Source: an uncultured Gammaproteobacteria bacterium | GTDB taxonomy: Bacteria; Patescibacteriota; Microgenomatia; UBA10105; UBA927 | DNA length: 64,000 nt | Direction: 5' to 3' | Assembly (NCBI GenBank): GCA_964609895.1 | Contig: CAZSTG010000003.1 | Span: forward strand, 7,574-71,573 | Shown: piece by piece, positions 1 through 64,000 of the stretch | Layout of the letters: each line of letters opens with the position of its first letter | How positions within the stretch are numbered: position 1 is the stretch's first letter | Translations under genes and position numbers: made by a program | Notes under the pieces: generated by a model | The model's input: only the letters and a program-made list of their open reading frames with translations | The model's database searches: none | Told to the model about the DNA's origin: nothing

Positions 1-804
1 CTCCTTGCTCTGATCGGCGCGTTTTTGGCAAAAGGAGTGAATCCGCCACTAGGGACTATATTCAACTGGTGTTTTATGTATATTCCTGGGTTTGTGATGT
101 TCCGCGATCCCACAAAATTTTATCTGTTTACCGCAATCGGGTACGCGGTGCTTATCCCATATGTGTTGGATCATATTGAAGGAAGAATGAAAAAAACAAA
201 ATGGTTGCCATACGCGGCATTTTTGATATTCTGGGGATTCGCTGTTCGACCATTGTTGTTGGGACAGCTCACTGGAAATTTTCAACCGCAATCAATTCCT
301 CAGGATTATGTACGGCTAAAAGATATGCTTATTGCTGATACAACTTCGTCGCGAACGTTATGGATACCGGCGGCAGAAAAATTTGCATATGCGTCCGATA
401 TTCACCCTGTATTATCTGCATCTGGCCTGTATCCGAACACATCGCTTTCAGGTGTTTTGGAAATAGCGACATCATCTGCGTTTTTGCAGAAGCTTGCTCA
501 AAGCGGTGTGCGGTATGTCATTGTTCCGATGGACACAGAAGGGAAAATATTTATGACAGACTATAAAGCCGATAACGCGCTTCGTAAGCAGGCAATTTCT
601 GTGTTGGAGCAAACAGCGTTAACACGTCATACAGAATATCAGCAGATTGCTGTGTTTGAGAATAATCAATTTTCATATCATTCGGAGATACCTACTGTTG
701 TTGAAAAACAGGAATACTGGTCAAGAATAGGACTGATTGTTGGCGTGGTAGCATTGGGGATCTGTATGGGTATTGTTATAAGAAAACGAAAATCGTTCCA
801 GTAA
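1..804 (+). CDS. C-terminal portion of a polytopic membrane protein (5' end lies outside the window); soluble domain followed by a terminal TM anchor
   Basis: Frame-1 reading frame is open from nt 1 with no upstream stop. ORF track 25..804 ends with the hydrophobic segment GLIVGVVALGICMGIVI followed by a basic tail. No catalytic motif recognised. Confidence 0.4.
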   Translation, partial: LLALIGAFLAKGVNPPLGTIFNWCFMYIPGFVMFRDPTKFYLFTAIGYAVLIPYVLDHIEGRMKKTKWLPYAAFLIFWGFAVRPLLLGQLTGNFQPQSIPQDYVRLKDMLIADTTSSRTLWIPAAEKFAYASDIHPVLSASGLYPNTSLSGVLEIATSSAFLQKLAQSGVRYVIVPMDTEGKIFMTDYKADNALRKQAISVLEQTALTRHTEYQQIAVFENNQFSYHSEIPTVVEKQEYWSRIGLIVGVVALGICMGIVIRKRKSFQ

Positions 805-807
805 TCT

Positions 808-2661
808 ATGGAGTATTTACTGCATTTTTGCTTGCTCGTTTTGTATTGTGCTTCATTGTTTTCTTTTGGATGGGTACTGGTTAAAAAATTATTTGACGGG
901 TTACCCACCTTGCTTTCCGGTATTGCTTCTTGGCTTCTGGGAACGGTCATCGGTGTGCCCGCCGCCTATCTTTTTGCCTGTTTGTTTTCCAAAACGAGTG
1001 AGCCCATACTGTGGGGAGTAGTCGCGACGACAGTTGTCGGAGCAGGATTTGTTTTGAGCCAAAAATCCAAACGCCTGAAACCGGAAAAGGGTGTTGTATA
1101 TTCTGACATAGCGTTTGTTCTGTTTTCCATTGTTTTCAGCACATGGATGATGATGAAAACATTTCATGGAGGGCTAAACGGAGTTTTGTATGTCGGGAGC
1201 AACAATGTGTTTGATTTTTCCCACGCACTTGGGATTATCCGGTCATTTTCATATGGCAACAATATTCCGTTCACGTCGCCGTTTCAGGCGGGGTTGCCGT
1301 TTTTGTATCATTTCTTCTTTTATTTTTACGTCGGTATTTGGGAATATCTTGGCGTACCGATTATCTGTGCGATGAATATTCCGAGTATATTGTCAATGAC
1401 GGCACTGCTTGTCGTCATCTATTATCTTCCGCAGATCCTGTTTAAACAAAAACCGCTTGCCGGTTGGATTGCCGTTCTTTTGTCTGTAACAAACAGCACG
1501 CTTACGTTTTGGCATCTCCTCATGCAGAAAGGAATTTCACCCGAAACAATCAAATCATTGTGGCAACTGCCGACGTATCCGTTTGCAGGACCGTTTGACG
1601 GATCGACCATCTCCATATTTACAACCCTGAACAATTACGTCAATCAGCGGCATCTTTCTTTTGCGATTGCGTTTGGATTGTTGATATGTATTTTCGTTGA
1701 TGTCACCATCATGAAAAAACAACTGACGCGTGGAAAAATGGTGTTCTTCGGATTAGTGACAGGCCTTTTGTTGTATTGGAATGCATTTATTCTCGGTATG
1801 ACCGTCGTGTTGATTGGCGGTGTGCTGCTCGTCAAAAAGCAATGGAAACACACAGGGATATTTAGTGTCGCAGTACTCATTGTCGTTATTGTGTCGTCTA
1901 TTCCGTATCTGGGCGTAGTACGGCAACTTTCACCTCTTATCGGGTATGGCGCGGGAAAAGAGCAAACATGGACCGCCATACAATATTTATGGCAGAATAT
2001 TGGACTCTTGCCCATAGGAATTGTTGTCGGATGGTTTGCAGCTCCCAAACAGAAACGGAATATCGCATTGCTGTTCATTACGTTGTTTATTATTGAATGT
2101 GCATATGCCGTGATACATCAGCACGGGTTTGATCAGAAGTTTTATTCGTTTCTTATCCTACTTGTAAACTGCATTGCGGCAATCGGGATCGTATGGGTTT
2201 GGGAAAAGAGACAAATCTTTTGGAAAAGTATTGCCGTTTTAGGACTTAGTGTGTTGATAATTTCGGGAGTGATTGATCTTATTCCTATCAAAAATGAATT
2301 TGCGTATCCGCTCGTTGATCATACACTATTCCCTGTCGTTACATGGATTGCATCGCATACTGAAAAAAGCGCAGTGTTTGTATCGTATACAGATATGATT
2401 GACCCCGTGGTATTTGCAGGAAGGAAAAATTATTTCGGATTTTTTGGAAATGTCGGTTTGATAGATCGAACCGCTGAGGTAGGGCGCGTGTATGCAGGTG
2501 ATAGAGACAGTATGAAGCGTTTGGATATCTCCTACATTCTTGTCCCTCGTTGGGAGAAAAATGATTTTTCATATCAAGTGGAAGAGCAAAAATTATCGGC
2601 GAGTACAACACTTGTGTATGAAGATGCAATGTATCGCATCTATTCTTCTGTGGTAAAATAA
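808..2661 (+). CDS. polytopic integral membrane protein (many TM helices plus a C-terminal soluble domain), possibly a GT-C/YfhO-like glycosyltransferase
   Basis: 617-aa ORF with at least 10 hydrophobic helices. ATG at 808 lies 4 nt after the preceding stop. Architecture is similar to the membrane proteins that flank the glycan cluster. Confidence 0.4.
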   Translation: MEYLLHFCLLVLYCASLFSFGWVLVKKLFDGLPTLLSGIASWLLGTVIGVPAAYLFACLFSKTSEPILWGVVATTVVGAGFVLSQKSKRLKPEKGVVYSDIAFVLFSIVFSTWMMMKTFHGGLNGVLYVGSNNVFDFSHALGIIRSFSYGNNIPFTSPFQAGLPFLYHFFFYFYVGIWEYLGVPIICAMNIPSILSMTALLVVIYYLPQILFKQKPLAGWIAVLLSVTNSTLTFWHLLMQKGISPETIKSLWQLPTYPFAGPFDGSTISIFTTLNNYVNQRHLSFAIAFGLLICIFVDVTIMKKQLTRGKMVFFGLVTGLLLYWNAFILGMTVVLIGGVLLVKKQWKHTGIFSVAVLIVVIVSSIPYLGVVRQLSPLIGYGAGKEQTWTAIQYLWQNIGLLPIGIVVGWFAAPKQKRNIALLFITLFIIECAYAVIHQHGFDQKFYSFLILLVNCIAAIGIVWVWEKRQIFWKSIAVLGLSVLIISGVIDLIPIKNEFAYPLVDHTLFPVVTWIASHTEKSAVFVSYTDMIDPVVFAGRKNYFGFFGNVGLIDRTAEVGRVYAGDRDSMKRLDISYILVPRWEKNDFSYQVEEQKLSASTTLVYEDAMYRIYSSVVK

Positions 2662-2667
2662 TGGCAT

Positions 2668-3618
2668 ATGGAAACGGATGACAAACAGGTAAGTGTTGTG
2701 ACGGGTGGAGCGGGTTTTATCGGATCAAATCTTTGTGAAGCACTTCTTTCAATCGGACATACTGTTTTTTGTGTGGATAATCTCGTTACGGGAACGGAAA
2801 AGAACATTGAACATATCAAAGATAATCCCGACTTTACGTTCATTAACTGGGATGTTATTAACGAATTTCCCGTATTGCCAACAATTCACTACATTTTTCA
2901 TCTTGCTTCACCCGCGTCGGTTCCTGACTATCAGAAATACAGTGAGGAAACAGCATTGGTTAATTCCGTAGGAACGAGAAACATGCTGAAGGTTGCCAAG
3001 GCCTACAAGGCAAAATTTCTGTTTACGTCAACGAGTGAAGTGTATGGCAATCCGTTTGAACACCCGCAAAAGGAAACGTACTGGGGGAATGTGAATCCAA
3101 ACGGAGTTAGGTCTTGTTATGATGAATCCAAACGGTTTGGGGAAATGATGACAATGCTGTATGTCAGAAATCGTGGAGTGGATGGGCGTATCGTCCGCAT
3201 CTTTAATACATATGGGCCGAACATGCGGAAAGATGACGGCAGAGTTATCTCCAACTTCATCAATCAGGCACTTGAGGAAAAACCGCTTACGGTCTACGGA
3301 GATGGGAAACAGACACGGTCGATCTGTTATGTGTCAGATCTTGTGGATGGACTTATGAAGATGATGTTTTCGGACAAAACAAAAGGGGAAGTCATCAATC
3401 TCGGAAATCCTGAGGAATACACCATGATTGATCTTGCCAAAAAAATACAAAAAATGACGGGAACAAAATCCGAAATTGTGTTTGCACCATTACCTCAGGA
3501 TGATCCAATGCAGAGGCGGCCTGATATCACAAAGGCAAAAACAGTGTTAGGGTGGGAGCCAAAAGTGACGGCTGACGTTGGTCTTCAAAAAACAATTGAG
3601 TATTACAAGAGCCTATAA
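2668..3618 (+). CDS. UDP-glucuronate decarboxylase (UDP-xylose synthase) family, NAD-dependent epimerase/dehydratase
   Basis: N-terminal Rossmann motif VTGGAGFIGSNL. Core YGNPFEHPQKETYWGNVNPNGVRSCYDESKRFGE contains the catalytic YxxxK and is typical of UXS/ArnA-C family. Length 316 aa. Confidence 0.75.
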   Translation: METDDKQVSVVTGGAGFIGSNLCEALLSIGHTVFCVDNLVTGTEKNIEHIKDNPDFTFINWDVINEFPVLPTIHYIFHLASPASVPDYQKYSEETALVNSVGTRNMLKVAKAYKAKFLFTSTSEVYGNPFEHPQKETYWGNVNPNGVRSCYDESKRFGEMMTMLYVRNRGVDGRIVRIFNTYGPNMRKDDGRVISNFINQALEEKPLTVYGDGKQTRSICYVSDLVDGLMKMMFSDKTKGEVINLGNPEEYTMIDLAKKIQKMTGTKSEIVFAPLPQDDPMQRRPDITKAKTVLGWEPKVTADVGLQKTIEYYKSL

Positions 3619-3660
3619 AGTCAAAAGTCTATAAAGTCGAATACGACTGAGGAAAAATAT

Positions 3661-4002
3661 ATGAAAATAATTCGCGATACTATATCAATTCCAGATTTGA
3701 AAGAAATGTCACAGATGTGGTATGGAGAACTGGTGAAGGCGGTTGTTGATGTTGACCGTGGCATCATGGCTGTGGACGGCGAAATGCATGCAGACGAAGA
3801 GCAACTCCTTCTTAGAGACGGATCGAAACAAGAACATCTGTGGGGAATAAATATATATCCAAATAAAGAAGGTGATGATCGTATTGAATTTGATTCAATG
3901 ATAAATGTTCGGCCATCACAACACAATATGAGCAGAAGTGTTGAAGATGAAACGCTTCAAAAAACTATTCGGTCAATTGTTGATAAAATCGTAGCCAAAT
4001 AA
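3661..4002 (+). CDS. hypothetical protein, DUF5674-like
   Basis: 113-aa ORF. Motifs KAVVDVDRGIMAVDGEMHADEEQLLL and WGINIYP match my recollection of DUF5674. From memory only. Confidence 0.4.
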   Translation: MKIIRDTISIPDLKEMSQMWYGELVKAVVDVDRGIMAVDGEMHADEEQLLLRDGSKQEHLWGINIYPNKEGDDRIEFDSMINVRPSQHNMSRSVEDETLQKTIRSIVDKIVAK

Positions 4003-4006
4003 TTGT

Positions 4007-4330
4007 ATGTATCATCCTCCAGTTGCACAAGAAAAATGGAATGCATTTACACGATGTGAGCAAATGGCAAATATTGGCAGTGAGGTGTCACGAGCTGTCA
4101 ATTGGAAAGAAAGAGACACGCGTAGTATGCAACTTGCTGTGTATCGAGCGCTCGAATTACTTGCTCTTTCTGTTCAAGACACAAAAAATGCTGACGGATT
4201 AAGGGAAATACTACGGGTGAAGGAATGTATTGCAGATTACTTTTTGGGTAAAAATACCTATGCGTTTACGGATACATGGTGGAATAAGTATTTTATGGAA
4301 TACGCACTTGCCGCAAGGAGTGGTACATGA
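4007..4330 (+). CDS. hypothetical protein
   Basis: 107-aa ORF 5 nt after the previous stop, same strand. Predicted helical, no recognisable motif. Confidence 0.35.
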   Translation: MYHPPVAQEKWNAFTRCEQMANIGSEVSRAVNWKERDTRSMQLAVYRALELLALSVQDTKNADGLREILRVKECIADYFLGKNTYAFTDTWWNKYFMEYALAARSGT

Positions 4331-4548
4331 AAATTCAGGATATAGGATTTTTGGCTGCGCTCATAATTCTTCTTTTTTTTCGAAAACCAAAAGTCTTTAT
4401 TTTCGCGGGTCTTGCCTGTTTTTTGTTGGCTATTCCATTATTTGCCAAATGGATTTTCTTTACGGGTGAGCGATTGGTTTGGTATGGCGCGGCGTTTATT
4501 ACAATTGGTATACTATACATGCTACTAGCAAAGGAGAAAAAGGTATGA
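4327..4548 (+). CDS. small membrane protein (two TM helices)
   Basis: 73-aa ORF with ATGA overlaps at both ends (with 4007..4330 and with galE). Two hydrophobic helices. Confidence 0.3.
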   Translation: MKIQDIGFLAALIILLFFRKPKVFIFAGLACFLLAIPLFAKWIFFTGERLVWYGAAFITIGILYMLLAKEKKV

Positions 4549-5531
4549 AGTTTTTAGTGACAGGTGGAGCAGGATATATTGGATCAATTACAAATGCACT
4601 ACTTCGGGCGGAAGGACATGAGACGGTCGTGTTTGACAATATGACCATGGGTCACAAAGAAGCTATAGGAGATACAAAGCTTATTGTCGGCGATCTTCGG
4701 AAAAAAGAAGATGTTGAAGCGGCATTTGCAGGGAGCACATTTGATGCAGTCATTCATTTTGCAGCACTTACCCTTCCTGGGGAATCTATGCAAAAGCCAT
4801 ATGAGTATTTCCATAATAATATTGATGGCGGGCTCAACTTGCTTGAGGCGATGCGAGCACACGAATGTAAACGCATTATTTTTTCTTCTACCTGTGCAGT
4901 CTATGGATTTCCGAAAGACCTGCCGGTGACTGAAAGCTCTCCCATTGCGCCGACATCTGTGTATGGTGCATCAAAACGAAATTTTGAAGAAGTCCTTGAA
5001 TGGTATGAAAAAATTCATGGCATCAGATTTGCGAGACTTCGATATTTTAATGCGTGTGGAGCACTCGCCGATGGAAGTCTTGGAGAAGACCATAGTCCTG
5101 AAACTCATATCATTCCTGTTGCCATCAATGCATTGATGAAAGGTGAGCCGTTTTATGTGTTTGGTCGTGATTACCATACACCGGATGGCACGTGTGTTCG
5201 TGACTATATCCATGTCTCAGATCTTGCAAGCGCACATTTGAAGGCAGCAGAATACATTGCTCGTGAGGATACATCATTGACGGTAAACCTTGGTGTCGGC
5301 AAAGGGTATTCCAATATGGAAATACTCCGCGCTATTGAAACAGTCACGGGAAAGAAACTCAATATTCAGGATAAAGAGCGACGTTGGGGTGATCCAGATG
5401 CAATTTACGCAGATAATACAGCTGCAAAAACGATACTTGATTGGGAACCAAAATATACAACGCCTGAATCAATCATAGAAACCGCATGGAAGTGGCACGC
5501 ATCACACCCTGATGGGTATACAGCAAAGTAA
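4545..5531 (+). CDS. galE: UDP-glucose 4-epimerase
   Basis: Start moved to internal Met 23 of ORF 4479 (MKFLVTGGAGYIGS) because a strong SD AAGGAGAAAAAGGT precedes it. Catalytic YGASK (YxxxK) motif present; GalE-like throughout. Confidence 0.85.
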   Translation: MKFLVTGGAGYIGSITNALLRAEGHETVVFDNMTMGHKEAIGDTKLIVGDLRKKEDVEAAFAGSTFDAVIHFAALTLPGESMQKPYEYFHNNIDGGLNLLEAMRAHECKRIIFSSTCAVYGFPKDLPVTESSPIAPTSVYGASKRNFEEVLEWYEKIHGIRFARLRYFNACGALADGSLGEDHSPETHIIPVAINALMKGEPFYVFGRDYHTPDGTCVRDYIHVSDLASAHLKAAEYIAREDTSLTVNLGVGKGYSNMEILRAIETVTGKKLNIQDKERRWGDPDAIYADNTAAKTILDWEPKYTTPESIIETAWKWHASHPDGYTAK

Positions 5532-5533
5532 TC

Positions 5534-6640
5534 TTACTTTTTGAAGAAACGCTTGATCATGTCGATAACGTATTGTATTTGGCCTTCTGTCATTTCAGGA
5601 TATATGGGAAGACTTAAGGATGTTTCCGCTAAGTTTTCCGCAATTGGAAATGCCCCTTTTTTATAATTGAGATGTTTGTATGCAGTTTGTAGATGCGGAG
5701 GGATAGGGTAATGGATTAATGTTTTTATGGTCTGTGATTCCAGATATTTTTGCAGTGCATTTCGTTTCCGTGTCCGTATCGGATAGACGTGATAGACGTT
5801 TGTCGAACCCGTTTCTGTCGTTGGTAGGATGATGTCTCCAACGCCCATAAGTGCAGCGCTGTAGTGTTTGGCAATTGATTGTTTTCGTTTTGTGTACGTA
5901 TTCAGGTGTCTGAGTCTCACGCGAAGAAATGCGGCCTGCAGTTCGTCCAGTCTTGAATTGAATCCGATCCGTTCATTGATATACCGCTTTGATTCTCCGT
6001 AATTTCTGATGCTGCGCAACATGTCCGCATAGCGTTTGGCATTCGTTGTCAGTGCGCCTGCGTCGCCGATTGCACCCAAATTCTTTCCGGGATAAAAACT
6101 TGTTGCATTGATATGGCCGAAACTGCCGGTCTTTTTTCCGCGAAACGTTGCCCCATGGGATTGGGCATTGTCTTCTATGACGAACAACCGGTGCGTTGTT
6201 GCAATATGCATGATTGCATCCATTTGGCAGGCCTGTCCGAACAGATGTACCGGAATGATGGCTTTGGTTTTTTTTGTTATCGCATGTTTGATTGTGTCTG
6301 GATCAATGTTGTAGGTTTTGACTTTCGGTTCGACGGGTACCGGTTTTGCTCCGACGCGCGAGACGGCAACCAAGGTCGCAATATAGGTGTTGGAGGGAAC
6401 GATGACTTCATCGCCCTGTCCGATACCGAGTGCAGTGAGTGCCAATATCAGCGCATCCAGTCCGTTTCCGACCCCGATACAATACCGTGTGCCGGAAAAT
6501 GTTGCATACTGTTTTTCAAAAGCCTGTACTTCAGCGCCCAATATGACTCTTCCGCTTTGCAATACGCGAATGAGGGAGCGTGACAGCTCCTCTTCGATGG
6601 TGTGATAGGTGCAGTTCAGATCTAGATAGGGAACATGCAT
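5534..6640 (-). CDS. DegT/DnrJ/EryC1/StrS family PLP-dependent sugar aminotransferase (FdtB/QdtB-like)
   Basis: Motifs GDEVIVPSNTYIATL, HLFGQACQMDAI and SFYPGKNLGAIGDAGA (PLP lysine region). Family-typical 368 aa. Confidence 0.8.
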   Translation of the reverse strand: MHVPYLDLNCTYHTIEEELSRSLIRVLQSGRVILGAEVQAFEKQYATFSGTRYCIGVGNGLDALILALTALGIGQGDEVIVPSNTYIATLVAVSRVGAKPVPVEPKVKTYNIDPDTIKHAITKKTKAIIPVHLFGQACQMDAIMHIATTHRLFVIEDNAQSHGATFRGKKTGSFGHINATSFYPGKNLGAIGDAGALTTNAKRYADMLRSIRNYGESKRYINERIGFNSRLDELQAAFLRVRLRHLNTYTKRKQSIAKHYSAALMGVGDIILPTTETGSTNVYHVYPIRTRKRNALQKYLESQTIKTLIHYPIPPHLQTAYKHLNYKKGAFPIAENLAETSLSLPIYPEMTEGQIQYVIDMIKRFFKK

Positions 6641-6641
6641 A

Positions 6642-7634
6642 TTATTGTTTTCGTGTAACGAGTTTCAGAAACTGCTGATAATCACGGATATAATCGGATG
6701 CGTTATAGCGGTCGGAGGCAAAGACGGCGAGGATGGCATCTTCACTGTATTTGTACTGCGTACCCCATACCATTGGTGGTAAATAGAGACCCGTTGTCAT
6801 TTCCTGTAGTTCTATTTCCTCCCTGCGTGTGCCGTCATCCACAATGACGTGGACCGACCCTCTGATACACAGAAGATATTGTCTGCATTTTTTGTGTGCG
6901 TGTTCTCCGCGGACATCCTGACCGGGAACATGATACACGAAAAATACCCGTTTGATGAGAAAGGGGATATATTTCTGATATTCTACATAAGACAGGTTTC
7001 CCCGCAGGTCGGATGCTTTCTCTATTGTGTTCACCCACACATTTTTTACATGAAGTTTTTTTGGTGTTACTTTTCTGCCGGAAGCAATCGTTTTGCTTTT
7101 TTTTGCTGTTCCGGTTGTGACGTATCCGGTGATCCGTGCGGGATTTCCGACGACAATTGCATACGGCGGAACATCTTTTGTGACGACAGCGCCGGCTCCG
7201 ACCATTGCATACTCATGTACTGTGATTCCCGGAAGAATGGTTGCGTTTGCGCCGATGGATGCATGGTGTTTGACCGTTGTTTTGAGCGGTACAGTTTGAT
7301 GATGCCTGCTTCGGGGGAATTTATCATTTGCAAAGGTTGCATTCGGGCCGATAAAGACGTCGTGTTCAATGGTGATGCCGTCCCATAACTGTACGCCGCA
7401 CTTGACTGTTACGTTATCGTCCACGCGGACATTGTTTTCTATATACACGTGATCGCATATATTGCAGTTCCTGCCAATGAAGGCGGAAGCGAGAATATTG
7501 CAATACGCCCAGATGTGTGTACCTGAACCGATATGTGTTGCTTGAACTAACGCAGTGTCATGAATGAACGGTTTCATACAGACGCCCATGTGTTTCTGTG
7601 TTCGGCACACGGGTGTTTGAGCAGTGTTTTCCAT
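6642..7634 (-). CDS. bifunctional left-handed beta-helix N-acetyltransferase / cupin-type sugar 3,4-ketoisomerase (FdtD-like; FdtC-like N-terminus and FdtA/WxcM-like C-terminus)
   Basis: The N-terminal 170 aa carry hexapeptide repeats ([44 protein letters not shown]). The C-terminal 140 aa are a cupin with HxH-type residues (RGEHAHKKC...GSVHVIVDDG), as in FdtA/QdtA. True start may be the internal Met 20. Confidence 0.7.
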   Translation of the reverse strand: MENTAQTPVCRTQKHMGVCMKPFIHDTALVQATHIGSGTHIWAYCNILASAFIGRNCNICDHVYIENNVRVDDNVTVKCGVQLWDGITIEHDVFIGPNATFANDKFPRSRHHQTVPLKTTVKHHASIGANATILPGITVHEYAMVGAGAVVTKDVPPYAIVVGNPARITGYVTTGTAKKSKTIASGRKVTPKKLHVKNVWVNTIEKASDLRGNLSYVEYQKYIPFLIKRVFFVYHVPGQDVRGEHAHKKCRQYLLCIRGSVHVIVDDGTRREEIELQEMTTGLYLPPMVWGTQYKYSEDAILAVFASDRYNASDYIRDYQQFLKLVTRKQ

Positions 7635-7702
7635 AATACTGAATACGTATGAAAAAAGCTAGGATGTGCCGGAAAATGCAGAAATACGATATACTTGTAG
7701 AT

Positions 7703-8251
7703 ATGCGCGTCGGTATTGATATCAGTCAGGCGGTGTATGAAGGAACAGGGGTCGGAAGGTATGTGCGGGAACTTGTTCCCCGTGTGATTGCCGCATCCCC
7801 TGAACATTCGTTCGTCTTGTTTGCTGGGTGTCTCCGCCGGAAAAGAAGCATTGAGGAATTTGTCCGCCCGATTGTGAAAACATCGAAGCGTGTTACGGTA
7901 AAGATTGTTCCCATTCCCCCTAAATTACTCCATATCCTGTGGAATATCCTGCATATTGTACCTGTCCATTGGTTTACCGGACATGTGGATGTGTTCTGGT
8001 CAAGCGATTGGACACAGCCGCCGCTTGAAAGGAACACGGTGGGGATGACCACGATCCATGATGTCAGTTTTTTGCATTTTCCGGAAAGTTTTCCAAAGGA
8101 GATTCTTATGGTGCAGAGGCGGCGTATCCTTCGGGCAATCGGCGCATGCTCCCTGTTTTTATGCGATTCCGAGGCGACGAAAAACGATGTGGCACACTAT
8201 ATCGGCATCAAGGAAAGCAAATTACTCGTAGTCTATCCGGGGATTGCCTGA
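7703..8251 (+). pseudogene. truncated GT4 glycosyltransferase: N-terminal (acceptor) domain only, ending at the interdomain linker
   Basis: MRVGIDIS start, like the full-length paralogues at 8244 and 17358. Ends ...VVYPGIA* exactly where paralogues continue (VTYPGLS...). Lacks the C-terminal EX7E donor domain. Overlaps the next GT4 by 8 nt. Confidence 0.4.
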
Positions 8252-9404
8252 TGAACCTATGATTATTGCAATTGACGGTTATGAAGCAAATGTGACAACT
8301 CGAGTGGGGATCGGCAGATATGCCTATGAAATCCTGATGCATATGCATGCCGTGCTGCGCGACCGATACATTGCAGGTGAGCTGTCGGATGTGTATCGTA
8401 TTTATCTGCCTTCTTCCCCGATTGCCGACATGCCGAAAGCGTCTCCGTGGTGGCAATACCGTGTTGCCGGACCGAAAACCCTGTGGACTTTTTTCGGACT
8501 GCCGCGGGCACTGAGAAACGATACGCCGAAGGCAGACGTCGTTTTTTCGCCGACGCACTATATACCCCGCTTTATCAGCATTCCCCGCGTCATGTCCATC
8601 ATGGATCTTTCGTATCTGCAGTATCCTGAACTGTTCAAGCGAAGGGATCTGCATCAGTTGGTACACTGGACGCGATATTCCGTATCGCATGCAGCTGCGG
8701 TTTTTACCATCAGTGCATTCAGTAAAAATGCTATAATTGACACATACCACATTCCTGATGCGAAGGTTCATGTGACTTATCCGGGATTGAGCGCATTGCA
8801 ATCTATGGGAACGATTGAAAAATATCACATAGCAAAACACTATATCCTCTCCGTAGGCACGATTCAGCCTCGGAAAAACTACACACGCCTCATCGAAGGC
8901 TTTGCCGGATTTTTGAAGCTGAATAAACAGAAATTCGGCATGATTGATCTCGTGATTGTCGGAAAAAAAGGATGGCTGTATGAAGAAATCCTTCAGGCTC
9001 CCAAAAAATACGGGGTGGAAGACAGGGTAAAATTCCTTGACTTCGTGCCTGACAACGATCTGCCGGCACTGTACAAACATGCCCTTTGTTTTGCCCTTCC
9101 CAGCCTCTATGAAGGCTTTGGTCTGCCGGTTTTGGAGGCTATGGCTGAAGGGTGTCCTGTGGTGGTCAGTTCCGTTTCCAGTCTGCCGGAGATAGCGGGA
9201 AAAGCAGGTATTTACGTAACACCGGAGGACACCGCAAGTATCACTCAAGGACTCCTTACCGCCGTTCGTCAACGGAATCTCATGCAGGGGAGAGCACGCA
9301 TTAAAAAAGGGCTGGAACAGGTGAAAAGATTTACATGGGAAGAGGCGGCAAAACAGACCGTCGCCGTTTTGGAACGGGTAGCGCGGAAGGGAGCTAAGGT
9401 ATGA
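8244..9404 (+). CDS. glycosyltransferase family 4 (GT-B, retaining)
   Basis: 386 aa, two Rossmann halves. C-terminal [18 protein letters not shown] (EX7E) motif. Confidence 0.8.
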
Positions 9405-9985
9405 GAGGACTGATCGATTTTTGGGTATATCTCTGCACACTGAACGGCTATGTGTTAAGTCACACACTCCGGTTGTTTTTTTACCGGACACTGTACCGGA
9501 TAAAGATAGGAAAGCATTCGTCCATTCATTGGCGGGCGGAATTCGATAATCCCGCGGGAGTGGAAATAGGACACAATACCATCATCGGCAATGATGCGTT
9601 TCTTGACGGCCGTGCACCGATGAACGGGGACAAGAAACACTATCTGAAAAGATTTTTCGGCTCAGGCAGCAGACCGCTTCGTATCGGCAACAATGTCTCC
9701 ATCGCGGGCGAAGTGCGTATTTATACCATGGAACACGACATCGACAGTCCAGATTTTGCGGCAATCGGCGCGCCCGTCGTGATTGAAGATTATGTCGTCA
9801 TCGGATCCCGTGTTACCATACTTCCGGGGGTAACCATCGGCAAAGGGGCAGTAGTTGCATCGGGCGCCGTGGTGACAAAAGATGTTCCTGCGTATGCCGT
9901 TGTCGGCGGAGTACCCGCAACATTCATCAAAGAACGTTCAAAAGATCTTCGGTATACACTCAAATTTGCCCGTCTGTTCCAGTGA
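9401..9985 (+). CDS. hexapeptide-repeat sugar O-acetyltransferase (WcaF/WbbJ-like)
   Basis: LbH repeats [70 protein letters not shown] overlap with the upstream GT4. Confidence 0.8.
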
Positions 9986-10009
9986 GCATGCGCAAAGGAA
10001 TCATAGGAT

Positions 10010-10876
10010 ATGGATTTATCAATCATTATTGTCAGCTATAACACAAAAGACATTACAGACAATTGTCTGGCATCCATTAAGAAAAGTCTTCAAGGATCAC
10101 CGATCGTTTATGAAATCATCGTTGTAGACAACGTATCTACGGACGGTTCCCGCGAGATGCTGAGAAAAAAATATCCGGACGCGGTCACCATATTCAATGA
10201 TGAGAACGTCGGATTCGGCAGGGCGAATAATCAGGGAATAAGAAAAGCAAAGGGCGCATATATTTTGCTTATCAATTCCGACACGCTGGCAATCAAGAAC
10301 GCCATTCCAAAACTGTATGAATTCGCGAAAAATCATCCCAAGTCTTTTGCAGGGCCGAAACTTTTGAATATGGACAGAACGCCCCAGACTTCCTGCGGTC
10401 CATTTTTAACCACATATGTGGTGTTTGCCGCATTGTTTTTGAAGGGGGACGTCCTCGGTCTGACCAGATGGTCTCCGAATAAACTCAAAATTGTGGATTG
10501 GGTATCCGGCGCATGTATGATCGGTCCGAAAAAGCTGTTCATGGATGATTTGCTGTTTGATGAGCAGATATTCATGTATATGGAAGAAATCGATTTGTTT
10601 ATGCGCGCACGGAAAAAGGGATACAGAACCTATTTTTATCCAAACAGTCAGGTTGTGCATCTGGGGGGCGCAAGCTCGAGCAATAAGCGCACAGGACCCG
10701 TGCTGAATATCTATAGAGGGTTGCTGTTTGTGTATAAAAAACATTATTCCGGATTTTCGTTGTTCTGTCTGAAACGGATGCTGAAACTGAAAGCGGTTGT
10801 TTCCATGGGAATCGGGTATATTACAGGAAGCGAGTATTTGAAAAAAACATATGCGGAAGCTTATACATTGGTGTAA
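10010..10876 (+). CDS. glycosyltransferase family 2
   Basis: IIVSYNT...VVDNVSTDGS...INSDT (DXD) motifs of GT-A fold GT2. Confidence 0.8.
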   Translation: MDLSIIIVSYNTKDITDNCLASIKKSLQGSPIVYEIIVVDNVSTDGSREMLRKKYPDAVTIFNDENVGFGRANNQGIRKAKGAYILLINSDTLAIKNAIPKLYEFAKNHPKSFAGPKLLNMDRTPQTSCGPFLTTYVVFAALFLKGDVLGLTRWSPNKLKIVDWVSGACMIGPKKLFMDDLLFDEQIFMYMEEIDLFMRARKKGYRTYFYPNSQVVHLGGASSSNKRTGPVLNIYRGLLFVYKKHYSGFSLFCLKRMLKLKAVVSMGIGYITGSEYLKKTYAEAYTLV

Positions 10877-10895
10877 CCAATACGGATTATACGTC

Positions 10896-13838
10896 ATGAC
10901 GCTGTTTTTATTGGCGTTTATTCCGTTGTATCCGAAAATTCCCCTGCTGGACATTACGCAGACATGGGTATCGATCCGGTTTGAAGATCTTCTGGTGGGT
11001 GCGGCTGCTGTTTGCCTGTGTGCAACGCTTTTTCGAAATCGGAGACTGCCGAAATCCCCGTTGACGCGGCCGATCATCATCTATTGGATTGTTGGACTCA
11101 TTTCTTTGGGAAATGCACTGTTGTTTATTTTTCCTAATCTGTCCGGCGTGTTGTTTCCGCATCTTGCGGTGCTGCATTTTGTCCGCCGCATTGAATATAT
11201 GTTACTGTTTTTTGTGGCATATGAGGCATTCAGGAACAGACCGCTCATGAAACCGTTCCTCTGGACACTTATCGGATCATATGTTCTGATTATTCTTTAC
11301 GGGTTTGGACAGAAATTCCTTGGATTTCCTGCGTTTTTGACCATGAACGAGGAATTTGCCAAAGGACTGCCGCTCAAACTGCCGTCGACGGCACGGTTTC
11401 CTTCCACATTCGGTGGACATTATGATTTGGCGGCATATCTTATTCTGGTTATTCCTATTGTCGGCAGCCTGATTTTCAGTGCAAAAAAAGTTTGGGAAAA
11501 AATCCTGTTTCTTTTTCTGACACTTCTCGGTTTTGAGATGCTGCTGTTTACCGCATCCCGCGTGTCATTTGGTGTATATCTTGTATGTATGTCGTTCATG
11601 CTGTTTTGGCAGAAGAAAACACGACTCATTATTCCGATGATCGTGATCAGCATGACGATGATGACGCTTACAAGCGGGGCATCTGAACGGTTTTACAAAA
11701 CATTCAGCGTCAGCGACGTGATTGTAGACCTCTCGACCGGCAAGCCGATCGGTACGCTCAATTCAACCAGCGGCTCCAGTGCAACACTTGAGCCGATCGC
11801 GTCTCCCGCCGAGGATACGTTGCCACGGGGAAGCGAGTTTATCAACTTGGGTACAGCGGACAGTTCCGCATCCGGTCAGATTTCGGAAGTGTTGTATTAC
11901 AAAAGCATTGACGTGGACGGGATCGGGGATATTGCAACATTTTCCGGCAGTTTCCTTATTCAGAAAGCACTGGTGTATGACATTTCCATTACCACGAGGT
12001 TTCAGGGGCAATGGCCGCGCGCGATGGAGGCATTCAGGAGAAACTATCTTTTGGGCAGCGGGTATTCATCACTTTCCGTTGCCGTGGACGGCGATTATCA
12101 CCGGATGTTGGGAGAAACCGGAATCATCGGCACGATTGCATTTCTCGGCATTTTTGCGGCGGCATTTCAGTTGTTTTTGAAATATAAGGAAACCCTCGAG
12201 CCGGTAAAACGTGCATTTGTCATCGGACTGTTTGCCGGTATTGTCGGACTTTTGGTGAATGCGGTACTCATTGATGTATTTGAAGCATCGAAAGTCGCAT
12301 TTACCCTGTGGTCGCTTTTGGGCATCGCTGTTGCTCTTTTGGTTTCGGAAAAACAGGTAACCGTCAGATACCTGTCACTATTACGACATATTCTCACCCG
12401 TCCCGCAGCCTATATCGTGTATCTGTTCCTTGCTGTGTTTGTTATTTGGGGAATGGCCACACGGCTGTATTTTCTGGGAGACGATTTTACATGGCTTCGA
12501 TGGGCTGCGGAAAGCAACATTTCTGATATAGGTAAATTTTTCACCCAGTCGCAGGGATTTTGGTATCGTCCGATTCCAAAACTCTGGTATTATACTCTGT
12601 TTTCCGTTGTGTGGCTAAAACCAGCAATTTATCATGCATCATCGGTATTTTTGCTGTTTGCTACGTCATTTTTCATTTACCGCGTGGTGTTTCTGCGGAC
12701 AAAACAGCGCGCGTTTGCATGGATCGGCGCGCTCGTCTTTGCCGCCGCGTCCGTACACCATGAAAATGTATATTGGATTTCCGGACAAAGTAGCGTGCTT
12801 GCAGGATTTTTTCTGATGGCTGCGGTATATATACAAACGGAATCGCATGCATGGTTGAAACGGGTGCCTTTGTGGATAACGGCTGTTTGCACATGGGTGC
12901 TGACGCTGGCATCCATGCTTTCGTATGACGGAATGGTTATCGCACCGGTTGTCGTGACGCTGTTTGCTGTGTTCCGGCAGAAAAAATCCGTATGGACATA
13001 CATCACGCTTCTTTGTATTCCCGTATATCTTCTGATGAGACAGCAGGCCATGGCTCTTGCTCCTGCAGGGGACTACGGATATAAGACGAGCACATTTTTT
13101 ATCAACACCGTCAGCAACCTGCTCGGATACACCGTGTCATTTTTTGCAGGACCCGCGGTTGTTGCAGCATGGAATCAGCTGCGTGTGTTGTCACGGCCGT
13201 TTTTAAAACCCATGACTGTCGTATTCGGCGTCGTCGGGATTGCCGTCGTCCTATGGGTATGGAAAAAACGGGAAATAATACGCCGCCATACGGATGTGTG
13301 GATATGGTTTCTTGCCTATGGTATCTGCTTTGCCGCATATGCGCCCCTCGGGGGCATGGCCGACAGATATGTATATATTCCTTCCATGTTTTTGGCCGTC
13401 GGGCTTGCCATCGGCGCACACAGACTTTGGAATACAACACAGGGCAGATATATAAAACCCGTCATTTGTCTGTTGTGCGCGGTATATCTTGTTTGGAATG
13501 GTATGGAAGTGAAGCGTCTCGGCGGAGATTGGCTCTTTGCCAGCAAATCTGCGGAGCACGCATTGCAGGTGATTAAAAAGGAAACGTATCCGCCCAAAGA
13601 TGTGAAGACATTCTTTTTTGTCGATATGCCCATCAGATATGGAAGTGCATGGATTTTTCCGACAGGGATGAACGATGCTATCTGGCACATGTACAGGACA
13701 AGTCCGTACAGGGTGTTTACCATGCCGTCCATTGAAGACGCATATAAATTTTATATGAACCTAGGTGACAGGGAAGTATTTGTATTTGATAACTATGAAC
13801 TGAAACGCGGCGTTCGGGAAACACAGAACGTGCAGTGA
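10896..13838 (+). CDS. large membrane protein: O-antigen ligase/polymerase-like (Wzy_C) N-terminal half fused to a GT-C (GT39/ArnT-like) C-terminal half
   Basis: At least 20 TM helices. The N-terminal half has a periplasmic loop with NYLLGSGYSS...DGDYHRMLGETGIIG (Wzy_C/O-antigen-ligase signature). The second half starts a new TM array with YFLGDDFTWLRWAAES, like GT39 family proteins. Start chosen at Met 16 of ORF 10851; the upstream ATG at 10851 is also possible. Confidence 0.55.
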   Translation: MTLFLLAFIPLYPKIPLLDITQTWVSIRFEDLLVGAAAVCLCATLFRNRRLPKSPLTRPIIIYWIVGLISLGNALLFIFPNLSGVLFPHLAVLHFVRRIEYMLLFFVAYEAFRNRPLMKPFLWTLIGSYVLIILYGFGQKFLGFPAFLTMNEEFAKGLPLKLPSTARFPSTFGGHYDLAAYLILVIPIVGSLIFSAKKVWEKILFLFLTLLGFEMLLFTASRVSFGVYLVCMSFMLFWQKKTRLIIPMIVISMTMMTLTSGASERFYKTFSVSDVIVDLSTGKPIGTLNSTSGSSATLEPIASPAEDTLPRGSEFINLGTADSSASGQISEVLYYKSIDVDGIGDIATFSGSFLIQKALVYDISITTRFQGQWPRAMEAFRRNYLLGSGYSSLSVAVDGDYHRMLGETGIIGTIAFLGIFAAAFQLFLKYKETLEPVKRAFVIGLFAGIVGLLVNAVLIDVFEASKVAFTLWSLLGIAVALLVSEKQVTVRYLSLLRHILTRPAAYIVYLFLAVFVIWGMATRLYFLGDDFTWLRWAAESNISDIGKFFTQSQGFWYRPIPKLWYYTLFSVVWLKPAIYHASSVFLLFATSFFIYRVVFLRTKQRAFAWIGALVFAAASVHHENVYWISGQSSVLAGFFLMAAVYIQTESHAWLKRVPLWITAVCTWVLTLASMLSYDGMVIAPVVVTLFAVFRQKKSVWTYITLLCIPVYLLMRQQAMALAPAGDYGYKTSTFFINTVSNLLGYTVSFFAGPAVVAAWNQLRVLSRPFLKPMTVVFGVVGIAVVLWVWKKREIIRRHTDVWIWFLAYGICFAAYAPLGGMADRYVYIPSMFLAVGLAIGAHRLWNTTQGRYIKPVICLLCAVYLVWNGMEVKRLGGDWLFASKSAEHALQVIKKETYPPKDVKTFFFVDMPIRYGSAWIFPTGMNDAIWHMYRTSPYRVFTMPSIEDAYKFYMNLGDREVFVFDNYELKRGVRETQNVQ

Positions 13839-13839
13839 T

Positions 13840-15300
13840 ATGAAAGCAAAGGCCTTTACCATCATCTGTTTATTGTCGATTGCAGTCATTGGTGTTTTGA
13901 TGCGTCTGTATAAGGTGCAGGAGCCGGTCGCAGATTGGCACAGCTGGCGGCAGGCGGATACTGCGGCGGTTGCGAGAAATTATGTACGATTTGGGATTGA
14001 TCTGCTGCATCCACGTTATGATGATCTTTCAAACATTCAATCCGGTACGGACAATCCAGAGGGGTATCGGATGGTGGAATTTCCTTTGTATCAGGCGGCA
14101 GCGGCATGGTGTTATACACTGTTTGGAAGTGTTTCCATCGAACTATGGCTTCGTATATTCGCCATTGCGGCATCGACAATCACAGGATGTGCGCTGGGAT
14201 TGTTTCTGTGGCGGAGAATAAATGCAATTACAGGAGTATTAAGTGCGTTGTTGTATGCCGTCCTTCCGTATAGCGTGTATTATGGGAGAGCAATACTTCC
14301 TGACGGCATAGCTGTATGTTTTGCTATTCTGAGTATTCTATTTTTTGATATTGGAAACGACGAAAAGAAAAAGTCCGGAATATGGGGATATACACTTCTT
14401 TCAGCACTTTTTGGTGCAACCTCTCTTCTTGTTAAACCTGTTGCCGGATTTTTACTGCTGCCTTTGGCAGGCATGCTTTTTGTTGATAAAAAACAGGTGG
14501 GAAAAACACTCATCCGACTTGTGGCTGTGAGTGTGATAACACTGGTGCCGTTTTATGTTTGGCGTCAATGGATAGCCCAATATCCAGAGGGAATAGCCGC
14601 ATATATGTGGTTATTTAACGGCAACGGGATACGTCTGAAAGGCGCATGGTTTTATTGGCTGTTTGCGGAACGGATCGGCAAACTTATCCTAGGATACTGG
14701 GGCGTTCTGTTTTTGGGATTGGGGCTTATCGAAAAAACAGAAAAGAAAGAGCGGTTTCTCAGTCATCTTTTGGGGTTGGGCGCGCTGCTGTATATGGTTA
14801 TTCTTGCAACCGGCAATGTGCAACATGATTACTATCAGATTCTGATTCTCCCTGCGGTTGCGGTGTACGGAGCAAAAGGGATCGCATGGATGATCAAGAA
14901 AAACTGGGAGACAAGGGGACTGCAGAAAATAGTAGGAATCGCCGTGGGAATGGTTGTATGTGTATTCACTGTCTTTTTTTCATGGTATACCGTGAGAACA
15001 TATTACTGGATTAACAGACCCGAAATCATTGAGGCGGGATTGGCTGCACAAAAACTTCTTCCGGAAAATGCAAAAGTCGTTGCGCCATATAACGGCGACA
15101 CAACATTTTTGTATCAGACCGGTCATCAGGGATGGCCACTAGGATTTGATATAGATCAAAAAATAAAGATGGGTGCAACACACTATGTGACTGTGTCTCC
15201 GACAGATGCTGATTTAGAGACGCGGGATCTTGCCAATATGTATACTGTGCTTGTAAGAAACGACAAGTTCGCAATTATTGATTTGACGAAGAAAAAATAA
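13840..15300 (+). CDS. GT-C membrane glycosyltransferase, GT39/ArnT-like (dolichyl-phosphate-mannose-protein mannosyltransferase family)
   Basis: N-terminal HSWRQADTAAVARNYV motif typical of bacterial GT39/GT83. About 12 TM helices, 486 aa. Confidence 0.6.
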   Translation: MKAKAFTIICLLSIAVIGVLMRLYKVQEPVADWHSWRQADTAAVARNYVRFGIDLLHPRYDDLSNIQSGTDNPEGYRMVEFPLYQAAAAWCYTLFGSVSIELWLRIFAIAASTITGCALGLFLWRRINAITGVLSALLYAVLPYSVYYGRAILPDGIAVCFAILSILFFDIGNDEKKKSGIWGYTLLSALFGATSLLVKPVAGFLLLPLAGMLFVDKKQVGKTLIRLVAVSVITLVPFYVWRQWIAQYPEGIAAYMWLFNGNGIRLKGAWFYWLFAERIGKLILGYWGVLFLGLGLIEKTEKKERFLSHLLGLGALLYMVILATGNVQHDYYQILILPAVAVYGAKGIAWMIKKNWETRGLQKIVGIAVGMVVCVFTVFFSWYTVRTYYWINRPEIIEAGLAAQKLLPENAKVVAPYNGDTTFLYQTGHQGWPLGFDIDQKIKMGATHYVTVSPTDADLETRDLANMYTVLVRNDKFAIIDLTKKK

Positions 15301-15304
15301 CGCC

Positions 15305-16477
15305 ATGAATATACTGTTTGTCAGTGCACTCCTGCCATATCCGCTCCACTCAGGTGGACAGGTGCGCATGTACAATCTTCTGAAACTGTTAAGCAAAAAA
15401 CATACCATAACACTCTTTTCGTTTATGAGGAACAAGGAGGAACAAAACTATATTCGTTCCTTATCGTTTTTGTCTGATATTCATTTGGTCATGCGGGGAA
15501 AAGGAAGACAGGTAAAATATGTGGTCAAAGCACTGGGGAATTATCCACTCCTTCTTGCAACCTACGACAACAGGGTGATGCAGGAGGAAATAAAAAAGGA
15601 ACTCACAAGGAAGAAGTACGATCTGGTGCACATAGAGCCGTTTTATGTGTTTCCATCACTGCCACCGCTCTCACTTCCGTTCGTGGTGTCTGAGCACAAC
15701 GTCGAATATGACATTTATCAGAAAAATGCGGAAAAAATGCGGTTGCCGATTGTGAAACCTTTTGCTTATTTTGATGCCATAAAGGTGAAAATATGGGAAG
15801 AGATCGTCTGGCAAAAAGCAAAGCAGGTAACAGCGGTATCGTCTGAAGACGCAACAGTGATAACCCGTGCAACAAAAAAAGAAACGGCAGTTGTTCCGAA
15901 TGGCGTAGACACAACAGCATTTGTGTACAAAGAGCGGGCGTTTATAAAAGATCACCCCACCTGTTTATTTGTCGGAAATTTTCTCTGGGCGCCAAATACA
16001 GAGGCAATACGAACTCTCCTTGTGTCCATTTGGCCAAAGATTGTTGCTCGCTACCCGAACGCTGTGCTTACCATTGTCGGAAAACACTTTCCCAAAGACG
16101 TAAAAAAATATGTAACCGGTTCTGTGCGTCTTGAGGAATATGTTGAGGATATCCAAGATGCATTCCATGCATCAGATATTCTGCTTGCGCCAATGGGAAT
16201 AGGTGGGGGAACGAAATTTAAGATTCTTGAGGCAATGGCATCAGGCACACTGGTCATCACCACTCCCCAAGGAAGAATGGGTATCGTCGGAGCATCCGGA
16301 AAAGAATTGCTGGAAGCCTCGACTGCTGATGAGTTTGTTGGGGCAGTCACTTCGGTTTATGACGAACAGCGTACGTCTAAGATCATAACGAAAAACGCGA
16401 GGAAATTAGTTGAAAATACCTATGATTGGAAGGCAATCGCAGAAAAGTTGGATGCGGTTTGGAAAGGATCAGTATGA
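15305..16477 (+). CDS. glycosyltransferase family 4
   Basis: GT-B fold, N-terminal MNILFVSALLPYPLHSGGQVR and C-terminal Glycos_transf_1-like region. ATGA overlap with the next gene. Confidence 0.7.
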   Translation: MNILFVSALLPYPLHSGGQVRMYNLLKLLSKKHTITLFSFMRNKEEQNYIRSLSFLSDIHLVMRGKGRQVKYVVKALGNYPLLLATYDNRVMQEEIKKELTRKKYDLVHIEPFYVFPSLPPLSLPFVVSEHNVEYDIYQKNAEKMRLPIVKPFAYFDAIKVKIWEEIVWQKAKQVTAVSSEDATVITRATKKETAVVPNGVDTTAFVYKERAFIKDHPTCLFVGNFLWAPNTEAIRTLLVSIWPKIVARYPNAVLTIVGKHFPKDVKKYVTGSVRLEEYVEDIQDAFHASDILLAPMGIGGGTKFKILEAMASGTLVITTPQGRMGIVGASGKELLEASTADEFVGAVTSVYDEQRTSKIITKNARKLVENTYDWKAIAEKLDAVWKGSV

Positions 16478-17352
16478 ACACTGTTGATGTCTCAGTTGTT
16501 ATTTTGAATTTTAATACAGTAGAACTTACAAAAACGTGTATAGAACGTCTCTACGCCTCAAAACTTGGGAAATACACAATGGAAATTATTGTCTGTGACA
16601 ACGCATCAACGGATGGGACAGACGCAATGATTAAGAAAGAGTTTAAGGATGTGATATTTATCCAAAACGGGGGGAATGTCGGATTTGCTGCAGGAAATAA
16701 TCCCGGTATCAAGCGTGCAAGCGGACGATATGTATTGCTTCTTAATTCTGACACAGAGGTTGAGAAAGATACCATCGCAACCATGATTCGGTTTATGGAC
16801 GATCATCATGCAGCAGGAGCTTCTACATGTAAGTTACTTTTAATGGATGGTTCTATGGATCCAGCGTGTCATCGGGGGATGCCGACACCATGGAACGGTT
16901 TGACATACTACGCAAAACTGGAAAAGCTATTCCCAAAAATAAAGTGGTTTAGCGGGTATCATCAGTTGTACAAAAATCTTGATACGGTACATGAGGTTGA
17001 TTGCATCAGTGGTGCATTTTTTCTCGTTCGACGGAAAGTGATTGAAACAGTCGGTATGCTGGATGAATCCTTTTTTATGTACGGGGAGGATATCGATTGG
17101 GCGTACCGGATGAAACAGGCAGGTTGGCAGATATGGTTTAATCCCACTGTGACGACACTGCATAAAAAGAAACAAAGCGGCAGGTCACATACAAATAGGG
17201 AACGAAGAGTGAAAACACAGCTTCTGTTCATCAAATATAATAAACTGTTTTATACAAAGCATTACGAAAAGAAATATCCCCGCATTGTGACGTTTTGTGT
17301 CTACCTTGCCTTTGCACTGCAGACCATAAAAGTAAAAATATTCGGGGCATAA
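16474..17352 (+). CDS. glycosyltransferase family 2
   Basis: Start at internal Met 17 (ATGA overlap with upstream stop). VVILNFNT...CDNASTDGT...LNSDT motifs. Confidence 0.8.
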   Translation: MNTVDVSVVILNFNTVELTKTCIERLYASKLGKYTMEIIVCDNASTDGTDAMIKKEFKDVIFIQNGGNVGFAAGNNPGIKRASGRYVLLLNSDTEVEKDTIATMIRFMDDHHAAGASTCKLLLMDGSMDPACHRGMPTPWNGLTYYAKLEKLFPKIKWFSGYHQLYKNLDTVHEVDCISGAFFLVRRKVIETVGMLDESFFMYGEDIDWAYRMKQAGWQIWFNPTVTTLHKKKQSGRSHTNRERRVKTQLLFIKYNKLFYTKHYEKKYPRIVTFCVYLAFALQTIKVKIFGA

Positions 17353-17357
17353 AAAAT

Positions 17358-18452
17358 ATGCGCATAGGAATTGATGCTCGTCTTATTGCTGAAACTGGTA
17401 TCGGACGGTATATCCGTAATGTCATAGCAGAGCTTGCTACTGTTGATACCAAAAATACATATATCGTTTTTTTGTCATCTGACGCTTTTGACACATTTGT
17501 GCCTCCCAACACCAGATGGGAAAAACGATTATGTACGGTTCATTGGCATACCCTCAAAGAACAGCTCATTATGCCGAAAATTTTTTCTCGTGAGCATCTT
17601 GATCTGTTGCATGTACCATATTTTAACGTGCCGATTTTTTATACCAAACCCTATGTCGTGACCATCCATGATTTAACGATTCTTCATGTTGCAACTGGTA
17701 AAGCGACCACACTGCCAAAACCGTTATATTGGTTACGAAGAATCGGGTATCAACTCATTGTTCGTCTTGGTGTGCTGCGTGCTACACACATTATTGCCGT
17801 TTCAGAAAGTACGAAAAGCGATATTGTCAAAAGCCTGCATGTTTCCCCGCAAAAAATCAGTGTGACGTATGAAGGAGTTGATACGAACATACAAACAACC
17901 AAAGACGCAAATCCTTCTCGTACACCATATTTTTTGTATGTGGGAAATGCCTACCCGCACAAAAATCTAGAATTTCTTATTAGGAGTTTTGGAACATTTG
18001 TTGTAAAGCATCCGACGTATCAGCTAGTACTTATCGGGAAAAACGACTTTTTCTATACACGGTTGTCTGCGTGGGTGATGCAGTTTCCCTTTGCCTCCCG
18101 TGTCCGGTTTATTACGTCCGCAACTGATGAGGAACTTGCTTCCTATTATATATATACACGTGCTTTTATTTTCCCCTCACTCATGGAAGGATTTGGGCTT
18201 CCGGCTCTTGAGGCGATGAAGTTTGGTGCGCCGGTTCTCTGTTCAGACATACCGGTATTCCATGAATTGTTTGCATCCATTCCCCAGTATTTTAATCCTC
18301 ATAATGAGCAATCACTTGTTGATGCAATGGAGCAGGCGGCAACCGGAAAAAAGAAACAGCTTGGTAGAGAAGAACAAATGTATCTGGAACGCTACCAATG
18401 GAAAACTGCCGCAAAACACACACTTCGGGTATATGAGCAGGCGCTGATATGA
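17358..18452 (+). CDS. glycosyltransferase family 4
   Basis: Start at Met 22 (MRIGIDARL), 6 nt after the upstream stop. EGFGLPALEAMKFGAPVLCS EX7E motif. Confidence 0.8.
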   Translation: MRIGIDARLIAETGIGRYIRNVIAELATVDTKNTYIVFLSSDAFDTFVPPNTRWEKRLCTVHWHTLKEQLIMPKIFSREHLDLLHVPYFNVPIFYTKPYVVTIHDLTILHVATGKATTLPKPLYWLRRIGYQLIVRLGVLRATHIIAVSESTKSDIVKSLHVSPQKISVTYEGVDTNIQTTKDANPSRTPYFLYVGNAYPHKNLEFLIRSFGTFVVKHPTYQLVLIGKNDFFYTRLSAWVMQFPFASRVRFITSATDEELASYYIYTRAFIFPSLMEGFGLPALEAMKFGAPVLCSDIPVFHELFASIPQYFNPHNEQSLVDAMEQAATGKKKQLGREEQMYLERYQWKTAAKHTLRVYEQALI

Positions 18453-19540
18453 AGGTTGCACTTATCTATGATAGGGTAAACAAGGTTGGTGGAGCGGAAC
18501 GTGTTCTCATTGCATTGCATGAGTTGTTCCCTGACGCGCCGCTTTATACTGCAGTATATGACAGGAAAGGCGCTCCGTGGGCACGGGTGTTGGCCGTTCG
18601 CACGTCATTCATCAACCGTATTTCGTGGGCTCGTACCCGACACGAGTATTTTGCATGGCTTACGCCGCTCGCATTCCGGTTGTTTGATTTTTCATCTTTT
18701 GATGTGGTGATCAGTGTTACCAGTGCTGAAGCAAAAAATATCCGTACAACCCGTTCGACAGTGCATCTTTGTTATTGTCTGACCCCCACGAGATATTTAT
18801 GGAGCGGATTTTCCGCCTACGCTCGGCAGCAAGGCCTGCTGTCGTTTTTTTTCCGGCTGTGGGCGCCACTTTTGCGGCGTTGGGATCTTTCTGCGGCTAA
18901 ACGGCCAGACCACTACGTTGCAATATCAGACCGCGTCAGCCGCCGGATAGCGACATATTACAAACGCACGGCGGATTGTGTGATCTATCCTCCGGTTGAG
19001 ACAACCAAGTTCTTCCCCAAAAAAGATACAGTAAACGGGAAATACTATTTATTTGTGTCACGGCTGGTACCGTACAAGCGACCCGACATTGTGATTGCGG
19101 CATGTAACAGACTGCGTATTCCGTTGATTATCATCGGTACAGGCAGTGAATATCCGAGACTGAAAAAAATGGCTTCGGATACAGTTCGGTTTATTACCGA
19201 ATATTTGACAGATAAAGAAATGCTTCGGTATTATCAAAATTGCCGTGCATTTCTTTTTGCAGGCGATGAAGACTTCGGTATAGTTGCGGCGGAAGCGCAA
19301 AGCGCGGGGAAAGCGGTTATTGCATACAGGGAAAGCGGCATTGCGGAAATTGTTGTTGACGGGAAAACGGGTGTTTTGTTTGATGAACAGACCCCAGAAG
19401 GGTTGATGCGGGCAATTCGGAAATTTGAAAAGATGCGCATATCATCAGATGCTTGTAGGCGTCAGGCTGAGAAATTCAGTACGAAACGGTTTAAGGAAGA
19501 AATGACGGCATATATTCATACAGCGGTAAATCAAGTATAA
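18449..19540 (+). CDS. glycosyltransferase family 4
   Basis: ATGA overlap with upstream gene. C-terminal GDEDFGIVAAEAQSAGKAVIAY (EX7E). Confidence 0.7.
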   Translation: MKVALIYDRVNKVGGAERVLIALHELFPDAPLYTAVYDRKGAPWARVLAVRTSFINRISWARTRHEYFAWLTPLAFRLFDFSSFDVVISVTSAEAKNIRTTRSTVHLCYCLTPTRYLWSGFSAYARQQGLLSFFFRLWAPLLRRWDLSAAKRPDHYVAISDRVSRRIATYYKRTADCVIYPPVETTKFFPKKDTVNGKYYLFVSRLVPYKRPDIVIAACNRLRIPLIIIGTGSEYPRLKKMASDTVRFITEYLTDKEMLRYYQNCRAFLFAGDEDFGIVAAEAQSAGKAVIAYRESGIAEIVVDGKTGVLFDEQTPEGLMRAIRKFEKMRISSDACRRQAEKFSTKRFKEEMTAYIHTAVNQV

Positions 19541-19549
19541 TTAAACTCT

Positions 19550-20632
19550 ATGAAAGCAATTGTCTTTGCAGGTGGTGTAGGAACAAGGTTGTGGCCACTT
19601 TCACGAAAAAAGTCGCCCAAGCAGTTTGAAAAAATCATCGGAAACAAATCAACGCTGCAGCTGGCGGTTTCACGGGTGCAACCGGATTTTACATGGAATG
19701 ACATCTACGTTTCTACGGGAAAACAATATGTCGGCACAGTTGAAGCACAGCTGACGGAACTTCCAAAAGGTCATGTGATCGGAGAACCGGTCATGCGTGA
19801 TGTAGGACCGGCAGTCGGGCTCGTAACAGCGTTGTTTGCAACGGTGTCTCCAGATGAACCGATGGTGATTCTGTGGAGTGATCATCTTGTGAAGAACGAA
19901 GTTCTGTTCCGGAAAATCCTGAAAGCGGCGGGCAGGATCGTGAAACGAGATCAAAACAAGATTATATTTGTGTCCCAGAAGCCGCGGTTTGCCAGTGAAA
20001 ATCTCGGATGGATCGATTTCGGCAATACCGTTGAAACAGATGACGGCATTGCCATGCATGCCTTTGTCGATTTCCAATATCGCCCTGATGCGGCTACGGC
20101 CAAGAAGTATTTTGAAAGCGGACATCATGCGTGGAATTTGGGCTATTTTGTGACGACACCGAGATTTTTATTGTCCCAATATAAAAAATTTGTTCCCAAT
20201 GTATATGAGGGATTGCAGGAGATTGCACGTGCATGGCAGACGGATACGTATGAACTTGTTCTTGAAAAAGTCTATCCGACACTCGAAAAAATAAGTTTTG
20301 ACAACGCGATTCTGGAAAAACTGGATCCGGCACATGCGTTGGTTGTTTCTGAAAATATCGAGTGGAGCGATATCGGCGCATGGGAGGCACTCAAAGAATC
20401 GCTGGAAGGTACATCGGATAAAAACGTCACGCAGGGAAAGGTATTTTTAAAGGATGTGGATGACTGTCTGGTTTATAATTACGGCAAACAGCTGGTTGTC
20501 GGCATTGATGTCTCCGAATTACTTATCGTGAATACCGATGACGTGCTGATGGTATGCAAAAAAACGTCCGTTCCGAAAATCAAGAAGGTAGTAGAGGGAT
20601 TTGCCGGTACCGATCATGAATCGCTTACCTAA
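19550..20632 (+). CDS. sugar-1-phosphate nucleotidyltransferase (mannose-1-phosphate guanylyltransferase-like, no PMI domain)
   Basis: N-terminal AIVFAGGVGTRLWPLSRKKSPKQF nucleotidyltransferase signature. 360 aa. Confidence 0.7.
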   Translation: MKAIVFAGGVGTRLWPLSRKKSPKQFEKIIGNKSTLQLAVSRVQPDFTWNDIYVSTGKQYVGTVEAQLTELPKGHVIGEPVMRDVGPAVGLVTALFATVSPDEPMVILWSDHLVKNEVLFRKILKAAGRIVKRDQNKIIFVSQKPRFASENLGWIDFGNTVETDDGIAMHAFVDFQYRPDAATAKKYFESGHHAWNLGYFVTTPRFLLSQYKKFVPNVYEGLQEIARAWQTDTYELVLEKVYPTLEKISFDNAILEKLDPAHALVVSENIEWSDIGAWEALKESLEGTSDKNVTQGKVFLKDVDDCLVYNYGKQLVVGIDVSELLIVNTDDVLMVCKKTSVPKIKKVVEGFAGTDHESLT

Positions 20633-20636
20633 TACT

Positions 20637-21278
20637 ATGTGGTATACAGTTACAAAACGGTTGATTGATATTGTTGCAAGTATACTCCTCATCAGTACGA
20701 TTTTTTTGCCTGTCATCATCATTACTTCCATTGCCATTCTTTTGGATTCGGAAGGTCCGGTGTTGGCGGATACTCCGAACCGCGTGGGTAAAAACGGAAA
20801 GTTGTTTAAATTGTTTAAATTTCGTTCCATGGTGGTGAATGCCCATCAGATGCTACGGAGTGATCCGAAAATGGCAAAACTATACGAAGAATACCGGCAC
20901 AACAGCTATAAACTGGTGCATGACCCGCGTGTAACCAGAGTCGGTAGGTTTATACGGAAGCACAGTATTGATGAAATTCCGCAGCTTTTTAATGTGCTCA
21001 AAGGCGATATGAGTCTTGTGGGGCCTCGGCCGTATTATGAAGATGAACTTCGGGAACAGCAGAAAAAATATCCGCAGACAAAACAGCTGGTGAAAGTGGT
21101 GTTGTCCGCAAAACCCGGAGTAACCGGTTATTGGCAGGTTTCAGGAAGAAGCGAAGTGAATTTCGACAAACGCATCCAGATGGACGCAGACTACGTGACC
21201 AAACGGTCGCTCTTGTTTGATATCCTTATTATTCTCAAAAGCCCGCTTGCGATGATTACCGGAAAAGGCGCGGTATAA
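20637..21278 (+). CDS. polyprenyl-phosphate glycosyl-1-phosphate transferase (bacterial sugar transferase, PglC/WbaP C-terminal type); priming enzyme
   Basis: [13 protein letters not shown] helix, [12 protein letters not shown] and [21 protein letters not shown] catalytic motifs. Start at Met 13 of ORF 20601, just after the upstream stop. Confidence 0.85.
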
Positions 21279-21467
21279 TCTCCACAGACAGAAGGTTGAC
21301 AACTCCTCGATAACTTGGAACAATAGAAGTCTACCACGTGCGCAGCATTTCATTAATTGTTTCGTAATAACAGTGTTTGGTAGACTGTTCGTTCGCATAT
21401 AGTATATAGTTAAATAGTAGGATACTAAGTTACTGAGGACGGGTAACGAAATTTCACTACACAGTCT

Positions 21468-23441
21468 ATGGAAGAACTAAAAAAAATCACCATTGAAGAA
21501 ACAGCCCCGACGATACAAACGCAAGGAAAAAAGAAAAAGAAGTTTCCATGGAAAGCTCTCGGCATTCCGTTCGGCATATTTGCAGTTCTTATCATTCTCA
21601 TCGGCATCATGCTGTTGCCTCTCCGCGGTGTTGTTGCCAAGGCAAAGGGAATGACGACGGTCGGTCAGGAAGCAATGCAGGCAGTCAAAGACAAGGATTT
21701 GGCGCTTGTAAAAACCAAACTGAATGAAACACGGACAAAATTGACGGAATTGCAGGCGGAGTATAAGAAAGTGCTTCCATTAAAATACGTGCCGTTGTTG
21801 GGTGCATATATTGCAGACGGCGAACACGCAATCAACGCCGGTTTTGCCGTTCTTACCGCAGGGGACAAGGCAGTGGAGGCAATTGAACCTAATGCAGACC
21901 TGCTTGGATTAAAAGGTGGCAGCAAGACATCGTTTCTTGAAGGAACAGCAGAAGAAAGACTTCAATTTGCGGTAAAAACAATGAGTGCGCTTCTGCCGAA
22001 GATCAATGAAGTGGCCGCAAGTGTTGCTACCATGCAGCAGGAGCTGTCTGCCATTGATCCAAACCGGTATCCGGAAAAAATCGGCAAAACAGTCATTAGG
22101 TCAAAAATGGTCGGCGGATTTGCCGTGATCGATGAGATGGCAAATCTCTTTGTGAATGCACAGCCGCTTCTCATGAACCTGCCGTCTTTGTTGGGTGATC
22201 CGACAGATAAACGGTATCTGGTGTTGTTTCAAAACGATAAGGAGCTCAGATCTACCGGCGGTTTTATTACTGCCTATGCGCAGTTTCGGATGGTGAAGGG
22301 AAAACCGATCCTTGAGAAAGCAGATGATATTTATGCGCTGGATGCATCACTCACGAAAAAATTTGCAGCCCCCAGAGAAATTCTTACCTTTCACAAAGGT
22401 GTATATAACCTCAATATCAGAGACAGCAATCTGTCTCCAGATTTTAAAGTTTCCATGCAGCAATTCATGGATATGTATAACGTCACAGGTGGTAAGGAAA
22501 AAATCGATGGTGTGATTGCAGTGGACACACATGTACTCGTGAAGATGCTGGAGGTATTGGGACCGATCAATGTGTATGGTCGTGAATTCAGCGCCGTGAC
22601 GGATAAACGGTGTGATTGTCCGAAGGCCGTGTATGAACTTGAGGATTATTCCACCCGACCAGTTGGGTATGTCCGTGAGGCACGGAAGGATATTATCGGG
22701 GTGTTGTTGCAGCAGATACTGCGGATGGCACTCGGCGTGTCTCCGTCCAAGTACTGGGGTAATTTGTTCCAAGTATTAGTTGATGAAATTAACCAAAAGC
22801 ATGTGCTTGCCTACTTTCTCGATACAACAACTCAAAAGGCAGCCGAAGACTTTAATCTTGCGGGTCGCATCATGACTGCATCGGAAAGCGCGGCGATTCT
22901 CAAATATGAAGAAGGAAAAGGATGGGATTATCTGCACATCAATAACAGCAATATGGCGGGTGCGAAGTCTAATATGTTTGTGTCCAGCAAGGTGACGAAA
23001 GACACGACAGTAGAGGGGAACAAACTGACGACGAGGCTGACGATTGACTATAAGAATCCGTATCCAGGATCTGACTGCGGACTGGAAAGCGGCGGTTTGT
23101 GTCTGAACGCGCCGCTTCGGAACTGGGTGCGTGTGTATGTTCCCGCAGGAAGCACACTTGCCGAAAACAAGGGTGCCATATCGCCAAAGGATGGTGCAGC
23201 GGTGTCCATGGAAACCTATCAGAGTCTCGGAAAAACAATGTTCGAGGGATTTTTGATTGTCAATCCAATGGGCACAGCAAAGCTGGAACTGACCTACACA
23301 TCACCGGTGGCCGTGGACGGACAGTATAAACTGCTCATTCAAAAACAGGCAGGTACTGATGGTGAGGAATATATATTGAAATTGAACGGAAAACAGAAAA
23401 AAGATCTGCCTCTTGTCGGCGACACCGAGTTTATTTTTTAA
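21468..23441 (+). CDS. DUF4012 domain membrane-anchored protein
   Basis: 657 aa, one N-terminal TM helix. FQNDKELRSTGGFITAYA matches my recollection of the DUF4012 signature. Often found next to glycan clusters. Confidence 0.5.
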   Translation: MEELKKITIEETAPTIQTQGKKKKKFPWKALGIPFGIFAVLIILIGIMLLPLRGVVAKAKGMTTVGQEAMQAVKDKDLALVKTKLNETRTKLTELQAEYKKVLPLKYVPLLGAYIADGEHAINAGFAVLTAGDKAVEAIEPNADLLGLKGGSKTSFLEGTAEERLQFAVKTMSALLPKINEVAASVATMQQELSAIDPNRYPEKIGKTVIRSKMVGGFAVIDEMANLFVNAQPLLMNLPSLLGDPTDKRYLVLFQNDKELRSTGGFITAYAQFRMVKGKPILEKADDIYALDASLTKKFAAPREILTFHKGVYNLNIRDSNLSPDFKVSMQQFMDMYNVTGGKEKIDGVIAVDTHVLVKMLEVLGPINVYGREFSAVTDKRCDCPKAVYELEDYSTRPVGYVREARKDIIGVLLQQILRMALGVSPSKYWGNLFQVLVDEINQKHVLAYFLDTTTQKAAEDFNLAGRIMTASESAAILKYEEGKGWDYLHINNSNMAGAKSNMFVSSKVTKDTTVEGNKLTTRLTIDYKNPYPGSDCGLESGGLCLNAPLRNWVRVYVPAGSTLAENKGAISPKDGAAVSMETYQSLGKTMFEGFLIVNPMGTAKLELTYTSPVAVDGQYKLLIQKQAGTDGEEYILKLNGKQKKDLPLVGDTEFIF

Positions 23442-23448
23442 ACCGTGC

Positions 23449-24003
23449 ATGCATCATCTGCGGATAACCACATTGAATGCGTTTGTTCTAAAACGTAGGA
23501 ATGCCGGTGATTCAGATAAAGTTCTGACACTGTTTACAAAAACGACGGGAAAAGTCAGAGTGGTTGCCAAAGGAGTACGGAAAATAACGAGCCGTCGAGG
23601 TCCATACCTTGACGTCTTTAATGAAATCAGGATTACTTTGCATCAGGGAAAAACGTGGGATACGGTGTCTGAGGTGGACATGCTCGTATCAAGAAGAAAC
23701 GTGTATACCACATGGATGCGGATGCGTGCCGCGTATCTGATTGTTGAAGTGATCGACAGACTTTTACCTGACAGCGAGCCACAGCACGTGATATATGACC
23801 GACTTGGTGCCGTACTGACGGCAGTCGGAACGGCGAGCGACAGCGAAATAACTTCACTTCTGACGTCGTTTTTCAGTGGCGTACTGGAGGAACTCGGATA
23901 TGCCGCGCCAAACAAGGAATATGGCGAATTTTCAGAACTGATCGGGTATATTGAACGGATATCCGAGCGAAAAATCCGGAGTATGAAATTTTTTCTTTCC
24001 TAA
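23449..24003 (+). CDS. recO: DNA repair protein RecO (short form, no C-terminal Cys4 zinc motif)
   Basis: N-terminal OB-fold region FVLKRRNAGDSDKVLTLFTKTTGKVRVVAKGVRK aligns with E. coli RecO [34 protein letters not shown]. Only 185-196 aa. Confidence 0.65.
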   Translation: MHHLRITTLNAFVLKRRNAGDSDKVLTLFTKTTGKVRVVAKGVRKITSRRGPYLDVFNEIRITLHQGKTWDTVSEVDMLVSRRNVYTTWMRMRAAYLIVEVIDRLLPDSEPQHVIYDRLGAVLTAVGTASDSEITSLLTSFFSGVLEELGYAAPNKEYGEFSELIGYIERISERKIRSMKFFLS

Positions 24004-24009
24004 GTGATA

Positions 24010-24037
24010 TTGACAAAGAAGAAAAATGCACGATAAT
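24010..24037 (+). promoter_or_regulatory. sigma70-like promoter (TTGACA-N16-GATAAT) driving the glyS leader
   Basis: TTGACA at 24010-24015 and GATAAT at 24032-24037, read directly from sequence. Confidence 0.5.
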
Positions 24038-24045
24038 GAAAGGAG

Positions 24046-24193
24046 AACGCGTTGACAACCCTGGCAAGGTTTGAGCGGAAAAAAAAGAAATCAAGTGGGT
24101 ACAAGTCATTGGGATATCATGTTGTACCAAGCAGGGTGGAACCACGGGTCATACTCGTCCCTAGCATGTGTATGTGTGCGGGCGAGTTTTTTT
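24046..24193 (+). promoter_or_regulatory. T-box riboswitch-like leader (glycine specifier GGC-A candidate, compact Stem I, Stem III, antiterminator/terminator)
   Basis: GGCA at 24063-66. 7-bp hairpin GGTACAA/TTGTACC at 24098-24128 (Stem III position). T-box core AGGG-UGGAACC-ACG...CGU-CCC at 24133-24161 reproduces A1 / 7-nt UGGNACC bulge / A2 of the antiterminator. Overlapping terminator. 72 nt upstream of glyS. Confidence 0.5.
24154..24193 (+). terminator. intrinsic terminator of the glyS leader
   Basis: CTCGTCC...GGGCGAG, 7-bp stem including a G-U pair, followed by TTTTTTT (24187-24193). Confidence 0.5.
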
Positions 24194-24265
24194 ATGGCAA
24201 TCAAAGAAGTATACGCTGATGGAAAATTTTCTGCATGAGCGTGTACGATTTGATACAATAAATCT

Positions 24266-25582
24266 ATGACGAAGTTAGAGGAAATTATTGCACTCTGTAA
24301 ACGGCGCGGATTCGTGTATCCGACCAGTGATATCTATGGCGGTATCGGCGGATTTTATGATCTGGGACCGCAGGGAGTTGCCTTGACGCGGAATATCAAA
24401 GAGGCATGGTGGAAGGAAATGGTGACGAGCCGTGATGATGTGGTGGGACTTGATTCTGCAATTATTCTCAATCCAAAGACATGGGAAGCGTCAGGACATG
24501 TTGCCGCGTTTACCGATCCTCTGATTGAATGTAAACTCTGTCACAGCAGGCTTCGCGCAGATCAGGAAGATGAGATTGCCGCACACATTGCCTCTCATAA
24601 AACAAAAGGGGAACAAGATGTCATATTTACTGAACCTCGGCAATTTAATCTGCTTTTTAAAACATTTGTAGGTCCGGTAGAGGATTCAAAAAGTGTTGCA
24701 TACCTTCGTGGAGAAACGTGTCAGGGAATCTTCACCAATTTTAATAATATCGTAATGTCAAACCGCGTGAAGATTCCGTTCGGTATTGCGCAGATTGGGA
24801 AGGCATTCCGGAACGAAGTGACGCCGGGAAAATTCCTGTTTCGGGTTCGTGAATTCGAACAAATGGAACTTGAATATTTTGTTGAACCGAAAGATGCTGA
24901 CAGCGCGTTTGCCATGTGGAAAGAAAAACGGATGGCGTGGCACCTTTCCTTGGGTATTTCCAAGGAAAATATCAGATTACGGCAGCATGATCAGACGGAA
25001 CGGGCACATTACGCATCAGATTCTTGGGACATTGAGTATAATTTTCCGGAATGGGGTTTTAAAGAGCTTGAGGGACTTGCAAATCGTACAGATTATGACT
25101 TGAAAATACAGAGTAAATGGAGCGGTAAGGAATTGAAGGTAACGAATCAGGAAACAAAGGAAAGCTATTATCCATATGTTATCGAACCGTCGGTCGGCGT
25201 CACACGACTGATGCTTGCATTGTTATTTGAGGCATATACCAAAGACGGTGAACGAACTGTGTTGAAGTTCAAGCCCAGCCTTGCACCATACATGGCGGCA
25301 GTGTTTCCGCTGTTGCCAAATAAGGCGGAGCTTGTCACAAAAGCACGTGAGGTATACCTGATGCTGAAGGAAATATTTCCAACCACGTGGGATGACCGCG
25401 GTAACATAGGGAAACGATATCTTGCACAGGATGAAATCGGCACGCCGTGGTGTGTCACCATCGACTTCACCACGCTTGAAGATGGCGCCGTAACTATAAG
25501 AAATCGTGATACAACAACACAGGAACGTATTAGTGTACCTACTCTTGTTGACTATATTCATGCTCATAAACAATTGTCATAA
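24266..25582 (+). CDS. glyS: glycine--tRNA ligase, alpha2 (eukaryotic/archaeal-like) type
   Basis: MTKLEEIIALCKRRGFVYPTSDIYGGIGGFYDLGPQG N-terminus is diagnostic of class II dimeric GlyRS. 438 aa. Confidence 0.9.
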   Translation: MTKLEEIIALCKRRGFVYPTSDIYGGIGGFYDLGPQGVALTRNIKEAWWKEMVTSRDDVVGLDSAIILNPKTWEASGHVAAFTDPLIECKLCHSRLRADQEDEIAAHIASHKTKGEQDVIFTEPRQFNLLFKTFVGPVEDSKSVAYLRGETCQGIFTNFNNIVMSNRVKIPFGIAQIGKAFRNEVTPGKFLFRVREFEQMELEYFVEPKDADSAFAMWKEKRMAWHLSLGISKENIRLRQHDQTERAHYASDSWDIEYNFPEWGFKELEGLANRTDYDLKIQSKWSGKELKVTNQETKESYYPYVIEPSVGVTRLMLALLFEAYTKDGERTVLKFKPSLAPYMAAVFPLLPNKAELVTKAREVYLMLKEIFPTTWDDRGNIGKRYLAQDEIGTPWCVTIDFTTLEDGAVTIRNRDTTTQERISVPTLVDYIHAHKQLS

Positions 25583-25591
25583 GGAGGATAT

Positions 25592-26050
25592 ATGAAAAAA
25601 AGTCTGGTATGGATTCTGATCGGTTTGATTGTGATCGGCGCAGTTGCCGTCAGGTATGCACTGATCAAGGGAAGTCAGACAACGCCGCCTGCGGCGGAAG
25701 AAGTGGAAGAGGAAGTGACAGCTCCCGCGGACGCGAGTATTGTGGCTGACGTCACATGGAGCAAAGTCAAAGACAATACGGTGGTATTGTCAATTTCAGG
25801 GTTGAAGAATGGCTATAAAACAGTGACGTATGAATTGAGCTATGAAACACAGGGGGTGGTACAAGGGGTGACGAGCAGACCGCTTGACGTGGCAGGGAAA
25901 GACATATTTTCCCGTGATGACATTTATCTCGGTACCTGTTCCAAAAACGTCTGTAAACCGCATACAGGGGTGAAAAAAGTGTCGCTTGTTTTGGAATTTA
26001 CGGATACAAACGGCAAAAGAAGTCAGTTATCAAAGGACTTTGATCTGTAA
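25592..26050 (+). CDS. hypothetical membrane-anchored protein
   Basis: SD AGGAGG 8 nt upstream. N-terminal TM helix WILIGLIVIGAVAV, then a soluble domain. Confidence 0.5.
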   Translation: MKKSLVWILIGLIVIGAVAVRYALIKGSQTTPPAAEEVEEEVTAPADASIVADVTWSKVKDNTVVLSISGLKNGYKTVTYELSYETQGVVQGVTSRPLDVAGKDIFSRDDIYLGTCSKNVCKPHTGVKKVSLVLEFTDTNGKRSQLSKDFDL

Positions 26051-26078
26051 CAGAACACACAACATATACAAATAAAAA

Positions 26079-26105
26079 TAGAGGCGAATCCGCCTCTATT
26101 TTTTT
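26079..26105 (+). terminator. rho-independent terminator
   Basis: TAGAGGCG-AATC-CGCCTCTA: perfect 8-bp stem, 4-nt loop, then 7 T. Confidence 0.65.
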
Positions 26106-26240
26106 GGTTTCTTATCCACACGAAAGGAGCTAAAGACAGGAAGGCAGAGGGTGGGGGAAGTTTCGTGAAATACCCCTTGACAAGGCGTGAAAAATGGGTG
26201 AATATGGATATAGATGGGGAAAAGTGGTAAACTTTAGGGT

Positions 26241-26636
26241 ATGAAACTATTCCTTGGGGAATATAACCATACATTAGACGAACGGGGCAGAGTAACGCTA
26301 CCAAAAAAGGTGCGAAGTGAGTTAGGGGAGAGGGAATTCGTATTAACACGGGGGTTTGATACATGTATTTTTGGCTATGACATGGCGGCGTGGGAGAAGG
26401 AAGCGGCAAAGCAGCTGGAAACATCAGTTACAACAGAAGAGGGAAGAGCACTGAGACGGTACGTGTTTTCGGCAGCGGAGAAGGTTGAAACGGATAAGCT
26501 TGGACGGGTTATATTGCCTACCCACCTCAAGGAATATGCTCGGGTTGGGACAGAGGTAAAAGTGATCGGTGCCGGTGATCACTTTGAGATCTGGGACAGC
26601 AAACAATGGGCTGAATTCGTGAAGGGAAAGAAATAA
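26241..26636 (+). CDS. mraZ: transcriptional regulator MraZ
   Basis: Two SpoVT/AbrB-like halves (GRVTLPKKVR... and GRVILPTHLKEY...). First gene of the dcw operon. TTGACA at 26177 upstream. Confidence 0.85.
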   Translation: MKLFLGEYNHTLDERGRVTLPKKVRSELGEREFVLTRGFDTCIFGYDMAAWEKEAAKQLETSVTTEEGRALRRYVFSAAEKVETDKLGRVILPTHLKEYARVGTEVKVIGAGDHFEIWDSKQWAEFVKGKK

Positions 26637-26638
26637 CC

Positions 26639-27496
26639 ATGAGCACCTATCATACGCCGGTATTGTTGAACGAGGTTCTGGAAGGACTTGATGTTGAGAC
26701 TGGAAAACGCTATATAGACGCGACATTGGGAGGCGGAGGACATACACGGGCAATGCTAGAAAAAGGGGCGACTATACTTGCACTGGATGAAGATACAGAT
26801 GCAATAGAAGAGAATAAGAAGCTGATATGTCCACGACTCCGGATTGTGCAAGGGAATTTCCGAAATATCGAAACAATTGCCAAACAGGAAGGGTTTATAC
26901 AGGTAGACGGAATATTGTTTGATTTGGGAGTTTCCAGTCATCAAATCAACTCTCCCGAGCGGGGGTTTACCTTCAGATCTGACGAAGCGCCCTTGGATAT
27001 GCGCTTCAATATTAAAAACTTAAAAAGTGCGAGGGAACTCATTGCAACAGCACATGAGGATGAATTGTATGAAATATTTGCGAAATATGGTGAAGAAGAG
27101 CGTGCTCGGGCAATTGCTGTTCATCTTATCCGCGCCCGTCAGATAAGTCCGATAACGACGGCGGGGCAGCTGCGGAAGGTGATAGAAGAAGTAGTAGGCA
27201 CAGGAAAAGCGAGCACTGGAAGCATTGCGCGAATATTTCAGGCAATTCGGATTGTCGTGAATGACGAGTTGCAGGCGTTGGAGGAAGGAATCGCCGGAGC
27301 AATGCATCTTGTCCGAAGAGGAGGGAGAATAGCGGTTATAAGCTTTCATTCTCTCGAGGACAGGATTGTCAAACGGGCATTTCGGAAATCAGGATACAAA
27401 GAAATTACAAAAAAGCCGGTTATGGCAACGGAAGACGAGGAAACAGAGAATCCTCGGTCACGAAGCGCAAAGCTTCGGGTTGTCGAAAAACCGTAA
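26639..27496 (+). CDS. rsmH: 16S rRNA (cytosine1402-N4)-methyltransferase RsmH
   Basis: HTPVLLNEVLEGL, DATLGGGGHT and DLGVSSHQI motifs. Confidence 0.9.
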   Translation: MSTYHTPVLLNEVLEGLDVETGKRYIDATLGGGGHTRAMLEKGATILALDEDTDAIEENKKLICPRLRIVQGNFRNIETIAKQEGFIQVDGILFDLGVSSHQINSPERGFTFRSDEAPLDMRFNIKNLKSARELIATAHEDELYEIFAKYGEEERARAIAVHLIRARQISPITTAGQLRKVIEEVVGTGKASTGSIARIFQAIRIVVNDELQALEEGIAGAMHLVRRGGRIAVISFHSLEDRIVKRAFRKSGYKEITKKPVMATEDEETENPRSRSAKLRVVEKP

Positions 27497-27504
27497 AAAA
27501 CAGT

Positions 27505-27798
27505 ATGAACACAATTACAAAAATAACCATTCCAACCGCTCTATTGTTTGTTCTTCTGTTGACAGCACAGATCATGTATTCCTGTCAGCTCGTCGGAGAC
27601 GGGAAGGAAATCAAAGAAATTGACCAGCAGATCGACCAGATGCGGCAGCAGGTATTACTTTCGGAAGAACAGGTAGCTTCGGCATCTTCATTGACAACAA
27701 TTCGGGAAAAAGCTACGGCGATGGGATTTTCATCCGCCTCCAAAGTTGTCACCATGAACTCCGACAATCTTGTTGTAGCCTTCGGACAAAGCAGATAA
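27505..27798 (+). CDS. ftsL: cell division protein FtsL-like (single TM plus coiled coil)
   Basis: 97 aa, TM helix then heptad-like EIDQQIDQMRQQVLLSEEQ. Position between rsmH and ftsI. Confidence 0.5.
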   Translation: MNTITKITIPTALLFVLLLTAQIMYSCQLVGDGKEIKEIDQQIDQMRQQVLLSEEQVASASSLTTIREKATAMGFSSASKVVTMNSDNLVVAFGQSR

Positions 27799-27818
27799 AA
27801 TAACCATAAGTACTACGT

Positions 27819-29495
27819 ATGTGGCGTATCTGGTCCATTTTTTCAGTATTTTTGTTCTGTTTCCTTCTTATAATAGGCCGGTTATTCTATTGGCAGGTCA
27901 TTTCCAGTACACGGCTCAAGGCGGAAGCTGCATCTCAGCACTTTCTTGAACTGTCGCTTCCAGCTGAACGTGGGACTATAAAAACGGCTGACGGATATGC
28001 GCTTGTCATGAATAAGGCTGCCTATCTGGTGTATGCGGAACCGAAAAATATTACGAATCTGCCCATATATTTCAAAACAGTCGGTCAAATACTGGGTATA
28101 CCCGAGGCGACGATATCGGCGATGGTGACACAGCCGAACCGCGTGTGGATACCAATCGCCCATAAAATAGACAATGACAAAGTGCAGCAACTGAAAGAGC
28201 TTGTTATCGGTGGAATAGGATTTGAAAAGGAACCGAAACGGTATTATCCGGAAGCGTCCATGGCTGCCAATCTGTTGGGATTTGTGGGACAGGATCAGAA
28301 TGGCAATGACAAAGGATATTTTGGTCTTGAAGGATATTATAACCGAGAACTGCAGGGAAAAACCGGCAGCATGACCATTGAAAAAGATGTGTCAGGCGCT
28401 CCGATTCTTATCGGAGAAAGTCTGCGTGTGGAACCTGCAAACGGGAGTACACTCCATTTATGGGTGGATCGGACAATCCAGAATATTGCAGAAACCAGAT
28501 TAAAGCAGGGTATTGAAAAATACGGGGCAAAAGAAGGATCTGTCGTCATCATGAATCCGAAAACCGGCGGAATTTTAGCAATGGCATCGTATCCGTCCTA
28601 TGATCCGTCCGCATACGCCGACTATGACAGAGAACTGTATAAGAATCCGATTGTCGCGTCCACGTATGAACCGGGATCCACATTCAAGGCTCTGGTACTT
28701 GCCGCGGCTATTGATGCAGGAGTGATACAAGCAGACACCATATTCGATGAGTCAGGCCCTGTGGAAGTCAGCGGGTATACCATCCGCACATGGAACAATG
28801 AGTATCACGGGCCGATCACCATGACAAAAGTACTGGAACATTCCTCTAATGTCGGTATGGTGTTCGCGGAAAAAAAGCTGGGGAAGGAGAAATTCATCAA
28901 GTTTATCAATGACGTCGGGTTCGGAACACTGACACATGTGGATCTGGAAGATGAAACAAGTCCGGAATTACGGGATGACGACGACTGGAAGGAAATCGAT
29001 CTTGCCACTGCATCATTCGGTCAGGGTATCGCAGTAACGCCGCTCCAGATGGTGCGTGCGACGGCGGCCATTGCAAACGACGGCTGGCTTATGGAACCGC
29101 ATATGGTAAAAACTATTGAGTCGGAGGGTGGGAAAAAGACGGAAATCAAACCAAAACGAGTTCGTCAGATATTCAGTGCAGCAACCGCTGAGATTGTTTC
29201 CGAGATGATGGTGTCAGCTGTCGACAACGGGGAGGCGAAATGGGCAAAGCCAAAAGGATACAGGATTGCCGGAAAAACAGGGACGGCGCAGATTCCTGTA
29301 GCAGGCCATTATGACGACAAAAAAACAATTGCCTCTTTTGTCGGTTTTGCGCCGGCTGACGATCCGAAATTCGTTATGCTTGTGACGCTTCGTGAGCCAT
29401 CGTCTTCCCAGTGGGGTTCTGAAACAGCCGCTCCCTTGTTTTTTAACATCGCCAAGGACATATTTTTATATATGGGCATTCCGGCGGAGCAATAA
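27819..29495 (+). CDS. ftsI: peptidoglycan D,D-transpeptidase (class B PBP, FtsI/PBP2 type)
   Basis: N-terminal TM. STYEPGSTFK (SxxK), SSN and KTGTA motifs. Confidence 0.85.
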   Translation: MWRIWSIFSVFLFCFLLIIGRLFYWQVISSTRLKAEAASQHFLELSLPAERGTIKTADGYALVMNKAAYLVYAEPKNITNLPIYFKTVGQILGIPEATISAMVTQPNRVWIPIAHKIDNDKVQQLKELVIGGIGFEKEPKRYYPEASMAANLLGFVGQDQNGNDKGYFGLEGYYNRELQGKTGSMTIEKDVSGAPILIGESLRVEPANGSTLHLWVDRTIQNIAETRLKQGIEKYGAKEGSVVIMNPKTGGILAMASYPSYDPSAYADYDRELYKNPIVASTYEPGSTFKALVLAAAIDAGVIQADTIFDESGPVEVSGYTIRTWNNEYHGPITMTKVLEHSSNVGMVFAEKKLGKEKFIKFINDVGFGTLTHVDLEDETSPELRDDDDWKEIDLATASFGQGIAVTPLQMVRATAAIANDGWLMEPHMVKTIESEGGKKTEIKPKRVRQIFSAATAEIVSEMMVSAVDNGEAKWAKPKGYRIAGKTGTAQIPVAGHYDDKKTIASFVGFAPADDPKFVMLVTLREPSSSQWGSETAAPLFFNIAKDIFLYMGIPAEQ

Positions 29496-29638
29496 TACAG
29501 TGATGGAGTAGCGTGTTTGTTTGGTGAATCACTGATGCTAGAAAATTGTCATACGAGAAAAATACTATAAGCTTCATTTAGCTTCAGTTTGATCATATAC
29601 ATAGCCGTGCGTGTCGTTCTTTTGATATAATAGAGTCC

Positions 29639-30808
29639 ATGATTTCTTGGCTAAAGAGCCTCTACCATTGGGTTGTTGCAGTAGCTGCACTAGTATACTT
29701 CAGGTTTCCTGCACGCCATCTTACAGTCATAGGCGTGACCGGTACAGACGGGAAAACCACTACCTCGACGCTTATCTATGAGATTCTGAAGGCCGCCGGA
29801 TACAAAACGTCGGTTATTACCACGGTACACGCAGTTATTGCAGGGAAATCCTATGATACCGGTTTTCATGTCACAACACCAAACGCTTTCTATGTGCAAA
29901 AATACCTGCGGGAAGCGGTCGATCACGGTGATACGCATGTTGTTTTGGAGACAACTTCTCATGCGCTTGCACAGTCACGCGTGCTAGGGATTCATTTTGC
30001 AGTTGGAGTACTCACCAATGTGACGCATGAACATCTGGATTGGCACAAAACATACGACCGGTATCTGATGGCAAAAATGAAACTGTTGTTTGCGTCCGAT
30101 ACAGCGGTTATCAATAAAGATGAGGGAGAACTGTATGCGCGTATTTCCCCGCTTCTTAGACGTCATAAACTTGTAACGTACGGACTCAGACGTCAGGCAA
30201 CCATAACGCCTGAAACACATCCGTTTGAAACTGCACTCCTCGGTGATTTTAATCAATATAATTGTCTGGCAGCAATTGCCGCGACAGGTCTGGTTGGTGT
30301 GTCAAAAGATGTGATAAAAAGGACAATCAAAGGATTTACCGGAATTCCCGGAAGAATGGAAATTATTTCGGTAAAACCGTGCCGCGTAATTGTTGATTTT
30401 GCCCATACGCCAAACGCGATTGATAAGGCGCTCAAAACCGCGCGGGATATGACGAAGGGCAGGCTCATTCATGTGTTTGGGAGCGCAGGACTCAGGGATC
30501 GGACGAAGCGTCCGTATATGGGGAAATTTTCCGCCCAGTATGCAGACAGCATTGTGTTGACGGAAGAAGACTTTCGAACAGAAAATGTGGAAACTATCAT
30601 GGATGAAATTGCTTCAGGCATCCCTATATATAAAGATGTGCACCGATTTGCTCGTCGTGAAGACGCGATTAAGTTTGCGTTGTCTGATGTAAAAAAAGAT
30701 GATACCGTCATCATCACAGGCAAAGGGCATGAAAAGAGTCTCTGTCGCGGCAACACGGAATATCCGTGGAGTGATCAGGAAGCAGTGAAAAAACTTTTGA
30801 AAAAGTGA
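29639..30808 (+). CDS. murE: Mur ligase, MurE-like, lacking the N-terminal UDP-binding domain
   Basis: P-loop GVTGTDGKTTT at residue 33. TSHALAQSRV, TNVTHEHLDWH, DFAHTPNAI and C-terminal IITGKGHE match MurE. Only 20 aa precede the P-loop, and the 143-nt upstream gap cannot encode domain 1. Confidence 0.65.
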   Translation: MISWLKSLYHWVVAVAALVYFRFPARHLTVIGVTGTDGKTTTSTLIYEILKAAGYKTSVITTVHAVIAGKSYDTGFHVTTPNAFYVQKYLREAVDHGDTHVVLETTSHALAQSRVLGIHFAVGVLTNVTHEHLDWHKTYDRYLMAKMKLLFASDTAVINKDEGELYARISPLLRRHKLVTYGLRRQATITPETHPFETALLGDFNQYNCLAAIAATGLVGVSKDVIKRTIKGFTGIPGRMEIISVKPCRVIVDFAHTPNAIDKALKTARDMTKGRLIHVFGSAGLRDRTKRPYMGKFSAQYADSIVLTEEDFRTENVETIMDEIASGIPIYKDVHRFARREDAIKFALSDVKKDDTVIITGKGHEKSLCRGNTEYPWSDQEAVKKLLKK

Positions 30809-30818
30809 ACTTCTGTTT

Positions 30819-31559
30819 ATGGTACATAAGACCAATCAGGGACTGTATCAGTCCTCAATAGTGAAAAATATACCGGGAGTCATTCATGGATTCACGTCAA
30901 AAACACACGGCTCCATGTTGATTGCGGAAAATCAAAGAAAGCTGTTTCTTTCGCTCGGCATACCGCCCGAATCGGTGATTTCCGCACGTCAGGTTCACGG
31001 CAACGCCGTTCACGTTGTGCATCCACAGGATGCAGGTGGCAGATTGGAAGATGTTGACGGCATCGTGTATAAAAAAACGGACGTACGGCAACAGCACCCT
31101 TTGCTCACCGTTCATGTCGGTGACTGCGTACCGATGCTGTTTATTGATTCGGTTGCGGGTATCATCGGAGTTGCCCATGCGGGTTGGAGGGGAACAAAAG
31201 ACCATATTGCGCGCACTGTGCTTAGCGAATTCGTCAGGAACGGTTCGGATCCTTCGCATATTCAGGTGGTGTTCGGCCCGTTTATTCATGCATGCTGTTA
31301 CAAGGTTGATGAAGAGCGTGCACTGGTATTTGAACGGGAATTTCCCGGAAGCCGCGGTGTCGTAAACCGCTTGGGTGTATCATGGTTTATAGATCTAGGA
31401 ATTGCGAACATACTGGATTTGAAGCAGGGCGGCGTATTGGAAAAAAATATCGAAAATAATGAACAGTTGTGCACTTATAATAATCCGCTTGAATTTTTTT
31501 CGTTCAGAAGGACGACTGAACCGTTTGGCGAAATACTAGGGTTCATCGGATACATATAA
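30819..31559 (+). CDS. pgeF: peptidoglycan editing factor PgeF / YfiH (DUF152, Cu-oxidase_4 fold)
   Basis: Motifs VHGNAVHVV and HAGWRGT are family-diagnostic. Confidence 0.8.
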   Translation: MVHKTNQGLYQSSIVKNIPGVIHGFTSKTHGSMLIAENQRKLFLSLGIPPESVISARQVHGNAVHVVHPQDAGGRLEDVDGIVYKKTDVRQQHPLLTVHVGDCVPMLFIDSVAGIIGVAHAGWRGTKDHIARTVLSEFVRNGSDPSHIQVVFGPFIHACCYKVDEERALVFEREFPGSRGVVNRLGVSWFIDLGIANILDLKQGGVLEKNIENNEQLCTYNNPLEFFSFRRTTEPFGEILGFIGYI

Positions 31560-31560
31560 T

Positions 31561-32970
31561 ATGGAAGCAAAGGATATACAGAGAATTCACTTTGTCGGTA
31601 TTGCCGGTGTGGCGATGACAGCACTTGCCGTGTATGCAAAAGAGCGCGGTATTGCGGTGACAGGATCTGATGTGAACGGCATATTTCCGACACATGCGAT
31701 GCTTAAAAATGCGGGTATTACCGTACAGGAAGGATTTTCGTCCGGACACATTTCCAAAACAGCCAATCTGGTTGTGTTTACAGGGGCACACCAAGGGAAA
31801 GACAATGTGGAGGTACAAACCGCATGCAAACTGCAGATTCCGGTGATGTCCCATGGTGAGGCGCTTGGATTTTTTATGAAGGGGGCTGAGCAGATTTCTG
31901 TTGCAGGAAGTCACGGAAAAACGACAACAAGCGCAATGATTGCAACAATTCTTCATGTTGCAGGACGGGACCCCTCCTATGCAATCGGCTGTGGTGACAT
32001 ACGGGGCATCGGCGCATCCGGTCATTACGGAACAGGTAATATGTTTGTAGCGGAGGCGGACGAATACAGTACCGATCCGCATCATGATCCAAAACCGCGT
32101 TTTCTTTGGCAGCATCCGGATATTTTGGTTGTGACGAATATCGACTTTGATCATCCAGACGCATATGCATCACTTGCCGATGTGAAAGCGGCCTTCGTGT
32201 CGCTTGTTGCCCAACAACAGGGAAAACAAATAACGATTCTAAATGCGGATGATCCGGAGAGTGCCGCAATCACAAACGCCAAACATACGCTCCTGTACGG
32301 TTTTTCTCCCCGCGCGAACGCCCGCATTACGCATGTGGGATACGGAGAAGAACAAACATTTTTTACTCTTTCCATGGATGGAACAGATGTCGGTGAATTT
32401 GTACTGCATGTTCCGGGACGGCACAATGTGCTCAATGCTGTTGCAGCGGCAGTTGGCGCACTTTCTGCGGGCGTGTCTTGGGAGGAAATAAAAAAAGGAC
32501 TTGCGGCATTTCAGGGTACAAAGAGAAGATTTGAAAAAATTGGCGAAGCAAACGGCATGGTGGTATATGACGACTACGCACATCATCCAAAGGAAATTCA
32601 AGCATCTCTGGAGGCGGCGCGCGATTGGTTTCCTGAAAGAAAAATTATCACTGTGTTTCAGCCACATACCTATTCAAGAACCAAGGCATTGCTTGAGGAT
32701 TTTGCCAAGAGTTTTCAAAATAGCGATGTCGTGTTGTTGACAGATATTTTTGCATCAGCGAGAGAGCAGGATACGTTAGGGATAACAACGGCAACACTGG
32801 TTGAGAAGGCCGCTCAGTACCACAGGAATATCCAGTATACAAAGGGTAAGAAAGAGACGCTGACTTATTTGCAGAACATTGCGAGTTCAGGTGATGTAAT
32901 CATCATTATGGGTGCGGGAGATATTTATGAATGGGGCCCAGATATTGTACGGGCAATCAAAACAATATAA
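31561..32970 (+). CDS. murC: UDP-N-acetylmuramate--L-alanine ligase
   Basis: IHFVGIAGVAMTALA N-terminus, GSHGKTTT P-loop and DDYAHHP motif. Confidence 0.85.
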   Translation: MEAKDIQRIHFVGIAGVAMTALAVYAKERGIAVTGSDVNGIFPTHAMLKNAGITVQEGFSSGHISKTANLVVFTGAHQGKDNVEVQTACKLQIPVMSHGEALGFFMKGAEQISVAGSHGKTTTSAMIATILHVAGRDPSYAIGCGDIRGIGASGHYGTGNMFVAEADEYSTDPHHDPKPRFLWQHPDILVVTNIDFDHPDAYASLADVKAAFVSLVAQQQGKQITILNADDPESAAITNAKHTLLYGFSPRANARITHVGYGEEQTFFTLSMDGTDVGEFVLHVPGRHNVLNAVAAAVGALSAGVSWEEIKKGLAAFQGTKRRFEKIGEANGMVVYDDYAHHPKEIQASLEAARDWFPERKIITVFQPHTYSRTKALLEDFAKSFQNSDVVLLTDIFASAREQDTLGITTATLVEKAAQYHRNIQYTKGKKETLTYLQNIASSGDVIIIMGAGDIYEWGPDIVRAIKTI

Positions 32971-32973
32971 TTT

Positions 32974-33954
32974 ATGACGGACGCCTATAGACAATTCATC
33001 GAAACAATACATATGCCGGTCAAAGAACGGGAACCGCTTGCGCCGTACAGCACGTATAAAGTGGGAGGTCCTGCAGACCTGTTTGTGGAAGCCCGCGTGA
33101 AAGAAGACATCGTGCAGGCGGTAGAAACGGCAAGAAAATGCGGTGTAGCGTTTTTTATTTTAGGTGGCGGTTCAAATATTTTAATCGGTGATAAGGGATT
33201 TCGGGGAATTGTCATCAGAAATTTGACGAAGAACATAACAGTGCGCGGCATGAAGGGCGCAATAACCAAAGGTGTTGCTGACGGAAGTGTATACGTGGAA
33301 GCGGAATCAGGTGTCGCCCTGAACGCGCTTGTCAGATATACCATTGAAGAAGGGCTCGCGGGTCTCGAAATGCATCTCGGGCTCCCGGGTTCCGTGGGAG
33401 GAGCGGTGTTCATGAATTCCAAATGGATGAAACCCCCGTCGTTTATCGGTGACGCGGTATATCAGGCAACCATTCTGACGCCAGAAGGAGAAATCAAAAG
33501 CGTAACCAAAGAGTATTTCCGTTTTTCTTACGGATCTTCCGTCATCCAAAAAACAGGCGACATCGTGTTATCCGTCCTGTTTGCCCTCAAACGGGCGGAG
33601 AAAGAAGCGCTGTGGAAAACGGCAAACGAAAGCATGGAATACCGGAGAGCGTCGCAACCGCAGGGAGTAAAAACAGCAGGATGCGTGTTCAAAAACATAT
33701 CCTTGATGGAAGCGGTTACCGCAGGTACGCCGAATCATACGACTTCAACGGGTTATCTGATTGACAAATCAGGATGCAAAAACCTGACGATCGGGGGCTC
33801 AGCCGTATCGCAGGTTCATGCAAATTTTATCGTCAACACGGGCTCGGCGACTGCGAGTGATATGGTACAATTAATTGAAACAATAAAAGAAAAAGTGCAA
33901 GAGAAATTCGGTATAACACTTGTTGAAGAAATTCAGCGGATAGGAGAATTTTAA
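32974..33954 (+). CDS. murB: UDP-N-acetylenolpyruvoylglucosamine reductase
   Basis: PLAPYSTYKVGGPADLF FAD-binding N-terminus; MurB-like throughout. Confidence 0.85.
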   Translation: MTDAYRQFIETIHMPVKEREPLAPYSTYKVGGPADLFVEARVKEDIVQAVETARKCGVAFFILGGGSNILIGDKGFRGIVIRNLTKNITVRGMKGAITKGVADGSVYVEAESGVALNALVRYTIEEGLAGLEMHLGLPGSVGGAVFMNSKWMKPPSFIGDAVYQATILTPEGEIKSVTKEYFRFSYGSSVIQKTGDIVLSVLFALKRAEKEALWKTANESMEYRRASQPQGVKTAGCVFKNISLMEAVTAGTPNHTTSTGYLIDKSGCKNLTIGGSAVSQVHANFIVNTGSATASDMVQLIETIKEKVQEKFGITLVEEIQRIGEF

Positions 33955-33955
33955 T

Positions 33956-35293
33956 ATGGATAAATTTGTCGTTACGGGGCCAACTAGACTTCACGGCGAG
34001 GTGACGAGCGCGGGAGCAAAAAATGTCGCGCTGAAGGCAATTGTTGTATCGCTTCTTACCGAAGAAACGGTGATTCTCCACAATATGCCGCATATCAGGG
34101 ATGTGATGCTAATGCTCGATGTGGTCAGAAGCCTCGGTGCGGTTGCGACATTTGAAGGAAATACGGTGACCATTGAAGATGGAAAATCGCGAAGCACAAC
34201 CGTTCCTTTGGAAATTGGGGCTCGGCTTCGTACGTCATCCATGGTTTTAGGACCAATGCTTTCCCGCTATGGAAAAGCCATGATTCCAAACCCAGGGGGC
34301 TGCAGAATCGGCGCGCGGCCGATAGACCGCCATGTTGAAGGATTAAAAAACATGGGTGCAACAATTGACTATAACTCGACGGACGGATTTTTTCATGCGG
34401 AAGCTGAACACCTCCACGGTGCCGACATCACGTTTGAAAAAAACACGCATACGGGAACAGAAACACTGATTCTTGCCGCAGTACTGGCGGACGGAAAAAC
34501 AGTGCTTCATAATGCTGCGGAAGAAGTGGAGATTGATGATCTGATCGCTCTTTTAAATTCGATGGGGGCAGACATCAAGAGAACAGGACATAGGGAAATT
34601 ACCATTAACGGCGTTAAAACACTGCATGGTACCGAATACACAATCATGTCGGATCGTAATGAAGAAGTGACGTTTGCGATAGCGGCAGTTGTTTCCAAAG
34701 GGAATATTGTTGTGCATCATTCAGAACGGAAACATCTCAAAGAATTTTTAGATGTATTTGTAAAAGCCGGTGGAAAATATAAAACAGTTGACGATACAAC
34801 GACTGAATATTATTATGACGGCCCACTGAATGCAGTTGATGTGACGACTGCGCAGCACCCCGGTTTTATGACTGACTGGCAGGCGCCGTGGGCGATACTG
34901 ATGACGCAGGCAGAGGGAACATCGATGATCCATGAAACAGTATTTGAAAATAGGTTTAGTTATGTGGAGGAACTCAAAAAAATGGGTGCGAATATCGAAT
35001 ACTTTGATCCGGTGGTTAGTAATCCACAAGAATTTTATAACTTTAACTGGACGGATAAAAAAGCAGATACGCATCAGGCAATAAAAATTACAGGTCCGAC
35101 GACACTTCATAATGCGATTACTTCTATGAGTGACCTTCGTGCAGGCGCAACCGTCGTCTTGGCTGCAATCATTGCCAACGGAAAAAGTTATATCCATGGG
35201 GTTGAACAGATTGATCGTGGCTATGAACATATTGATACCAGACTGCAATCCCTTGGTGCTTCCATAGAACGCATCGGGGAAGATACAGTTTGA
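33956..35293 (+). CDS. murA: UDP-N-acetylglucosamine 1-carboxyvinyltransferase
   Basis: FVVTGPTRLHGEVTSAGAKNVAL N-terminus, and catalytic cysteine context GGCRIGARPID. Confidence 0.9.
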   Translation: MDKFVVTGPTRLHGEVTSAGAKNVALKAIVVSLLTEETVILHNMPHIRDVMLMLDVVRSLGAVATFEGNTVTIEDGKSRSTTVPLEIGARLRTSSMVLGPMLSRYGKAMIPNPGGCRIGARPIDRHVEGLKNMGATIDYNSTDGFFHAEAEHLHGADITFEKNTHTGTETLILAAVLADGKTVLHNAAEEVEIDDLIALLNSMGADIKRTGHREITINGVKTLHGTEYTIMSDRNEEVTFAIAAVVSKGNIVVHHSERKHLKEFLDVFVKAGGKYKTVDDTTTEYYYDGPLNAVDVTTAQHPGFMTDWQAPWAILMTQAEGTSMIHETVFENRFSYVEELKKMGANIEYFDPVVSNPQEFYNFNWTDKKADTHQAIKITGPTTLHNAITSMSDLRAGATVVLAAIIANGKSYIHGVEQIDRGYEHIDTRLQSLGASIERIGEDTV

Positions 35294-35307
35294 TGAAGGA
35301 GGATTGT

Positions 35308-36615
35308 ATGGCAGATGTAACCGCAGTGCTTTTGGCAGGAGGAGAATCTACACGTTTTTTCCCATATGAGGAAAAAAGCGTCTGTTCTTTTTTGGGAACA
35401 TCCTTTTTAACACGGCATTATGAACAACTGTCCCGACTTGGCATGAGGCATGTTGTTGTGGTGACCAACAGGTCAAATACCGCACTCATCAAATCCGTTG
35501 CAGTCCCAAAAACGATGCAGGTTGTGTATGTAGAACAACAGGAAAAAGGTCAGGTACAAGCAGTCATCGCATTGGAACACGTGTGTAAGGGGCCTGTGCT
35601 TCTTCTGAATGCTTCAGATTATTATGCTGATGCATGTATTCAGCCGTTTTTGAAATCGGCAACCAAAGATATTCTGCTTGGTGCGGTCAGAACGTCTGCG
35701 TATTTTCCCGGCGGGTATCTGAAGATGGACGGAAAAGGATCGGTACAGGCCATTATCGAAAAACCGAAACAGGGTACTGAACCGAGTGATGTTGTCAGAA
35801 TCCTTGTTGATTATATTCCCGATATTTCGCTTTTAGTCGCTGCAGCAAAAGAACATGGAGGTAATCCGTCAAGCGGTTATGAAGAAGCACTCACAACGCT
35901 TATTGCACACGGCAGCACCGCAACGCCGATGATTACGGACAAAGATAATTGGAAGGCGATAAAATATCCATGGCATATATTGGATCTGACGGATCAATAT
36001 TTGTCGGAACTGAAAGGTCAGCAGATAGACCCCAGTGTCGTCATAAAACCACACGTTATTATAGAAGGGAATGTTGTGATTGAATCAGGCGTCAAAATTT
36101 TTGAAGGAACGAAAATTGTAGGGCCTGCGTTTATCGGAAAAAATACGATTATCGGAAACAATAATATTATCAGATCATCCGTGATCGGCCGTGATTGCGT
36201 GACAGGATTTAATACAGACATTACCAGAAGTGCCATAGGCAACAACTGCTGGTTTCATACCAATTATGTCGGAGACAGCGTTATCGGCAATAATGTCAGT
36301 ATGGGTTCAGGAACTGTGCTTGCGAATTTGCGTCTGGATGACGGAATTATCCCAAGCACGGTCAAAGAAGAAAAAATTGATACAGGACGGAATAAACTTG
36401 GTGCAATGATCGGGGACAATGTCCGGATCGGTGTCAATGTAAGTACCATGCCGGGAATCAAAATCGGACGTGATTCTTTTATCGCCGCAGGGATTGTGGT
36501 GACACAAGACATTCCGCAAGGATCATTTGTACGGCCACTCAGTGTCGGATTTGTGATTAAACCAAATACAAAAACCGCGTCAACTTCCAGAGAAGGATTT
36601 CGGAAAGGCTTATGA
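35308..36615 (+). CDS. GlmU-like bifunctional protein (sugar-1-P nucleotidyltransferase N-domain plus left-handed beta-helix acyltransferase C-domain)
   Basis: Start at Met 7, preceded by SD AGGAGG. VLLAGGESTRF nucleotidyltransferase motif. C-terminal hexapeptide repeats (IIEGNVVIESG..., IIGNNNIIRSS..., IGNNVSMGSG...). Confidence 0.55.
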   Translation: MADVTAVLLAGGESTRFFPYEEKSVCSFLGTSFLTRHYEQLSRLGMRHVVVVTNRSNTALIKSVAVPKTMQVVYVEQQEKGQVQAVIALEHVCKGPVLLLNASDYYADACIQPFLKSATKDILLGAVRTSAYFPGGYLKMDGKGSVQAIIEKPKQGTEPSDVVRILVDYIPDISLLVAAAKEHGGNPSSGYEEALTTLIAHGSTATPMITDKDNWKAIKYPWHILDLTDQYLSELKGQQIDPSVVIKPHVIIEGNVVIESGVKIFEGTKIVGPAFIGKNTIIGNNNIIRSSVIGRDCVTGFNTDITRSAIGNNCWFHTNYVGDSVIGNNVSMGSGTVLANLRLDDGIIPSTVKEEKIDTGRNKLGAMIGDNVRIGVNVSTMPGIKIGRDSFIAAGIVVTQDIPQGSFVRPLSVGFVIKPNTKTASTSREGFRKGL

Positions 36616-37343
36616 AACGCCCCACAATTTTATTGCTTTCCGGATGGGTGCGAACAAATGTAATAAAAGAGTATTACAAAAAAACTATTCAGGAATTTGA
36701 AAAAAAGGGGTACACAGTATATGCCCCTGATATGCCCGGATTCGGAGCCGCGAAAAATCCTGACCACCCCCTGACACTGCATGATTATGCCGTATTTGTT
36801 TCTGCATATATAAAAAAACAAGCGATACAGCCAGATATACTGCTCGGTCATTCCTTTGGTGGCCGTGTGATCATCGAGTATCTTTCATTATTTCCTTTTA
36901 ACGGTAAGGCAGTGGTGCTTTCGGGAACACCGGGGTATCCATCGATTAAAAAAAGCAAAATGTTACTGTCACTTCTTATTGCCAAAATTGGCGGAACGAT
37001 TGTCTCCTTGCCACTTATTTCGAAACTGAAAGAAAGAATCCGCGGATGGTATTACTATATTGTAGGCGCACGCGATTTTTATAGGGCAGAAGGAGTTATG
37101 CGTCAAACATTTAAAAATATAGTGCAGACACCGCTAGAACAACAGATGAAAACAATACGTATCCCGACGTTACTCGTGTGGGGAGCGGACGATGTGATCG
37201 TTCCGCTCAGCGTCGCCAAGAAGATGAAGCAGACAATCTCAACCGCGACGCTTATTTCCATACCCGCATGCGGACACGGATGCATTGTTGAGACACCGGA
37301 GCATTTTGTGAAAGAAACAATGCGTTTTATACAACATCTATGA
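36612..37343 (+). CDS. alpha/beta hydrolase fold protein
   Basis: Nucleophile elbow LLGHSFGG. Length 243 aa. Confidence 0.65.
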   Translation: MKRPTILLLSGWVRTNVIKEYYKKTIQEFEKKGYTVYAPDMPGFGAAKNPDHPLTLHDYAVFVSAYIKKQAIQPDILLGHSFGGRVIIEYLSLFPFNGKAVVLSGTPGYPSIKKSKMLLSLLIAKIGGTIVSLPLISKLKERIRGWYYYIVGARDFYRAEGVMRQTFKNIVQTPLEQQMKTIRIPTLLVWGADDVIVPLSVAKKMKQTISTATLISIPACGHGCIVETPEHFVKETMRFIQHL

Positions 37344-38812
37344 CCGAAATGTTCAGTATCATCATAGCCCTGATTTGGCTGATTCGCATCGGTATAAACA
37401 TTGTCTCATATATCGCCCTGTGGTATGTCAAAGAATACAGACCAGACAGGATGATCATTCATCTAAAAAAAACAAGACAGGGGAAATGGATACTTTTTCC
37501 CAAATGGAAACTTCCGCCATTTTCAACGAAAACTTTCACATTGACGGGTGTACTTTTTCTGACTGAGCTTGCGTTATTTATTTTTCTTCCGTATCAGCTA
37601 TTTATAAAACTGCTTATCATGGATTTTGCGCTTTTTCCATTGTCGTTTCTGTTTGCCATGCTTGTCCGCATTCCCACCAAGTTGTTTCACATATATACCA
37701 TCGCAAAGGCACGCAAAGTATTAGCTGCACACACATGGAAATCAGTTATAGGCATTACCGGCAGCTATGGAAAAACTTCAACAAAAGATTTTGTGACAAC
37801 TATTTTAAGCGGCGCGTATAGCGTATTGAAAACAGAAGCAAGTAAAAATTCCAGTATCGGAATTTCTGAAACGGTGCTGTCAACATTAGTTGACACACAT
37901 CAGATGTTTGTTGTTGAAATGGGAGCGTATAACGTAGGCGAAATAAAAGAAATGACAGAGCTTGTGCGGCCGAATATCGGCATTATTACGGCAATTAATG
38001 CACAGCATCAGGATTTATTTGGTTCGATGGAAACGACGATGAAAGCAAAATATGAATTATTGCAGGGGCTTACCCGTAACAAAATTGCAATTGTGAATGA
38101 AGATATTGAAGAAACACACGCCATGGGACTATGGGCAAAACAGGAAGGAGTGCATGTTTGGTTTGTAACCAGAGACAAAAAATTGTATACAGACGCCACG
38201 TTTTGGATCGACGCCGTGGCCTCAGATACAAGTTCCGTGACGTTCATGCTGCATTATAAAAAAGAGAAGGAAAAAATTACGGTTTCAATTAGCGGAGAGC
38301 ACTTTGTCATGAATATTGCTCTTGCCGTGGCGGCAGCTGTTGCAAGCGGACTTTCCTTCCGCGAAGCATGCACCTATGCGCATCGTATTCAAAGATCAGG
38401 TAATGTGATGCGCCTGCATATTGGAATAAAAGGGGAAACACTGATTAATGACACATTCAACAACAACCCGGAAGCAGCGATTGCCGGTCTTGAGTATCTT
38501 GCAAAATTTTCCAAGAAAAAGATTCTTGTTTTTCAACCGATGATAGAGCTCGGAACATTTACTGACTCATCACATGAGCGCGTGGGTAAAGTTGCAGGAA
38601 GCGTATGTGATGAAATTATTCTTACAAACGATAATTTTTCAAAGCCTTTTATACAGGGCGTACATGAAACGAATCCGAATATCAGTGTGCATATTTTACC
38701 GGCCGAAAAAGCTGCGCAACATATCAAACAATCAATTTCAGCAGGTGACGCGGTGCTGTTTAAAGGAAAAGAAGCTGAATTTGTATGGAAACACATGGTT
38801 GGAAAGAAGTAA
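37340..38812 (+). CDS. murF: Mur ligase MurF-like with an N-terminal multi-TM region replacing the canonical N-terminal domain
   Basis: About 120 N-terminal residues form 3-4 hydrophobic helices. Then GITGSYGKTSTKDF P-loop and INDTFNNNPEAAIAGL (the MurF DDSYNANP-type motif). Confidence 0.65.
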   Translation: MTEMFSIIIALIWLIRIGINIVSYIALWYVKEYRPDRMIIHLKKTRQGKWILFPKWKLPPFSTKTFTLTGVLFLTELALFIFLPYQLFIKLLIMDFALFPLSFLFAMLVRIPTKLFHIYTIAKARKVLAAHTWKSVIGITGSYGKTSTKDFVTTILSGAYSVLKTEASKNSSIGISETVLSTLVDTHQMFVVEMGAYNVGEIKEMTELVRPNIGIITAINAQHQDLFGSMETTMKAKYELLQGLTRNKIAIVNEDIEETHAMGLWAKQEGVHVWFVTRDKKLYTDATFWIDAVASDTSSVTFMLHYKKEKEKITVSISGEHFVMNIALAVAAAVASGLSFREACTYAHRIQRSGNVMRLHIGIKGETLINDTFNNNPEAAIAGLEYLAKFSKKKILVFQPMIELGTFTDSSHERVGKVAGSVCDEIILTNDNFSKPFIQGVHETNPNISVHILPAEKAAQHIKQSISAGDAVLFKGKEAEFVWKHMVGKK

Positions 38813-38819
38813 ACGCTGT

Positions 38820-40049
38820 ATGGTATATCCAATTGGACTATCGCCAAATATTGAACGTGATGATGTTACAAGAGCATGGACAGTGTTAGTTTCTCCGTGG
38901 CGATGGTATCAGAATGACGGTTTGAAGAGTGTGTCACTTTGGTTTTCACAAAAATTCGGCACTCCGTATGTTTATTTTTTTTGTACGGGAAGAAGCGCAT
39001 TAACGACGCTTTTGCGTGCACTGCACATCGGTACAGGTGATGAAGTGCTGTTACAGGCTTTTACTTGCATGGTTGTGCCGAACGCCATCCGTTTCGTAGG
39101 TGGAGTGCCAGTGTATGTTGACGTTGACAGCTCGGGAAATTGTGACGTGAAGGATATTGAACGAAAACTTTCGCCGCGGACAAAGGCACTGATTGTCCAA
39201 CATACGTTCGGGACACCGGCAGACATGGATGCGATTCTTCGATTCGCAAAGAAAAAGAACATTACTGTTATTGAGGACTGCGCGCACGCACTCGGCGCGA
39301 CATACAAAGGGGTGCAACTCGGGTCGCTGGGTGATGCGGCGATCTTTAGTTTCGGCAGAGACAAGTGTATTTCCAGTGTATTTGGCGGTGCCGTTGTGGT
39401 GAAGGATGCGTCCGTTGCCGCGGAAATTTCCAGACTGGAAAAAAAATATGCATATCCGTCACGACGTTGGATAAGCCAGCAATTGTTGCATCCGATACTG
39501 ACATGGCTCGCACTGCCGCTGTATGCATCCGGCATCGGCAAAGGTTTGCTAGTGCTGTTTCAGAAACTGCATCTGCTTTCGTTTCCTGTGGAAGCGTGTG
39601 AGAAAAAGGGAGAGCAGCCAAAAAATTATCTCATGCGGTATCCGAACGCGCTGGCGGTATTGTTGATACATCAGCTTACAAAACTTGATCGGTACAGTGC
39701 TATGCGCAGACAAGCAGCCCATTTGTACAGACAGGCATTTGGTGGGAACAGGGACATCACTATGCTTTCAGAAAGAGATGGAAGCGGGTATCTCCGTTTT
39801 GGCATTCTGGTCAACAATCCGTCTGCAGTGCTCGGATATGCGAAACGTCACCATGTCATTCTCGGAAACTGGTACCATGCAGTCGTTGATCCAGAGGGTA
39901 GCGACATGTCGCAAGCGATGTACCATACAGGTTCATGTGGTCACGCGGAAGTGATGGCAAAACACATTGTCAATCTTCCGACACGAAAAACGCAGGCGGA
40001 AGTGCAGGAAATATCCAAACTTGTCCTTGACTCGCTTCAAAACACATGA
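38820..40049 (+). CDS. DegT/DnrJ/EryC1/StrS family PLP-dependent aminotransferase
   Basis: Start at Met 83 of ORF 38574 (first ATG after the murF stop). GTGDEVLLQAFTCMVVPNAI, VIEDCAHALGATYKG and SFGRDKCISSVFGGAVV (PLP Lys) motifs. Confidence 0.7.
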   Translation: MVYPIGLSPNIERDDVTRAWTVLVSPWRWYQNDGLKSVSLWFSQKFGTPYVYFFCTGRSALTTLLRALHIGTGDEVLLQAFTCMVVPNAIRFVGGVPVYVDVDSSGNCDVKDIERKLSPRTKALIVQHTFGTPADMDAILRFAKKKNITVIEDCAHALGATYKGVQLGSLGDAAIFSFGRDKCISSVFGGAVVVKDASVAAEISRLEKKYAYPSRRWISQQLLHPILTWLALPLYASGIGKGLLVLFQKLHLLSFPVEACEKKGEQPKNYLMRYPNALAVLLIHQLTKLDRYSAMRRQAAHLYRQAFGGNRDITMLSERDGSGYLRFGILVNNPSAVLGYAKRHHVILGNWYHAVVDPEGSDMSQAMYHTGSCGHAEVMAKHIVNLPTRKTQAEVQEISKLVLDSLQNT

Positions 40050-40696
40050 CGACACAGACAGACATCATCGTTGACAGCTATATACTCGGGCAGCTACAGG
40101 CAAACTGTTATGTGGTGTCCGACAGGAAAACGGATGACATGCTTATCATCGATCCGGCGGATATGGGTACATTTGTCGCTGAAGAGATTGAGCGGAAAAA
40201 AGGAAAACCCGTCGCCATTTTGCTGACGCATGGCCATTTTGACCACGCCATGGGGGCTGCGGAATTGCAGGCGATATACGGCATTCCCTGTTTTATGGAT
40301 ATGCGTGATCAGGCGATTATCAGCCGTATGCAGAAAACCGCTGCGCATTATTTGGGAAGAAATATTTTGGAATTCCCGCCAACATGTACGCCGCTTGATT
40401 TTTCCCGCACCGTGTACGGTTCTTTGTATGTAGAAAGCATACATACGCCGGGTCATACTCCGGGCAGCGTTTCTTTTTATCTGAAGGAGAAAGGCGTATT
40501 GTTTACGGGCGACACGATGTTTGCGGGCGGGCTGGTCGGGAGTACCAATCATACATATAGTAGGCCGCTTGATCTGAAGGATTCACTCGCACGGCTCTCC
40601 ACATATCCTGATGCGACGATACTCTATCCGGGGCATGGGGAGATGACTATTTTGGATGATGAAAAAGCAATATACGCTGCTAAGAAATCAGTATGA
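40046..40696 (+). CDS. MBL-fold metallo-hydrolase (glyoxalase II-like)
   Basis: THGHFDHAMGA metal-binding motif and downstream HTPGHTPG. 216 aa. Confidence 0.75.
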   Translation: MTTQTDIIVDSYILGQLQANCYVVSDRKTDDMLIIDPADMGTFVAEEIERKKGKPVAILLTHGHFDHAMGAAELQAIYGIPCFMDMRDQAIISRMQKTAAHYLGRNILEFPPTCTPLDFSRTVYGSLYVESIHTPGHTPGSVSFYLKEKGVLFTGDTMFAGGLVGSTNHTYSRPLDLKDSLARLSTYPDATILYPGHGEMTILDDEKAIYAAKKSV

Positions 40697-41703
40697 TACA
40701 GATACACACAGAAGCGGACAAAAAAAAGTGGGAGGTTTTTATAGACCGGTATGCGACGGATGCGCTGTTTCAACGGTGGGATTGGGGAGAGGTAAATAAA
40801 CGGCAACATATTGAGTGTCTTCGTTTTGTGTATGAAGAGCAGGGTAAGATAACGGCCATTGCGCAGGCGGTTGTTGTGCGTGCCCGACGCGGCAATTTTC
40901 TTCATGTCCGTCACGGGCCGATTCTTTCTGTGTGGAACAAAAAAACATTCCGCTTTGTGATCCGTCATCTGAAAACTGTTGCCAAGGAAAAACAGTGTGT
41001 CGCAGTCCGCATCAGTCCAAGGATCGCCAAGACGGATGCCACGCTTGCCATGTATACGGAAGAGCACGGTATTGCGTCCGCGATTCATGCAATGGACGCG
41101 GAACACGCGTGGGTGCTTGATATTACCCAAGACGAAGACGCGATACTTGCGGGTATGCGGAAGACAACCAGATATGAAATACGAAAAGGAGAAAAGTCGG
41201 GGGTAACAGTCATGAGTTCGACGGAAATGGAATCACTTGCATCGTTTATGGCGCTCTACCGTGAGACTGCGAAGCGTCAGCATTTCGTACCGCACACGGG
41301 TATCGAAGAGGAATTTGCGGTGTACGCAAAGATGGGCAATGCGGTATGTATTACGGGATATGTCGGGGACGTGCCGCATGCGAGTGCGGTCATCATTTTT
41401 GCGGGTTCCGAGGGGATTTATCATCACGGCGCGTCCGTCACTTCGACAGTGCCTGTATCCTATGTTGTACAGTGGCATGCGATTTTAGAGGCGAAAAAAC
41501 GGGGTATGAAGCAATACAATTTTTGGGGCGTGGCACCTGAAAACGAACCGAAACATCCTTGGTTTGGACTTTCTTCGTTCAAAAAAGGTTTCGGCGGGAG
41601 TGAAGTGCAGACGATACACGCATATGATTTCCCTGTATCATGGCGGTATATCGGCTTATACATTGTGGAATGGCTCAGAAAGCAGCAAAAAGGCTACTCG
41701 TGA
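40693..41703 (+). CDS. FemAB-family aminoacyl-tRNA-dependent peptidoglycan transferase (FemX-like)
   Basis: 336 aa. C-terminal YNFWGV...GLSSFKKGFGGSEV matches the FemABX signature. N-terminal GNAT-like half. Confidence 0.65.
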   Translation: MIQIHTEADKKKWEVFIDRYATDALFQRWDWGEVNKRQHIECLRFVYEEQGKITAIAQAVVVRARRGNFLHVRHGPILSVWNKKTFRFVIRHLKTVAKEKQCVAVRISPRIAKTDATLAMYTEEHGIASAIHAMDAEHAWVLDITQDEDAILAGMRKTTRYEIRKGEKSGVTVMSSTEMESLASFMALYRETAKRQHFVPHTGIEEEFAVYAKMGNAVCITGYVGDVPHASAVIIFAGSEGIYHHGASVTSTVPVSYVVQWHAILEAKKRGMKQYNFWGVAPENEPKHPWFGLSSFKKGFGGSEVQTIHAYDFPVSWRYIGLYIVEWLRKQQKGYS

Positions 41704-41719
41704 TATACTATATAAAACT

Positions 41720-42085
41720 ATGACAACGTCTGGGAGAACACACAAAGATTCCTTCAGGGATGCATTTGCCGGCCTCAGGTGGACGGTTGTGACGCAGCCA
41801 AATTTTCGGATTCATCTCATTCTTTCTTTTCTGGCATTGGTGCTCGGGTTTTTCCTTCGGATAACATTCGTGGAAACGGCAATTATCGTATTCACGATCC
41901 TTTTGGGGTTAACCGCGGAGATGATCAATACCTCCATTGAGGCAATGACCGATCTTATTACGAAGGAACGTCGTGAAGATGCGCGGATTGCAAAAGATGT
42001 AGCGGCGGGCATGATGCTTCTTACTGCGATAGGTGCAATACTTGTCGCATTGTGTATTTTTGTTCCTTATTTCATCTTAATATAA
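41720..42085 (+). CDS. dgkA: diacylglycerol/undecaprenol kinase (DgkA family)
   Basis: Start at Met 53 of ORF 41564 (first ATG after the femX-like stop). 121 aa, three TM helices. EMINTSIEAMTDLI motif like DgkA NSAIEAVVD. Confidence 0.7.
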   Translation: MTTSGRTHKDSFRDAFAGLRWTVVTQPNFRIHLILSFLALVLGFFLRITFVETAIIVFTILLGLTAEMINTSIEAMTDLITKERREDARIAKDVAAGMMLLTAIGAILVALCIFVPYFILI

Positions 42086-42087
42086 TT

Positions 42088-43131
42088 ATGGTTTTTTTAC
42101 TCGGCGCATTATTATTTTCTTGGATAGTCAGCAGCAGCTTGTATATTCCGTTTATCAAACTGCTCTATAACTTTCGGATGCAACGCATGAAGCAGGTGAC
42201 GCTTGATGCATTTAATAAACGGACGCCGATATTCGACAAGTTCCATCAGATAAAAGCAGGAACTCCTGTTGGCGGTGGCGTGCTCATTATCCTTGTCACC
42301 ACCATTCTTTTTCCGCTTGCGCTCGTGCTGATGAAATATTTTTGGGTGCCGATCACTTCTGTATATCCGATGGCTGCGGAAATAAAGATATTATTGTTTA
42401 CCTTTATCTCTTTTGGATTATTAGGGCTTCTTGACGACATGAAAAAAACGTTTGTTCTGAAGTCTGATTTTTTCGGACTAAGGCTGCGCCATAAACTGAT
42501 TCTTGAAATTATCATTGCAGCGGTCATCAGCTTTTGGCTGGTTACGGATCTGCACATCAATATTTTTTATCTCCCGCTGTTTGGTGTTATTCACATGGGG
42601 TGGTGGTTTATTCCGTTTTCCATGTTTACCATAATCGCGTTTGCGAATGCATTTAATATTACGGACGGACTGGACGGATTGGCATCCGGTGTGCTGATGA
42701 TCGCACTTTTTGCTTTTTGGATTGTGAGCGCGTCCATTCTCGATACGCCGCTTTCCGTATTTCTGGCACTCTGGATTGGTAGTTTGTTGGCGTTTTTATA
42801 TTTCAACGTCTATCCGGCGCGTATTTTTTTGGGTGACGTCGGCGCACTGTCATTTGGTGCGACGTTTGCTGTGGTGGGACTGATTCTCGGTAAAGCTCCC
42901 GCACTGATCATCATCGGCTTTGTGTTTGTCATCGAAGTCGCCTCGTCGCTCATTCAGCTCCTGTCCAAAAAATTTTTCCACAAAAAAGCATTTCCCGCCG
43001 CGCCGTTTCATCTGTTTTTGCAGTATGCGGGATGGGCTGAACCAAAGATTGTCATGCGTTTCTGGATTCTTTCGATTGTCTTTGCTGTGTTCGGACTCTT
43101 CTTTGCTTTTTTGACAAAGAATCCGATATAA
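42088..43131 (+). CDS. mraY: phospho-N-acetylmuramoyl-pentapeptide transferase
   Basis: Start at Met 13, 3 nt after the dgkA stop. NAFNITDGLDGLASG and GDVGALSFG motifs. Confidence 0.9.
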   Translation: MVFLLGALLFSWIVSSSLYIPFIKLLYNFRMQRMKQVTLDAFNKRTPIFDKFHQIKAGTPVGGGVLIILVTTILFPLALVLMKYFWVPITSVYPMAAEIKILLFTFISFGLLGLLDDMKKTFVLKSDFFGLRLRHKLILEIIIAAVISFWLVTDLHINIFYLPLFGVIHMGWWFIPFSMFTIIAFANAFNITDGLDGLASGVLMIALFAFWIVSASILDTPLSVFLALWIGSLLAFLYFNVYPARIFLGDVGALSFGATFAVVGLILGKAPALIIIGFVFVIEVASSLIQLLSKKFFHKKAFPAAPFHLFLQYAGWAEPKIVMRFWILSIVFAVFGLFFAFLTKNPI

Positions 43132-43147
43132 CGCTTCTTATGACTGT

Positions 43148-43939
43148 ATGGATACGCGTCCAATAGGAATCATAGATTCTGGTTCGGGAGGTTTATCGTT
43201 ATGGAGTGCTGTTGCAACGCTTCTTCCCGACGAATCCATTGTCTACCTTGGAGATCATGCAAACGCGCCATACAGTGACAAGACAAGGCGTTTTATACAG
43301 GCGCGGGTAAAAAAACTAATCCGTTCTCTGGTACGGCAAAATTGTAAACTCTGCATTATCGCATGTAATACTGCAACAGTTGCAGGTATAGATTGGTATC
43401 GAAAGCAGTTTCCCACACTTCCCATCGTTGGTGTTGTGCCCGTAATAAAAACCGCGGCACAGGCAACAAAGACGAATACCATATGCATACTGTCGACGGA
43501 ATTTACGGCAAAAAGTAGATATGTAAAAAAACTGATTGCAAAATTTGCACCGACAGCATCCGTCTTTTCCCTTGGCAGTTCCAAACTGGTTTCGTACATT
43601 GAATCGGAAAAACAAGACAGAGGGAAGATTGAAAAAGAGCTCTGCCGTATGTGCAGCTCGGTTGCGGAGAAACCCGTCGACGTCGTCGTTCTCGGGTGTA
43701 CCCATTTTCCGTTCATCAGAAACGAAGTGGCGAGGCAGTTCGGCAGATCCGTTCTCATTCTTGATTCCGCTGGTGCTGTTGCGAGACAGACAGAAAGAAT
43801 TATTCGTACAAACGGTATCGCGTCGTCGAGTGCTCCCGTATATGCATTTTTTACGACCGGCAATGCCAAACGTGTATCGTATGTCATGTCACGGCTTTTG
43901 GGGCGTGATATAGTTGTCGAACATACGGCAATCTCTTAG
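43148..43939 (+). CDS. murI: glutamate racemase
   Basis: IGIIDSGSGGLS, IACNTA and LGCTHFP motifs. Confidence 0.85.
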   Translation: MDTRPIGIIDSGSGGLSLWSAVATLLPDESIVYLGDHANAPYSDKTRRFIQARVKKLIRSLVRQNCKLCIIACNTATVAGIDWYRKQFPTLPIVGVVPVIKTAAQATKTNTICILSTEFTAKSRYVKKLIAKFAPTASVFSLGSSKLVSYIESEKQDRGKIEKELCRMCSSVAEKPVDVVVLGCTHFPFIRNEVARQFGRSVLILDSAGAVARQTERIIRTNGIASSSAPVYAFFTTGNAKRVSYVMSRLLGRDIVVEHTAIS

Positions 43940-43948
43940 AATAGGAAT

Positions 43949-45334
43949 ATGACGACATTTAAAGGGAAAACGGTCGCAATAACAGGTATTTCCATTGAGG
44001 GAAAAGATGCGCTGGATTTTTTTCTGAAGGAAGGATGCAAGATTATCTGCTGTGACAGGCGTTCCGAAGAGCAATTGGCCGAAACAATTGCTTTATATAC
44101 AGATTCGCCCGTGACATGGTGCTTCGGTTCATCGTATCTGTCCCGTCTTCACGAGGCGGATCTAATTGTTAAAACGCCGGGGATGTCACTTTTGACTCCG
44201 GAGCTGGTACAGGCAAAAAATCGCGGTATTGAAATCACGAGTGTGACCAAATTGTTTTTTGAACTGTGTACCGCCCCCATTATCGGTGTGACCGGAACCA
44301 AAGGAAAGGGAACGACAAGCTCCTTGATACGGGATATGCTGGAAACAGCAGGAAAGACGGTATTCCTAGGGGGTAATGTAGGAATTGCCTTGTTATCGCG
44401 CGTCAGATCCATACGTCAGACAGACTGGGTGGTATATGAACTGTCCTCATTTCAGCTAGAAGATATGAATTTGAGTCCCCACATCGCGGTTGTACTTCGG
44501 ATTACGCAGGATCATTTGGCAAATTTTGACGCAAACGCGACCAATTTTCATGCAACACGGGAACTGTATGTGGAGGCAAAATCGCAGATTGTGCGTCACC
44601 AGACGGCAGACGATATCGCCGTCATCAATGGAGGGGACATGACAGCGCGGGCATTTGCAGAATTGACGCCCGCAAAAAAGCTGTATTTTGACCGTTACGG
44701 GACGACCGCTGATTGTTATGTAGAATCGCATACCGTACACCTAGTTGAACAGGACGCTGTAACGGAAATTGCAGACGCATCAACAGTACAAGTTCGTGGA
44801 GATCATAATCTGGAAAACATCGCCGCGGCAACGCTTGCGTGCCGTGCCGCAGGTGTCTCTGTTTCGGCAATACAACAGGCTGTCCGTGCATTTAAGGGAT
44901 TGGAACACCGGCTGGAATTTGTCCGGACTGTGCATGAAGTTTCCTATTATAATGATTCGTTTTCAACCGTTCCGGAAACAACCATTGCCGCAGTCGAAGC
45001 ATTTGAAGAACCGAAGGTGTTGATTCTGGGAGGATCGGAGAAAAAATCAGATTTTACCGTCATGGGCGAATACATTGCAAAAAGCAACGTCAGGGGTGTT
45101 GTCGTTATCGGTGACATGACGACACGCATCGAAGAAGCGTTAAGAGCTGCTCATTTTAAGGGAAAAATTGTCACAGGATGCACTAACATGCAGGAAATCG
45201 TTATACAGGCAACCAAGTTGTCAAAGCCGGGAAGTGTGGTGGTATTGACCCCCGGTTGTGCGTCGTTTGGAATGTTTGTTAATTATAAAGATCGCGGAAA
45301 GCAGTTTAAACATGAAGTTCTTGCATTGGCATAA
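43949..45334 (+). CDS. murD: UDP-N-acetylmuramoylalanine--D-glutamate ligase
   Basis: KTVAITGISIEGKDA N-terminus; GVTGTKGKGTTSSL P-loop. Confidence 0.85.
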   Translation: MTTFKGKTVAITGISIEGKDALDFFLKEGCKIICCDRRSEEQLAETIALYTDSPVTWCFGSSYLSRLHEADLIVKTPGMSLLTPELVQAKNRGIEITSVTKLFFELCTAPIIGVTGTKGKGTTSSLIRDMLETAGKTVFLGGNVGIALLSRVRSIRQTDWVVYELSSFQLEDMNLSPHIAVVLRITQDHLANFDANATNFHATRELYVEAKSQIVRHQTADDIAVINGGDMTARAFAELTPAKKLYFDRYGTTADCYVESHTVHLVEQDAVTEIADASTVQVRGDHNLENIAAATLACRAAGVSVSAIQQAVRAFKGLEHRLEFVRTVHEVSYYNDSFSTVPETTIAAVEAFEEPKVLILGGSEKKSDFTVMGEYIAKSNVRGVVVIGDMTTRIEEALRAAHFKGKIVTGCTNMQEIVIQATKLSKPGSVVVLTPGCASFGMFVNYKDRGKQFKHEVLALA

Positions 45335-46415
45335 ATCAACACTCGGCCCTCCGGATTACCTGTTGATAGGATTGGTAGTTCTCTTGTCAGGATTCGGACT
45401 TTTGATGGTATACGATGCCTCTGTTGCCATCGCCATCAGGGATTTCAACAACCAGTATTACTATCTGACGGAACAACTGAAATGGGTTATCCTTGGACTG
45501 ATCGTTTTTACCGTCGCTTCATTTGTGGACTACCGGATATACAGGAAATTCGCCCTTCCGATGCTTGTCGGCACACTTTTTCTGCTGCTTGTTGTGTTTT
45601 TGCCCGGCGTCGGTATAAAAGCACTTGGCGCTAAACGGTGGATCAATCTGGGATTTACTGTGTTACAGCCTGCCGAATTGGCAAAGCTTACCCTTATTAT
45701 ATATTTGTCCGCGTGGTTTGCGGTGAAAGAAAAAGGGAGACTCATTTCATTTCTGCTGCTGTTGGGGATGATTGCAGGGCTTATTATTTTGGAGCCGGAC
45801 TTAGGGACAACATTAGTGATTCTTGCAACAGCAATGACGATGTATTTTTTTTCTGGTGCGCCCGTCAGACAATTTGCTTTAGTGGTACCGGTGCTTATTG
45901 TATGCATCATCGGACTTGCCGTCTCTTCTCCATATAGATTTCGGCGGCTGACAACGTTTTTTAATCCTGAAAACGATCCACTCGGTGCGTCGTATCATAT
46001 CAGGCAGGCAACCATAGCGCTCGGTTCGGGCGGTATGTTCGGTGTTGGTCTCGGTAAATCACGGCAAAAGTATGAATACCTGCCCGAGGCAAATACGGAT
46101 TCCATTTTTGCCATCATTGGAGAGGAAATAGGATTTGTCGGTGCAGTCGGATTGCTTGTTGTGTTTTTTATACTTATCTGGAGAGGATTTCAAATTGCCC
46201 GTCGCGTTGAAGATCCGTTCGGCAGATATCTTGCACTCGGCATTACCACTTGGATTGCGTATCAGGTGATCATGAATATTGCAGCAATGGTTGCGCTTAT
46301 CCCTCTTACCGGCGTTCCATTGCCTTTGATTTCATACGGAGGGTCTAGTCTCATTGTTGTTCTAACAGGACTTGGTATACTGGTTAATATAAGTAAATTC
46401 AGAACTCATGGCTGA
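45312..46415 (+). CDS. ftsW: SEDS-family peptidoglycan glycosyltransferase FtsW/RodA
   Basis: Start at Met 19 of ORF 45258 (overlaps the murD end by 23 nt). PDYLLIGLVVLLSGFGLLMVYDAS N-terminus. Ten TM helices. Confidence 0.8.
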   Translation: MKFLHWHKSTLGPPDYLLIGLVVLLSGFGLLMVYDASVAIAIRDFNNQYYYLTEQLKWVILGLIVFTVASFVDYRIYRKFALPMLVGTLFLLLVVFLPGVGIKALGAKRWINLGFTVLQPAELAKLTLIIYLSAWFAVKEKGRLISFLLLLGMIAGLIILEPDLGTTLVILATAMTMYFFSGAPVRQFALVVPVLIVCIIGLAVSSPYRFRRLTTFFNPENDPLGASYHIRQATIALGSGGMFGVGLGKSRQKYEYLPEANTDSIFAIIGEEIGFVGAVGLLVVFFILIWRGFQIARRVEDPFGRYLALGITTWIAYQVIMNIAAMVALIPLTGVPLPLISYGGSSLIVVLTGLGILVNISKFRTHG

Positions 46416-47517
46416 ACTGCATACAGGAAAGAAAGTCTGCGTGACAGGGGGACATTTGTCTCCTGCTGTTGCCGTGATTGAGGAAATACTGGCAAGCGGA
46501 AAACCGTGGACTGTTGTGTTTGCGGGCAGGGCAAAAACATCCCGATCAAGTGTCTTTGCATCGGAAGAAAAACAGTGTATTGAGCAATTGCATATCCCAT
46601 TTTTTCCGCTGCATGCAGGCAGGTTATCCAGAACGTTTTCTTGGGATGCACTGTACGATGCGTTGACTATTCCCGTCGGTTTTGTCGAGGCAATCGTGTT
46701 CTGTCTGCGGGAAAAGCCGGATTGCATTCTTTCTTTTGGGGGATATGTGGGGTTGCCCGTTGTGATTGCCGGTTGGCTGTTTGGCATTCCCACTGTCATT
46801 CATGAACAAACACACAGACTCGGACTTGCCAATGCGATTGCTTCCGAATTTGCACAGAATATCCTGCTTACGTTTCCCGATGCGCGAAAACAACAGGATA
46901 AACGGGTTCGCGTAACGGGGTTGCCGCTTCGGAAATCATTTTTTTCCGCTCCGGCACATGCATCGTTTCCCATCCCCGCAAAAAAACCTGTGTTGTATAT
47001 TACGGGCGGCACAACCGGCGCAGTGTCGATGAATGATTTGCTTTTTCCGTGCATCGGTTCGCTGGTGCACGACTATACAGTGATTCATCAGACCGGTCAG
47101 CAGTCATATGCAAAAGCACTTACTGTGCTTGACACGCTGCCCAAAGACGATAAACCATTGTATATACCGACGCCATATGTGGAAAGCGGCGACGTATCTT
47201 GGATCATGCATCACGCGCGGCTTGTCATCGGAAGATCGGGAGCCAATACTGTCGCAGAAGTTGCCGCACTCAACAAATCCGCCGTATTTATTCCGCTGCC
47301 GTGGGCAGGGTCGCAAGAACAACTCCGGAATGCAACGTGGTATGCCGCCGCCAGCGGCAACGTGCATATTGTTAATCAGCAGCGCACGACATCCGATCAG
47401 TTGTGCGAAATCATCCGCGCTGCTGCATCGCATGCGGATACAACAAGCGATACACAACACCATGCAGTTCCTGCCGCAGCACGGGCAATCGTTGATACAC
47501 TTGCCTTATTGATGTAA
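46408..47517 (+). CDS. murG: undecaprenyldiphospho-muramoylpentapeptide beta-N-acetylglucosaminyltransferase
   Basis: VCVTGGHLSPAVAV N-terminus, ITGGTTGAV C-terminal domain motif. Position between ftsW and ftsQ. Confidence 0.75.
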   Translation: MAELHTGKKVCVTGGHLSPAVAVIEEILASGKPWTVVFAGRAKTSRSSVFASEEKQCIEQLHIPFFPLHAGRLSRTFSWDALYDALTIPVGFVEAIVFCLREKPDCILSFGGYVGLPVVIAGWLFGIPTVIHEQTHRLGLANAIASEFAQNILLTFPDARKQQDKRVRVTGLPLRKSFFSAPAHASFPIPAKKPVLYITGGTTGAVSMNDLLFPCIGSLVHDYTVIHQTGQQSYAKALTVLDTLPKDDKPLYIPTPYVESGDVSWIMHHARLVIGRSGANTVAEVAALNKSAVFIPLPWAGSQEQLRNATWYAAASGNVHIVNQQRTTSDQLCEIIRAAASHADTTSDTQHHAVPAAARAIVDTLALLM

Positions 47518-47524
47518 CCATTTC

Positions 47525-48217
47525 ATGAATCCAAGAAACGTATCAGGAAAACGGAAAATCGTCAGTGCAGTTGCCGCAGTTTGTATTTTTGCAATTGTTG
47601 TCGGAAGTATATATCTGCTACTTCGGCTGTTTCAGATAAAAAATATTATCGTTTCCGGAGATCCTGCAAAGGTGGAAGTAAATGCAAAACAGTTTGTCGG
47701 GAACATGATTTTTTTCCAGCCGGATGCGGTGATTGCACAGATTAAAACCGATAATCCACTTGTCAAAACAATCAGGATACGAAAACATTTTCCGTCGACA
47801 TTGGAACTGGTTGTCTACAAACGACAACCGATTGCCAGACTGCATACACAGACGGCAATTGTCGGCATTGACAGCGATGCGGTAGTGACTGATGTGTTGG
47901 GAAATGATTCGATTCCTGTTATTCAGATTGATGTGCCGCTTGTGAGAATGGGACAGCGCATGAAAGATGAAGGAGTGAAACAGGCGGTCGGAATTATCGC
48001 GGGGACGCAGGATTTTCTGCATATTCGAAAAATACAAAATTATGAAACAGCGTCACTGCGTGCCCAAACGCAGGAATCAGACATTTTTTTTCCTCAAAAA
48101 GGGGATATTCGCCCAATACTGGATACTTTACAAACGTTGATGACGGGGTTTAGAATAAAAGGTACCATGCCCAAAACGATTGATCTTCGTTTTGATAAAC
48201 CTGTTGTTCAATTTTAA
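47525..48217 (+). CDS. ftsQ: cell division protein FtsQ/DivIB (POTRA)
   Basis: N-terminal TM, POTRA-like IKNIIVSG...P block. Precedes ftsA. Confidence 0.6.
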   Translation: MNPRNVSGKRKIVSAVAAVCIFAIVVGSIYLLLRLFQIKNIIVSGDPAKVEVNAKQFVGNMIFFQPDAVIAQIKTDNPLVKTIRIRKHFPSTLELVVYKRQPIARLHTQTAIVGIDSDAVVTDVLGNDSIPVIQIDVPLVRMGQRMKDEGVKQAVGIIAGTQDFLHIRKIQNYETASLRAQTQESDIFFPQKGDIRPILDTLQTLMTGFRIKGTMPKTIDLRFDKPVVQF

Positions 48218-48219
48218 TT

Positions 48220-49524
48220 ATGGCACGCGACAGAATTTTAACCGGAATTGATATCGGGACCTCCAAAATTACCACGCTGATTGCAAGCATTTCAGAAGAA
48301 CAGGATGTACGCGTTGTCGGCGTAGCAACAGTAGCAAGCCGCGGTCTTCGCAAAGGACAGATTGTGAATATTGAGGAAGCAACTGGCGCAATTTCCCAGT
48401 CACTTGATGCGGCGGAGCGGATGGCAGGTGTTTCCGTTCCAGCGGCTTTTATTCTTACAGGTGGCAATCATATTGCATCACTTAACTCTCATGGCGTTGT
48501 TGCCGTTGCCGAACCGGATAAGGAAATCTCCGGAAATGATGTGGCGCGCGTCATCGATGCGGCAAAAGCCATTTCCCTTCCGTCATCCCGTGAGATTCTG
48601 CATATCATTCCGCGCGGCTATCTGGTGGACGGGCAGGAAGGAATTGTTGATCCCGTAAATATGACGGGTGTACGGTTGGAAGTAGACACACATCTTATTA
48701 CCGGAGGTTCTATTGCAATCCGCAATTTATATAAGTGTGTTGAGGATCTGGGAGTGGAAGTGGAGGGAATTGTATTTGGCGGACTTGCATCTGCATCCGC
48801 AACACTTTCTGATACAGAAAAAGAATTGGGGGTGGTGCTCGTCGACATAGGTGGCGGAACAACGGATGTTGCGGTGTATGTGGACGGAGCACTTTCCTAT
48901 TCGTCGGTGATTCCGGTCGGTGCAATTAACATAACAAAAGATTTGGCGGCGGGGCTTCGTATTTCTTTGGAAAGCGCGGAAAAAATCAAACTCGCGCTTG
49001 GAGTGCAGCCGAAAGTGCCGGTTCTGCCGGAGACGGAAGAACAGCCTGCAGGAAAAACAAAGACGGATAAATCGGATGAACTGGATGTTTCCGATCTGCA
49101 GTTGATTGAGGATATGAAAACTGTTTCACGGAAAACGCTGGTGGAGGGTATTGTAAAACCGCGGCTGAACGAAATATTTTCTTTGGTGGGGCTGGAAATC
49201 AAGAAAAGCGGATTCGGCGGTATGACGCCGTCCGGCGTTGTACTTACAGGTGGCGGTGCATTAACCGTCGGGGCAGTTGAATGCGCGAGAAGAAATCTGG
49301 CAATGCCGGTGCATGTGGGAACGCCAAAAAATATTTCCGGCCTTATTGAGGAAATCCAGACGCCCGCATATGCGGCAAGTGTCGGATTATTATTGTACGG
49401 AGTAAAATCGGAAAAAAGTGACAATGGTCCTTTGTTTAAGGGATTGGGAAAACTTGGCGACAAGATCCCAATGAAAGGTGTTGCAGGGAAGCTTATAAAT
49501 CTGATAAAGTCATTTCTGCCATAA
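48220..49524 (+). CDS. ftsA: cell division protein FtsA
   Basis: ILTGIDIGTSKI actin-fold phosphate-1 and DIGGGTTD phosphate-2 motifs. Confidence 0.85.
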   Translation: MARDRILTGIDIGTSKITTLIASISEEQDVRVVGVATVASRGLRKGQIVNIEEATGAISQSLDAAERMAGVSVPAAFILTGGNHIASLNSHGVVAVAEPDKEISGNDVARVIDAAKAISLPSSREILHIIPRGYLVDGQEGIVDPVNMTGVRLEVDTHLITGGSIAIRNLYKCVEDLGVEVEGIVFGGLASASATLSDTEKELGVVLVDIGGGTTDVAVYVDGALSYSSVIPVGAINITKDLAAGLRISLESAEKIKLALGVQPKVPVLPETEEQPAGKTKTDKSDELDVSDLQLIEDMKTVSRKTLVEGIVKPRLNEIFSLVGLEIKKSGFGGMTPSGVVLTGGGALTVGAVECARRNLAMPVHVGTPKNISGLIEEIQTPAYAASVGLLLYGVKSEKSDNGPLFKGLGKLGDKIPMKGVAGKLINLIKSFLP

Positions 49525-49568
49525 AAAAACACTCTCTTCAGTATCTGCCTCTGAGGAAATGATACGTT

Positions 49569-50738
49569 ATGCTGATTAAACCGGAGATTGCGAGATTTGC
49601 AAAAATAAAAGTTGTCGGCATTGGAGGCGGAGGAAGCAATGCAGTCAATTCCATGATTTCGGCCGGCACGATCAAGGGGGTTGATTTTATCGCCGTCAAC
49701 ACGGACGCGCAGGCACTGCTGACTAATCTGGCACAGACAAAAATTCAAATAGGCGACAATGTGACACGGGGTTTAGGTGCAGGCGGCAATCCCGAAATCG
49801 GCAGACAGGCGGCGGAAGAATCAAGGGAAAAAATCAAGGAATATCTGCGCGACTGCGACATGGTATTTATTACGTGCGGTGAGGGTGGAGGAACAGGAAC
49901 GGGAGCGGCACCGATATTTGCGGAAATCGCCAAGGAACAGGGTGCACTTACTGTTGCTGTTGTGACAAAACCATTTCGGTTTGAAGGAACGAGACGCATG
50001 GTGTCTGCTGAAGAAGGCATCATGAATCTGAAAGACAAAGTCGACACACTCATCGTTATTCCCAATCAACGACTGCTGGAAGTAATCGATAAAAAACTGA
50101 CATTGCTTGAGGCATTCCGCGTTGCCGATTCTGTGCTCAGTCAGGGCGTACAGGGAATATCTGATCTGATCACTATGCCGGGACTCATTAACGTGGATTT
50201 TGCGGATGTCAGGTCTATTATGACGAATGCGGGATCGGCGCTTATGGGGATAGGAACCGGCGTCGGAGAAAACAGGGCGGCGACAGCTGCAAGAACAGCG
50301 GTTGCTTCTCCACTTTTGGAAATGTCCGTTGAGGGGGCAAAAGGTGTGCTCTTTAATATTACCGGAGGAACTGATTTGACGATGGCGGAGGTTGATGAGG
50401 CTGCAAAACAGATTGCAGGTGCGGTAGATCCGGATGCAAATATTATTTTTGGTGCAACCATTGATGAAAATCTGGTCGATCAGGTAAAAATATCCGTGAT
50501 AGCAACGGGTTTTGATGAAACCAAGAAACGGCTTCGGGAAATGTCGGCCGCACGGGGCGCGACACAGACGGGTTTCGGGCAGGGGTACACACCGCGTCCG
50601 ATGCAGCCGGTACAACAGGTGCAGCCTGTTTCCCAGCAGCCGTCGCAGGCGTCGTCACCCGTGTTTACTCCGCCGAACGATGTTCCTCCGGAGGATGATG
50701 AATTTGAAATCCCCGCATTCCTACGGCAGAGGAATTAG
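49569..50738 (+). CDS. ftsZ: cell division GTPase FtsZ
   Basis: [15 protein letters not shown], tubulin signature [10 protein letters not shown] and NVDFAD motifs. C-terminal conserved peptide [13 protein letters not shown]. Confidence 0.95.
50707..50738. repeat. attL-like direct repeat at the ftsZ 3' end (AAATCCCCGCATTCCTACGGCAGAGGAATTAG)
   Basis: 27/32 nt identical to 56366-56397. Both copies translate to IPAFLRQRN-stop in the ftsZ frame, and the mismatches are synonymous. Confidence 0.6.
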
Positions 50739-50917
50739 GACAGAACGCTCCAATCTCTCCATGCTACCATATGAGACTATATTTTGAGGTCTTCATAACG
50801 GAACAGTTTGAAGATTTAAGTTGATTTTTGAGGCTAAAAGTGGTAGTATATACATGTTGTTCCTCGTAGAGCTTCTGTATATTTTTACCACAAATTTCAG
50901 ACTGTTTCGGATAATGT

Positions 50918-51940
50918 ATGTTATTCGATGCAGAAGACTTCAAGCGATTTATAATGATTAAAGAAGGTCTTGATACTGGCTCAATACGTCATTGTATGAG
51001 TAGGTTTAGGCTGTTTAATCAATGGTTATATGCTTCGGGTTTAGAACTCAATAAAGATTGTGTAGAAAGGTATTTTTCAGAATTAAAAGAAAAAGGATTA
51101 AAGAATAATTCGCTTAACACATATAGCTTCATGTTTCGTCATTTGGTTTCTTATTGCAAAGATAGAGGTTTACCCAGCGATTTTTTTGATGGCTTTAAGT
51201 CATTCAAGAAAACTAAGCCTGATATTATTATTTTTACTCAAGAAGAGATTGAGAAAATTCTTACTACCGATCTTACATACGGTTTGTTTCATGGAAAATC
51301 TTCTGACTTTTTAAATTTTCGATATAAGACAATGACCATGTTTCTTGCATATACTGGTTGCCGATATTCAGAGGTAGCAGAATTAACAGTGAAGCACGTT
51401 GATATTAGTGCAGGAAGAGCAACATTTGTGAATACCAAAACAAATGAAAATCGGACAGCGTATTTTACCGAACCATTGAAGAGTAATATAAAGAAATTAA
51501 TTGAGAATAGACAACCGAACGATAGAATATTTTGTAATTCCTCAAACAAACAAATTCAGGTTACAGAATACAGTGGTGATTTAAAAAGAAGAGCAATAGA
51601 AGCAGGAGTCACAAAGAGAACGTTCCCCCATAACTTCAGACATAGTTATATAACCCACATGTTGGAGGCAGGTGTACCTATTACAGAGGTCGCAACGCTC
51701 GTCGGACATAAAGACATACAAACAACCTATTCAACGTATATGCATTTAGCTGATAAAACACTTGAACGAGCTGCGATGCGTCATCCGATGGTACGGAAAA
51801 ACGTTGATCCGAAAGAAATTTTGAAGATGATAAAAGAAATGATAGAAGGATATCATTTGGAAAATGACAATCGATTTACATATAAAATTGAAGATAAAGG
51901 AGAGGAATTAAATATAAGCATTTCAAGATCATATGAATAA
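50918..51940 (+). CDS. int: tyrosine-type site-specific recombinase/integrase
   Basis: C-terminal catalytic region with R...HNFRHSYITHMLEAGVPITEVATLVGHKDIQTTYSTYMH (R-H-R-Y family signature). Confidence 0.85.
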   Translation: MLFDAEDFKRFIMIKEGLDTGSIRHCMSRFRLFNQWLYASGLELNKDCVERYFSELKEKGLKNNSLNTYSFMFRHLVSYCKDRGLPSDFFDGFKSFKKTKPDIIIFTQEEIEKILTTDLTYGLFHGKSSDFLNFRYKTMTMFLAYTGCRYSEVAELTVKHVDISAGRATFVNTKTNENRTAYFTEPLKSNIKKLIENRQPNDRIFCNSSNKQIQVTEYSGDLKRRAIEAGVTKRTFPHNFRHSYITHMLEAGVPITEVATLVGHKDIQTTYSTYMHLADKTLERAAMRHPMVRKNVDPKEILKMIKEMIEGYHLENDNRFTYKIEDKGEELNISISRSYE

Positions 51941-52493
51941 TACCTATTTAGCTAAACCAATTACATGGGATACGATACGTACTCGGTTTGATCCGCAACA
52001 TGTTCAATTCGAAGCTGAAAAAGAATTGAAAACAATCACACCAGAAAAAAGGGAATTCGAAGGCACAACAAATATATATAAAGCGTTCACTCTTAAAGAG
52101 TTCGAGAATGGAGTTTTATTGAGTGAAACATTGAAAGAAGAATATAAGACTTTTGCTATTGACCTTAGTCGAAATATTCAGAAAGAATACAATTGTTCAA
52201 CTGTTAGTCAAAAAGCTACAGCGGAGCTAATAGCTTGTTCGTATAGTCGGATATTACAAACGACAATGATGATTACTCGATATCTCAATATTGGCTCGGT
52301 GTCGGACAGTGGAATTAAATATCTAGCTGTGATGTCTAAAGAGCTTGATCGAGCACAGAGGCACTATACAACGGCATTACAAACCTTGTTTATGCTCAAA
52401 CAACCACCATTGAATATTACTGTAAAGGCAGAAACAGCGAATATAGCTAATAACCAGTTAATACAACAAAATAACCACGTTAAGCCCATATGA
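51933..52493 (+). CDS. hypothetical protein (element cargo)
   Basis: 186-aa ORF overlapping the integrase stop by 8 nt. No motif recognised. Confidence 0.4.
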   Translation: MNNTYLAKPITWDTIRTRFDPQHVQFEAEKELKTITPEKREFEGTTNIYKAFTLKEFENGVLLSETLKEEYKTFAIDLSRNIQKEYNCSTVSQKATAELIACSYSRILQTTMMITRYLNIGSVSDSGIKYLAVMSKELDRAQRHYTTALQTLFMLKQPPLNITVKAETANIANNQLIQQNNHVKPI

Positions 52494-52768
52494 TTACTCA
52501 TAATTCTTTGGTGGCGGAAAACTGTCTAAAAATACGAATAGATGATTATGTGCGTCAGGTAAGAAATAGTCTTAAAAAAGTTATTATAGAAGCTCAGATA
52601 AATGTAAATGGCGACAACATTAAACTTTGTGAATCAAATACAAGATTTGGCGGATCAAGATTATGGTTTGAATGTCCGTTATGTAAAAGGAGACGAGAGA
52701 TTCTATATATCAATTCAACAGGCAAAAAAATAGTTTGTCGAAAATGTATCAGATTAAATTATAAGTAA
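52490..52768 (+). CDS. hypothetical protein with C-terminal CxxC...CxxC zinc ribbon
   Basis: ATGA overlap with the upstream ORF. CPLCKRRREILYINSTGKKIVCRKC. Confidence 0.4.
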   Translation: MITHNSLVAENCLKIRIDDYVRQVRNSLKKVIIEAQINVNGDNIKLCESNTRFGGSRLWFECPLCKRRREILYINSTGKKIVCRKCIRLNYK

Positions 52769-52846
52769 ATTGAATTGTGAATGGTTTGCAGTAATAATCT
52801 ATCGGGATATAATAGCGGTAGTGGGACATATATTTAAGATATTGGC

Positions 52847-54163
52847 ATGAAACAAAAACTTATTACCTTCATGTTTTTTTCTTGGTTGTCTTCTATTTTA
52901 TTCTTTATTGCATTAATTGTTTTAATGGTTATTGCAAATATAAGTATACAAAACCATATTGTTGCATGGATTTTATATATGGATATTGGATTTGGTGTTT
53001 TATCTTGTTTAGGATTTTTTACAAGTGTTTTATTAATACATGATCCTGCTTACCAAAAAAATTCAAAGAAAGTTAAACCAATTAAATTTATAACCACGGT
53101 AATAGCATTTATAATATTGTTTATTCTTGTCCCCCGTTTAATATCTGGTCGCTATTTACAAGCAGCCTCAGTATATGCACAAAATGGAGATAGTCAAAAA
53201 GCGATAAATGCTTATAAAAATGCTAAAATTGCGTTACGTTGGACTATTTCGGATACTTCTGAAGTAAAGAAAATCGATAAATTAATTGCAGAGACCCCAA
53301 CAGATTGTGTAATCAACGAAGTACAGGTTAAGGCTACAAAGGAAAAATGCGATGAGTGGGTAAACTATCTTAAAACATCATTAACTCCAACTCCGAAACA
53401 AACCACCTTTACTTATCCATGCACAGGAGGAAATTCAAAACAAACGATTTACGTAAAAGATAATAGTGACTGTCAACAAAATTATACAGATTGTGAACTT
53501 AATGATGGTACATGGAAAGTAATGGCAAAAAACGATTGTAATATTGCTCAAGGAAGAACTGGTTCAGGAGGAAAGATTGACTGTGTCGGACCAGATGGAA
53601 AACATCTCCAGTTAACACAGCAAGAGTGTGACAATTTTAATGCTGCTTGGGGAAAGCCTAGAAGTGGTGGTAATAATAATGCGACAACAAACGTGCGAAC
53701 ATCTGCGACAGCAAACATTAGATCAGCACCCGCAAATAATGGCATGATTCAGTGTTCTTATTCAAACGGAGAATATCAATATAACTATGGTTTTATCACA
53801 ATTGAAGAATGCATGGTAAAAAATAATCAGTATTGGGATTCATTAAAAGTACCATCAACCATAGGTTCAAATACTCAACCAACTACTACGCCATCAAACA
53901 ATCAAACTACAGTTAATACGTCAGCATGTTATAGCCAGTATAATGCAGATGTTCAAAGGGCAAATAGTTATGGAGGTAATGTTGGTGCAAGTATGAAAGA
54001 GATGGCACAAAATAATTTATCATACTGTTTATCCTCAGGAAATGTAACTGCAGTAGGAAATGTTACAAAAGAGCCACCAAGAGATGCGAATGGAAAACTT
54101 TGTTCTGACTATACATCTGAAGAGATGGTAATCGCATTATCAATGGGTTGTCCTTATCCCTGA
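52847..54163 (+). CDS. membrane-anchored Cys-rich low-complexity protein (element cargo)
   Basis: Three N-terminal TM helices, one TPR-like stretch, then T/N/S/Q-rich extracytoplasmic region with at least 12 Cys. Confidence 0.45.
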   Translation: MKQKLITFMFFSWLSSILFFIALIVLMVIANISIQNHIVAWILYMDIGFGVLSCLGFFTSVLLIHDPAYQKNSKKVKPIKFITTVIAFIILFILVPRLISGRYLQAASVYAQNGDSQKAINAYKNAKIALRWTISDTSEVKKIDKLIAETPTDCVINEVQVKATKEKCDEWVNYLKTSLTPTPKQTTFTYPCTGGNSKQTIYVKDNSDCQQNYTDCELNDGTWKVMAKNDCNIAQGRTGSGGKIDCVGPDGKHLQLTQQECDNFNAAWGKPRSGGNNNATTNVRTSATANIRSAPANNGMIQCSYSNGEYQYNYGFITIEECMVKNNQYWDSLKVPSTIGSNTQPTTTPSNNQTTVNTSACYSQYNADVQRANSYGGNVGASMKEMAQNNLSYCLSSGNVTAVGNVTKEPPRDANGKLCSDYTSEEMVIALSMGCPYP

Positions 54164-54371
54164 AACACATTAAGTCTTTTTTATCAGAAATCCTCTTTTC
54201 GACAAAGTTTTAACTTAAGTTTGTTTTAAAATATAGCCCATAATAATATTGCTATAGTTTGATCTAGATGAGTACTAGATTTGCTATCCCCTTATAGGGC
54301 GATAACGTACCTACTTCTTTTTTAGACTTCATATATAGGATAGAAAACCTATTTTTGATTGATTAACTGAT

Positions 54372-54542
54372 ATGAATTCCCAAGAACAAAAAACAATTGT
54401 TGTCAAAACCAAACCAAAGGTTCTCCCTGTGGAATGTCCAGTGTGTCACAACTTTGGAACAGTTGGATATGCACAAAAAGTCTGTCATGGCTGTGGAGGT
54501 AAGGGGTACATTCTTGTACCGGCTGAGGAGGCGCTACCATGA
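54372..54542 (+). CDS. small zinc-ribbon protein with DnaJ-type CxxCxGxG motif (56 aa; shorter than the ORF-track cutoff)
   Basis: Translated here: MNSQEQKTIVVKTKPKVLPVECPVCHNFGTVGYAQKVCHGCGGKGYILVPAEEALP. ATGA overlap with the next ORF. Confidence 0.4.
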   Translation: MNSQEQKTIVVKTKPKVLPVECPVCHNFGTVGYAQKVCHGCGGKGYILVPAEEALP

Positions 54543-55060
54543 TCTTCGAGAATTCACAATTTAGTTTAAATAACCAGTCATTATTAAAGGATAAGATTAT
54601 TCGGCACATACAAGAGCTAGGTGGTGAGTATGAACCCGAAAGCAGTCTAAGTTTGAGGGATCAGCTTTTTGTATGCGAATCTATCGTGGAAGCCCCACCT
54701 GTTAAACAAGTTGATAACAACGGAATGATAAGTGTTAATGGGAGTGTTAATGATAGCTATAAACGAAACGTTAACTTTGAGTTAACACAGAGTAAACTAA
54801 ACGTTGTTATTAAGTTAAAAAAATGTACCTACAAAACCTCTCCAAAAGATATTGCGATTTTTCTTGAACAATTTTTTATAGATTTTCCCTCCAAGTCAGG
54901 TCATTGGTTATATATAGCACAACATTGGACTCCAAGAACGATAGTCAGAGTCATAGAGAAATTGATAAAACTTGATTTTTCAGGGAGAGCTACTCTTCAT
55001 AATCCTGCTGGTTACTTTACATACCTAATTAAATTCAGAAAGAAACGGAGGAGTATATGA
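54539..55060 (+). CDS. hypothetical protein, basic C-terminus (possible DNA-binding/replication-associated)
   Basis: 173 aa. Ends FRKKRRSI. Helix-turn-helix-like TPRTIVRVIEKLIKL. Speculative. Confidence 0.35.
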   Translation: MIFENSQFSLNNQSLLKDKIIRHIQELGGEYEPESSLSLRDQLFVCESIVEAPPVKQVDNNGMISVNGSVNDSYKRNVNFELTQSKLNVVIKLKKCTYKTSPKDIAIFLEQFFIDFPSKSGHWLYIAQHWTPRTIVRVIEKLIKLDFSGRATLHNPAGYFTYLIKFRKKRRSI

Positions 55061-55371
55061 ATACCAATGATAGCAGTAAACATTGCTATAGAATCATTCT
55101 AAGAGTGTGGAAGAACGGTGAAAACAGTAAAACGTACCGTACAACAAAATCCAAGCGTTTTTATTCAGTTGTTGAGGCGGAAGATTTTCAAAAAGCCTAT
55201 CTTAAAGTTTCTTACGGTAAAGACAAAACTAACTTCGGTAAGAATGAGGAATTTTATAACGATGGCGACTACATGACCAAGAAAGAGTTAATTGAGGCAT
55301 TCAAAGCCTTCACAGAGCAAAACCGAAGTACAGATAAGGGTTCTACGAGGAACAACTATCGAAACGGCTGA
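55057..55371 (+). CDS. hypothetical protein
   Basis: 104-aa ORF, ATGA overlap with upstream. Lys-rich. Confidence 0.35.
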   Translation: MNTNDSSKHCYRIILRVWKNGENSKTYRTTKSKRFYSVVEAEDFQKAYLKVSYGKDKTNFGKNEEFYNDGDYMTKKELIEAFKAFTEQNRSTDKGSTRNNYRNG

Positions 55372-55553
55372 GGTTTGTGAGTGGGGATTACTAAGGAAAC
55401 TAGTCCCCACGAATGAGACCTTAGGAATGTTAAAATACTATCCTCTTTTGTGAAAATCTGAGGCTGAGTAAAATACTATCGGTCAGTACAAATTAGTTAT
55501 AGGGGAGCGTAGCCTCAGAATCAGGTCGCATTACAAGTATTGTACGACGTTAA

Positions 55554-55976
55554 TTAGTTTACTGGTTTTAGGTTATCGAGAAGTTCCATTTGTTTGCTTT
55601 TAAAATCGAAAGTAATGCGAAATCTATTAAAAAAACATTCATGACCAAGAATGATCGGAGTAGATGGTGGTAATTTGTCAGTAAAATAAAACGGACATAT
55701 TAATTTTGTATTACATACATAAAGTTGAACATTGCCTTTAATTGTTTGTATGGGTTGGTTATTAACACCCTTGAATTCTCTTGTTTTTGTAGGATCAAGC
55801 GTAAGGTTTAATGCTTTTGCTATATCAGTAATACAAAGACACGCATCAGCACCAGAATCTATAAGGGCGACGATAGATTGTTGTATTAATTGATGTGAAG
55901 ATGGATTGCCTAATCTAATCTGTATCCAAGGTTTATAGACATCTTGTTGTGGTGAAAAATATGGATATATCGCCAT
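55554..55976 (-). CDS. retropepsin-like (clan AA) aspartyl protease
   Basis: Motif ALIDSGADACLC (hydrophobic-hydrophobic-D-S/T-G-A), and length 140 aa, typical of single-domain dimeric retropepsins. Confidence 0.55.
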   Translation of the reverse strand: MAIYPYFSPQQDVYKPWIQIRLGNPSSHQLIQQSIVALIDSGADACLCITDIAKALNLTLDPTKTREFKGVNNQPIQTIKGNVQLYVCNTKLICPFYFTDKLPPSTPIILGHECFFNRFRITFDFKSKQMELLDNLKPVN

Positions 55977-55978
55977 AT

Positions 55979-56164
55979 CTAAGTAACAAATCCAAGATAA
56001 TTAGCAGCAGCGGGTACAAGTAAAATATCTTTTTGTAGTTTTGTCTTTTGGGTTATAGAATTAAACGATTTAGAATAAGCCACAACTTTATTTTGTTTTT
56101 TGTTGTAGGCAATCCAACCTGATTTATATTTTTGAAGGTGAGAAGTTAGATCAACTATTTTCAT
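55979..56164 (-). CDS. small hypothetical protein upstream of the protease
   Basis: 61-aa ORF ending 3 nt before the protease start on the same strand. Confidence 0.3.
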   Translation of the reverse strand: MKIVDLTSHLQKYKSGWIAYNKKQNKVVAYSKSFNSITQKTKLQKDILLVPAAANYLGFVT

Positions 56165-56365
56165 ATATTCTTACTATATAGATTATATATCTTTTGGTCA
56201 ATTATACCACGATCTGGATTGTTAGAACAATAAAATATACTATTCAGTTAATCTATTTGATTTAATTTTGTTACTCTGATACATTCTTTTTGAAGACTTA
56301 AAAATGTATTGAATCACATTGGTATCTTTGGGAAAGATTGAAGCTAAGAAATAATCCTGTCCTAT

Positions 56366-56397
56366 AAATCCCCGCATTCCTCAGGCAGCGGAATTGA
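56366..56397. repeat. attR-like direct repeat (AAATCCCCGCATTCCTCAGGCAGCGGAATTGA), probably the displaced native ftsZ 3' end
   Basis: Preceded by an in-frame TAA. Encodes IPAFLRQRN-stop. Followed by the hairpin GAATGCACAT...ATGTACATTC (56458-56484). Confidence 0.6.
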
Positions 56398-56492
56398 TGT
56401 TTGTTACATAAAGAATTTTTTTCTTCCTTGTTCTGCTTGGTCGGTCATCGTTTTTTTGAATGCACATACAGCAGATGTACATTCTTTATGTA

Positions 56493-56521
56493 TTGACTGT
56501 CATTGTTTTTAGAGCTACTAT
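56493..56521 (+). promoter_or_regulatory. sigma70-like promoter TTGACT-N17-TACTAT upstream of nrdJ
   Basis: Read directly from sequence. The first in-frame ATG downstream is 56556. Confidence 0.4.
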
Positions 56522-56555
56522 TGCGTTTTATGGCGTTCATATAAGCTATTTATAT

Positions 56556-58262
56556 ATGAAAGAATTCGTTACATCGAGCGGTGTAGAAAAAATGCTGCAT
56601 GAAGGAAAAATCATCGGCGATCATGAAAAACCACATGATATGTTTCGCCGTGTAGTTGATACTGTGTTTAACATCGAAAAACAATGGCAGAGTAGTCCGG
56701 AGGAGGTTGACAGGTACAGAACAGTATTTGAGAATCTGACCATCAGTAAAGCAATTTCCCTCGGCAGCCCTGTACTTACGAATGCCGGACGGGACGAACA
56801 TAATCAGTTTGCACTTTCTTCCTGTGTTGTTATACCTGTAGATTTAAGAAAAATTGATGAGGCGACGGTAAAAATTAAGGGATATTATCAACAGAACATG
56901 GGATCCGGTTTCGATTTTACTCCGTATGAAAATCCGGTTCAGTTGCTTTTGTGGCTGAATGAATTAGCAGATAAAGAAACGCAGACAGGACGATATGACA
57001 GATACATTGGAAACATCGGAAATCTTCACATTTCACATCCCAAAATACGGGAGTTTATTGGGGTGAAACGTACCAACAAAATTGCGCATTTCAATATTTC
57101 AGTAGATATTGATGACGCGTTTATGCAGGCTGTGAAACGGCACGATGTGTATCAACTGGCCGACGGAACATCCGTGGATGCGGCAACATTGCTTCACGAT
57201 ATTGCTGAAAGCGCGCATTATAACGGAGATCCCGGAATTCTATCTTTGGAGCGAATGAACAGAGATAATCCATTGAAAGAGGTTAGTCCGTATACATCTG
57301 TTCCTCCTTGTTCCGAAATGGGGTTGGCGCCGGGAGAAACATGTCAATTCGGATATATTAATCTGTCAAAGTTTGTTGTGGACGGACACATTGATTACAA
57401 GCGTTTATTTGTCGCATCATCCGTGATGACACGTGCTCTTGATAATGCCATAGAAATAGGAGTGTCCAGATATCCCGACATGGAAAGCAGCAGGTTGGCT
57501 TTGCTGAAGCGAAAGATTGGCATAGGGGTATGCGGATTGGCAGACACTTTCATTCAGTTGAATTTGCCGTATGGATCGGAAGAAAGTTTGCATGTTGCCA
57601 AAAATATGCTGTCCTGTATCAATTACGCATCTAAGGCAACATCCGTGACATTGTCTGAACAGCGCGGTTCCTGTCAGGCGATGCAAGACAGTGCACACAA
57701 TGAGTATTACCACGGGTTTATTGAGGAGCGGTATGCACACCATCCGACGGATATAGTCAGTACGGCCAACTGGGAACAACTTGCCGGATATATCAGAAGA
57801 ACAGGACATTTGCGTAATATTCTTACCACAGCGTTACCTCCGACGGGAAGAACGTCAATTCTTTTGGGGGTGACTCCAAGTATAGAACCATTGTTTTCAA
57901 CCCGATCATTGAATGAAAATACGCAGGCAGTTATTAATGATTTTGTTCATGCCCACGCCGATAACGGCGCATCGGATGCGGTACTGCATCGAGCAGAAAC
58001 AGAGGGAACGTTTCAAACATCACCGCTTGACGGTAAAGAAGTGTTAAGAACAGTGAAAGAGATATCCGCAAAGGAACAACTAGACATGATCGCTGCAATA
58101 TCCGGCGTGTATGACGAAGCAGTATCCAAAACGGTGAATTTGCCTCGTACCGCTACAGTAGATGATGTTGCTTCTATCTTTATGCACGCATATGATTTGG
58201 GTTTGAAAAATATATCCGTATACAGGGACGGCAGTTATGAAAACCAACCTGTCAGCTTATGA
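56556..58262 (+). CDS. nrdJ: ribonucleotide reductase, class II (adenosylcobalamin-dependent, NrdJ-like, short monomeric form)
   Basis: ALPPTGRTSILLGVTPSIEP (RNR finger-loop region) and C-terminal TVNLPRTATVDDVASIFMHAYDLGLKNISVYRDGS. Start set to Met 33 of ORF 56460, because the first 32 codons lie over a hairpin/promoter region. Confidence 0.75.
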   Translation: MKEFVTSSGVEKMLHEGKIIGDHEKPHDMFRRVVDTVFNIEKQWQSSPEEVDRYRTVFENLTISKAISLGSPVLTNAGRDEHNQFALSSCVVIPVDLRKIDEATVKIKGYYQQNMGSGFDFTPYENPVQLLLWLNELADKETQTGRYDRYIGNIGNLHISHPKIREFIGVKRTNKIAHFNISVDIDDAFMQAVKRHDVYQLADGTSVDAATLLHDIAESAHYNGDPGILSLERMNRDNPLKEVSPYTSVPPCSEMGLAPGETCQFGYINLSKFVVDGHIDYKRLFVASSVMTRALDNAIEIGVSRYPDMESSRLALLKRKIGIGVCGLADTFIQLNLPYGSEESLHVAKNMLSCINYASKATSVTLSEQRGSCQAMQDSAHNEYYHGFIEERYAHHPTDIVSTANWEQLAGYIRRTGHLRNILTTALPPTGRTSILLGVTPSIEPLFSTRSLNENTQAVINDFVHAHADNGASDAVLHRAETEGTFQTSPLDGKEVLRTVKEISAKEQLDMIAAISGVYDEAVSKTVNLPRTATVDDVASIFMHAYDLGLKNISVYRDGSYENQPVSL

Positions 58263-59074
58263 AAGAAATAGACGTTGCCATCATTGGGGATATCGCATGG
58301 AATGAGGATATTACTCCAGCCGGCAGAAGCATCTCTCCCGGAGGTGCTGCATATTATTCATCTGTGGGGGCGGCGCAGTTTACCGAACGCGTTGGTGTGG
58401 TTGCTCGGGTCGGTCAGGATTTTGATTTATCTTATCTTACCGAAAAAGGTATCGATACGGAAGGAATACTCGTATCCGAAAAGGAAAAAACATGCAGATT
58501 TGTGCTAACACAGCACGCGGATAATTCCAGAAATTTTACAGCGGATCGGGGGGTTGCCGGCATTGTGGAGACGGGAATTTTTCCTGCCTCGTATGCATCT
58601 GCCAAATATATACACTTACCCACGCAATTACCGTCACATGCGTTAACGTGGATTGACAAGCTGACGGAACACCCGAATGTTTCAGTGGACAGTTTTGAGG
58701 CGTTTGTTAAGGAATTTCCCGAAATGACGAAAGAAATGTTTCGTAAAGCTGCTCTTATTTTTACGAATGAGGATGAATATCAGACACTGATGCAGTTAGG
58801 TCAGGAAGCCTTCTCTTCGCCCGTAATTCTGAAAAAAGGGAAGCACGGTGCTGTATATATACATAAACATGATACAATTGTTGTCCCTGCACACGCGGTT
58901 GATCCGGTTGATACAACGGGCGCAGGAGATGTTTTAGCGGGTGCATTTTTGGCACAGCGTGCACAGGGTCGTTCTATTGAAGCGTCGTTACAACACGCCG
59001 TTGATTTGGCGTCACAATCGGTGACAGCGTTTGGTGTCGAACATATGCGTACTATAAGGAGGGAACATGTCTAA
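58259..59074 (+). CDS. PfkB-family carbohydrate/nucleoside kinase (ribokinase-like)
   Basis: N-terminal GG dipeptide region and C-terminal DTTGAGD motif. Confidence 0.8.
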   Translation: MKEIDVAIIGDIAWNEDITPAGRSISPGGAAYYSSVGAAQFTERVGVVARVGQDFDLSYLTEKGIDTEGILVSEKEKTCRFVLTQHADNSRNFTADRGVAGIVETGIFPASYASAKYIHLPTQLPSHALTWIDKLTEHPNVSVDSFEAFVKEFPEMTKEMFRKAALIFTNEDEYQTLMQLGQEAFSSPVILKKGKHGAVYIHKHDTIVVPAHAVDPVDTTGAGDVLAGAFLAQRAQGRSIEASLQHAVDLASQSVTAFGVEHMRTIRREHV

Positions 59075-59582
59075 TATGAAAGAAAACGGAAACCGTTCGG
59101 TTATACACACAATGACGGAATTTACGAGAAGTGTGTTGCAGGAGAATCTGGCAGCGTTGGAGAAAAAATATGCGGCCGATCAAGCTGCCATGGGCGCCGC
59201 CGTAGAAAAAGGCGATGAATATCATGATAATTTTGCATATGAACAAGCAACAAGAGATAGGGATATGACTTATACACAGTTATTGCAGGCAAAAGAGAGG
59301 TTGCGGGATGTTCAGATCATCAAGCCAAGAAGCGAAACAGACACGATCGGTATCGGAAACGCAATGACCATACGTTTCGAGGGTGAATCTGAAGATGAAG
59401 GGTTTACATTATTGGGAACGGAGGACGGAAACATCAAAGACGGATGGCTCTCGAATACCTCTCCTCTGGGAAGTGCCTTGTTCGGCAAAAAGGTTGGAGA
59501 TGTTATTGAATTTGTAGCAGGGGAAGGGGCACAAATAAAACATAAAATTACCGTTAAGAGTATCCGTCCCGGTGTCTTTTAA
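59067..59582 (+). CDS. greA: transcription elongation factor GreA
   Basis: C-terminal FKBP-like SPLGSALFGKKVGDVIEF. N-terminal coiled-coil region. Confidence 0.8.
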   Translation: MSNMKENGNRSVIHTMTEFTRSVLQENLAALEKKYAADQAAMGAAVEKGDEYHDNFAYEQATRDRDMTYTQLLQAKERLRDVQIIKPRSETDTIGIGNAMTIRFEGESEDEGFTLLGTEDGNIKDGWLSNTSPLGSALFGKKVGDVIEFVAGEGAQIKHKITVKSIRPGVF

Positions 59583-60181
59583 TGGCTTTTTTCTGCACGT
59601 ATTATCTGTGTGAGTGCACGTGTTGCTGATTCCGCTGTCTGGTGAGTATTGTCAAATGGGGTAATGTTCCAATGTAGAGTTTCTGCCCACGTAAGATACT
59701 TCAATTCCATGGCGTCCTGATTTTTCAGGCTTTCGATATCATCCGATGTAATGACATTTCTTTTCATCATCCGTTCTTCACGGACTTTATTATCAACGTG
59801 TATCAGAAATGCCATGGATGGTTTGGTTATCATTCGTCCTATCCCTGTCCATATGTTCATCCAAAACGGAGAAGCCCCCATACTGTCATGTGCTACCAGT
59901 GTCGTTAAGAGGGATCGGTCCTGAAAAACATCCTTATCGGTATTTTTTAACACCGGCTGAATGATCATCTGATCAACCCATACATTACTGAATGCATAAT
60001 ATAAAAGGCGCACGTTTGAGTTTTTTGTTTCATTAAAGGGTTTTCTGAACGTTCGCATCCAGTCGGGAGGACAATGAGTCAGTAAACCATCGTATTCTTT
60101 CGCGAGGTTTTCTGCGAGTGTTGTTTTTCCGCTCGCATCAAGGCCTTCCAGATTATATAATCCTCCCCGTTCTGTATTCAT
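59579..60181 (-). CDS. P-loop deoxynucleoside/thymidylate kinase-like protein
   Basis: LEGLDASGKTT Walker A. Start set to internal ATG (Met 22); the ORF-track start at 60244 is a TTG codon. Confidence 0.55.
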   Translation of the reverse strand: MNTERGGLYNLEGLDASGKTTLAENLAKEYDGLLTHCPPDWMRTFRKPFNETKNSNVRLLYYAFSNVWVDQMIIQPVLKNTDKDVFQDRSLLTTLVAHDSMGASPFWMNIWTGIGRMITKPSMAFLIHVDNKVREERMMKRNVITSDDIESLKNQDAMELKYLTWAETLHWNITPFDNTHQTAESATRALTQIIRAEKSH

Positions 60182-60322
60182 GAGGAGAATAATATAAGCT
60201 ATTTTAAGATTATGCAAGGCTGAATTATTTGTTGTCAGATACAAGCATCTCGCAGATGTACGTCATACATGGTGTCGTCATGAAGTGTATGAGACGCCTC
60301 TTTACGGGAGCAGTATGATACC

Positions 60323-61771
60323 ATGATAAGTATGAAATCGTTGAAGAACTGGTTTGAAAAACATTCATTCCGTCTCTTTATTCTGTATTCTCTGCTTCTT
60401 GGCGTGCTTTACAGTACGCTCTCCATCGTTCGTCACAATCATTTTCAATCCGGTGCCTTTGATCTGGGACTGTATGATCAGGCGGTGTGGAAGTTCGGCC
60501 ACATGCTTGGTGCCTACAATACGGTAAAAGAACGCATTCTATTCGGTGATCATTTTGTTCTCACGCTTCCTGTATTCGGCATACTTTTTTATCTCTGGGA
60601 TAATGTACGAATTCTCTTAATTGTTCAGGCGTTTGCTATTGCGTCATCAGCAATCCCAATATTTTTGATTGCAAAAAAACGCTTGGCTTCTTCCATGGCT
60701 GCTTGTTGTGTAGGCATCATGTACAGCCTGTTTTACGGCATTCAGTATGGCGTATATTTTGATTTTCATCCGATTATCATCGGTGTTGCCGTTCTTTCTT
60801 GGCTTGCGTATTTTTGGGAATATGACAAAAGATTGTTGTTTTGGATAACGCTTGTTGTCGGACTGGCGACGCAGGAAAACATGGGGATAGCCATCGCAGG
60901 ACTGGCGGCGATATTTTTCTTTCGAAAAAAATATTGGAAAACCGCAATTATCGTCGGCATTCTTGGCATCGCATATAGTTTACTTTCCATAAAAATTTCC
61001 GCGCTGTTTTCTCCTGTGGGGTATCAATATCTGCCTCAATTGCCGACAAGTATCAGTCAGGCATTTGCCCAATTATTTGACAGTGAGGAAAAACGACAGG
61101 TGTGGTTGTATAGTTATTCTACGTTTTCCTTTCTCCCACTGTTATCTCTAGGCAGTGTGATTGCGGTGCTGGCGGATTTGTCCCAGTATTTTGTAACGGG
61201 TCCGGAATTTGCCAGAATGTGGAGTCCGTTTATGCATCATCGGGCGATTCTTGCTCCATTTCTCGTTCTTGGAACTATTGATGTATTGGCATTTCTCCGC
61301 AAACGGAAAATCCGTGTCGTCTATGTATCGGTTGTTCTTCTCGGTGTTTCGCTTATCCTGCAATACGTATTTCATTTTCCATTGAACAAACTGACCAAGT
61401 CCGCATACTGGAAAGAAGAACCGTGGATGCAGGATGCGCGGCAATTGCTTTCACTTGTTCCGAAAAACGCGTCTGTTGCTTCGCAGCAAAATTTAGTCCC
61501 ACATCTGTCGCACAGAAATGAAATATATCTCGTATGGCCGAGGCAGCATGACATTGAATCCATGCCATGCGGGCAAAAACTGTGTTGGTGGTTGGATTTT
61601 GGTGGACATCCCGAGTATCTGGTTGTTGATACGAGACCCGATCAATGGCTCACGCAGACGCTTGAATCAGATGAGAACTGGAATAGTGCTATAACGAACA
61701 TGGAAAAAGCCGGTGTGATTACACTGCAAACGGCAGTTGGAGGTGCGAGACTCTACAGAATCGTCAAATGA
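60323..61771 (+). CDS. DUF2079-family polytopic membrane protein
   Basis: SGAFDLGLYDQAVW and GDHF motifs near the N-terminus, as I recall for DUF2079. About 12 TM helices. Confidence 0.5.
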   Translation: MISMKSLKNWFEKHSFRLFILYSLLLGVLYSTLSIVRHNHFQSGAFDLGLYDQAVWKFGHMLGAYNTVKERILFGDHFVLTLPVFGILFYLWDNVRILLIVQAFAIASSAIPIFLIAKKRLASSMAACCVGIMYSLFYGIQYGVYFDFHPIIIGVAVLSWLAYFWEYDKRLLFWITLVVGLATQENMGIAIAGLAAIFFFRKKYWKTAIIVGILGIAYSLLSIKISALFSPVGYQYLPQLPTSISQAFAQLFDSEEKRQVWLYSYSTFSFLPLLSLGSVIAVLADLSQYFVTGPEFARMWSPFMHHRAILAPFLVLGTIDVLAFLRKRKIRVVYVSVVLLGVSLILQYVFHFPLNKLTKSAYWKEEPWMQDARQLLSLVPKNASVASQQNLVPHLSHRNEIYLVWPRQHDIESMPCGQKLCWWLDFGGHPEYLVVDTRPDQWLTQTLESDENWNSAITNMEKAGVITLQTAVGGARLYRIVK

Positions 61772-61778
61772 CCCGTTT

Positions 61779-61807
61779 TTGTCTGTTTTTCCACTATAGG
61801 GTATAAT
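61779..61807 (+). promoter_or_regulatory. sigma70-like promoter TTGTCT-N17-TATAAT
   Basis: Read directly from sequence. A 125-nt leader precedes the small ORF at 61940. Confidence 0.4.
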
Positions 61808-61939
61808 AGAGGCCTGCCATGTGTTTCAATTAAGTTCCTTACTGAAAGGTCAAACTTGAAAGAAACGCTCTTTACCATCATGGGCGTGTAACTGGAGCAT
61901 CTGCAGAGAGATGCATCATTCTATGACAAGGAGTCAGAC

Positions 61940-62173
61940 ATGTTGACAGGAATGCTGTGGACTGTTGATTCAGTTCCAACTCTCGCTGATATTCAACGCG
62001 GGATAGATTTTTACGAAAAAAAATACGGCATAAAACCAGACCTTTGCTACTACTCTCAGAATGAAGTAAATTTTCCGAAACTGCCGAAGACATTAACTCG
62101 GGAACTTGAGTGTGTCGCATCGGACAAAATCAATGTAGGCAGTATATGGTTTGGCAAAAAGAAAGGAAACTAA
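61940..62173 (+). CDS. small hypothetical protein (77 aa)
   Basis: SD AAGGAG 7 nt upstream of ATG. No recognisable motif. Confidence 0.35.
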   Translation: MLTGMLWTVDSVPTLADIQRGIDFYEKKYGIKPDLCYYSQNEVNFPKLPKTLTRELECVASDKINVGSIWFGKKKGN

Positions 62174-62286
62174 ATAACAATTACATACCATGATGAAACT
62201 AATACAACCGAGATTTTTCTCGTTCATCCTTTCGAGGATATTGTTGTATTAGTTTTCTGCAACTTGGCCGTATAAAAAATGTTATA

Positions 62287-62315
62287 TTGAGGACAGGTGT
62301 CTATTTTGCTATACT
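62287..62315 (+). promoter_or_regulatory. sigma70-like promoter TTGAGG-N17-TATACT for the ileS leader
   Basis: Read directly from sequence. Confidence 0.45.
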
Positions 62316-62321
62316 AAGAAA

Positions 62322-62499
62322 AGCAAAAAAGCGTCATCATCTGTCATCAGCAGAGAATCGCTTGAATAAAGAACGTCTGTGCAAAGACAAGTAGAATATT
62401 CCGGGTAAGCCCGAAACAGCTGTCATTAAGAAGCAATAAAGGTGGTACCACGAACATCCGTTCGTCCTTTGTGTAATAATAAAGGAGGACGGTTTTTTT
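62322..62499 (+). promoter_or_regulatory. T-box riboswitch leader of ileS (antiterminator with 7-nt UGGUACC bulge; AUC-A specifier candidates upstream)
   Basis: A1 AAAGG/CCUUU (62438-42 and 62466-70). Bulge TGGTACC 62443-49. A2 ACGAAC/GUUCGU (62450-55 and 62460-65) with loop AUCC. ATCA at about 62335-62348. Mutually exclusive terminator 62458-62499. Confidence 0.65.
62458..62499 (+). terminator. intrinsic terminator of the ileS leader; its 3' arm contains the ileS SD (AAAGGAGG)
   Basis: CCGTTC(g)TCCTTT / AAAGGAGGACGG, 12-bp stem with one bulge, loop GTGTAATAAT, then 7 T (62493-62499). Confidence 0.6.
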
Positions 62500-64000
62500 A
62501 TGGCAACACTACATATCGTATCAGGTGAAAAAACGAACATTCCCGCATGGGAGCATGATGTCCTCACGTTCTGGGATGAAACACATGCGTTTGAACAGTC
62601 CATCTCCTCTCGTCCTGCGGATAAACAATACGTATTCTACGACGGCCCTCCGTTTGCAACTGGCCTTCCGCATTACGGACATATACTTGCTTCCACCATC
62701 AAGGATGTGATTCCCCGCTATTTCACCATGAAGGGATACCGCGTAGATCGGGTCTGGGGATGGGATTGCCATGGCGTGCCAATTGAAAACATGATTGAAA
62801 AAGAACTCGGACTTACGGGTGGCAAAAAAGGCATTGAGGAGTTGGGTATCGGGAAATTCAACGACGCATGCCGCGATGCGATTCTGCGGTTTGACAAGGA
62901 ATGGGAAAAAGTGGTCAGGCGCATCGGTCGGTGGGTTGACTTCAAACATTCCTACAAAACCATGGACAAGACCTATATGGAATCCGTATGGTGGGCTTTC
63001 AAATCATTGTTTGATAAAGGGCTCGTGTATGAAGGGCGGAAAGTTATTTTGTATTGTCCGCGCTGCGCAACCCCGCTTTCCAATTTCGAAATCGCAATGG
63101 ACAACAGCTACAGGGATGTGGAAGAAGCGTCAACCACCTATAAATTCAAAGTCACAGGAGATACTGATACATATTTCCTTGCATGGTCGACAACACCGTG
63201 GACAAAACTTGTTACGACGGCACTTGCCGTGAATCCTGATTTGACATATGTGTTTGCAAAACAGGGCAATGAAACATATATATTGGCTGAGTCGCGACTC
63301 GCATCGCTTGATGAGAGGCCGTATGAAATCATAAAAAAGGTGAAAGGCTCGGATCTGCACGGCATGCATTATGAACCGCTGTATGATTTTTATCCGGAAC
63401 GGACAAAAGAGGAAACAGCGTTTATTGTTGTGGCGGATACATATGTCACGGCAACTGAGGGAACGGGAATCGTAACGCTTGCTGTGTATGGAGAAGATGA
63501 TTACCGCGTCATGAAAAATCATCATGTGCAGCTTGCGGAACATGTGGATACGGACGGCAAATTGAAAAAAGAAGTAACACCGTGGGCAGGGATGTACATC
63601 CTGAAGGCAAATCCGCTCATTGATGAGGATTTGAAAAAGCGCGGTCTGATATACAAGGAGGCGCGGATCACACACAGTATACCGACGTGCTACCGATGTG
63701 AAACCCGTTTGTATTATGCGCCCGTTCCCGCGTGGTTTATTGATATACAAAAAATAAAGCCGCAGCTGATGGAACAGAATCAACATATCAACTGGTATCC
63801 TTCGTATTTAAAAGAAGGACGGTTTGGAAAAGGGCTTGAACAGGCACCGGACTGGAATGTCTCACGGAGCAGATATTGGGGAACGCCGATGCCGATATGG
63901 GTACACACAGATGCTGACGGCAACGTGACACGACGAATCATCGGGTCTGTTGAGGAACTCAAAACATGGGCGGTTGATTCCGAATCAGTCAAAGACATCA
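62500..64000 (+). CDS. ileS: isoleucine--tRNA ligase (5' 500 codons; continues beyond the window)
   Basis: Not in the ORF track because there is no stop in the window. Translated here: MATLHIVSGEKTNIPAWEHDVLTFWDETHAF...YDGPPFATGLPHYGHIL (HIGH-class motif, IleRS-type)...WDCHGVPIE. The frame stays open to nt 64000. Confidence 0.85.
   Translation, partial: MATLHIVSGEKTNIPAWEHDVLTFWDETHAFEQSISSRPADKQYVFYDGPPFATGLPHYGHILASTIKDVIPRYFTMKGYRVDRVWGWDCHGVPIENMIEKELGLTGGKKGIEELGIGKFNDACRDAILRFDKEWEKVVRRIGRWVDFKHSYKTMDKTYMESVWWAFKSLFDKGLVYEGRKVILYCPRCATPLSNFEIAMDNSYRDVEEASTTYKFKVTGDTDTYFLAWSTTPWTKLVTTALAVNPDLTYVFAKQGNETYILAESRLASLDERPYEIIKKVKGSDLHGMHYEPLYDFYPERTKEETAFIVVADTYVTATEGTGIVTLAVYGEDDYRVMKNHHVQLAEHVDTDGKLKKEVTPWAGMYILKANPLIDEDLKKRGLIYKEARITHSIPTCYRCETRLYYAPVPAWFIDIQKIKPQLMEQNQHINWYPSYLKEGRFGKGLEQAPDWNVSRSRYWGTPMPIWVHTDADGNVTRRIIGSVEELKTWAVDSESVKDI

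What the first reader, a model, noticed from the sequence alone, without database searches (positions are those of the whole stretch)
29639..38812. Two atypical Mur ligases: MurE without domain 1, and MurF whose domain 1 is replaced by a 3-4 helix membrane anchor
The MurE-like ORF (389 aa) begins only 20 residues before its P-loop. The upstream 143-nt gap cannot encode the UDP-binding domain. The MurF-like ORF has about 120 N-terminal residues of hydrophobic helices before GITGSYGKTSTK. A membrane-tethered MurF would place the last cytoplasmic step at the membrane next to MraY. Loss of domain 1 in MurE raises the question of how the UDP moiety is bound, or whether these enzymes act on a different acceptor.
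Basis: seen in the sequence. Interest (0 to 1): 0.5.

Follow-up and report, generated by a model that had tools for sequence, protein, structure and literature searches.

The report
Membrane-embedded MurF and domain-1-less MurE
In a lineage of ultra-small uncultured bacteria (Gottesmanbacteria and Levybacteria), two textbook soluble cell-wall enzymes are rebuilt: MurE has lost its uridine-binding domain, and MurF has swapped it for a conserved three-helix membrane domain, which puts the end of the "cytoplasmic" peptidoglycan pathway in the membrane.

Summary
The window is a Patescibacteria (Candidatus Gottesmanbacteria) dcw cell-wall cluster.

- **MurE-like gene (29639-30808):** it passes the NCBIfam murE threshold but matches only model positions 71-471. 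The 143-nt gap upstream has stops in all three frames.
- **MurF-like gene (37340-38812):** its best matches by sequence and fold are MurF, from residue about 120 onward. Residues 1-110 form three transmembrane helices. A cytoplasmic loop carries an invariant motif, LWxVKEYRxDRMxIHL..QGK, followed by invariant P112 and H117.
- **Conservation:** both architectures and the gene order recur in all 36 related genome loci where both genes are complete, and in the Levybacteria relative examined. The membrane domain occurs in 296 protein clusters, with a five-helix variant, always ahead of a Mur ligase body. It matches no Pfam family or solved structure.
- **Contrast:** MurC and MurD in the same cluster keep their N-terminal domains.

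I found no description of this in the searched literature.

Best reading: these are the true MurE and MurF of this clade, with MurF working at the inner face of the membrane beside MraY. An unexcluded bolder reading is that they act on lipid-linked precursors, as MurT does. This is a new variant of a known enzyme kind. Interest 0.6.

The parts
29496..29638 (.). 143-nt gap between ftsI and the MurE-like gene. It is too short for a domain 1 of about 90 residues and is closed by stop codons.
   Evidence: Stops in all three forward frames. The in-frame ORF extends only about 20 codons upstream of the ATG. No promoter-like, terminator-like or Rfam match.
29639..30808 (+). MurE-like ligase, 389 aa: central (ATPase) and C-terminal Mur ligase domains only. 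The uridine-binding domain 1 is absent.
   Evidence: TIGR01085 383.6 bits, model positions 71-471 of 472. Pfam M and C domains only. Aligns to 4bub residues 89-480. AlphaFold2 pLDDT 89, pTM 0.90. Foldseek against MurE 1e8c and 4c12: TM-score 0.87 normalised to the query, 0.69 normalised to the target.
29639..29704 (+). N-terminal helix of the MurE-like protein (residues 1-22, MISWLKSLYHWVVAVAALVYFR), with invariant K6 and H10. It corresponds to the helix that links domain 1 to domain 2 in canonical MurE.
   Evidence: Model helix 2-21. K6 and H10 invariant, M1 and Y9 nearly invariant in 89 sequences. Not a transmembrane segment: mean KD19 maximum 1.27, summed insertion energy +6.1 kcal/mol.
29732..29758 (+). 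MurE-like P-loop G32-T40 (GVTGTDGKT).
   Evidence: Read from the sequence. Invariant in alignment A2.
30566..30577 (+). E310-D311-F312-R313, at the position of the DNPR meso-diaminopimelate-recognition motif of E. coli MurE. T. maritima has DDPR here.
   Evidence: Residue-by-residue alignments. E309 E310 D311 R313 invariant. Role of DNPR from PMC3829189.
37340..38812 (+). MurF-like ligase, 490 aa: an N-terminal polytopic membrane domain followed by the central and C-terminal Mur ligase domains.
37349..37426 (+). Transmembrane helix 1 (residues about 4-29), with nearly invariant W13, R16 and N20.
   Evidence: KD 2.33. Model helix 2-30. Conservation.
37418..37486 (+). Conserved cytoplasmic motif, residues 27-49: LWYVKEYRPDRMIIHLKKTRQGK. 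Invariant L27 W28 K31 E32 Y33 R34 D36 R37 M38 H41 Q47 G48.
   Evidence: Alignments A1 and A3. The core W..KEYR.D is also invariant in the five-helix subgroup. The loop carries 7.5 Lys+Arg on average, so it is cytoplasmic by the positive-inside rule. pLDDT 86-90.
37529..37591 (+). Transmembrane helix 2 (residues about 64-84).
   Evidence: Summed insertion energy -1.1 kcal/mol on average across the family. Model helix 63-82. Coevolution couplings K64-V109 and L72-S102 indicate antiparallel packing with helix 3.
37604..37666 (+). Transmembrane helix 3 (residues about 89-109), with nearly invariant D95 and P100.
   Evidence: KD 2.33. Part of model helix 87-130. Conservation.
37667..37741 (+). Juxtamembrane linker helix (residues 110-134), with invariant P112 and H117. 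Its distal part aligns with the helix that precedes the P-loop strand in canonical MurF.
   Evidence: Invariants. Residues 118-253 align to T. maritima MurF 3zl8 residues 66-200.
37751..37780 (+). MurF-like P-loop G138-S147 (GITGSYGKTS).
   Evidence: Read from the sequence. G141 S142 G144 K145 T146 invariant.
36612..37343 (+). Alpha/beta-fold serine hydrolase whose stop overlaps the MurF-like start (ATGA). It sits directly upstream of the MurF-like gene in every related locus that includes that flank, except L054.
   Evidence: Pfam Abhydrolase_1 and Abhydrolase_6. Synteny in 51 loci plus L052 and L053.
38820..40049 (+). DegT/DnrJ/EryC1-like PLP enzyme, 8 nt downstream of the MurF-like stop. 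It is a constant neighbour, even in the most distant locus.
   Evidence: Pfam PF01041, 6.8e-54. Only the N-terminal half matches NCBIfam sugar aminotransferases. Synteny. Gene start.
31561..32970 (+). MurC with its N-terminal domain intact (internal control).
   Evidence: PF01225 at residues 8-108. TIGR01082 417 bits, aligning to model positions 1-447 of 449.
43949..45334 (+). MurD with its N-terminal domain intact (internal control).
   Evidence: PF21799 MurD-like_N at residues 7-97. TIGR01087 357.7 bits.
42052..43131 (+). MraY, the membrane enzyme that takes the MurF product.
   Evidence: PF00953. TIGR00445 169.6 bits, below the cutoff of 192.

Best explanation
These are the true MurE (third-residue ligase) and MurF (D-Ala-D-Ala ligase) of a Gottesmanbacteria/Levybacteria clade of Patescibacteria. 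Their N-terminal region has been remodelled.

- MurE has lost the uridine-nucleoside-binding domain 1. It keeps only the linker helix.
- MurF has replaced domain 1 with a three-helix integral membrane domain. The N-terminus is outside the cell and the catalytic body is inside.
- The conserved cytoplasmic loop (KEYRxDR...H...QGK) and the juxtamembrane residues P112 and H117 sit where domain 1 would normally meet the nucleotide-diphosphate end of the substrate.

Proposed mechanism: MurF works at the inner face of the membrane. Its membrane domain positions the diphosphate end of the precursor, or docks onto MraY, or both. UDP-MurNAc-pentapeptide is thus made where MraY uses it. MurE binds its substrate mainly through domain 2.

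Shown: gene integrity, domain content, conservation, predicted topology, synteny.

Inferred: catalytic identities, the role of the loop, and hand-off to MraY.
For: - **MurE identity:** above the curated murE threshold, and placed directly after ftsI as in canonical dcw clusters. Catalytic columns are invariant. The fold matches MurE.
- **MurF identity:** MurF is the best sequence and structure match. The MurF-type MxELG segment of domain 3 is retained: FQPMIELG against GDMGELG and GDMAELG. F398 Q399 P400 M401 E403 L404 are invariant.
- **Complete pathway context:** the cluster holds mraZ, rsmH, ftsL, ftsI, pgeF, murC, murB, murA, glmU-like, femAB, mraY, murI, murD, ftsW, murG, ftsQ, ftsA and ftsZ. 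There is no other Mur ligase in the 64 kb.
- **Conservation across species:** the same architecture and gene order recur across the 51 related species-representative loci. All 36 MurE ORFs whose P-loop region is present start at the short conserved N-terminus. The Levybacteria relative L052 and the GC-rich relative L053 show the same.
- **Membrane domain:** three hydrophobic segments in 127 of 132 short-form proteins and five in 119 of 160 long-form proteins. An odd number keeps the catalytic domain cytoplasmic. Lys+Arg distribution: 0 in the N-terminal tail, 7.5 in loop 1, 0 in the turn, 4.8 after helix 3. AlphaFold2 pTM 0.90.
- **Functional constraint on the N-domain:** invariant charged residues.
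Against: - The MurF-like protein scores below the curated TIGR01143 cutoff (223.9 against 288.6 bits).
- No enzyme of this type has been assayed.
- I could not scan a whole genome of this clade, so a canonical MurE or MurF elsewhere is not excluded.
- No ddl gene lies in the window.
- Every Mur-ligase-superfamily enzyme I know of that uses UDP-MurNAc substrates keeps an N-terminal domain (my knowledge), so efficient use of UDP substrates without it is unproven.
- Coevolution analysis gave no strong couplings between the membrane domain and the catalytic body.
- I could not inspect model coordinates.
Confidence: 0.55

Rival explanations
1. Lipid-linked elongation. Both enzymes have lost the uridine-binding domain while MurC and MurD keep theirs. 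This reading explains that by a change of carrier after MurD. MraY would transfer phospho-MurNAc-L-Ala-D-Glu (or the tripeptide) to undecaprenyl phosphate. MurE and the membrane-embedded MurF would then finish the stem peptide on the lipid-linked precursor at the membrane surface. The KEYRxDR loop and H117 would hold the lipid pyrophosphate.
For: - Domain 1 loss is selective: MurE and MurF lack it, MurC and MurD keep it.
- MurT, the one known Mur-type ligase that acts on lipid II and lipid I and not on UDP precursors, also lacks the UDP-binding domain. [quoted passage not shown]
- The other domain-1-less superfamily members use non-UDP acceptors: FolC, CphA and CfbE, which appear among the sequence or fold matches, and PgsB/CapB (my knowledge).
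- MurF is integral to the membrane. It has nearly invariant intramembrane R16, N20 and D95, and invariant basic residues at the interface.
Against: - The MurE-like protein has no membrane segment.
- Its best matches are ordinary UDP-substrate MurE enzymes at 27-35% identity.
- In canonical MurE most ligand contacts come from domain 2, so loss of domain 1 need not change the substrate.
- Nothing here tests MraY specificity.
- No precedent for stem-peptide elongation on lipid I is known to me.
Confidence: 0.17
2. Passive minimisation. Domain 1 is simply dispensable in these reduced genomes. The MurF N-terminus is only a tether with no role in substrate handling or partner binding.
For: Patescibacteria proteins and genomes are generally reduced (my knowledge). 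A tether alone would still raise the local concentration of product near MraY.
Against: A passive anchor does not need 17 invariant columns, including a charged cytoplasmic motif, across sequences that share only 36-64% identity in that region. The motif is kept even when two extra helices are inserted. The N-domain is as conserved as the catalytic body. The MurE N-terminal helix also has invariant K6 and H10.
Confidence: 0.12
3. Paralogs with another job. Canonical MurE and MurF exist elsewhere in these genomes. These two ligases would modify a different acceptor, for example another envelope polymer, together with the neighbouring hydrolase, DegT-like and FemAB-like genes.
For: The MurF-like protein is below the murF cutoff. 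It is always flanked by an alpha/beta hydrolase and a DegT-like PLP enzyme, which is unusual for murF. I could not scan whole genomes.
Against: MurE-like sits in the canonical murE slot after ftsI and passes the murE threshold. No second MurE or MurF appears in the 64-kb window or within 10 kb in about 50 related loci. NCBI and JGI pipelines name these proteins MurE and MurF in the named genomes. Genomes of about 1 Mb rarely carry redundant Mur ligases (my knowledge).
Confidence: 0.1
4. Artefact: a frameshift, a wrong start codon or a misassembly hides the missing N-terminal domains.
For: None found. A few related loci have longer upstream ORFs.
Against: Stops in all frames upstream. The conserved Met and N-terminal residues recur in 89 to 120 independent homologs from many assemblies. 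The longer ORFs are non-conserved upstream read-throughs that contain the conserved start inside them. The MurF N-terminus is under clear protein-level constraint.
Confidence: 0.01

Closest known systems
Canonical MurE (UDP-MurNAc-L-Ala-D-Glu:diamino acid ligase; e.g. T. maritima 4BUB, E. coli 1E8C, S. aureus 4C12)
   Same: Central ATPase and C-terminal domains, P-loop, invariant catalytic columns and dcw position after ftsI. 27-35% identity over 400-409 aligned columns. TM-score 0.85-0.87 normalised to the query.
   Different: Lacks the first 88 or so residues, which form domain 1, the uridine nucleoside site. The DNPR motif is E-D-[F/Y]-R, closest to the DDPR of Lys-adding T. maritima MurE.
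Canonical MurF (UDP-MurNAc-tripeptide:D-Ala-D-Ala ligase; e.g. T. maritima 3ZL8, A. baumannii 4QF5, P. aeruginosa 4CVK)
   Different: Domain 1 is replaced by a membrane domain of about 110 residues and three helices (five in a sister subgroup) with an invariant cytoplasmic motif. It scores below the curated murF threshold. It is separated from murE by seven genes and flanked by hydrolase and DegT-like genes.
MurT of the MurT/GatD lipid II isoglutaminyl synthase
   Same: A Mur-ligase-fold enzyme without the UDP-binding N-terminal domain that works at the membrane on lipid-linked peptidoglycan precursors (PMC6085368). This is a functional analogy for the bolder reading.
   Different: Not homologous at family level: MurT models score 19.5-40.8 bits against cutoffs of 800. 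No GatD partner or DUF1727-type C-terminal domain was seen. MurT is not an integral membrane protein (my knowledge).
PgsB/CapB poly-gamma-glutamate synthetase subunit
   Same: A Mur-ligase-superfamily amide ligase with an N-terminal membrane anchor and no UDP-binding domain (my knowledge).
   Different: It has a single anchor helix and a different substrate, and is not part of a dcw cluster. No PgsB/CapB model appeared among the NCBIfam hits.
Membrane-proximal Mur enzyme assemblies (MurG- or MreB-scaffolded Mur ligases; fused MurE-MurF of Bordetella)
   Same: The same idea that late cytoplasmic steps are organised next to MraY and MurG (PMC6420597 abstract; PMC10214165).
   Different: There the localisation comes from protein-protein contacts or gene fusion of soluble three-domain enzymes. 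Here it is built in through an integral membrane domain, and domain 1 is gone.

Membership tests
MurE (TIGR01085 / UDP-N-acetylmuramyl-tripeptide synthetase) | Whole-protein score above the curated family threshold | tested here: met
   383.6 bits against a cutoff of 257.3.
MurE | Three-domain architecture including N-terminal domain 1 (uridine site) | tested here: not met
   Model positions 1-70 are unmatched. No PF01225. 4bub residues 1-88 have no counterpart. The upstream gap is closed by stops.
MurE | Central-domain P-loop and conserved catalytic residues; C-terminal domain | tested here: met
   GVTGTDGKTT. Invariant columns E104 T106 S107 H108, N127, E131 H132, K146, R286 D287 and others. 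Pfam M and C domains.
MurE | DNPR motif (meso-DAP-type enzymes) | tested here: not met
   E310-D311-F312-R313, compared with T. maritima DDPR. This argues against meso-DAP specificity, not against MurE membership.
MurE | Location in the dcw cluster next to ftsI | tested here: met
   143 nt downstream of ftsI. The same holds in the related loci.
MurE | Ligase activity on UDP-MurNAc-L-Ala-D-Glu | not testable with these tools
   Needs biochemistry.
MurF (TIGR01143) | Whole-protein score above the curated family threshold | tested here: not met
   223.9 bits against a cutoff of 288.6. It is still the top model by a wide margin; murD scores 75.5.
MurF | N-terminal domain 1 of the MurE/MurF type | tested here: not met
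   Residues 1-123 match no Mur model. They are three hydrophobic helices plus a loop, with no Pfam hit even at E<=10.
MurF | Central and C-terminal domains with closest fold neighbours among MurF structures | tested here: met
MurF | MurF-type GDMxELG segment in domain 3 | tested here: inconclusive
   FQPMIELG aligns with GDMGELG and GDMAELG. M, E, L and G are kept, G and D are not. That this segment is diagnostic of MurF is my recollection.
MurF | D-Ala-D-Ala-adding activity; presence of Ddl in the genome | not testable with these tools
   No ddl in the window.
MurT (lipid II isoglutaminyl synthase) | Family-level sequence match and GatD partner | tested here: not met
   MurT models score 40.8 and 19.5 bits against cutoffs of 800. 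No glutaminase gene was seen in the cluster.
New N-terminal membrane domain ('KEYR' domain) of Patescibacteria MurF | Helix 1, then the LWxxKEYRxDR loop, then two or four further helices, directly ahead of a Mur ligase central domain | tested here: met
   296 clusters at E<=1e-3, all N-terminal in proteins of about 480-600 aa or in fragments. Invariant motif in both subgroups. 1384 proteins at E<=1e-10 for the long form.

The most novel reading that the evidence does not exclude
In Gottesmanbacteria and Levybacteria the lipid II pathway is rewired. MraY acts after MurD. The domain-1-less MurE and the membrane-integral MurF then add the third residue and D-Ala-D-Ala to an undecaprenyl-pyrophosphate-linked MurNAc-peptide at the membrane. 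The conserved KEYRxDR/H117 site would bind the lipid pyrophosphate in place of a uridine pocket.
Probability: 0.15. Interest if true: 0.9.

Novelty: new variant of a known kind. Interest (0 to 1): 0.6.

Why it matters
MurC to MurF are textbook soluble, three-domain, UDP-substrate enzymes and antibiotic targets.

- A whole bacterial lineage in which MurF is an integral membrane protein, and MurE works without its uridine site, shows that domain 1 is not obligatory.
- It gives a natural, built-in example of the long-proposed coupling of the last cytoplasmic steps to MraY.
- It provides a previously unannotated membrane domain with a sharply defined motif to test.
- If the substrate proves to be lipid-linked, the order of steps in peptidoglycan precursor synthesis would not be universal.
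- Annotation pipelines label these proteins as ordinary MurE and MurF and hide the difference.

Tried and rejected
- **Frameshift or wrong start:** rejected by six-frame translation and by conservation of the N-termini.
- **MurE N-terminal helix as a membrane anchor:** rejected. KD maximum averages 1.27, insertion energy +6.1 kcal/mol, and the amphipathicity is borderline.
- **AlphaFold database fold search:** library unavailable.
- **Walking along the source contig to look for ddl or extra Mur ligases:** exact-product look-ups for two window-end genes failed. P0001 returned only a 7.5-kb Logan contig.
- **Coevolution (mean-field DCA, 292 sequences, effective number 252):** recovers helix 2/helix 3 antiparallel and helix 1/helix 2 contacts. 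There are no convincing couplings between the membrane domain and the catalytic body, so it says nothing on how the loop meets the active site.
- **Promoter, terminator and Rfam scans of the murE upstream gap and the window:** nothing.
- **Literature:** six searches found no description of a truncated MurE or a membrane MurF in CPR/Patescibacteria. Follow-up reads of three papers also found nothing.
- **Hydrolase-MurF fusion (P0459):** a single short contig with the hydrolase C-terminus missing, so not relied on.

Full report
**What the window is**

Nearly all genes lie on the + strand. Bases 26.2-50.7 kb hold a complete division and cell wall (dcw) cluster in this order:

- mraZ, rsmH, an ftsL-like gene, ftsI
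- the MurE-like gene
- pgeF, murC, murB, murA
- an archaeal-type glmU-like gene, an alpha/beta hydrolase
- the MurF-like gene
- a DegT-like PLP enzyme, an MBL-fold hydrolase, a FemAB-family gene, a DAGK-family kinase
- mraY, murI, murD, ftsW, murG, ftsQ, ftsA, ftsZ

The closest homologs that carry source names come from Candidatus Gottesmanbacteria or 'Patescibacteria group' metagenome-assembled genomes.

**Checking the observation: MurE-like**

- The 389-residue ORF has only the Mur ligase central and C-terminal Pfam domains.
- It scores 383.6 bits on NCBIfam murE (cutoff 257.3). The alignment runs from residue 14 to model position 71, so about 70 model positions at the N-terminus have no counterpart.
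- Against solved structures it aligns to residues 89-480 of T. maritima MurE.
- The AlphaFold2 model (pLDDT 89, pTM 0.90) superposes on MurE structures with TM-score 0.85-0.87 relative to the query. Relative to the longer targets the score is 0.69.
- ftsI ends intact at 29495. The 143-nt gap has stops in every forward frame, and the murE frame is open for only about 20 codons upstream of the ATG.
- The protein therefore starts with one helix (residues 2-21), which corresponds to the helix joining domains 1 and 2 in canonical MurE. The P-loop follows at residue 32.
- That helix is hydrophobic but is not a transmembrane segment. K6 and H10 in it are invariant in 89 homologs.

**Checking the observation: MurF-like**

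- Its best family model is murF: 223.9 bits, below the cutoff of 288.6. The next best, murD, scores 75.5.
- Residues 1-110 contain three hydrophobic stretches. The model predicts helices 2-30, 63-82 and 87-130 with high confidence (pLDDT 94.9, pTM 0.90).
- The Lys+Arg distribution is 0 in the N-terminal tail, 7.5 in the first loop, 0 in the turn between helices 2 and 3, and 4.8 after helix 3. This gives a topology with the N-terminus outside and the catalytic body inside.

**The MurF N-terminus is a domain, not just an anchor**

- In 95 full-length homologs that share 45-81% identity with the window protein, L27, W28, K31, E32, R34, D36, R37, P112 and H117 are invariant. So are the P-loop and the catalytic residues.
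- In the N-terminal sub-alignment, Y33, M38, H41, Q47 and G48 are also invariant. Mean column identity is 55%, against 59% for the whole protein.
- W13, R16 and N20 in helix 1, and D95 and P100 in helix 3, are nearly invariant.
- A profile of this domain searched against 1.84 billion representative proteins finds 296 clusters. In every case the match lies at the N-terminus of a protein of about 480-600 residues, or in a fragment.
- A sister subgroup has two extra helices inserted after the loop, which moves the P-loop to residue about 177-213. It keeps the invariant W..(K)EYR.D core.
- The number of hydrophobic segments is 3 in 127 of 132 short forms and 5 in 119 of 160 long forms. An odd count preserves the cytoplasmic location of the catalytic body.
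- A coevolution analysis supports a compact bundle: helices 2 and 3 pack antiparallel, and helix 1 packs against helix 2 and the loop. It gives no reliable contacts to the catalytic body.

**Distribution and synteny**

- A scan of one genome per GTDB species with the pattern KEYRxDRMxI returned 51 loci. Those with meaningful titles are Gottesmanbacteria or Patescibacteria, and one is labelled Woesebacteria.
- Nearly all of these loci have the same gene order as the window.
- All 36 MurE ORFs with a detectable P-loop start at the conserved Met about 31 residues before it. Three longer ORFs are non-conserved upstream read-throughs.
- The long-form MurF belongs to Levybacteria and further Gottesmanbacteria.
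- A Levybacteria locus and a GC-rich relative again show a MurE that begins with the central domain directly after the PBP gene. They also show a MurC and, in the GC-rich locus L053, a MurD that keep their N-terminal domains.
- So the two traits co-occur throughout the clade I could sample. Their distribution in other Patescibacteria classes was not tested.

**How it most likely works**

What is established from the literature:
- In MurE, domain 1 holds the uridine nucleoside site. The rest of UDP-MurNAc-tripeptide is bound mainly by domain 2 (PMC3829189).

What I infer:
- Helix 3 of the MurF-like protein runs straight into the helix that precedes the P-loop strand. The membrane and the conserved cytoplasmic loop therefore occupy the side of the central domain where domain 1 normally sits. 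That is where the nucleotide-diphosphate end of the acceptor points.
- My best reading (confidence 0.55) is that these are the clade's true MurE and MurF. MurF would act at the inner membrane face. Its N-domain would position the diphosphate end of the precursor or dock to MraY, so that the pentapeptide precursor is made where it is consumed. MurE would manage with domain 2 contacts.
- At the DNPR position MurE has E-D-[F/Y]-R, most like the DDPR of the Lys-adding T. maritima enzyme. A FemAB-family gene lies in the cluster. Together these suggest a non-DAP (Lys-type), bridged peptidoglycan. This is inference only.

**Rival readings**

- **Lipid-linked acceptor (0.17).** Only the two late ligases lost domain 1. 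The one Mur-type enzyme known to act on lipid II and lipid I, MurT, also lacks it. The same holds for other superfamily members with non-UDP acceptors. Against this: MurE has no membrane segment, and nothing here tests MraY.
- **Passive tether (0.12).** This is hard to square with the invariant charged motif.
- **Paralogs with another function (0.10).** I could not exclude this because no whole genome was accessible. The gene positions and the absence of any other Mur ligase in the window and in about 50 loci of ±10 kb argue against it.
- **Artefact (0.01).** Refuted by the conservation data.

**Comparison with what is known**

- The catalytic parts belong to MurE and MurF. Both proteins fail the three-domain criterion, and the MurF-like protein also falls below its curated score threshold. 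I therefore file them as variant MurE and MurF rather than ordinary members.
- Membrane anchoring within the superfamily is known to me only for PgsB/CapB (my knowledge). Work on lipid-linked peptidoglycan precursors is known only for MurT.
- Membrane-proximal organisation of soluble Mur ligases through MurG or MreB, and MurE-MurF fusions, have been described (PMC6420597 and PMC10214165).
- Six literature searches and reads of the most relevant papers found no mention of a truncated MurE or a membrane MurF in CPR bacteria. The library is limited to open-access papers and bioRxiv.

**Verdict**

This is a new variant of a known kind. Interest is 0.6. The boldest unexcluded reading, stem-peptide completion on a lipid carrier, has a probability of about 0.15 and would be of high interest.

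Noticed in passing
window 36612-41703; loci L001-L053: A conserved block surrounds the membrane MurF: alpha/beta serine hydrolase, TM-MurF, DegT-like PLP enzyme, MBL-fold hydrolase, FemAB-family gene. The genes are tightly packed: the hydrolase stop overlaps the MurF start, and the DegT-like gene starts 8 nt after the MurF stop. The MurF-DegT pair persists even in the most distant locus, L054. Only the N-terminal half of the DegT-like protein matches sugar aminotransferase models. The role of these neighbours in the precursor pathway is unknown.
   Followed up: partly
protein P0459 (JGI contig of 3.4 kb): One 738-aa ORF fuses the alpha/beta hydrolase, minus its C-terminal 35 or so residues, directly to helix 1 of a long-form TM-MurF. 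It could be a real fusion or an assembly or deletion artefact. There is only one instance.
   Followed up: partly
window 30566-30577 and 40693-41703: MurE has E-D-F-R where meso-DAP enzymes have D-N-P-R. The family consensus is E-D-[Y/F]-R. A FemAB-family transferase lies in the cluster, with its weak best match to FemX. Together these hint at a Lys-type or other non-DAP peptidoglycan with an interpeptide bridge.
   Followed up: partly
loci L004, L007, L008, L015, L016, L018, L020 and others: In about half of the related species, mraY is followed directly by ftsW. The murI-murD pair present in this window (43148-45334) is missing from the cluster. Whether murD lies elsewhere or is absent in those genomes was not testable.
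   Followed up: partly
window 50918-56000: Directly after ftsZ lies a tyrosine recombinase (phage integrase family, 50918-51940). It is followed by ORFs with no Pfam match (51933-52493, 52847-54163, 54539-55060) in a stretch of 33-35% G+C, against about 45% elsewhere. This looks like an integrated mobile element or island.
   Followed up: no
window 35290-36615: The GlmU-like gene in the cluster is of the archaeal bifunctional sugar-1-phosphate nucleotidylyltransferase/acetyltransferase type (TIGR03992, 226 bits) rather than bacterial GlmU (92 bits).
   Followed up: no
window 10851-23441: Upstream of the dcw cluster is a glycan-assembly region. It holds a 995-aa ORF with no Pfam match (10851-13838), a PMT_2-type membrane glycosyltransferase, four GT1/GT2/GT4 glycosyltransferases, a sugar nucleotidyltransferase and a DUF4012 protein.
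   Followed up: no
loci L001, L002, L005-L009 and others (record titles): Many related genomes are titled 'uncultured Gammaproteobacteria bacterium'. Their dcw clusters are clearly of the Gottesmanbacteria/Patescibacteria type, so these titles appear to be placeholder or wrong taxonomic labels.
   Followed up: no
window 1-64000: GC skew is positive in every 2-kb bin, and almost all long ORFs are on the + strand. This is consistent with a single replichore with strong co-orientation of genes. No tRNA genes or Rfam matches occur in 64 kb.
   Followed up: no

Follow-up and report, generated by a model that had tools for sequence, protein, structure and literature searches.

Several described systems combine parts of the kind considered here. 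In MurT/GatD, which amidates lipid II and so has a membrane-bound substrate, a Mur ligase homolog without the N-terminal UDP-binding domain receives its nitrogen nucleophile from a partner enzyme. In the bifunctional MurF/alanine racemase (NF008897, PRK11930), a PLP enzyme forms the C-terminus of MurF; as this protein illustrates, fused pathway enzymes need not act consecutively. In DhpH, a protein of dehydrophos biosynthesis, the amine made by the PLP domain is acylated by a Fem-like, tRNA-dependent domain. Sbb17 and Sba18, streptothricin-type aminoacyl-tRNA-dependent peptide synthases, acylate an amine outside peptidoglycan; their acceptor, streptothrisamine, is an amino sugar.

The subject of this study is a gene block in the dcw (cell-wall/division) operon of a Microgenomates-type Patescibacterium (CPR). 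We refer to the whole 64,000-nucleotide stretch that was analyzed as the window. No published description of this gene block was found in the searchable literature, and the tie of a PLP enzyme to MurF and to a FemX-like transferase suggests a step in cell-wall building that has so far gone undescribed.

Organization and conservation of the block

The genes of the block and its surroundings are listed in Table 1; the divergent DegT-fold enzyme and the FemX-like protein of the block are called DegT and Fem below, and the MurF-type ligase TM-MurF. A first-pass annotation of the DNA had assigned four of the genes to the alpha/beta hydrolase, DegT, MBL, and FemAB families, and Pfam matches confirmed these assignments. 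The translational coupling that it proposed for DegT and murF agrees with the 7-nt spacer between the murF TAA and the DegT ATG, and the MBL and Fem genes follow at the predicted places. ATGA start/stop overlaps were present at the glmU-like/abH, abH/murF, DegT/MBL, and MBL/Fem junctions. The hydrolase gene had been placed between murF and mraY, but it lies 5' of murF. The first-pass annotation had also overlooked the DgkA-like gene between Fem and mraY, a homolog of which occupies this position in 37 related loci, and in L001 too. The glutamate racemase gene, murI, is a member of the same operon. The GlmU-like gene, whose stop overlaps the abH start, is a context gene and lies 5' of abH in most related loci.

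Table 1 Features of the window
Feature	Coordinates	Strand	Matches and remarks
Second DegT, canonical	2.7-7.6 kb		with FdtA/acetyltransferase and SDR genes
GlyRS gene	24266-25582		
GlmU-like gene, archaeal-type bifunctional sugar-1-P nucleotidylyltransferase/acetyltransferase	35290..36615	+	TIGR03992 Arch_glmU 226 bits; NTP_transferase + Hexapep
abH, small cytoplasmic alpha/beta hydrolase	36612..37343	+	Abhydrolase_1 77.7 bits; GHSFGG nucleophile elbow
TM-MurF, MurF-type Mur ligase	37340..38812	+	Mur_ligase_M 126 bits; Mur_ligase_C 50 bits; TIGR01143 224 bits
DegT, divergent DegT/DnrJ/EryC1-fold PLP enzyme	38820..40049	+	PF01041 183.8 bits
MBL-fold hydrolase, short, glyoxalase-II/YcbL-like	40046..40696	+	Lactamase_B 84.9 bits; THGHFDH
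Fem, predicted FemX-like aminoacyl-tRNA-dependent aminoacyl transferase	40693..41703	+	PF02388 115.4 bits
DgkA-like small membrane kinase, diacylglycerol/undecaprenol kinase family, 121 aa	41720..42085	+	DAGK_prokar 105.8 bits
mraY, downstream boundary of block	42088..43131	+	Glycos_transf_4 115.5 bits; TIGR00445 169.6 bits; start probably the ATG at 42088, after the dgkA stop

The arrangement was found again in all 80 of the related genome loci examined, which is far beyond chance; these loci are the ones most similar to the query, and more distant lineages are under-sampled. The DegT clade is present in at least 586 species genomes, a lower bound, and falls into over 150 clusters when grouped at 50% identity. 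Carriers of the block include both Microgenomates- and Parcubacteria-labelled genomes. Fem was downstream of DegT in 66 of 69 loci, abH was upstream of it in 63 of 68, and MurF accompanied it in 58 of 68; in 6 of 80 loci DegT came directly after abH, without an intervening MurF. The order abH-murF-DegT-Fem was retained even where other dcw genes were dispersed (L059-L080; L082). The conserved core consists of TM-MurF, DegT, Fem, and either abH or a transglutaminase-fold protein. The MBL hydrolase, which had been counted as part of the module, is an optional passenger outside this core (30 of 69 loci), and in some genomes other unrelated genes are inserted at the same spot (12 loci have one for a CvpA-CAP protein there, and nine have one for a small membrane protein). 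The operon includes glmS in 14 loci, and a SerRS gene adjoins the block in L082, L084, and five of the 80 loci. These results support the proposal that the block is a module for tailoring peptidoglycan precursors, in the form of a conserved, co-transcribed unit for precursor synthesis.

Properties of the encoded proteins and their fusions

The operon has no MurF candidate other than TM-MurF. Its Mur ligase domains uphold the identification as MurF, but not as a canonical one: about three predicted transmembrane helices (residues ~4-109) stand in place of the N-terminal UDP-binding domain, and its TIGR01143 score falls below the cut-off of 288.6, with an alignment that begins only at model position 64. 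The first gene of the conserved block, abH, encodes a Ser-Asp-His type triad, and the closest solved relatives of its product are the small esterases Ta0194 and MGS-MChE2. A transglutaminase-core protein takes its place in L084, and in P0370 a transglutaminase-core domain is fused to DegT. For the MBL hydrolase, the match to TIGR03413 (79.8 bits) was below the cut-off, and the closest PDB entries were 7ev5, TTHA1623 (2zwr), and YcbL (2xf4). In MurE of the CPR, the DNPR-type motif has kept its arginine (T[AE]ED.R), the residue that binds a distal carboxylate at stem position 3.

The PF01041 match of DegT is split into two stretches. The PLP lysine (Lys182) and Asp153 were invariant in 153 of 153 diverse domains, whereas the canonical motifs SGT and SFHxxK are changed to SGR (position 58) and SFGRDK (177-182); the arginines so gained, R58 and R180, were found in 152 and 138 of the 153 domains, respectively. 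After the lysine strand there is a conserved helical insertion of ~55 residues, at about 210-270, with W217, H224, Y235, K241, and E261 nearly invariant. This residue pattern is as expected for a new, possibly carboxylate-bearing, substrate. The AF2 model (pLDDT 91.5) matched sugar aminotransferases best, with TM ~0.75, and the closest relatives in both structure and sequence were all nucleotide-sugar aminotransferases (QdtB, perosamine synthase, ArnB, and WbpE). DegT did not group with the O-antigen-type enzymes, which would have spoken against a role in the module, but formed a separate clade. It has 29% identity over 210 aa with the canonical DegT of the same window, and NCBIfam sugar-aminotransferase models covered only its N-terminal ~200 residues, far below their cut-offs.

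The possibility that Fem is a generic GNAT was not borne out. Its AF2 model (pLDDT 93) has the true Fem fold, built from a pair of GNAT-like domains without a coiled-coil insert. The best Foldseek matches were S. aureus FemX (6snr), W. viridescens FemX (FemX_Wv), and FemA, with Sbb17/Sba18 next. The essential F304-K305 pair of FemX_Wv has its counterpart in F296-K297. In contrast, D108 and R211 of FemX_Wv align with Ser and Thr, which hints at a different acceptor.

Natural fusions were found of MurF with DegT (P0241-P0244, P0356, P0380) and of DegT with Fem (P0265, P0278, P0303, P0334). The fused forms are scattered among unfused relatives in the tree, in several unrelated lineages, and both kinds of fusion arose independently several times. 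Those in L082 (a verified MurF-DegT fusion ORF), L084, and L085 are uninterrupted table-11 ORFs on contigs with GC contents of 0.31, 0.48, and 0.54; L084 has the DegT-Fem pair without MurF. Because enzymes that are not consecutive in a pathway are sometimes fused too, these fusions prove that the partners cooperate, but not that they act in succession on a single atom. The fusion partners being MurF and Fem, stem-peptide or branch chemistry is indicated rather than sugar chemistry.

Candidate functions of the DegT-Fem pair

The explanation we favor, tentatively, is that the block, a peptidoglycan unit widespread in Patescibacteria, gives the stem peptide a non-canonical aminoacyl branch through the joint action of DegT and Fem beside MurF. 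The family assignments, the conservation of the block, the retained catalytic residues, and the fusions are observed, whereas what the enzymes act on, in which order, and by which chemistry is inferred. In a block made up of a small nucleophile hydrolase, a membrane-anchored MurF, DegT, and Fem, the DegT-Fem pair would work next to MurF at the last cytoplasmic, membrane-proximal precursor step, just before MraY. DegT would create or convert an amino group on the precursor, for example by transaminating a side chain that carries an oxo group at stem position 3 to a diamino-acid centre, and Fem would then acylate that group with an amino acid from aminoacyl-tRNA. In a less favored order, Fem would add an L-amino acid, whose free alpha-amine DegT would epimerize or transaminate. 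Besides its two new arginines, DegT has gained the conserved insertion, which would be lid-like, and abH, or the transglutaminase-fold protein of other lineages, may have an accessory part in deprotection or proof-reading.

Observations on the side of this explanation are the operon membership, translational coupling, block conservation, and independent fusions; the DegT residue pattern, together with a block in which no keto-sugar enzyme is conserved and a canonical DegT that has its own sugar partners; and the genuine Fem fold with its F-K motif and changed D108 and R211 positions, the MurE arginine, and the precedents of DhpH and Sbb17/Sba18. Against it stand the top structural hits of DegT, all of them nucleotide-sugar aminotransferases, the six loci in which no MurF separates abH from DegT, and the generally limited amino-acid biosynthesis of CPR genomes.

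An unlikely alternative is that DegT supplies D-amino acids, as a non-orthologous replacement of alanine racemase or D-amino-acid transaminase that makes D-Ala or another D-amino acid. MurF would add D-Ala-D-Ala, and Fem would be an ordinary Lys/DAP cross-bridge transferase merely sharing the operon. A known counterpart of a MurF with a C-terminal PLP enzyme is indeed MurF/alanine racemase, R58 and R180 are candidates for binding the carboxylate of an amino acid, murI could provide D-Glu as amino donor, and neither alr nor ddl was present in any of the 80 loci. This leaves the recurrent DegT-Fem fusions and the MurF-less pair of L084 unexplained, however, and the size and conservation of the insertion point to a larger substrate or to a partner protein. 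We know of no DegT-fold enzyme that makes D-amino acids or racemizes.

The first-pass annotation had suggested an amino-sugar or stem-peptide modification, with an aminated sugar as one example. Worked out as a pathway, sugar amination would have DegT act on a keto form of UDP-GlcNAc, of UDP-MurNAc(-peptide), or of a sugar linked to lipid, after which Fem would attach an amino acid either to the resulting amino sugar or to the stem peptide. The close relatives of DegT fit this proposal, as do the existence of amino-sugar-acylating Fem-fold enzymes (Sbb17/Sba18) and the genes for UDP-GlcNAc synthesis in the operon (the GlmU-like gene and glmS). We consider it distinctly improbable. Across the 80 loci no dehydratase, oxidoreductase, or isomerase was conserved in the block, and no 4,6-dehydratase, 3-dehydrogenase, or ketoisomerase in or beside it, to make a keto-sugar; the canonical SGT and SFHxxK motifs are lost; the sugar-aminotransferase models match only part of DegT; its fusion partners are MurF and Fem; and a separate canonical DegT pathway is present in the window. 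Moreover, the glycan and the lactyl-peptide require C4 in both sugars and C3 in MurNAc.

There is a slim chance that the block forms a tRNA-dependent dipeptide route, in which DegT would convert a 2-oxo acid to an amino acid, Fem would acylate it to a dipeptide, and MurF would ligate this to UDP-MurNAc-tripeptide, with Ddl bypassed or supplemented and the hydrolase proof-reading. Such a route would use the canonical chemistry of each enzyme once, pass each product to the next enzyme, and explain both kinds of fusion; aminoacyl-tRNA synthetase genes lie beside the block in several lineages (SerRS), and GlyRS is in the window, but the adjacency may be just lineage-inherited synteny. tRNA delivers L-amino acids or glycine, whereas DD-transpeptidases need a D-centre at position 4. 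In a survey of 4,062 CPR genomes, glycopeptide-resistance genes, including Ddl-related van ligases (vanA, vanC, and others), were the most abundant category of matches (PMC8651080), which suggests, rather than shows, that Ddl-type ligases are common in CPR.

Least probable is that DegT, abH, and the MBL hydrolase are unrelated to peptidoglycan (serving glycan or teichoic-type polymer synthesis, or detoxification) and share the operon only through the compactness of CPR genomes; the MBL gene and the unrelated genes inserted at its spot fit this, but for DegT, abH, and Fem it is close to refuted by a DegT order kept in at least 586 species, a block that outlasts operon dispersal, and repeated independent MurF and Fem fusions.

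Comparison with known systems

DegT shares with the nucleotide-sugar aminotransferases (QdtB, GDP-perosamine synthase, ArnB, WbpE, PseC) the fold, the lysine for PLP, and the aspartate that contacts the nitrogen of the pyridine ring, at 20-25% identity. Unlike them, it has the helical insertion, SGR, and SFGRDK, and its genomic partners are MurF and Fem rather than a neighbor that makes a keto-sugar.

TM-MurF resembles the ligase of MurT/GatD in having no N-terminal UDP-binding domain, and is itself membrane-anchored; it scores as MurF and not as MurT (19.5 bits), and its partner is a PLP enzyme rather than a glutaminase. The MurF-DegT fusions have the layout of MurF/alanine racemase, but the PLP domain of the latter is a racemase of fold type III and is known to provide D-Ala, whereas DegT is of fold type I and is fused to Fem in other lineages.

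Fem has the Pfam family, two-GNAT-domain fold, and F-K catalytic motif of the tRNA-dependent peptidoglycan branch transferases FemX_Wv and S. aureus FemX, FemA, and FemB, and its size is close to that of FemX_Wv (336 aa, without a coiled coil). The position of its gene, beside murF and mraY, is a further likeness. It differs from them in the Ser and Thr aligned with D108 and R211, in its score against the FemX_Wv equivalog model (43 bits; cut-off 500), and in its obligatory pairing, sometimes fusion, with a PLP enzyme, which to our knowledge is found in no characterized Fem protein. Sbb17/Sba18 have a Fem-like fold, with 13% identity to Fem, and belong to an antibiotic pathway with no link to a dcw operon. 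The architecture of DhpH, with its PLP enzyme at the N-terminus and its Fem-like transferase at the C-terminus, matches that of the DegT-Fem fusions; DhpH differs in belonging to secondary metabolism, in its phosphonate substrate, and in having no Mur ligase or dcw link.

Gene order and conservation of the block

The division and cell wall (dcw) cluster opens with ftsI, a short murE, pgeF, murC, murB, murA, and an archaeal-type glmU-like gene, continues with an alpha/beta hydrolase gene (abH), murF, the gene for the divergent DegT protein, an MBL-fold hydrolase gene, a FemAB-family gene encoding the FemX-like transferase, and a dgkA-like gene, and ends with mraY, murI, murD, ftsW, murG, ftsQ, ftsA, and ftsZ. 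The family assignments of the first-pass annotation all held up, the scores far exceeding the Pfam thresholds; it had, however, placed abH between murF and mraY, whereas the gene lies upstream of murF, and had overlooked the dgkA-like gene. The latter is kept at the same spot in 37 related loci. Its family includes the undecaprenol kinase of Gram-positive bacteria, and a role in lipid-carrier recycling would fit.

The murF stop codon (TAA) is followed by a 7-nt spacer and then the ATG of the divergent DegT gene, and ATGA overlaps occur at the glmU-like/abH, abH/murF, DegT/MBL, and MBL/Fem junctions. Because promoter- and terminator-like sites between 29 and 48.9 kb were as numerous as in shuffled sequence, nothing speaks against a single transcription unit; tRNA and Rfam scans across the window gave no matches. 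In 14 relatives glmS has been added to the operon (for example, locus L047, 3770-5557), and neither ddl nor alr was found within the 80 related loci. With glmS included, the cluster thus covers nearly the entire route from fructose-6-P to lipid II, apart from ddl and alr. Beyond the cluster, a phage-integrase-family gene immediately follows ftsZ, and after it lies a low-GC stretch whose ORFs lack family matches; the two together (50918-56000) are likely an integrated mobile element.

Features of the window discussed in the text (positions in nucleotides unless marked kb)
Feature	Position	Strand	Remarks
SDR dehydratase/epimerase gene	2668-3615		
SDR dehydratase/epimerase gene	4545-5528		
Canonical DegT gene	5537-6640	-	386 bits, full-length; motif SFYPGK
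FdtA-hexapeptide acetyltransferase fusion	6645-7634	-	
GlyRS gene	24266-25582		Upstream of dcw
dcw cluster	27.8-50.7 kb		All on one strand
murE	29639-30808	+	389 aa; TIGR01085 aligns from model position 71
pgeF (peptidoglycan editing factor)	30819-31559		133.5 bits, slightly below cut-off
Archaeal-type glmU-like gene	35290-36615		
abH	36612-37343	+	
murF	37340-38812	+	
murF, N-terminal membrane segment	37340-37750	+	
Divergent DegT gene	38820-40049	+	
MBL-fold hydrolase gene	40046-40696	+	
FemX-like transferase gene	40693-41703	+	
dgkA-like gene	41720-42085	+	121 aa; DAGK_prokar; between Fem gene and mraY
Phage-integrase-family gene	50918-51937		
Low-GC stretch	after integrase, to 56000		GC 0.33-0.35 vs 0.44 for window

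Named relatives of the divergent DegT protein came from Microgenomates, Gottesmanbacteria, and other Patescibacteria (CPR). A GTDB scan of one genome per species with two peptide motifs of the clade gave at least 599 matching stretches, and a relative is encoded in at least 586 species genomes, which is a lower bound. The sensibly named records were from Gottesman-, Woese-, Levy-, Blackburn-, and Beckwithbacteria, with more distant ones from Portnoy-, Specht-, and Uhrbacteria and Minisyncoccales.

Neighboring genes were examined in the 80 best loci, those closest to the query, by annotating their ORFs by BLASTP with the window proteins. A Fem gene lay directly downstream of the DegT gene in 66 of the 69 loci with sufficient sequence; upstream were abH (63 of 68) and murF (58 of 68), and mraY followed in 53 of 66. 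In the more distantly related loci (L059-L080 and L082) the remainder of the dcw cluster is located elsewhere, with abH, murF, DegT, and Fem still together. From these counts and this persistence outside dcw, we conclude that the core consists of abH, the MurF with N-terminal transmembrane (TM) helices, the divergent DegT protein, and the FemX-like transferase. The MBL hydrolase, which the first-pass annotation had counted as part of the module, was present in just 30 of 69 loci and is a passenger. Its position holds other inserts as well: a small membrane protein (~115 aa, four helices) in 9 loci and, in 12 loci, a ~325-aa gene between the DegT gene and the MBL or Fem gene (~9200-10170 in L006, L009, L016, L021, and others), which on inspection looks like a CvpA-like membrane part at the N-terminus joined to a C-terminal CAP/SCP-like domain.

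Six loci (L003, L004, L013, L043, L045, and L051), one of which is the complete Gottesmanbacteria chromosome OY970230.1, have abH followed directly by the DegT gene with no murF between them. The murF-DegT-Fem block also appears in records titled Woesearchaeota, Pacearchaeota, Chloroflexota, and Gammaproteobacteria (L057, L077, L080, and others). These are probably mostly mislabelled or mis-binned Patescibacteria, many collection titles being evidently unreliable; true carriage by DPANN archaea would be worth attention. In L082 (2632-5420), L084 (4806-6068), and L052 (821-5198), the block is immediately preceded by aminoacyl-tRNA synthetase genes. Parcubacteria-type loci have SerRS, often plus a class IIb Lys/Asp/Asn-type enzyme, and the window has GlyRS. 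This adjacency could be a hint at the amino acid used by the FemX-like transferase, or inherited synteny.

Properties of the encoded proteins

The divergent DegT protein matched PF01041 with 183.8 bits (cut-off, 19.8), and its profile matched 55 PDB family members at E <= 1e-10. Its AF2 model (pLDDT 91.5) has the fold-type I PLP fold, with Foldseek TM scores of 0.73-0.77 to QdtB, ArnB, WbpE, and perosamine synthase at 20-25% identity. K182, which forms the Schiff base, and D153, which binds the pyridine nitrogen, were invariant in 153 of 153 diverse domains of the family. The protein has thus kept the PLP-aminotransferase apparatus, and with these residues retained and the fold matched, an aminotransferase-type PLP enzyme is the sensible default. 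The canonical PF01041 motifs SGT..AL and SF[HYF]xxK were absent from it, and the match was not contiguous over its full length: a conserved, mostly helical insertion of ~55 aa (~210-270), with near-invariant W217, H224, Y235, K241, and E261, splits it. The motifs found were SGR (R58, 152/153) and SFGRDK (R180, 138/153; D181, 142/153). No NCBIfam equivalog cut-off was reached (LegC family, 133 of 420 bits; PseC, 130 of 423.5; ArnB, 121 of 631); the PseC, ArnB, WecE, LegC, and DesI models aligned to residues ~10-207 only and gave at most one third of their cut-off scores. The family, which at 50% identity falls into over 150 clusters, forms a separate clade within the DegT family. Two ideas about the protein were rejected. 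Its insertion is not a membrane anchor, having no segment over the Kyte-Doolittle threshold, unlike the MurF N-terminus; and the protein does not replace GlmS in fructose-6-P amination, since glmS shares the operon with it in 14 loci.

The canonical DegT paralogue of the window shares 29% identity with the divergent protein over 210 residues. The SDR and FdtA genes adjoin the paralogue, 30 kb from the divergent gene, and together with it the FdtA/acetyltransferase fusion and the two SDR genes form a classical 3-amino-sugar set. An O-antigen-type pathway was therefore found around the canonical paralogue and not around the divergent protein. Beyond this set, up to 21.3 kb, lie genes for glycosyltransferases, a sugar-1-P nucleotidyltransferase, and a Bac_transf priming transferase, and the region from 2668 to 21.3 kb is probably a cell-surface glycan locus. 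Within 8 kb on either side of the divergent gene in the 80 loci, no keto-sugar-making enzyme (4,6-dehydratase, 3-dehydrogenase, or ketoisomerase) was conserved.

The FemX-like transferase matched PF02388 with 115.4 bits (cut-off, 24), and its model (pLDDT 93) has the two-GNAT-domain fold. The top Foldseek matches were 6snr, 1xf8, 1ne9, and 1lrz (E 1e-20 to 1e-22, TM 0.73-0.82); Staphylococcus aureus FemX, Weissella viridescens FemX (FemX_Wv), and FemA ranked above Sbb17/Sba18, which ranked above the MprF aminoacyl-PG synthase domains. F296-K297 were invariant, aligned with the FKK of S. aureus FemX and FemA, and corresponded to the essential Phe-Lys pair of FemX_Wv (F304-K305). With both the Fem fold and this pair present, the protein is not a generic GNAT and retains the apparatus of a tRNA-dependent aminoacyl transferase. 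FemX_Wv uses K36, D108, and R211 to bind UDP-MurNAc-pentapeptide or to assist catalysis; in the HMM alignment, at ~18% identity and with the register uncertain, Ser108 falls at FemX_Wv D108, Thr202 at R211, and K36 one position off FemX_Wv K36. The acceptor site may differ from those of characterized Fem enzymes. From its context, with murF and mraY as neighbors and synthetases near some loci, the protein is predicted to use aminoacyl-tRNA and a peptidoglycan precursor.

MurF is membrane-anchored. Its central and C-terminal Mur-ligase domains are present, and ~3 predicted hydrophobic TM helices (residues ~4-109) replace the UDP-binding N-domain; TIGR01143 gave 224 bits (cut-off, 288.6) with the alignment beginning at model position 64. 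No Pfam family matched this N-terminal segment, which in the fusion proteins has 4-5 helices (L082, 7001-7500). The MurF type scored by far the best among Mur-ligase types, and this is the sole MurF candidate in the operon. We know of no prior description of a membrane-anchored MurF. The start of the TIGR01085 alignment indicates that MurE also is without its N-terminal UDP-binding domain, for which there is no space because ftsI ends 144 nt upstream; its relatives are similarly short, with T[AE]ED.R as the DNPR-type motif. Both late Mur ligases, MurE and MurF, are thus without their nucleotide-binding domain.

The alpha/beta hydrolase matched Abhydrolase_1 with 77.7 bits and has the nucleophile elbow GHSFGG (G-x-S-x-G); it reached no equivalog cut-off, and sequence searches gave generic esterase/hydrolase matches only. 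The MBL hydrolase (Lactamase_B, 84.9 bits) has the HxHxDH metal motif as THGHFDH. Its nearest PDB entries were 7ev5, 2zwr, and 2xf4, the last two being the glyoxalase-II-like enzymes TTHA1623 and YcbL; it missed the GloB equivalog cut-off (79.8 vs 200.8).

Natural fusions of the core proteins

Four protein clusters came out of a search with the concatenated block; they are 938-963 residues long and all have the membrane-anchored MurF followed by the divergent DegT domain. In an exhaustive profile search over 1.84 billion representatives, the best 150 proteins included three MurF::DegT fusions (P0356, P0380, and P0243, the last also in the four clusters), four DegT::Fem fusions (P0265, P0278, P0303, and P0334), and one fusion of a transglutaminase core to DegT (P0370). 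Recoding or gene-calling artefacts were rejected as an explanation: three ORFs that were checked, in contigs of GC 0.31, 0.48, and 0.54, were intact under table 11 without an in-frame TGA. In a neighbor-joining (distance) tree of the 153 DegT domains the fusions were scattered, with mostly unfused nearest neighbors, which argues against a single ancestral fusion and for several independent events.

In locus L084 (6075-9271) a DegT::Fem fusion is preceded by a transglutaminase-core protein whose Cys-His-Asp type core is intact, and neither abH nor MurF is nearby. DegT and Fem are thus the tightest pair. Because a transglutaminase core takes the abH/MurF position in L084 and P0370, two nucleophile-hydrolase folds share one slot. 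Upstream, the pair is accompanied by a nucleophile-type hydrolase or transferase that can have either fold, and MurF may be present or absent.

Proposed reaction and comparison with known systems

The alpha/beta hydrolase, the membrane-anchored MurF, the divergent DegT protein, and the FemX-like transferase cooperate in peptidoglycan precursor synthesis. For the substrates and the order of steps of the last two, we infer the following. The favored model is that they act consecutively on one precursor nitrogen at the MurF-to-MraY stage. The divergent DegT protein would introduce an amino group or convert an existing one, for example by transaminating an oxo-bearing position-3 side chain to give a diamino-acid center, with R58 and R180 holding a carboxylate and the insertion holding the bulky precursor; next, with aminoacyl-tRNA as the donor, the FemX-like transferase would acylate this amine. 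This model fits the gene and fusion order MurF-DegT-Fem, the missing keto-sugar gene, and the altered active-site motifs. It also fits the Arg in the T[AE]ED.R motif of CPR MurE, as the Arg of the DNPR-type motif binds the distal carboxylate of the position-3 residue. The reverse order, in which the transferase adds an L-amino acid and the DegT protein epimerizes or transaminates its free alpha-amine, is chemically reasonable.

Supply of a D-amino acid for MurF by the divergent DegT protein has a close architectural parallel in the MurF/alanine racemase fusion (NF008897) and leaves the DegT::Fem fusions unexplained; we consider it unlikely. Of the earlier proposal of an aminated sugar or other tailoring of the precursor, the tailoring stands, the block being conserved and fused to MurF and Fem. 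The amination of a sugar, for which the fold relatives of the protein speak, is quite doubtful, because an enzyme that would make the keto-sugar is missing, the motifs have changed, and glycan chemistry imposes constraints. It is very improbable that a tRNA-dependent dipeptide route feeds MurF: some lineages do have synthetase genes beside the block (SerRS in L082, in L084, and at five other loci; GlyRS at 24.3 kb of the window), but such a route conflicts with the D-stereochemistry required by DD-transpeptidases. Nor does it agree well with a survey covering 4,062 CPR genomes, in which glycopeptide-resistance hits, including Ddl-related van ligases, were the most abundant category (PMC8651080). 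Hitch-hiking in the operon, true of the MBL gene, is close to excluded for the divergent DegT protein, abH, and the FemX-like transferase.

In full-text searches on Patescibacteria/CPR peptidoglycan and related enzymes, we found no description of the block. All parts come from known superfamilies. What the searched literature does not describe is their combination: a DegT-fold enzyme that is flanked in dcw by the membrane-anchored MurF and the FemX-like transferase and is recurrently fused to both. Patescibacteria account for a great part of bacterial diversity, and peptidoglycan precursor synthesis is among the best-mapped bacterial pathways and a major antibiotic target. To our knowledge, no described Mur/Fem pathway includes an enzyme of the PLP aminotransferase fold. 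It is possible, rather than probable, that the peptidoglycan chemistry is unprecedented, with the DegT protein transaminating or epimerizing a stem side chain or branch residue on the precursor, or feeding a tRNA-made dipeptide to MurF. The precursor may still be nucleotide- or lipid-linked in that chemistry, and the DegT protein may be physically coupled to MurF and Fem. Action on the precursor would give the CPR a new wall chemotype and the DegT family a type of reaction that is new to it. If true, it would also be a second example of PLP-plus-tRNA-dependent amide formation outside secondary metabolism, could explain the MurE without a UDP-binding domain and the membrane-anchored MurF of CPR, and would offer three soluble domains as expressible targets for biochemical reconstitution.

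Among characterized systems, FemX_Wv is similar in size to the FemX-like transferase, which lacks a coiled coil. Next after the Fem proteins as structural matches are Sbb17 and Sba18, the streptothricin-type tRNA-dependent peptide synthases. For the favored model of consecutive action on one nitrogen, the precedent is DhpH, a fusion of a PLP domain and a Fem-like transferase in which the transferase acylates the amine that the PLP domain has made.

Follow-up and report, generated by a model that had tools for sequence, protein, structure and literature searches.

The DNA at 50739-56365 of the window, the whole stretch of 64,000 nucleotides that was analysed, is together with one copy of the ftsZ tail very probably an integrative element in the chromosome of a member of Candidatus Gottesmanbacteria (Patescibacteria/CPR), with the ftsZ tail as its attB. 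The mechanism is the gene-restoring attP strategy known from icd, trmE and tRNA targets, the new aspects being the ftsZ tail as target, the phylum of the host and the clade to which the integrase belongs. That enzyme, a Xer-like tyrosine integrase encoded by the element, would recombine attP with attB in the final codons of ftsZ, shifting the native tail 5.66 kb downstream, where it would lie untranslated behind a stop codon, and the working gene would take everything 3' of the crossover from element DNA (the third base of the Ala codon, F-L-R-Q-R-N and the stop). The conserved C-terminal tail peptide tethers FtsZ to its partners, FtsA among them, so that the attP half carried by the element must encode the same amino acids, its codons presumably drifting and being shaped as well by the symmetry of the half-sites.

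The repeat pair and the DNA between its copies

A preliminary description of this DNA had reported that the last nine codons and the stop of ftsZ occur twice, and both copies are present, 5,659 nt apart:

49569..50738, + strand: ftsZ, the target gene, an intact ORF of 389 aa (Pfam Tubulin 2.8e-51, FtsZ_C 3.7e-35)
50707..50738, + strand: attL, the ftsZ-proximal 32-nt repeat copy, AAATCCCCGCATTCCTACGGCAGAGGAATTAG
56366..56397, + strand: attR, the distal repeat copy with a TAA in front, AAATCCCCGCATTCCTCAGGCAGCGGAATTGA, central CCCCGC at 56370-56375

The two copies are identical at 27 of 32 positions, every difference is synonymous or a stop-to-stop change, and both encode IPAFLRQRN-stop. They match exactly over the first 16 nt, the changes from the first copy to the second being CTA CGG to CTC AGG, AGG to CGG and TAG to TGA, and the in-frame TAA ahead of the second copy lies at 56365-56367, in agreement with the earlier account. 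With up to two mismatches allowed, the repeat 16-mer matches only two sites in the 64-kb window, both of them the tail copies, against an expectation from shuffles of 0.05, none of 100 shuffles reaching two matches; an independent repeat search of the window recovers the same pair. The ftsZ-integrase junction of a Logan contig (L091, from SRR8925774) is identical to that of the window, and this agreement with an independent assembly argues that there is no local misassembly here. That the repeat is short (32 nt) is the one point in favour of coincidence, of a duplication arising locally or of an error of assembly, an origin of negligible probability that is ruled out by the shuffles, by the L091 junction and by the same architecture in dozens of unrelated assemblies. 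The final seven or so codons of the window's ftsZ and its stop would be supplied by the element, and attR would be the displaced native tail; the tail peptide of the window's ftsZ is the same as in the unoccupied relatives L176, L178 and L180, and similarity to the tails of relatives does not discriminate which window copy is native.

Between the copies lie a tyrosine integrase and AT-rich cargo, as previously described, the integrase being accompanied by eight more ORFs:

50739..50917, + strand: P' arm, element DNA from the ftsZ stop to the integrase start, conserved among elements of different hosts
50918..51940, + strand: Xer-like tyrosine integrase, 340 aa (PF00589 1.1e-34; phrog_1 1.6e-47)
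51933..52768, + strand: two overlapping ORFs, one of 186 aa and one for a 92-aa Cys4 protein, translationally coupled to the integrase
52847..54163, + strand: cargo protein of 438 aa, with hydrophobic segments at the N-terminal end and a C-terminal part rich in Cys
54372..55371, + strand: conserved module of three genes, for a zinc ribbon (56 aa), an all-alpha protein (173 aa) and a protein of 104 aa
55473..55551, no strand assigned: conserved non-coding block, ATACTATCGG ... GTTATAGGGGAG ... TATTGTACGACGT
55554..56164, − strand: two ORFs, of 61 aa and then a 140-aa protein
56252..56369, + strand: P arm, the conserved element arm ending GTCCTATAAAT
56398..62499, + strand: flank outside the element, with RNR, PfkB kinase, GreA-like, Tmk (on the − strand) and DUF2079 genes (Pfam)

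The composition changes with the insert, GC being 0.339 in 50739-56365 and 0.453 in the remaining window, where the lowest value for an equal-size window is 0.418. A scan with ARAGORN detects neither tRNA nor tmRNA in the 64-kb window, which bears out the statement that no tRNA gene is nearby. The integrase has all of its R..K..HxxR..H..Y residues intact (aligned to XerA 4a8e). In L092/L181 the integrase is followed by homologues of the 186-aa and 92-aa ORFs (89% and 60%), which are present in L103 as well, the 438-aa cargo protein has a partial homologue in L092, and family searches gave no match for any of the three. The non-coding block, with identities of about 80-86% to its counterparts in L001 and L181, has no Rfam match and no supported RNA structure, and the 140-aa protein gives weak retropepsin-like matches (Asp_protease_2 0.0023, under the cut-off). 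Genes for an excisionase, for replication or for transfer are not recognisable in the window element. In the flank, the ORF at 56460..58262 encodes a ribonucleotide reductase (Ribonuc_red_lgC 2.5e-70), making the earlier label nrdJ a reasonable one, and ileS starts at about 62500.

Unoccupied sites and the host/element boundary

The three closest relatives (L176/L177, L178/L179 and L180), with FtsZ 93-95% identical to that of the window, possess just one copy of the tail and lack an integrase, as expected if the integrase-bearing DNA is an insertion. The more exact prediction of the preliminary description, that ftsZ would be followed directly by the sequence from 56398 onwards, did not hold because the ftsZ-ileS interval differs in every relative. 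One of these relatives has the order ftsZ, 62 nt, DUF2079, ileS, and in the more distant Microgenomates L004, L012, L017 and L029 ileS begins about 250-450 nt after ftsZ. DUF2079 and ileS of the window are syntenic with L001 and L176, the block from RNR to Tmk being missing in L176. No same-strain empty site was found, an exact FtsZ look-up returning only the same occupied junction, nor was an excised circle or attP junction, for which an IMG/VR pattern search gave a chance match only.

The boundary between host and element falls inside the tail. L113 and L120 share 3,000 nt of host DNA at 100% identity up to tail nucleotide 17, past which come synonymous divergence of the tail, then the arm and then the integrase (77% aa). 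This break, together with a half-site in the ftsZ-proximal copy that pairs with the element arm better than the distal half-site does, upholds the claim that the element brings its own 3' end. Many elements have a second tail copy at distances of 3.7-16 kb (L151 to the NODE_382 contig), with the conserved arm before it, and these second copies agree with the host-specific ending: RQRS in L082 and L103, RQKN in L102 and L124, RQIR in L114, L116 and L126, and RQKR in L084/L081. Protein-level selection on the recoding is supported by 102 nucleotide differences vs 1 amino-acid difference in 17 copy pairs from 15 loci, a statistic inflated for the first six codons as most distal copies were first located by peptide motif, a bias absent from the window pair and from the tail endings. 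Taken by itself, the window pair gives a probability of about 3e-4 that the peptide would survive random changes. A search at the nucleotide level yields about 27 tail copies with the arm in front, 25 of them intact.

Judged by sequence identity, host and element relationships disagree: the window and L095 share 97% in FtsZ and 76% in the integrase, the window and L092 83% and 92%. Cargo differs from element to element. Present-day activity and some means of transfer from cell to cell are what we infer for the element.

The integrase family, its arrays and its remnants

Relatives of the integrase, at 36-92% identity and on more than 60 independent contigs, nearly always adjoin an FtsZ-tail copy, either with ftsZ and the integrase gene in the same direction, with the integrase gene convergent with ftsZ, or with it beside the distal copy; some contigs are broken at the repeat and begin or end within the tail (L098, L135). 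There are 317 homologues at E<=1e-10, the best 120 of which are all at least 64% identical, and the family is large and apparently undescribed, using the ftsZ tail as others use tRNA genes. Elements of quite different cargo share this integrase clade and site, among them small elements with a rolling-circle Rep, DnaB-like or Pif1-like genes, and at least one tailed prophage, and one contig holds two integrase-bearing elements in tandem. A widespread species (L003, L087-L090, L100) has the element in every assembly and a premature stop in the distal copy (IPAFLR-stop), from which it follows that not all members are mobile and that some are fixed.

The best matches of the integrase are to XerA, XerD and XerC, and the 11-6-11 layout of the core proposed below is typical of Xer sites, so the tail might be a dif-like dimer-resolution site of the host's Xer recombinase that the element merely exploits (IMEX-type). 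This is highly improbable: the scores fall far under the Xer equivalog cut-offs (135 vs 220, 111 vs 330, 102 vs 335), the recombinase gene is missing in the nearest relatives and is thus not a core host function, it lies inside an AT-rich insert and varies with the element rather than the host, and the site consists of ftsZ coding sequence, the tail of the gene, where conservation is that of the protein.

The same repeats in related genomes without an integrase, named in the preliminary description as counter-evidence, do occur literally in L001 and L092/L181, but as tandem decayed arrays. The same element arm of about 110 nt stands ahead of each tail copy, the junctions are decaying (a 1-nt deletion, a mutated central region, a deleted tail), and some of the cargo reappears beside family integrases in other loci; for these reasons the copies are decayed tandem insertions and not a free-standing motif. 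Recurrent use of the site gives rise to tandem arrays as well as to decayed remnants and, with the varied cargo, turns the ftsZ-ileS gap into a hypervariable island in these genomes. The arrays could also be read as an integron-like capture platform, with the ftsZ tail as primary site and integrase-less units of arm and tail as cassettes moved in trans. Their units are short (1.1-3.5 kb), hold genes of housekeeping type and each end in conserved arm and core, those of L001 with def, an alkylation-repair pseudogene and small ORFs, those of L092/L181 with DUF3800 and an ArsR-thioredoxin-ArsP-DsbD set, and the best NCBIfam model bears the name 'site-specific tyrosine recombinase/integron integrase'. 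This reading is nonetheless improbable, as the integrase reaches 73 bits vs a cut-off of 265 with the integron-integrase (IntI) model TIGR02249, over residues 216-280 only, array junctions decay instead of being maintained, neighbouring L001 sites are unlike in the central 6 bp, intact elements have their own integrase beside attL as in ordinary integrative elements, and the cargo of one L001 unit recurs by an integrase in L157, as a decayed element predicts.

An insertion that is real yet immobile, a fixed or domesticated remnant with a persisting or repurposed integrase and with repeats that are fossils, is unlikely but to be taken seriously. It would fit the species with the element in all assemblies, the decayed junctions in L001 and L092/L181 and the window element, of which no excised form was seen. 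Against it, both window copies are intact and agree fully over the 16-nt block in which the central 6 bp lie, all catalytic residues of the integrase are present, the closest sibling integrase (92%) resides in a host with 83% FtsZ identity whereas the 97% host has a 76% integrase, and the nearest three relatives are unoccupied.

The candidate att core and comparison with known systems

For the integrative element, an att core is proposed from the sequence as an 11-6-11 dyad around YCCCGC (Ile-Pro-Ala codons):

50700..50727, + strand: candidate attL core, arm GAATTTGAAAT, CCCCGC (50711-50716), arm ATTCCTACGGC

Strand exchange would most likely occur in the 6-bp YCCCGC, which runs from the Ile third base through the Pro codon to the second base of Ala, with putative 11-bp imperfect inverted half-sites on both sides. 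The dyad signal is register-specific (0.73 complementary in register vs at most 0.29 at offsets, 12 att pairs), and the central 6 bp are the same inside every intact att pair. Half-site complementarity is 8.1/11 for reconstructed attP, 6.9 for attR, 5.5 for attL and 4.75 for attB, attP exceeding attR in nine of the 12 pairs, with three ties and none lower. The P arm is 75-87% identical to arms of L001 (three copies), L081, L092 (two), L103 and L123, and its motifs TGAAGACTTAAAAAT (56291-56305) and GGAAAGATTGAAGC (56331-56344) have inverted-repeat partners in the P' arm, at 50747-50760 and 50781-50795, symmetric about the centre at 64/64 and 25/30 nt. These two nested pairs, symmetric about the core, are probably accessory binding sites; the inner arm repeat of the window is imperfect, the best observed repeat is reached in 7 of 200 shuffles, and the match counts by themselves are just modestly above shuffles.

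Phage 21 and e14 are tyrosine-integrase elements in the 3' part of icd, a housekeeping protein gene of E. coli, where attP supplies a substitute 3' end, mainly synonymous with the native one, leaving the gene functional and the displaced native fragment at the far end; ICESt1/3 integrate at fda. The ftsZ element resembles the icd elements in its 3' protein-gene target, recoded substitute end, displaced fragment and tandem arrays, but differs in targeting the FtsZ C-terminal peptide, in duplicating about 22-30 nt rather than roughly 165 nt, in having a short, Xer-like instead of a lambda-type integrase and in residing in CPR bacteria. Repeat blocks and array effects at icd are mentioned in a large survey (PMC7192596), whose supplements do not list ftsZ. 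SGI1 at trmE and PAISt at bacA are protein-gene 3'-end elements (PMC8409611, PMC6531882, PMC4057263), and this class shares with the ftsZ element site-specific insertion into a conserved gene within a few codons of its stop, flanks of short direct repeats, an integrase beside one end and tandem or modular accretion; the ftsZ element differs in its cargo, which has no recognisable conjugation or mobilisation genes, and has another target in another phylum.

With Xer/IMEX systems at dif the ftsZ element shares Xer-like catalytic and core-binding domains and the probable 11-6-11 core, but it encodes its own recombinase, its site lies in coding sequence and not at the terminus, and the nested repeats in its long arms give it a likeness to a complex attP. 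Integron cassette arrays likewise consist of short gene units with a conserved recombination-site-like sequence next to a tyrosine recombinase gene, whereas the ftsZ-tail integrase fails the integron-integrase model, the unit ends decay and intact units have their own integrase. In tRNA-gene targeting, an attP fragment rebuilds the gene and the rebuilt core permits further insertions and arrays (PMC7192596). As in prophages and islands of that kind, the attP of the ftsZ element carries a fragment of the target gene that integration would rebuild; unlike theirs, this fragment is constrained by a peptide and not by RNA structure, and therefore drifts at synonymous sites.

The duplicated ftsZ tail and its locus

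The end of ftsZ is present twice in the window, as the preliminary description had proposed, and the features on which the argument turns are the following:

49569..50738, +, ftsZ, a 389-aa ORF with Tubulin and FtsZ_C domains
50707-50738, ftsZ-proximal tail copy (attL), the last 32 nt of the gene
50739-56365, the 5.66-kb window element
50918..51940, +, integrase, 340 aa
56366-56397, distal tail copy (attR)

Both copies were located in the sequence and relate to each other as described: they are 27/32 identical, share an exact 16-nt block (AAATCCCCGCATTCCT), differ by five changes that are all silent or stop-to-stop (CTA CGG to CTC AGG, AGG to CGG, TAG to TGA), and both encode IPAFLRQRN-stop, the distal one behind an in-frame TAA. 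Allowing up to two mismatches, the 16-mer has no sites in the 64 kb other than the two tail copies and 0 of 100 shuffles reach two matches; a chance repeat was considered and set aside. The ftsZ-integrase junction is identical in an independent assembly (L091; Logan, SRR8925774), and an assembly artefact was likewise set aside. The target gene is kept, window ftsZ being a full ORF with the same 14-residue tail as in unoccupied relatives, and the chance that the peptide survives random change at as many sites as differ in the window pair is ~3e-4. Across 17 copy pairs from 15 loci, 102 nucleotide differences stand against one amino-acid difference, distal copies having mostly been detected first via the peptide motif IP[AT]FLR, a bias that the window pair and the tail endings escape; the differences sit at third positions of codons and, for Leu and Arg, at first positions where the change is synonymous. 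A nucleotide-based search returned ~27 tail copies preceded by the element arm, the tail being complete in 25 and decayed in two, namely in the L087 group of assemblies (premature stop) and in contig L092 (1-nt deletion).

The best matches of window FtsZ are to Candidatus Gottesmanbacteria (Patescibacteria/CPR), and synteny is kept upstream of ftsZ (dcw genes, ftsA) but not downstream. In four more distant Microgenomates (L004, L012, L017, L029) ileS starts ~250-450 nt past ftsZ; in the window it starts near 62500, ~11.7 kb past the gene. Each of the three closest relatives, with FtsZ 93-95% identical, has a single tail copy and no integrase.

Gene order downstream of ftsZ in the three closest relatives
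L176/L177: ftsZ, 62 nt, DUF2079, ileS
L180: ftsZ, two small genes, ileS
L178/L179: ftsZ, then sulfatase genes

Relatives with one tail copy and no integrase identify the 5.66-kb segment as inserted DNA and the ftsZ-ileS gap as hypervariable. All three have unoccupied sites, none of them from the same strain: an exact FtsZ look-up gave the same occupied junction alone, and clustering all fetched ftsZ 3' ends yielded no occupied/empty pair. Neither an exact-protein look-up nor a pattern scan of IMG/VR gave an attB or attP form of the window element, the one match of the attP pattern in IMG/VR being an unrelated terminator hairpin. On balance, present-day mobility of the window copy is somewhat favoured.

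Between the distal copy and DUF2079/ileS, window positions 56460-60244 hold genes for a ribonucleotide reductase, a PfkB kinase, a GreA/GreB-like protein and thymidylate kinase Tmk (-). This block has host-like GC and is missing from L176, the closest empty-site relative. It was treated as context of the element; accretion at an earlier time or a set of lineage-specific host genes may explain it.

The integrase clade and the attachment site

The tyrosine recombinase described between the copies was recovered with PF00589 at 1.1e-34. It is Xer-like and keeps the full catalytic set R-K-H-R-H/W-Y, TGCRYSE, HNFRHSY, GHKD and TY aligning to the motifs of XerA (4a8e). Identification as a host XerA, XerD or XerC resolvase was rejected, NCBIfam scores being 135 against a cut-off of 220, 111 against 330 and 102 against 335, respectively; unlike a core host gene, the family integrase is absent beside ftsZ in the three nearest relatives, and a Xer/dif reading was set aside. 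An IntI-type integrase was also rejected (73 bits against 265 for TIGR02249, 47 against 435 for NF011946), the IntI models matching only the C-terminal catalytic stretch, and the integron reading of the window element was set aside with it. Homologues of the window integrase number 317 at E<=1e-10, and the best 120 of these all have identities of 64% or more and lengths of ~337-340 aa.

Genomic contexts of the homologues were gathered by exact look-ups and by scans of metagenomes and IMG/VR. Down to 36% identity, the integrases nearly always adjoin sequence coding for the FtsZ C-terminal peptide. In the commonest layout, which is that of the window, ftsZ and int are co-directional; int is convergent with ftsZ in L104, L112, L124, L142, L143 and L146 and lies beside the distal copy in L130-L139 and L148, while the repeat-broken contigs L098 and L135 end or start inside the ftsZ tail. 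Where the sequence is long enough, a second tail copy lies 3.7-16 kb off, outside any ORF, and these second copies carry the host-specific ending RQRS, RQKN, RQIR or RQKR. Cargo varies between elements, with a Phage_CRI rolling-circle Rep and HicAB or NYN genes in those of L082 and L087-L090, and DnaB/AAA_25 and Pif1-like genes in that of L084/L081. On one contig two elements, each with an integrase, follow one another in tandem. Contig L105 (the same as L172, IMG/VR UViG_3300027835_000014) holds a tailed prophage that has Dit and tail-fibre genes and a 30%-identical integrase, likewise beside a tail copy. In hosts whose FtsZ is 61-97% identical, one clade attaches at the coding tail of ftsZ, so that the ftsZ-ileS gap takes the part that tRNA genes have elsewhere.

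On L105/L172, a small family element and the tailed prophage lie in tandem, with FtsZ-tail copies bounding both. In one widespread species (L003, L087-L090, L100) all assemblies examined carry the element, whose distal copy (L087, 15156) reads IPAFLR-stop; the insertion looks fixed there, with the displaced tail decaying.

The boundary of the element shows in contigs L113 and L120, which are 100% identical from 3,000 nt before the tail up to and including its nucleotide 17 and then diverge, at first synonymously (AGG CAG ATT AGA TAA against AGA CAA ATT AGA TAG) and then on through the arm and the integrase (77% protein identity). They are one host with two element variants, and the boundary lies inside the ftsZ tail. 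The relationships of hosts and of elements disagree beyond this pair as well: FtsZ and integrase are respectively 97% and 76% identical between the window and L095, 83% and 92% between the window and L092, and 88% and 39% between L109 and L143.

Every distal copy has a conserved element arm as its left side. For 12 pairs, sites were divided into 11 nt, a central 6 nt (YCCCGC) and 11 nt, and the four possible sites were rebuilt, attP taking its left half from the distal and its right half from the ftsZ-proximal copy. Mean complementary positions were 8.1 of 11 in attP, 6.9 in attR, 5.5 in attL and 4.75 in attB, symmetry being higher in attP than in attR in nine of the 12 pairs, equal in three and lower in none. 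The dyad signal is specific to this register (0.73, falling to 0.29 or less when the register is shifted by 1-3 nt). In the relatives, the restoring tail fragment belongs to the element, by the L113/L120 boundary and attP symmetry; in the window itself, the restoring tail is probably element-borne, by homology to them. The central 6 bp are the same within every intact pair (12/12) and the following base often differs, which makes YCCCGC the likely place of crossover, the exact position being a prediction. In that case the last base of the Ala codon (its third), FLRQRN and the stop would all come from the element. That the element changes the FtsZ tail was rejected: the sole residue difference, V/I in L126, is on the 5' side of the proposed crossover; the tail residues assigned to the element are identical in 17/17 copy pairs. 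The tails of relatives were set aside as a guide to the window's native copy, their similarity being ambiguous. A recombination site under two demands at once, protein coding and half-site symmetry, makes a small test case.

Two further inverted-repeat pairs flank the centre of the window's rebuilt attP, an outer one (TGAAGACTTAAAAAT and ATTTTGAGGTCTTCA, both 64 nt from the centre) and an inner one (GGAAAGATTGAAGC at 25 nt, GCTCCAATCTCTCC at 30 nt); the arm motifs TTGAAGCTAA / TTAGCTTCAA and GAAGACTTAAAAAT / CATTTTnAAGTCTTC are found again in other elements.

Contents of the window element

The cargo is AT-rich, as first described, with a GC of 0.339 between the copies against 0.453 in the rest of the window, where same-size windows never fall below 0.418; such an AT-rich insert next to a core marker gene could lead binning or annotation astray. 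The reported absence of tRNA genes also held, a search for tRNA and tmRNA in the window finding none, and an Rfam search of the element at E<=0.1 gave no match. Besides the integrase there are eight ORFs, none with a significant family assignment: Pfam, PHROGs, NCBIfam and PADLOC gave sub-threshold hints alone (e.g. a zinc ribbon, a retropepsin-like match), two structure predictions were uninformative as to fold, and no replication, transfer, virion or defence genes were recognised. Other family members share its o186-o92 pair and its o56-o173-o104 module. A tailed prophage was rejected for the window element, with no PHROG structural match inside it, as was a rolling-circle plasmid or inovirus-like element, with no Phage_CRI or other rolling-circle Rep in the window.

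Between window ftsZ and the integrase, a terminator search detected none and promoter-like sites are at shuffle expectation; lacking a detectable terminator, the window element might have its integrase read through from ftsZ. Many elements carry a strong hairpin with a T-run just 3' of the ftsZ stop (also L109, L110, L122), which would be an element-supplied ftsZ terminator.

Hairpin and T-run positions
L098: ~45-65
L102: ~145-165
L105: ~5925-5950 (-)

The window also has a perfect inverted repeat of 15 nt (GTTGTTCCTCGTAGA / TCTACGAGGAACAAC), with one arm at 50856-50870, upstream of the integrase start and kept in L092, and the other at 55342-55356, at the 3' end of the 104-aa ORF; it could serve as an operator or in antisense pairing. 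Three elements or remnants share a conserved non-coding block of ~75 nt.

Conserved non-coding block
Window: 55473-55551
L001: 11708-11785
L181: ~15225-15310

With no Rfam match, conserved RNA structure or covariation found for it, the block may act at the DNA level, e.g. as an origin.

Tail copies without an integrase, and known systems

Tail copies without an integrase, which the preliminary description took to count against the insertion, do occur in relatives. L001 (FtsZ 92%) has three intact tail copies, one partial arm and no integrase, and the cargo of one of its units is found again beside a family integrase in L157. In L092/L181, ftsZ is followed by two integrase-less units (DUF3800; an ArsR-thioredoxin-ArsP-DsbD set) and then by a sibling of the window element (integrase 92% identical); at the internal junctions 1 nt is deleted, a centre is mutated and a tail has been lost. 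Both L001 and L181 share the non-coding block of the window element. These loci are read as decaying tandem insertions, such as are known to arise where attachment sites are rebuilt (PMC7192596). Arrays of arm-plus-core sites occur in L001 and L092/L181, and these sites are degenerate. An integron-like reading of the arrays is less likely on the evidence. A broader proposal is that the ftsZ-ileS gap of these streamlined CPR genomes is a dedicated gene-acquisition locus at which one integrase clade serves autonomous elements, prophages and, in trans, integrase-less units that end in arm and tail copy and bring in genes of host type (def, arsenic/redox, repair). This is improbable; if true, the locus would work like an integron whose primary site lies in the coding tail of a division gene that is essential.

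Peptide deformylase genes directly follow a tail copy in two close relatives, L001 (11156-11698, 4 nt past the ftsZ stop) and L095 (10413-10916, 27 nt past the distal copy); being only 31% identical to each other, they are not orthologues. In L006, a Levyibacteriota genome, an intact tail copy (12842-12871, -, 10 residues and stop) lies inverted between convergent genes 1.7 kb downstream of ftsZ, with no integrase nearby.

The view that an element targets the 3' end of a protein gene and brings its own replacement end is supported by the linkage, the boundary and the empty sites, and it is very probable that an integrative element sits at the ftsZ tail and carries the replacement for that tail itself. 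An integrase with a short, defined attB in a universal gene offers a natural start for site-specific integration in bacteria nearly free of genetics, and the element-borne tail, mirroring the host ending (RQRN, RQRS, RQKN, RQIR, RQKR), could aid host assignment of CPR viruses and plasmids.

The proposed mechanism is the classical gene-restoring attP strategy of tRNA-gene and protein-gene integrators. Among its protein-gene targets are icd and fda. For tRNA-gene targets the strategy is already known (PMC7192596), and trmE and bacA are among the protein-gene targets (PMC8409611, PMC6531882 and PMC4057263). The searchable literature yielded no account of ftsZ serving as an attachment site, and ftsZ is not among the entries of the supplements to a large IGE survey (PMC7192596). 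Mobile elements of Patescibacteria/CPR are poorly described, and the single integrase clade found here has hundreds of members in public data. What is new is the ftsZ target, the host phylum and the coherence of that clade.
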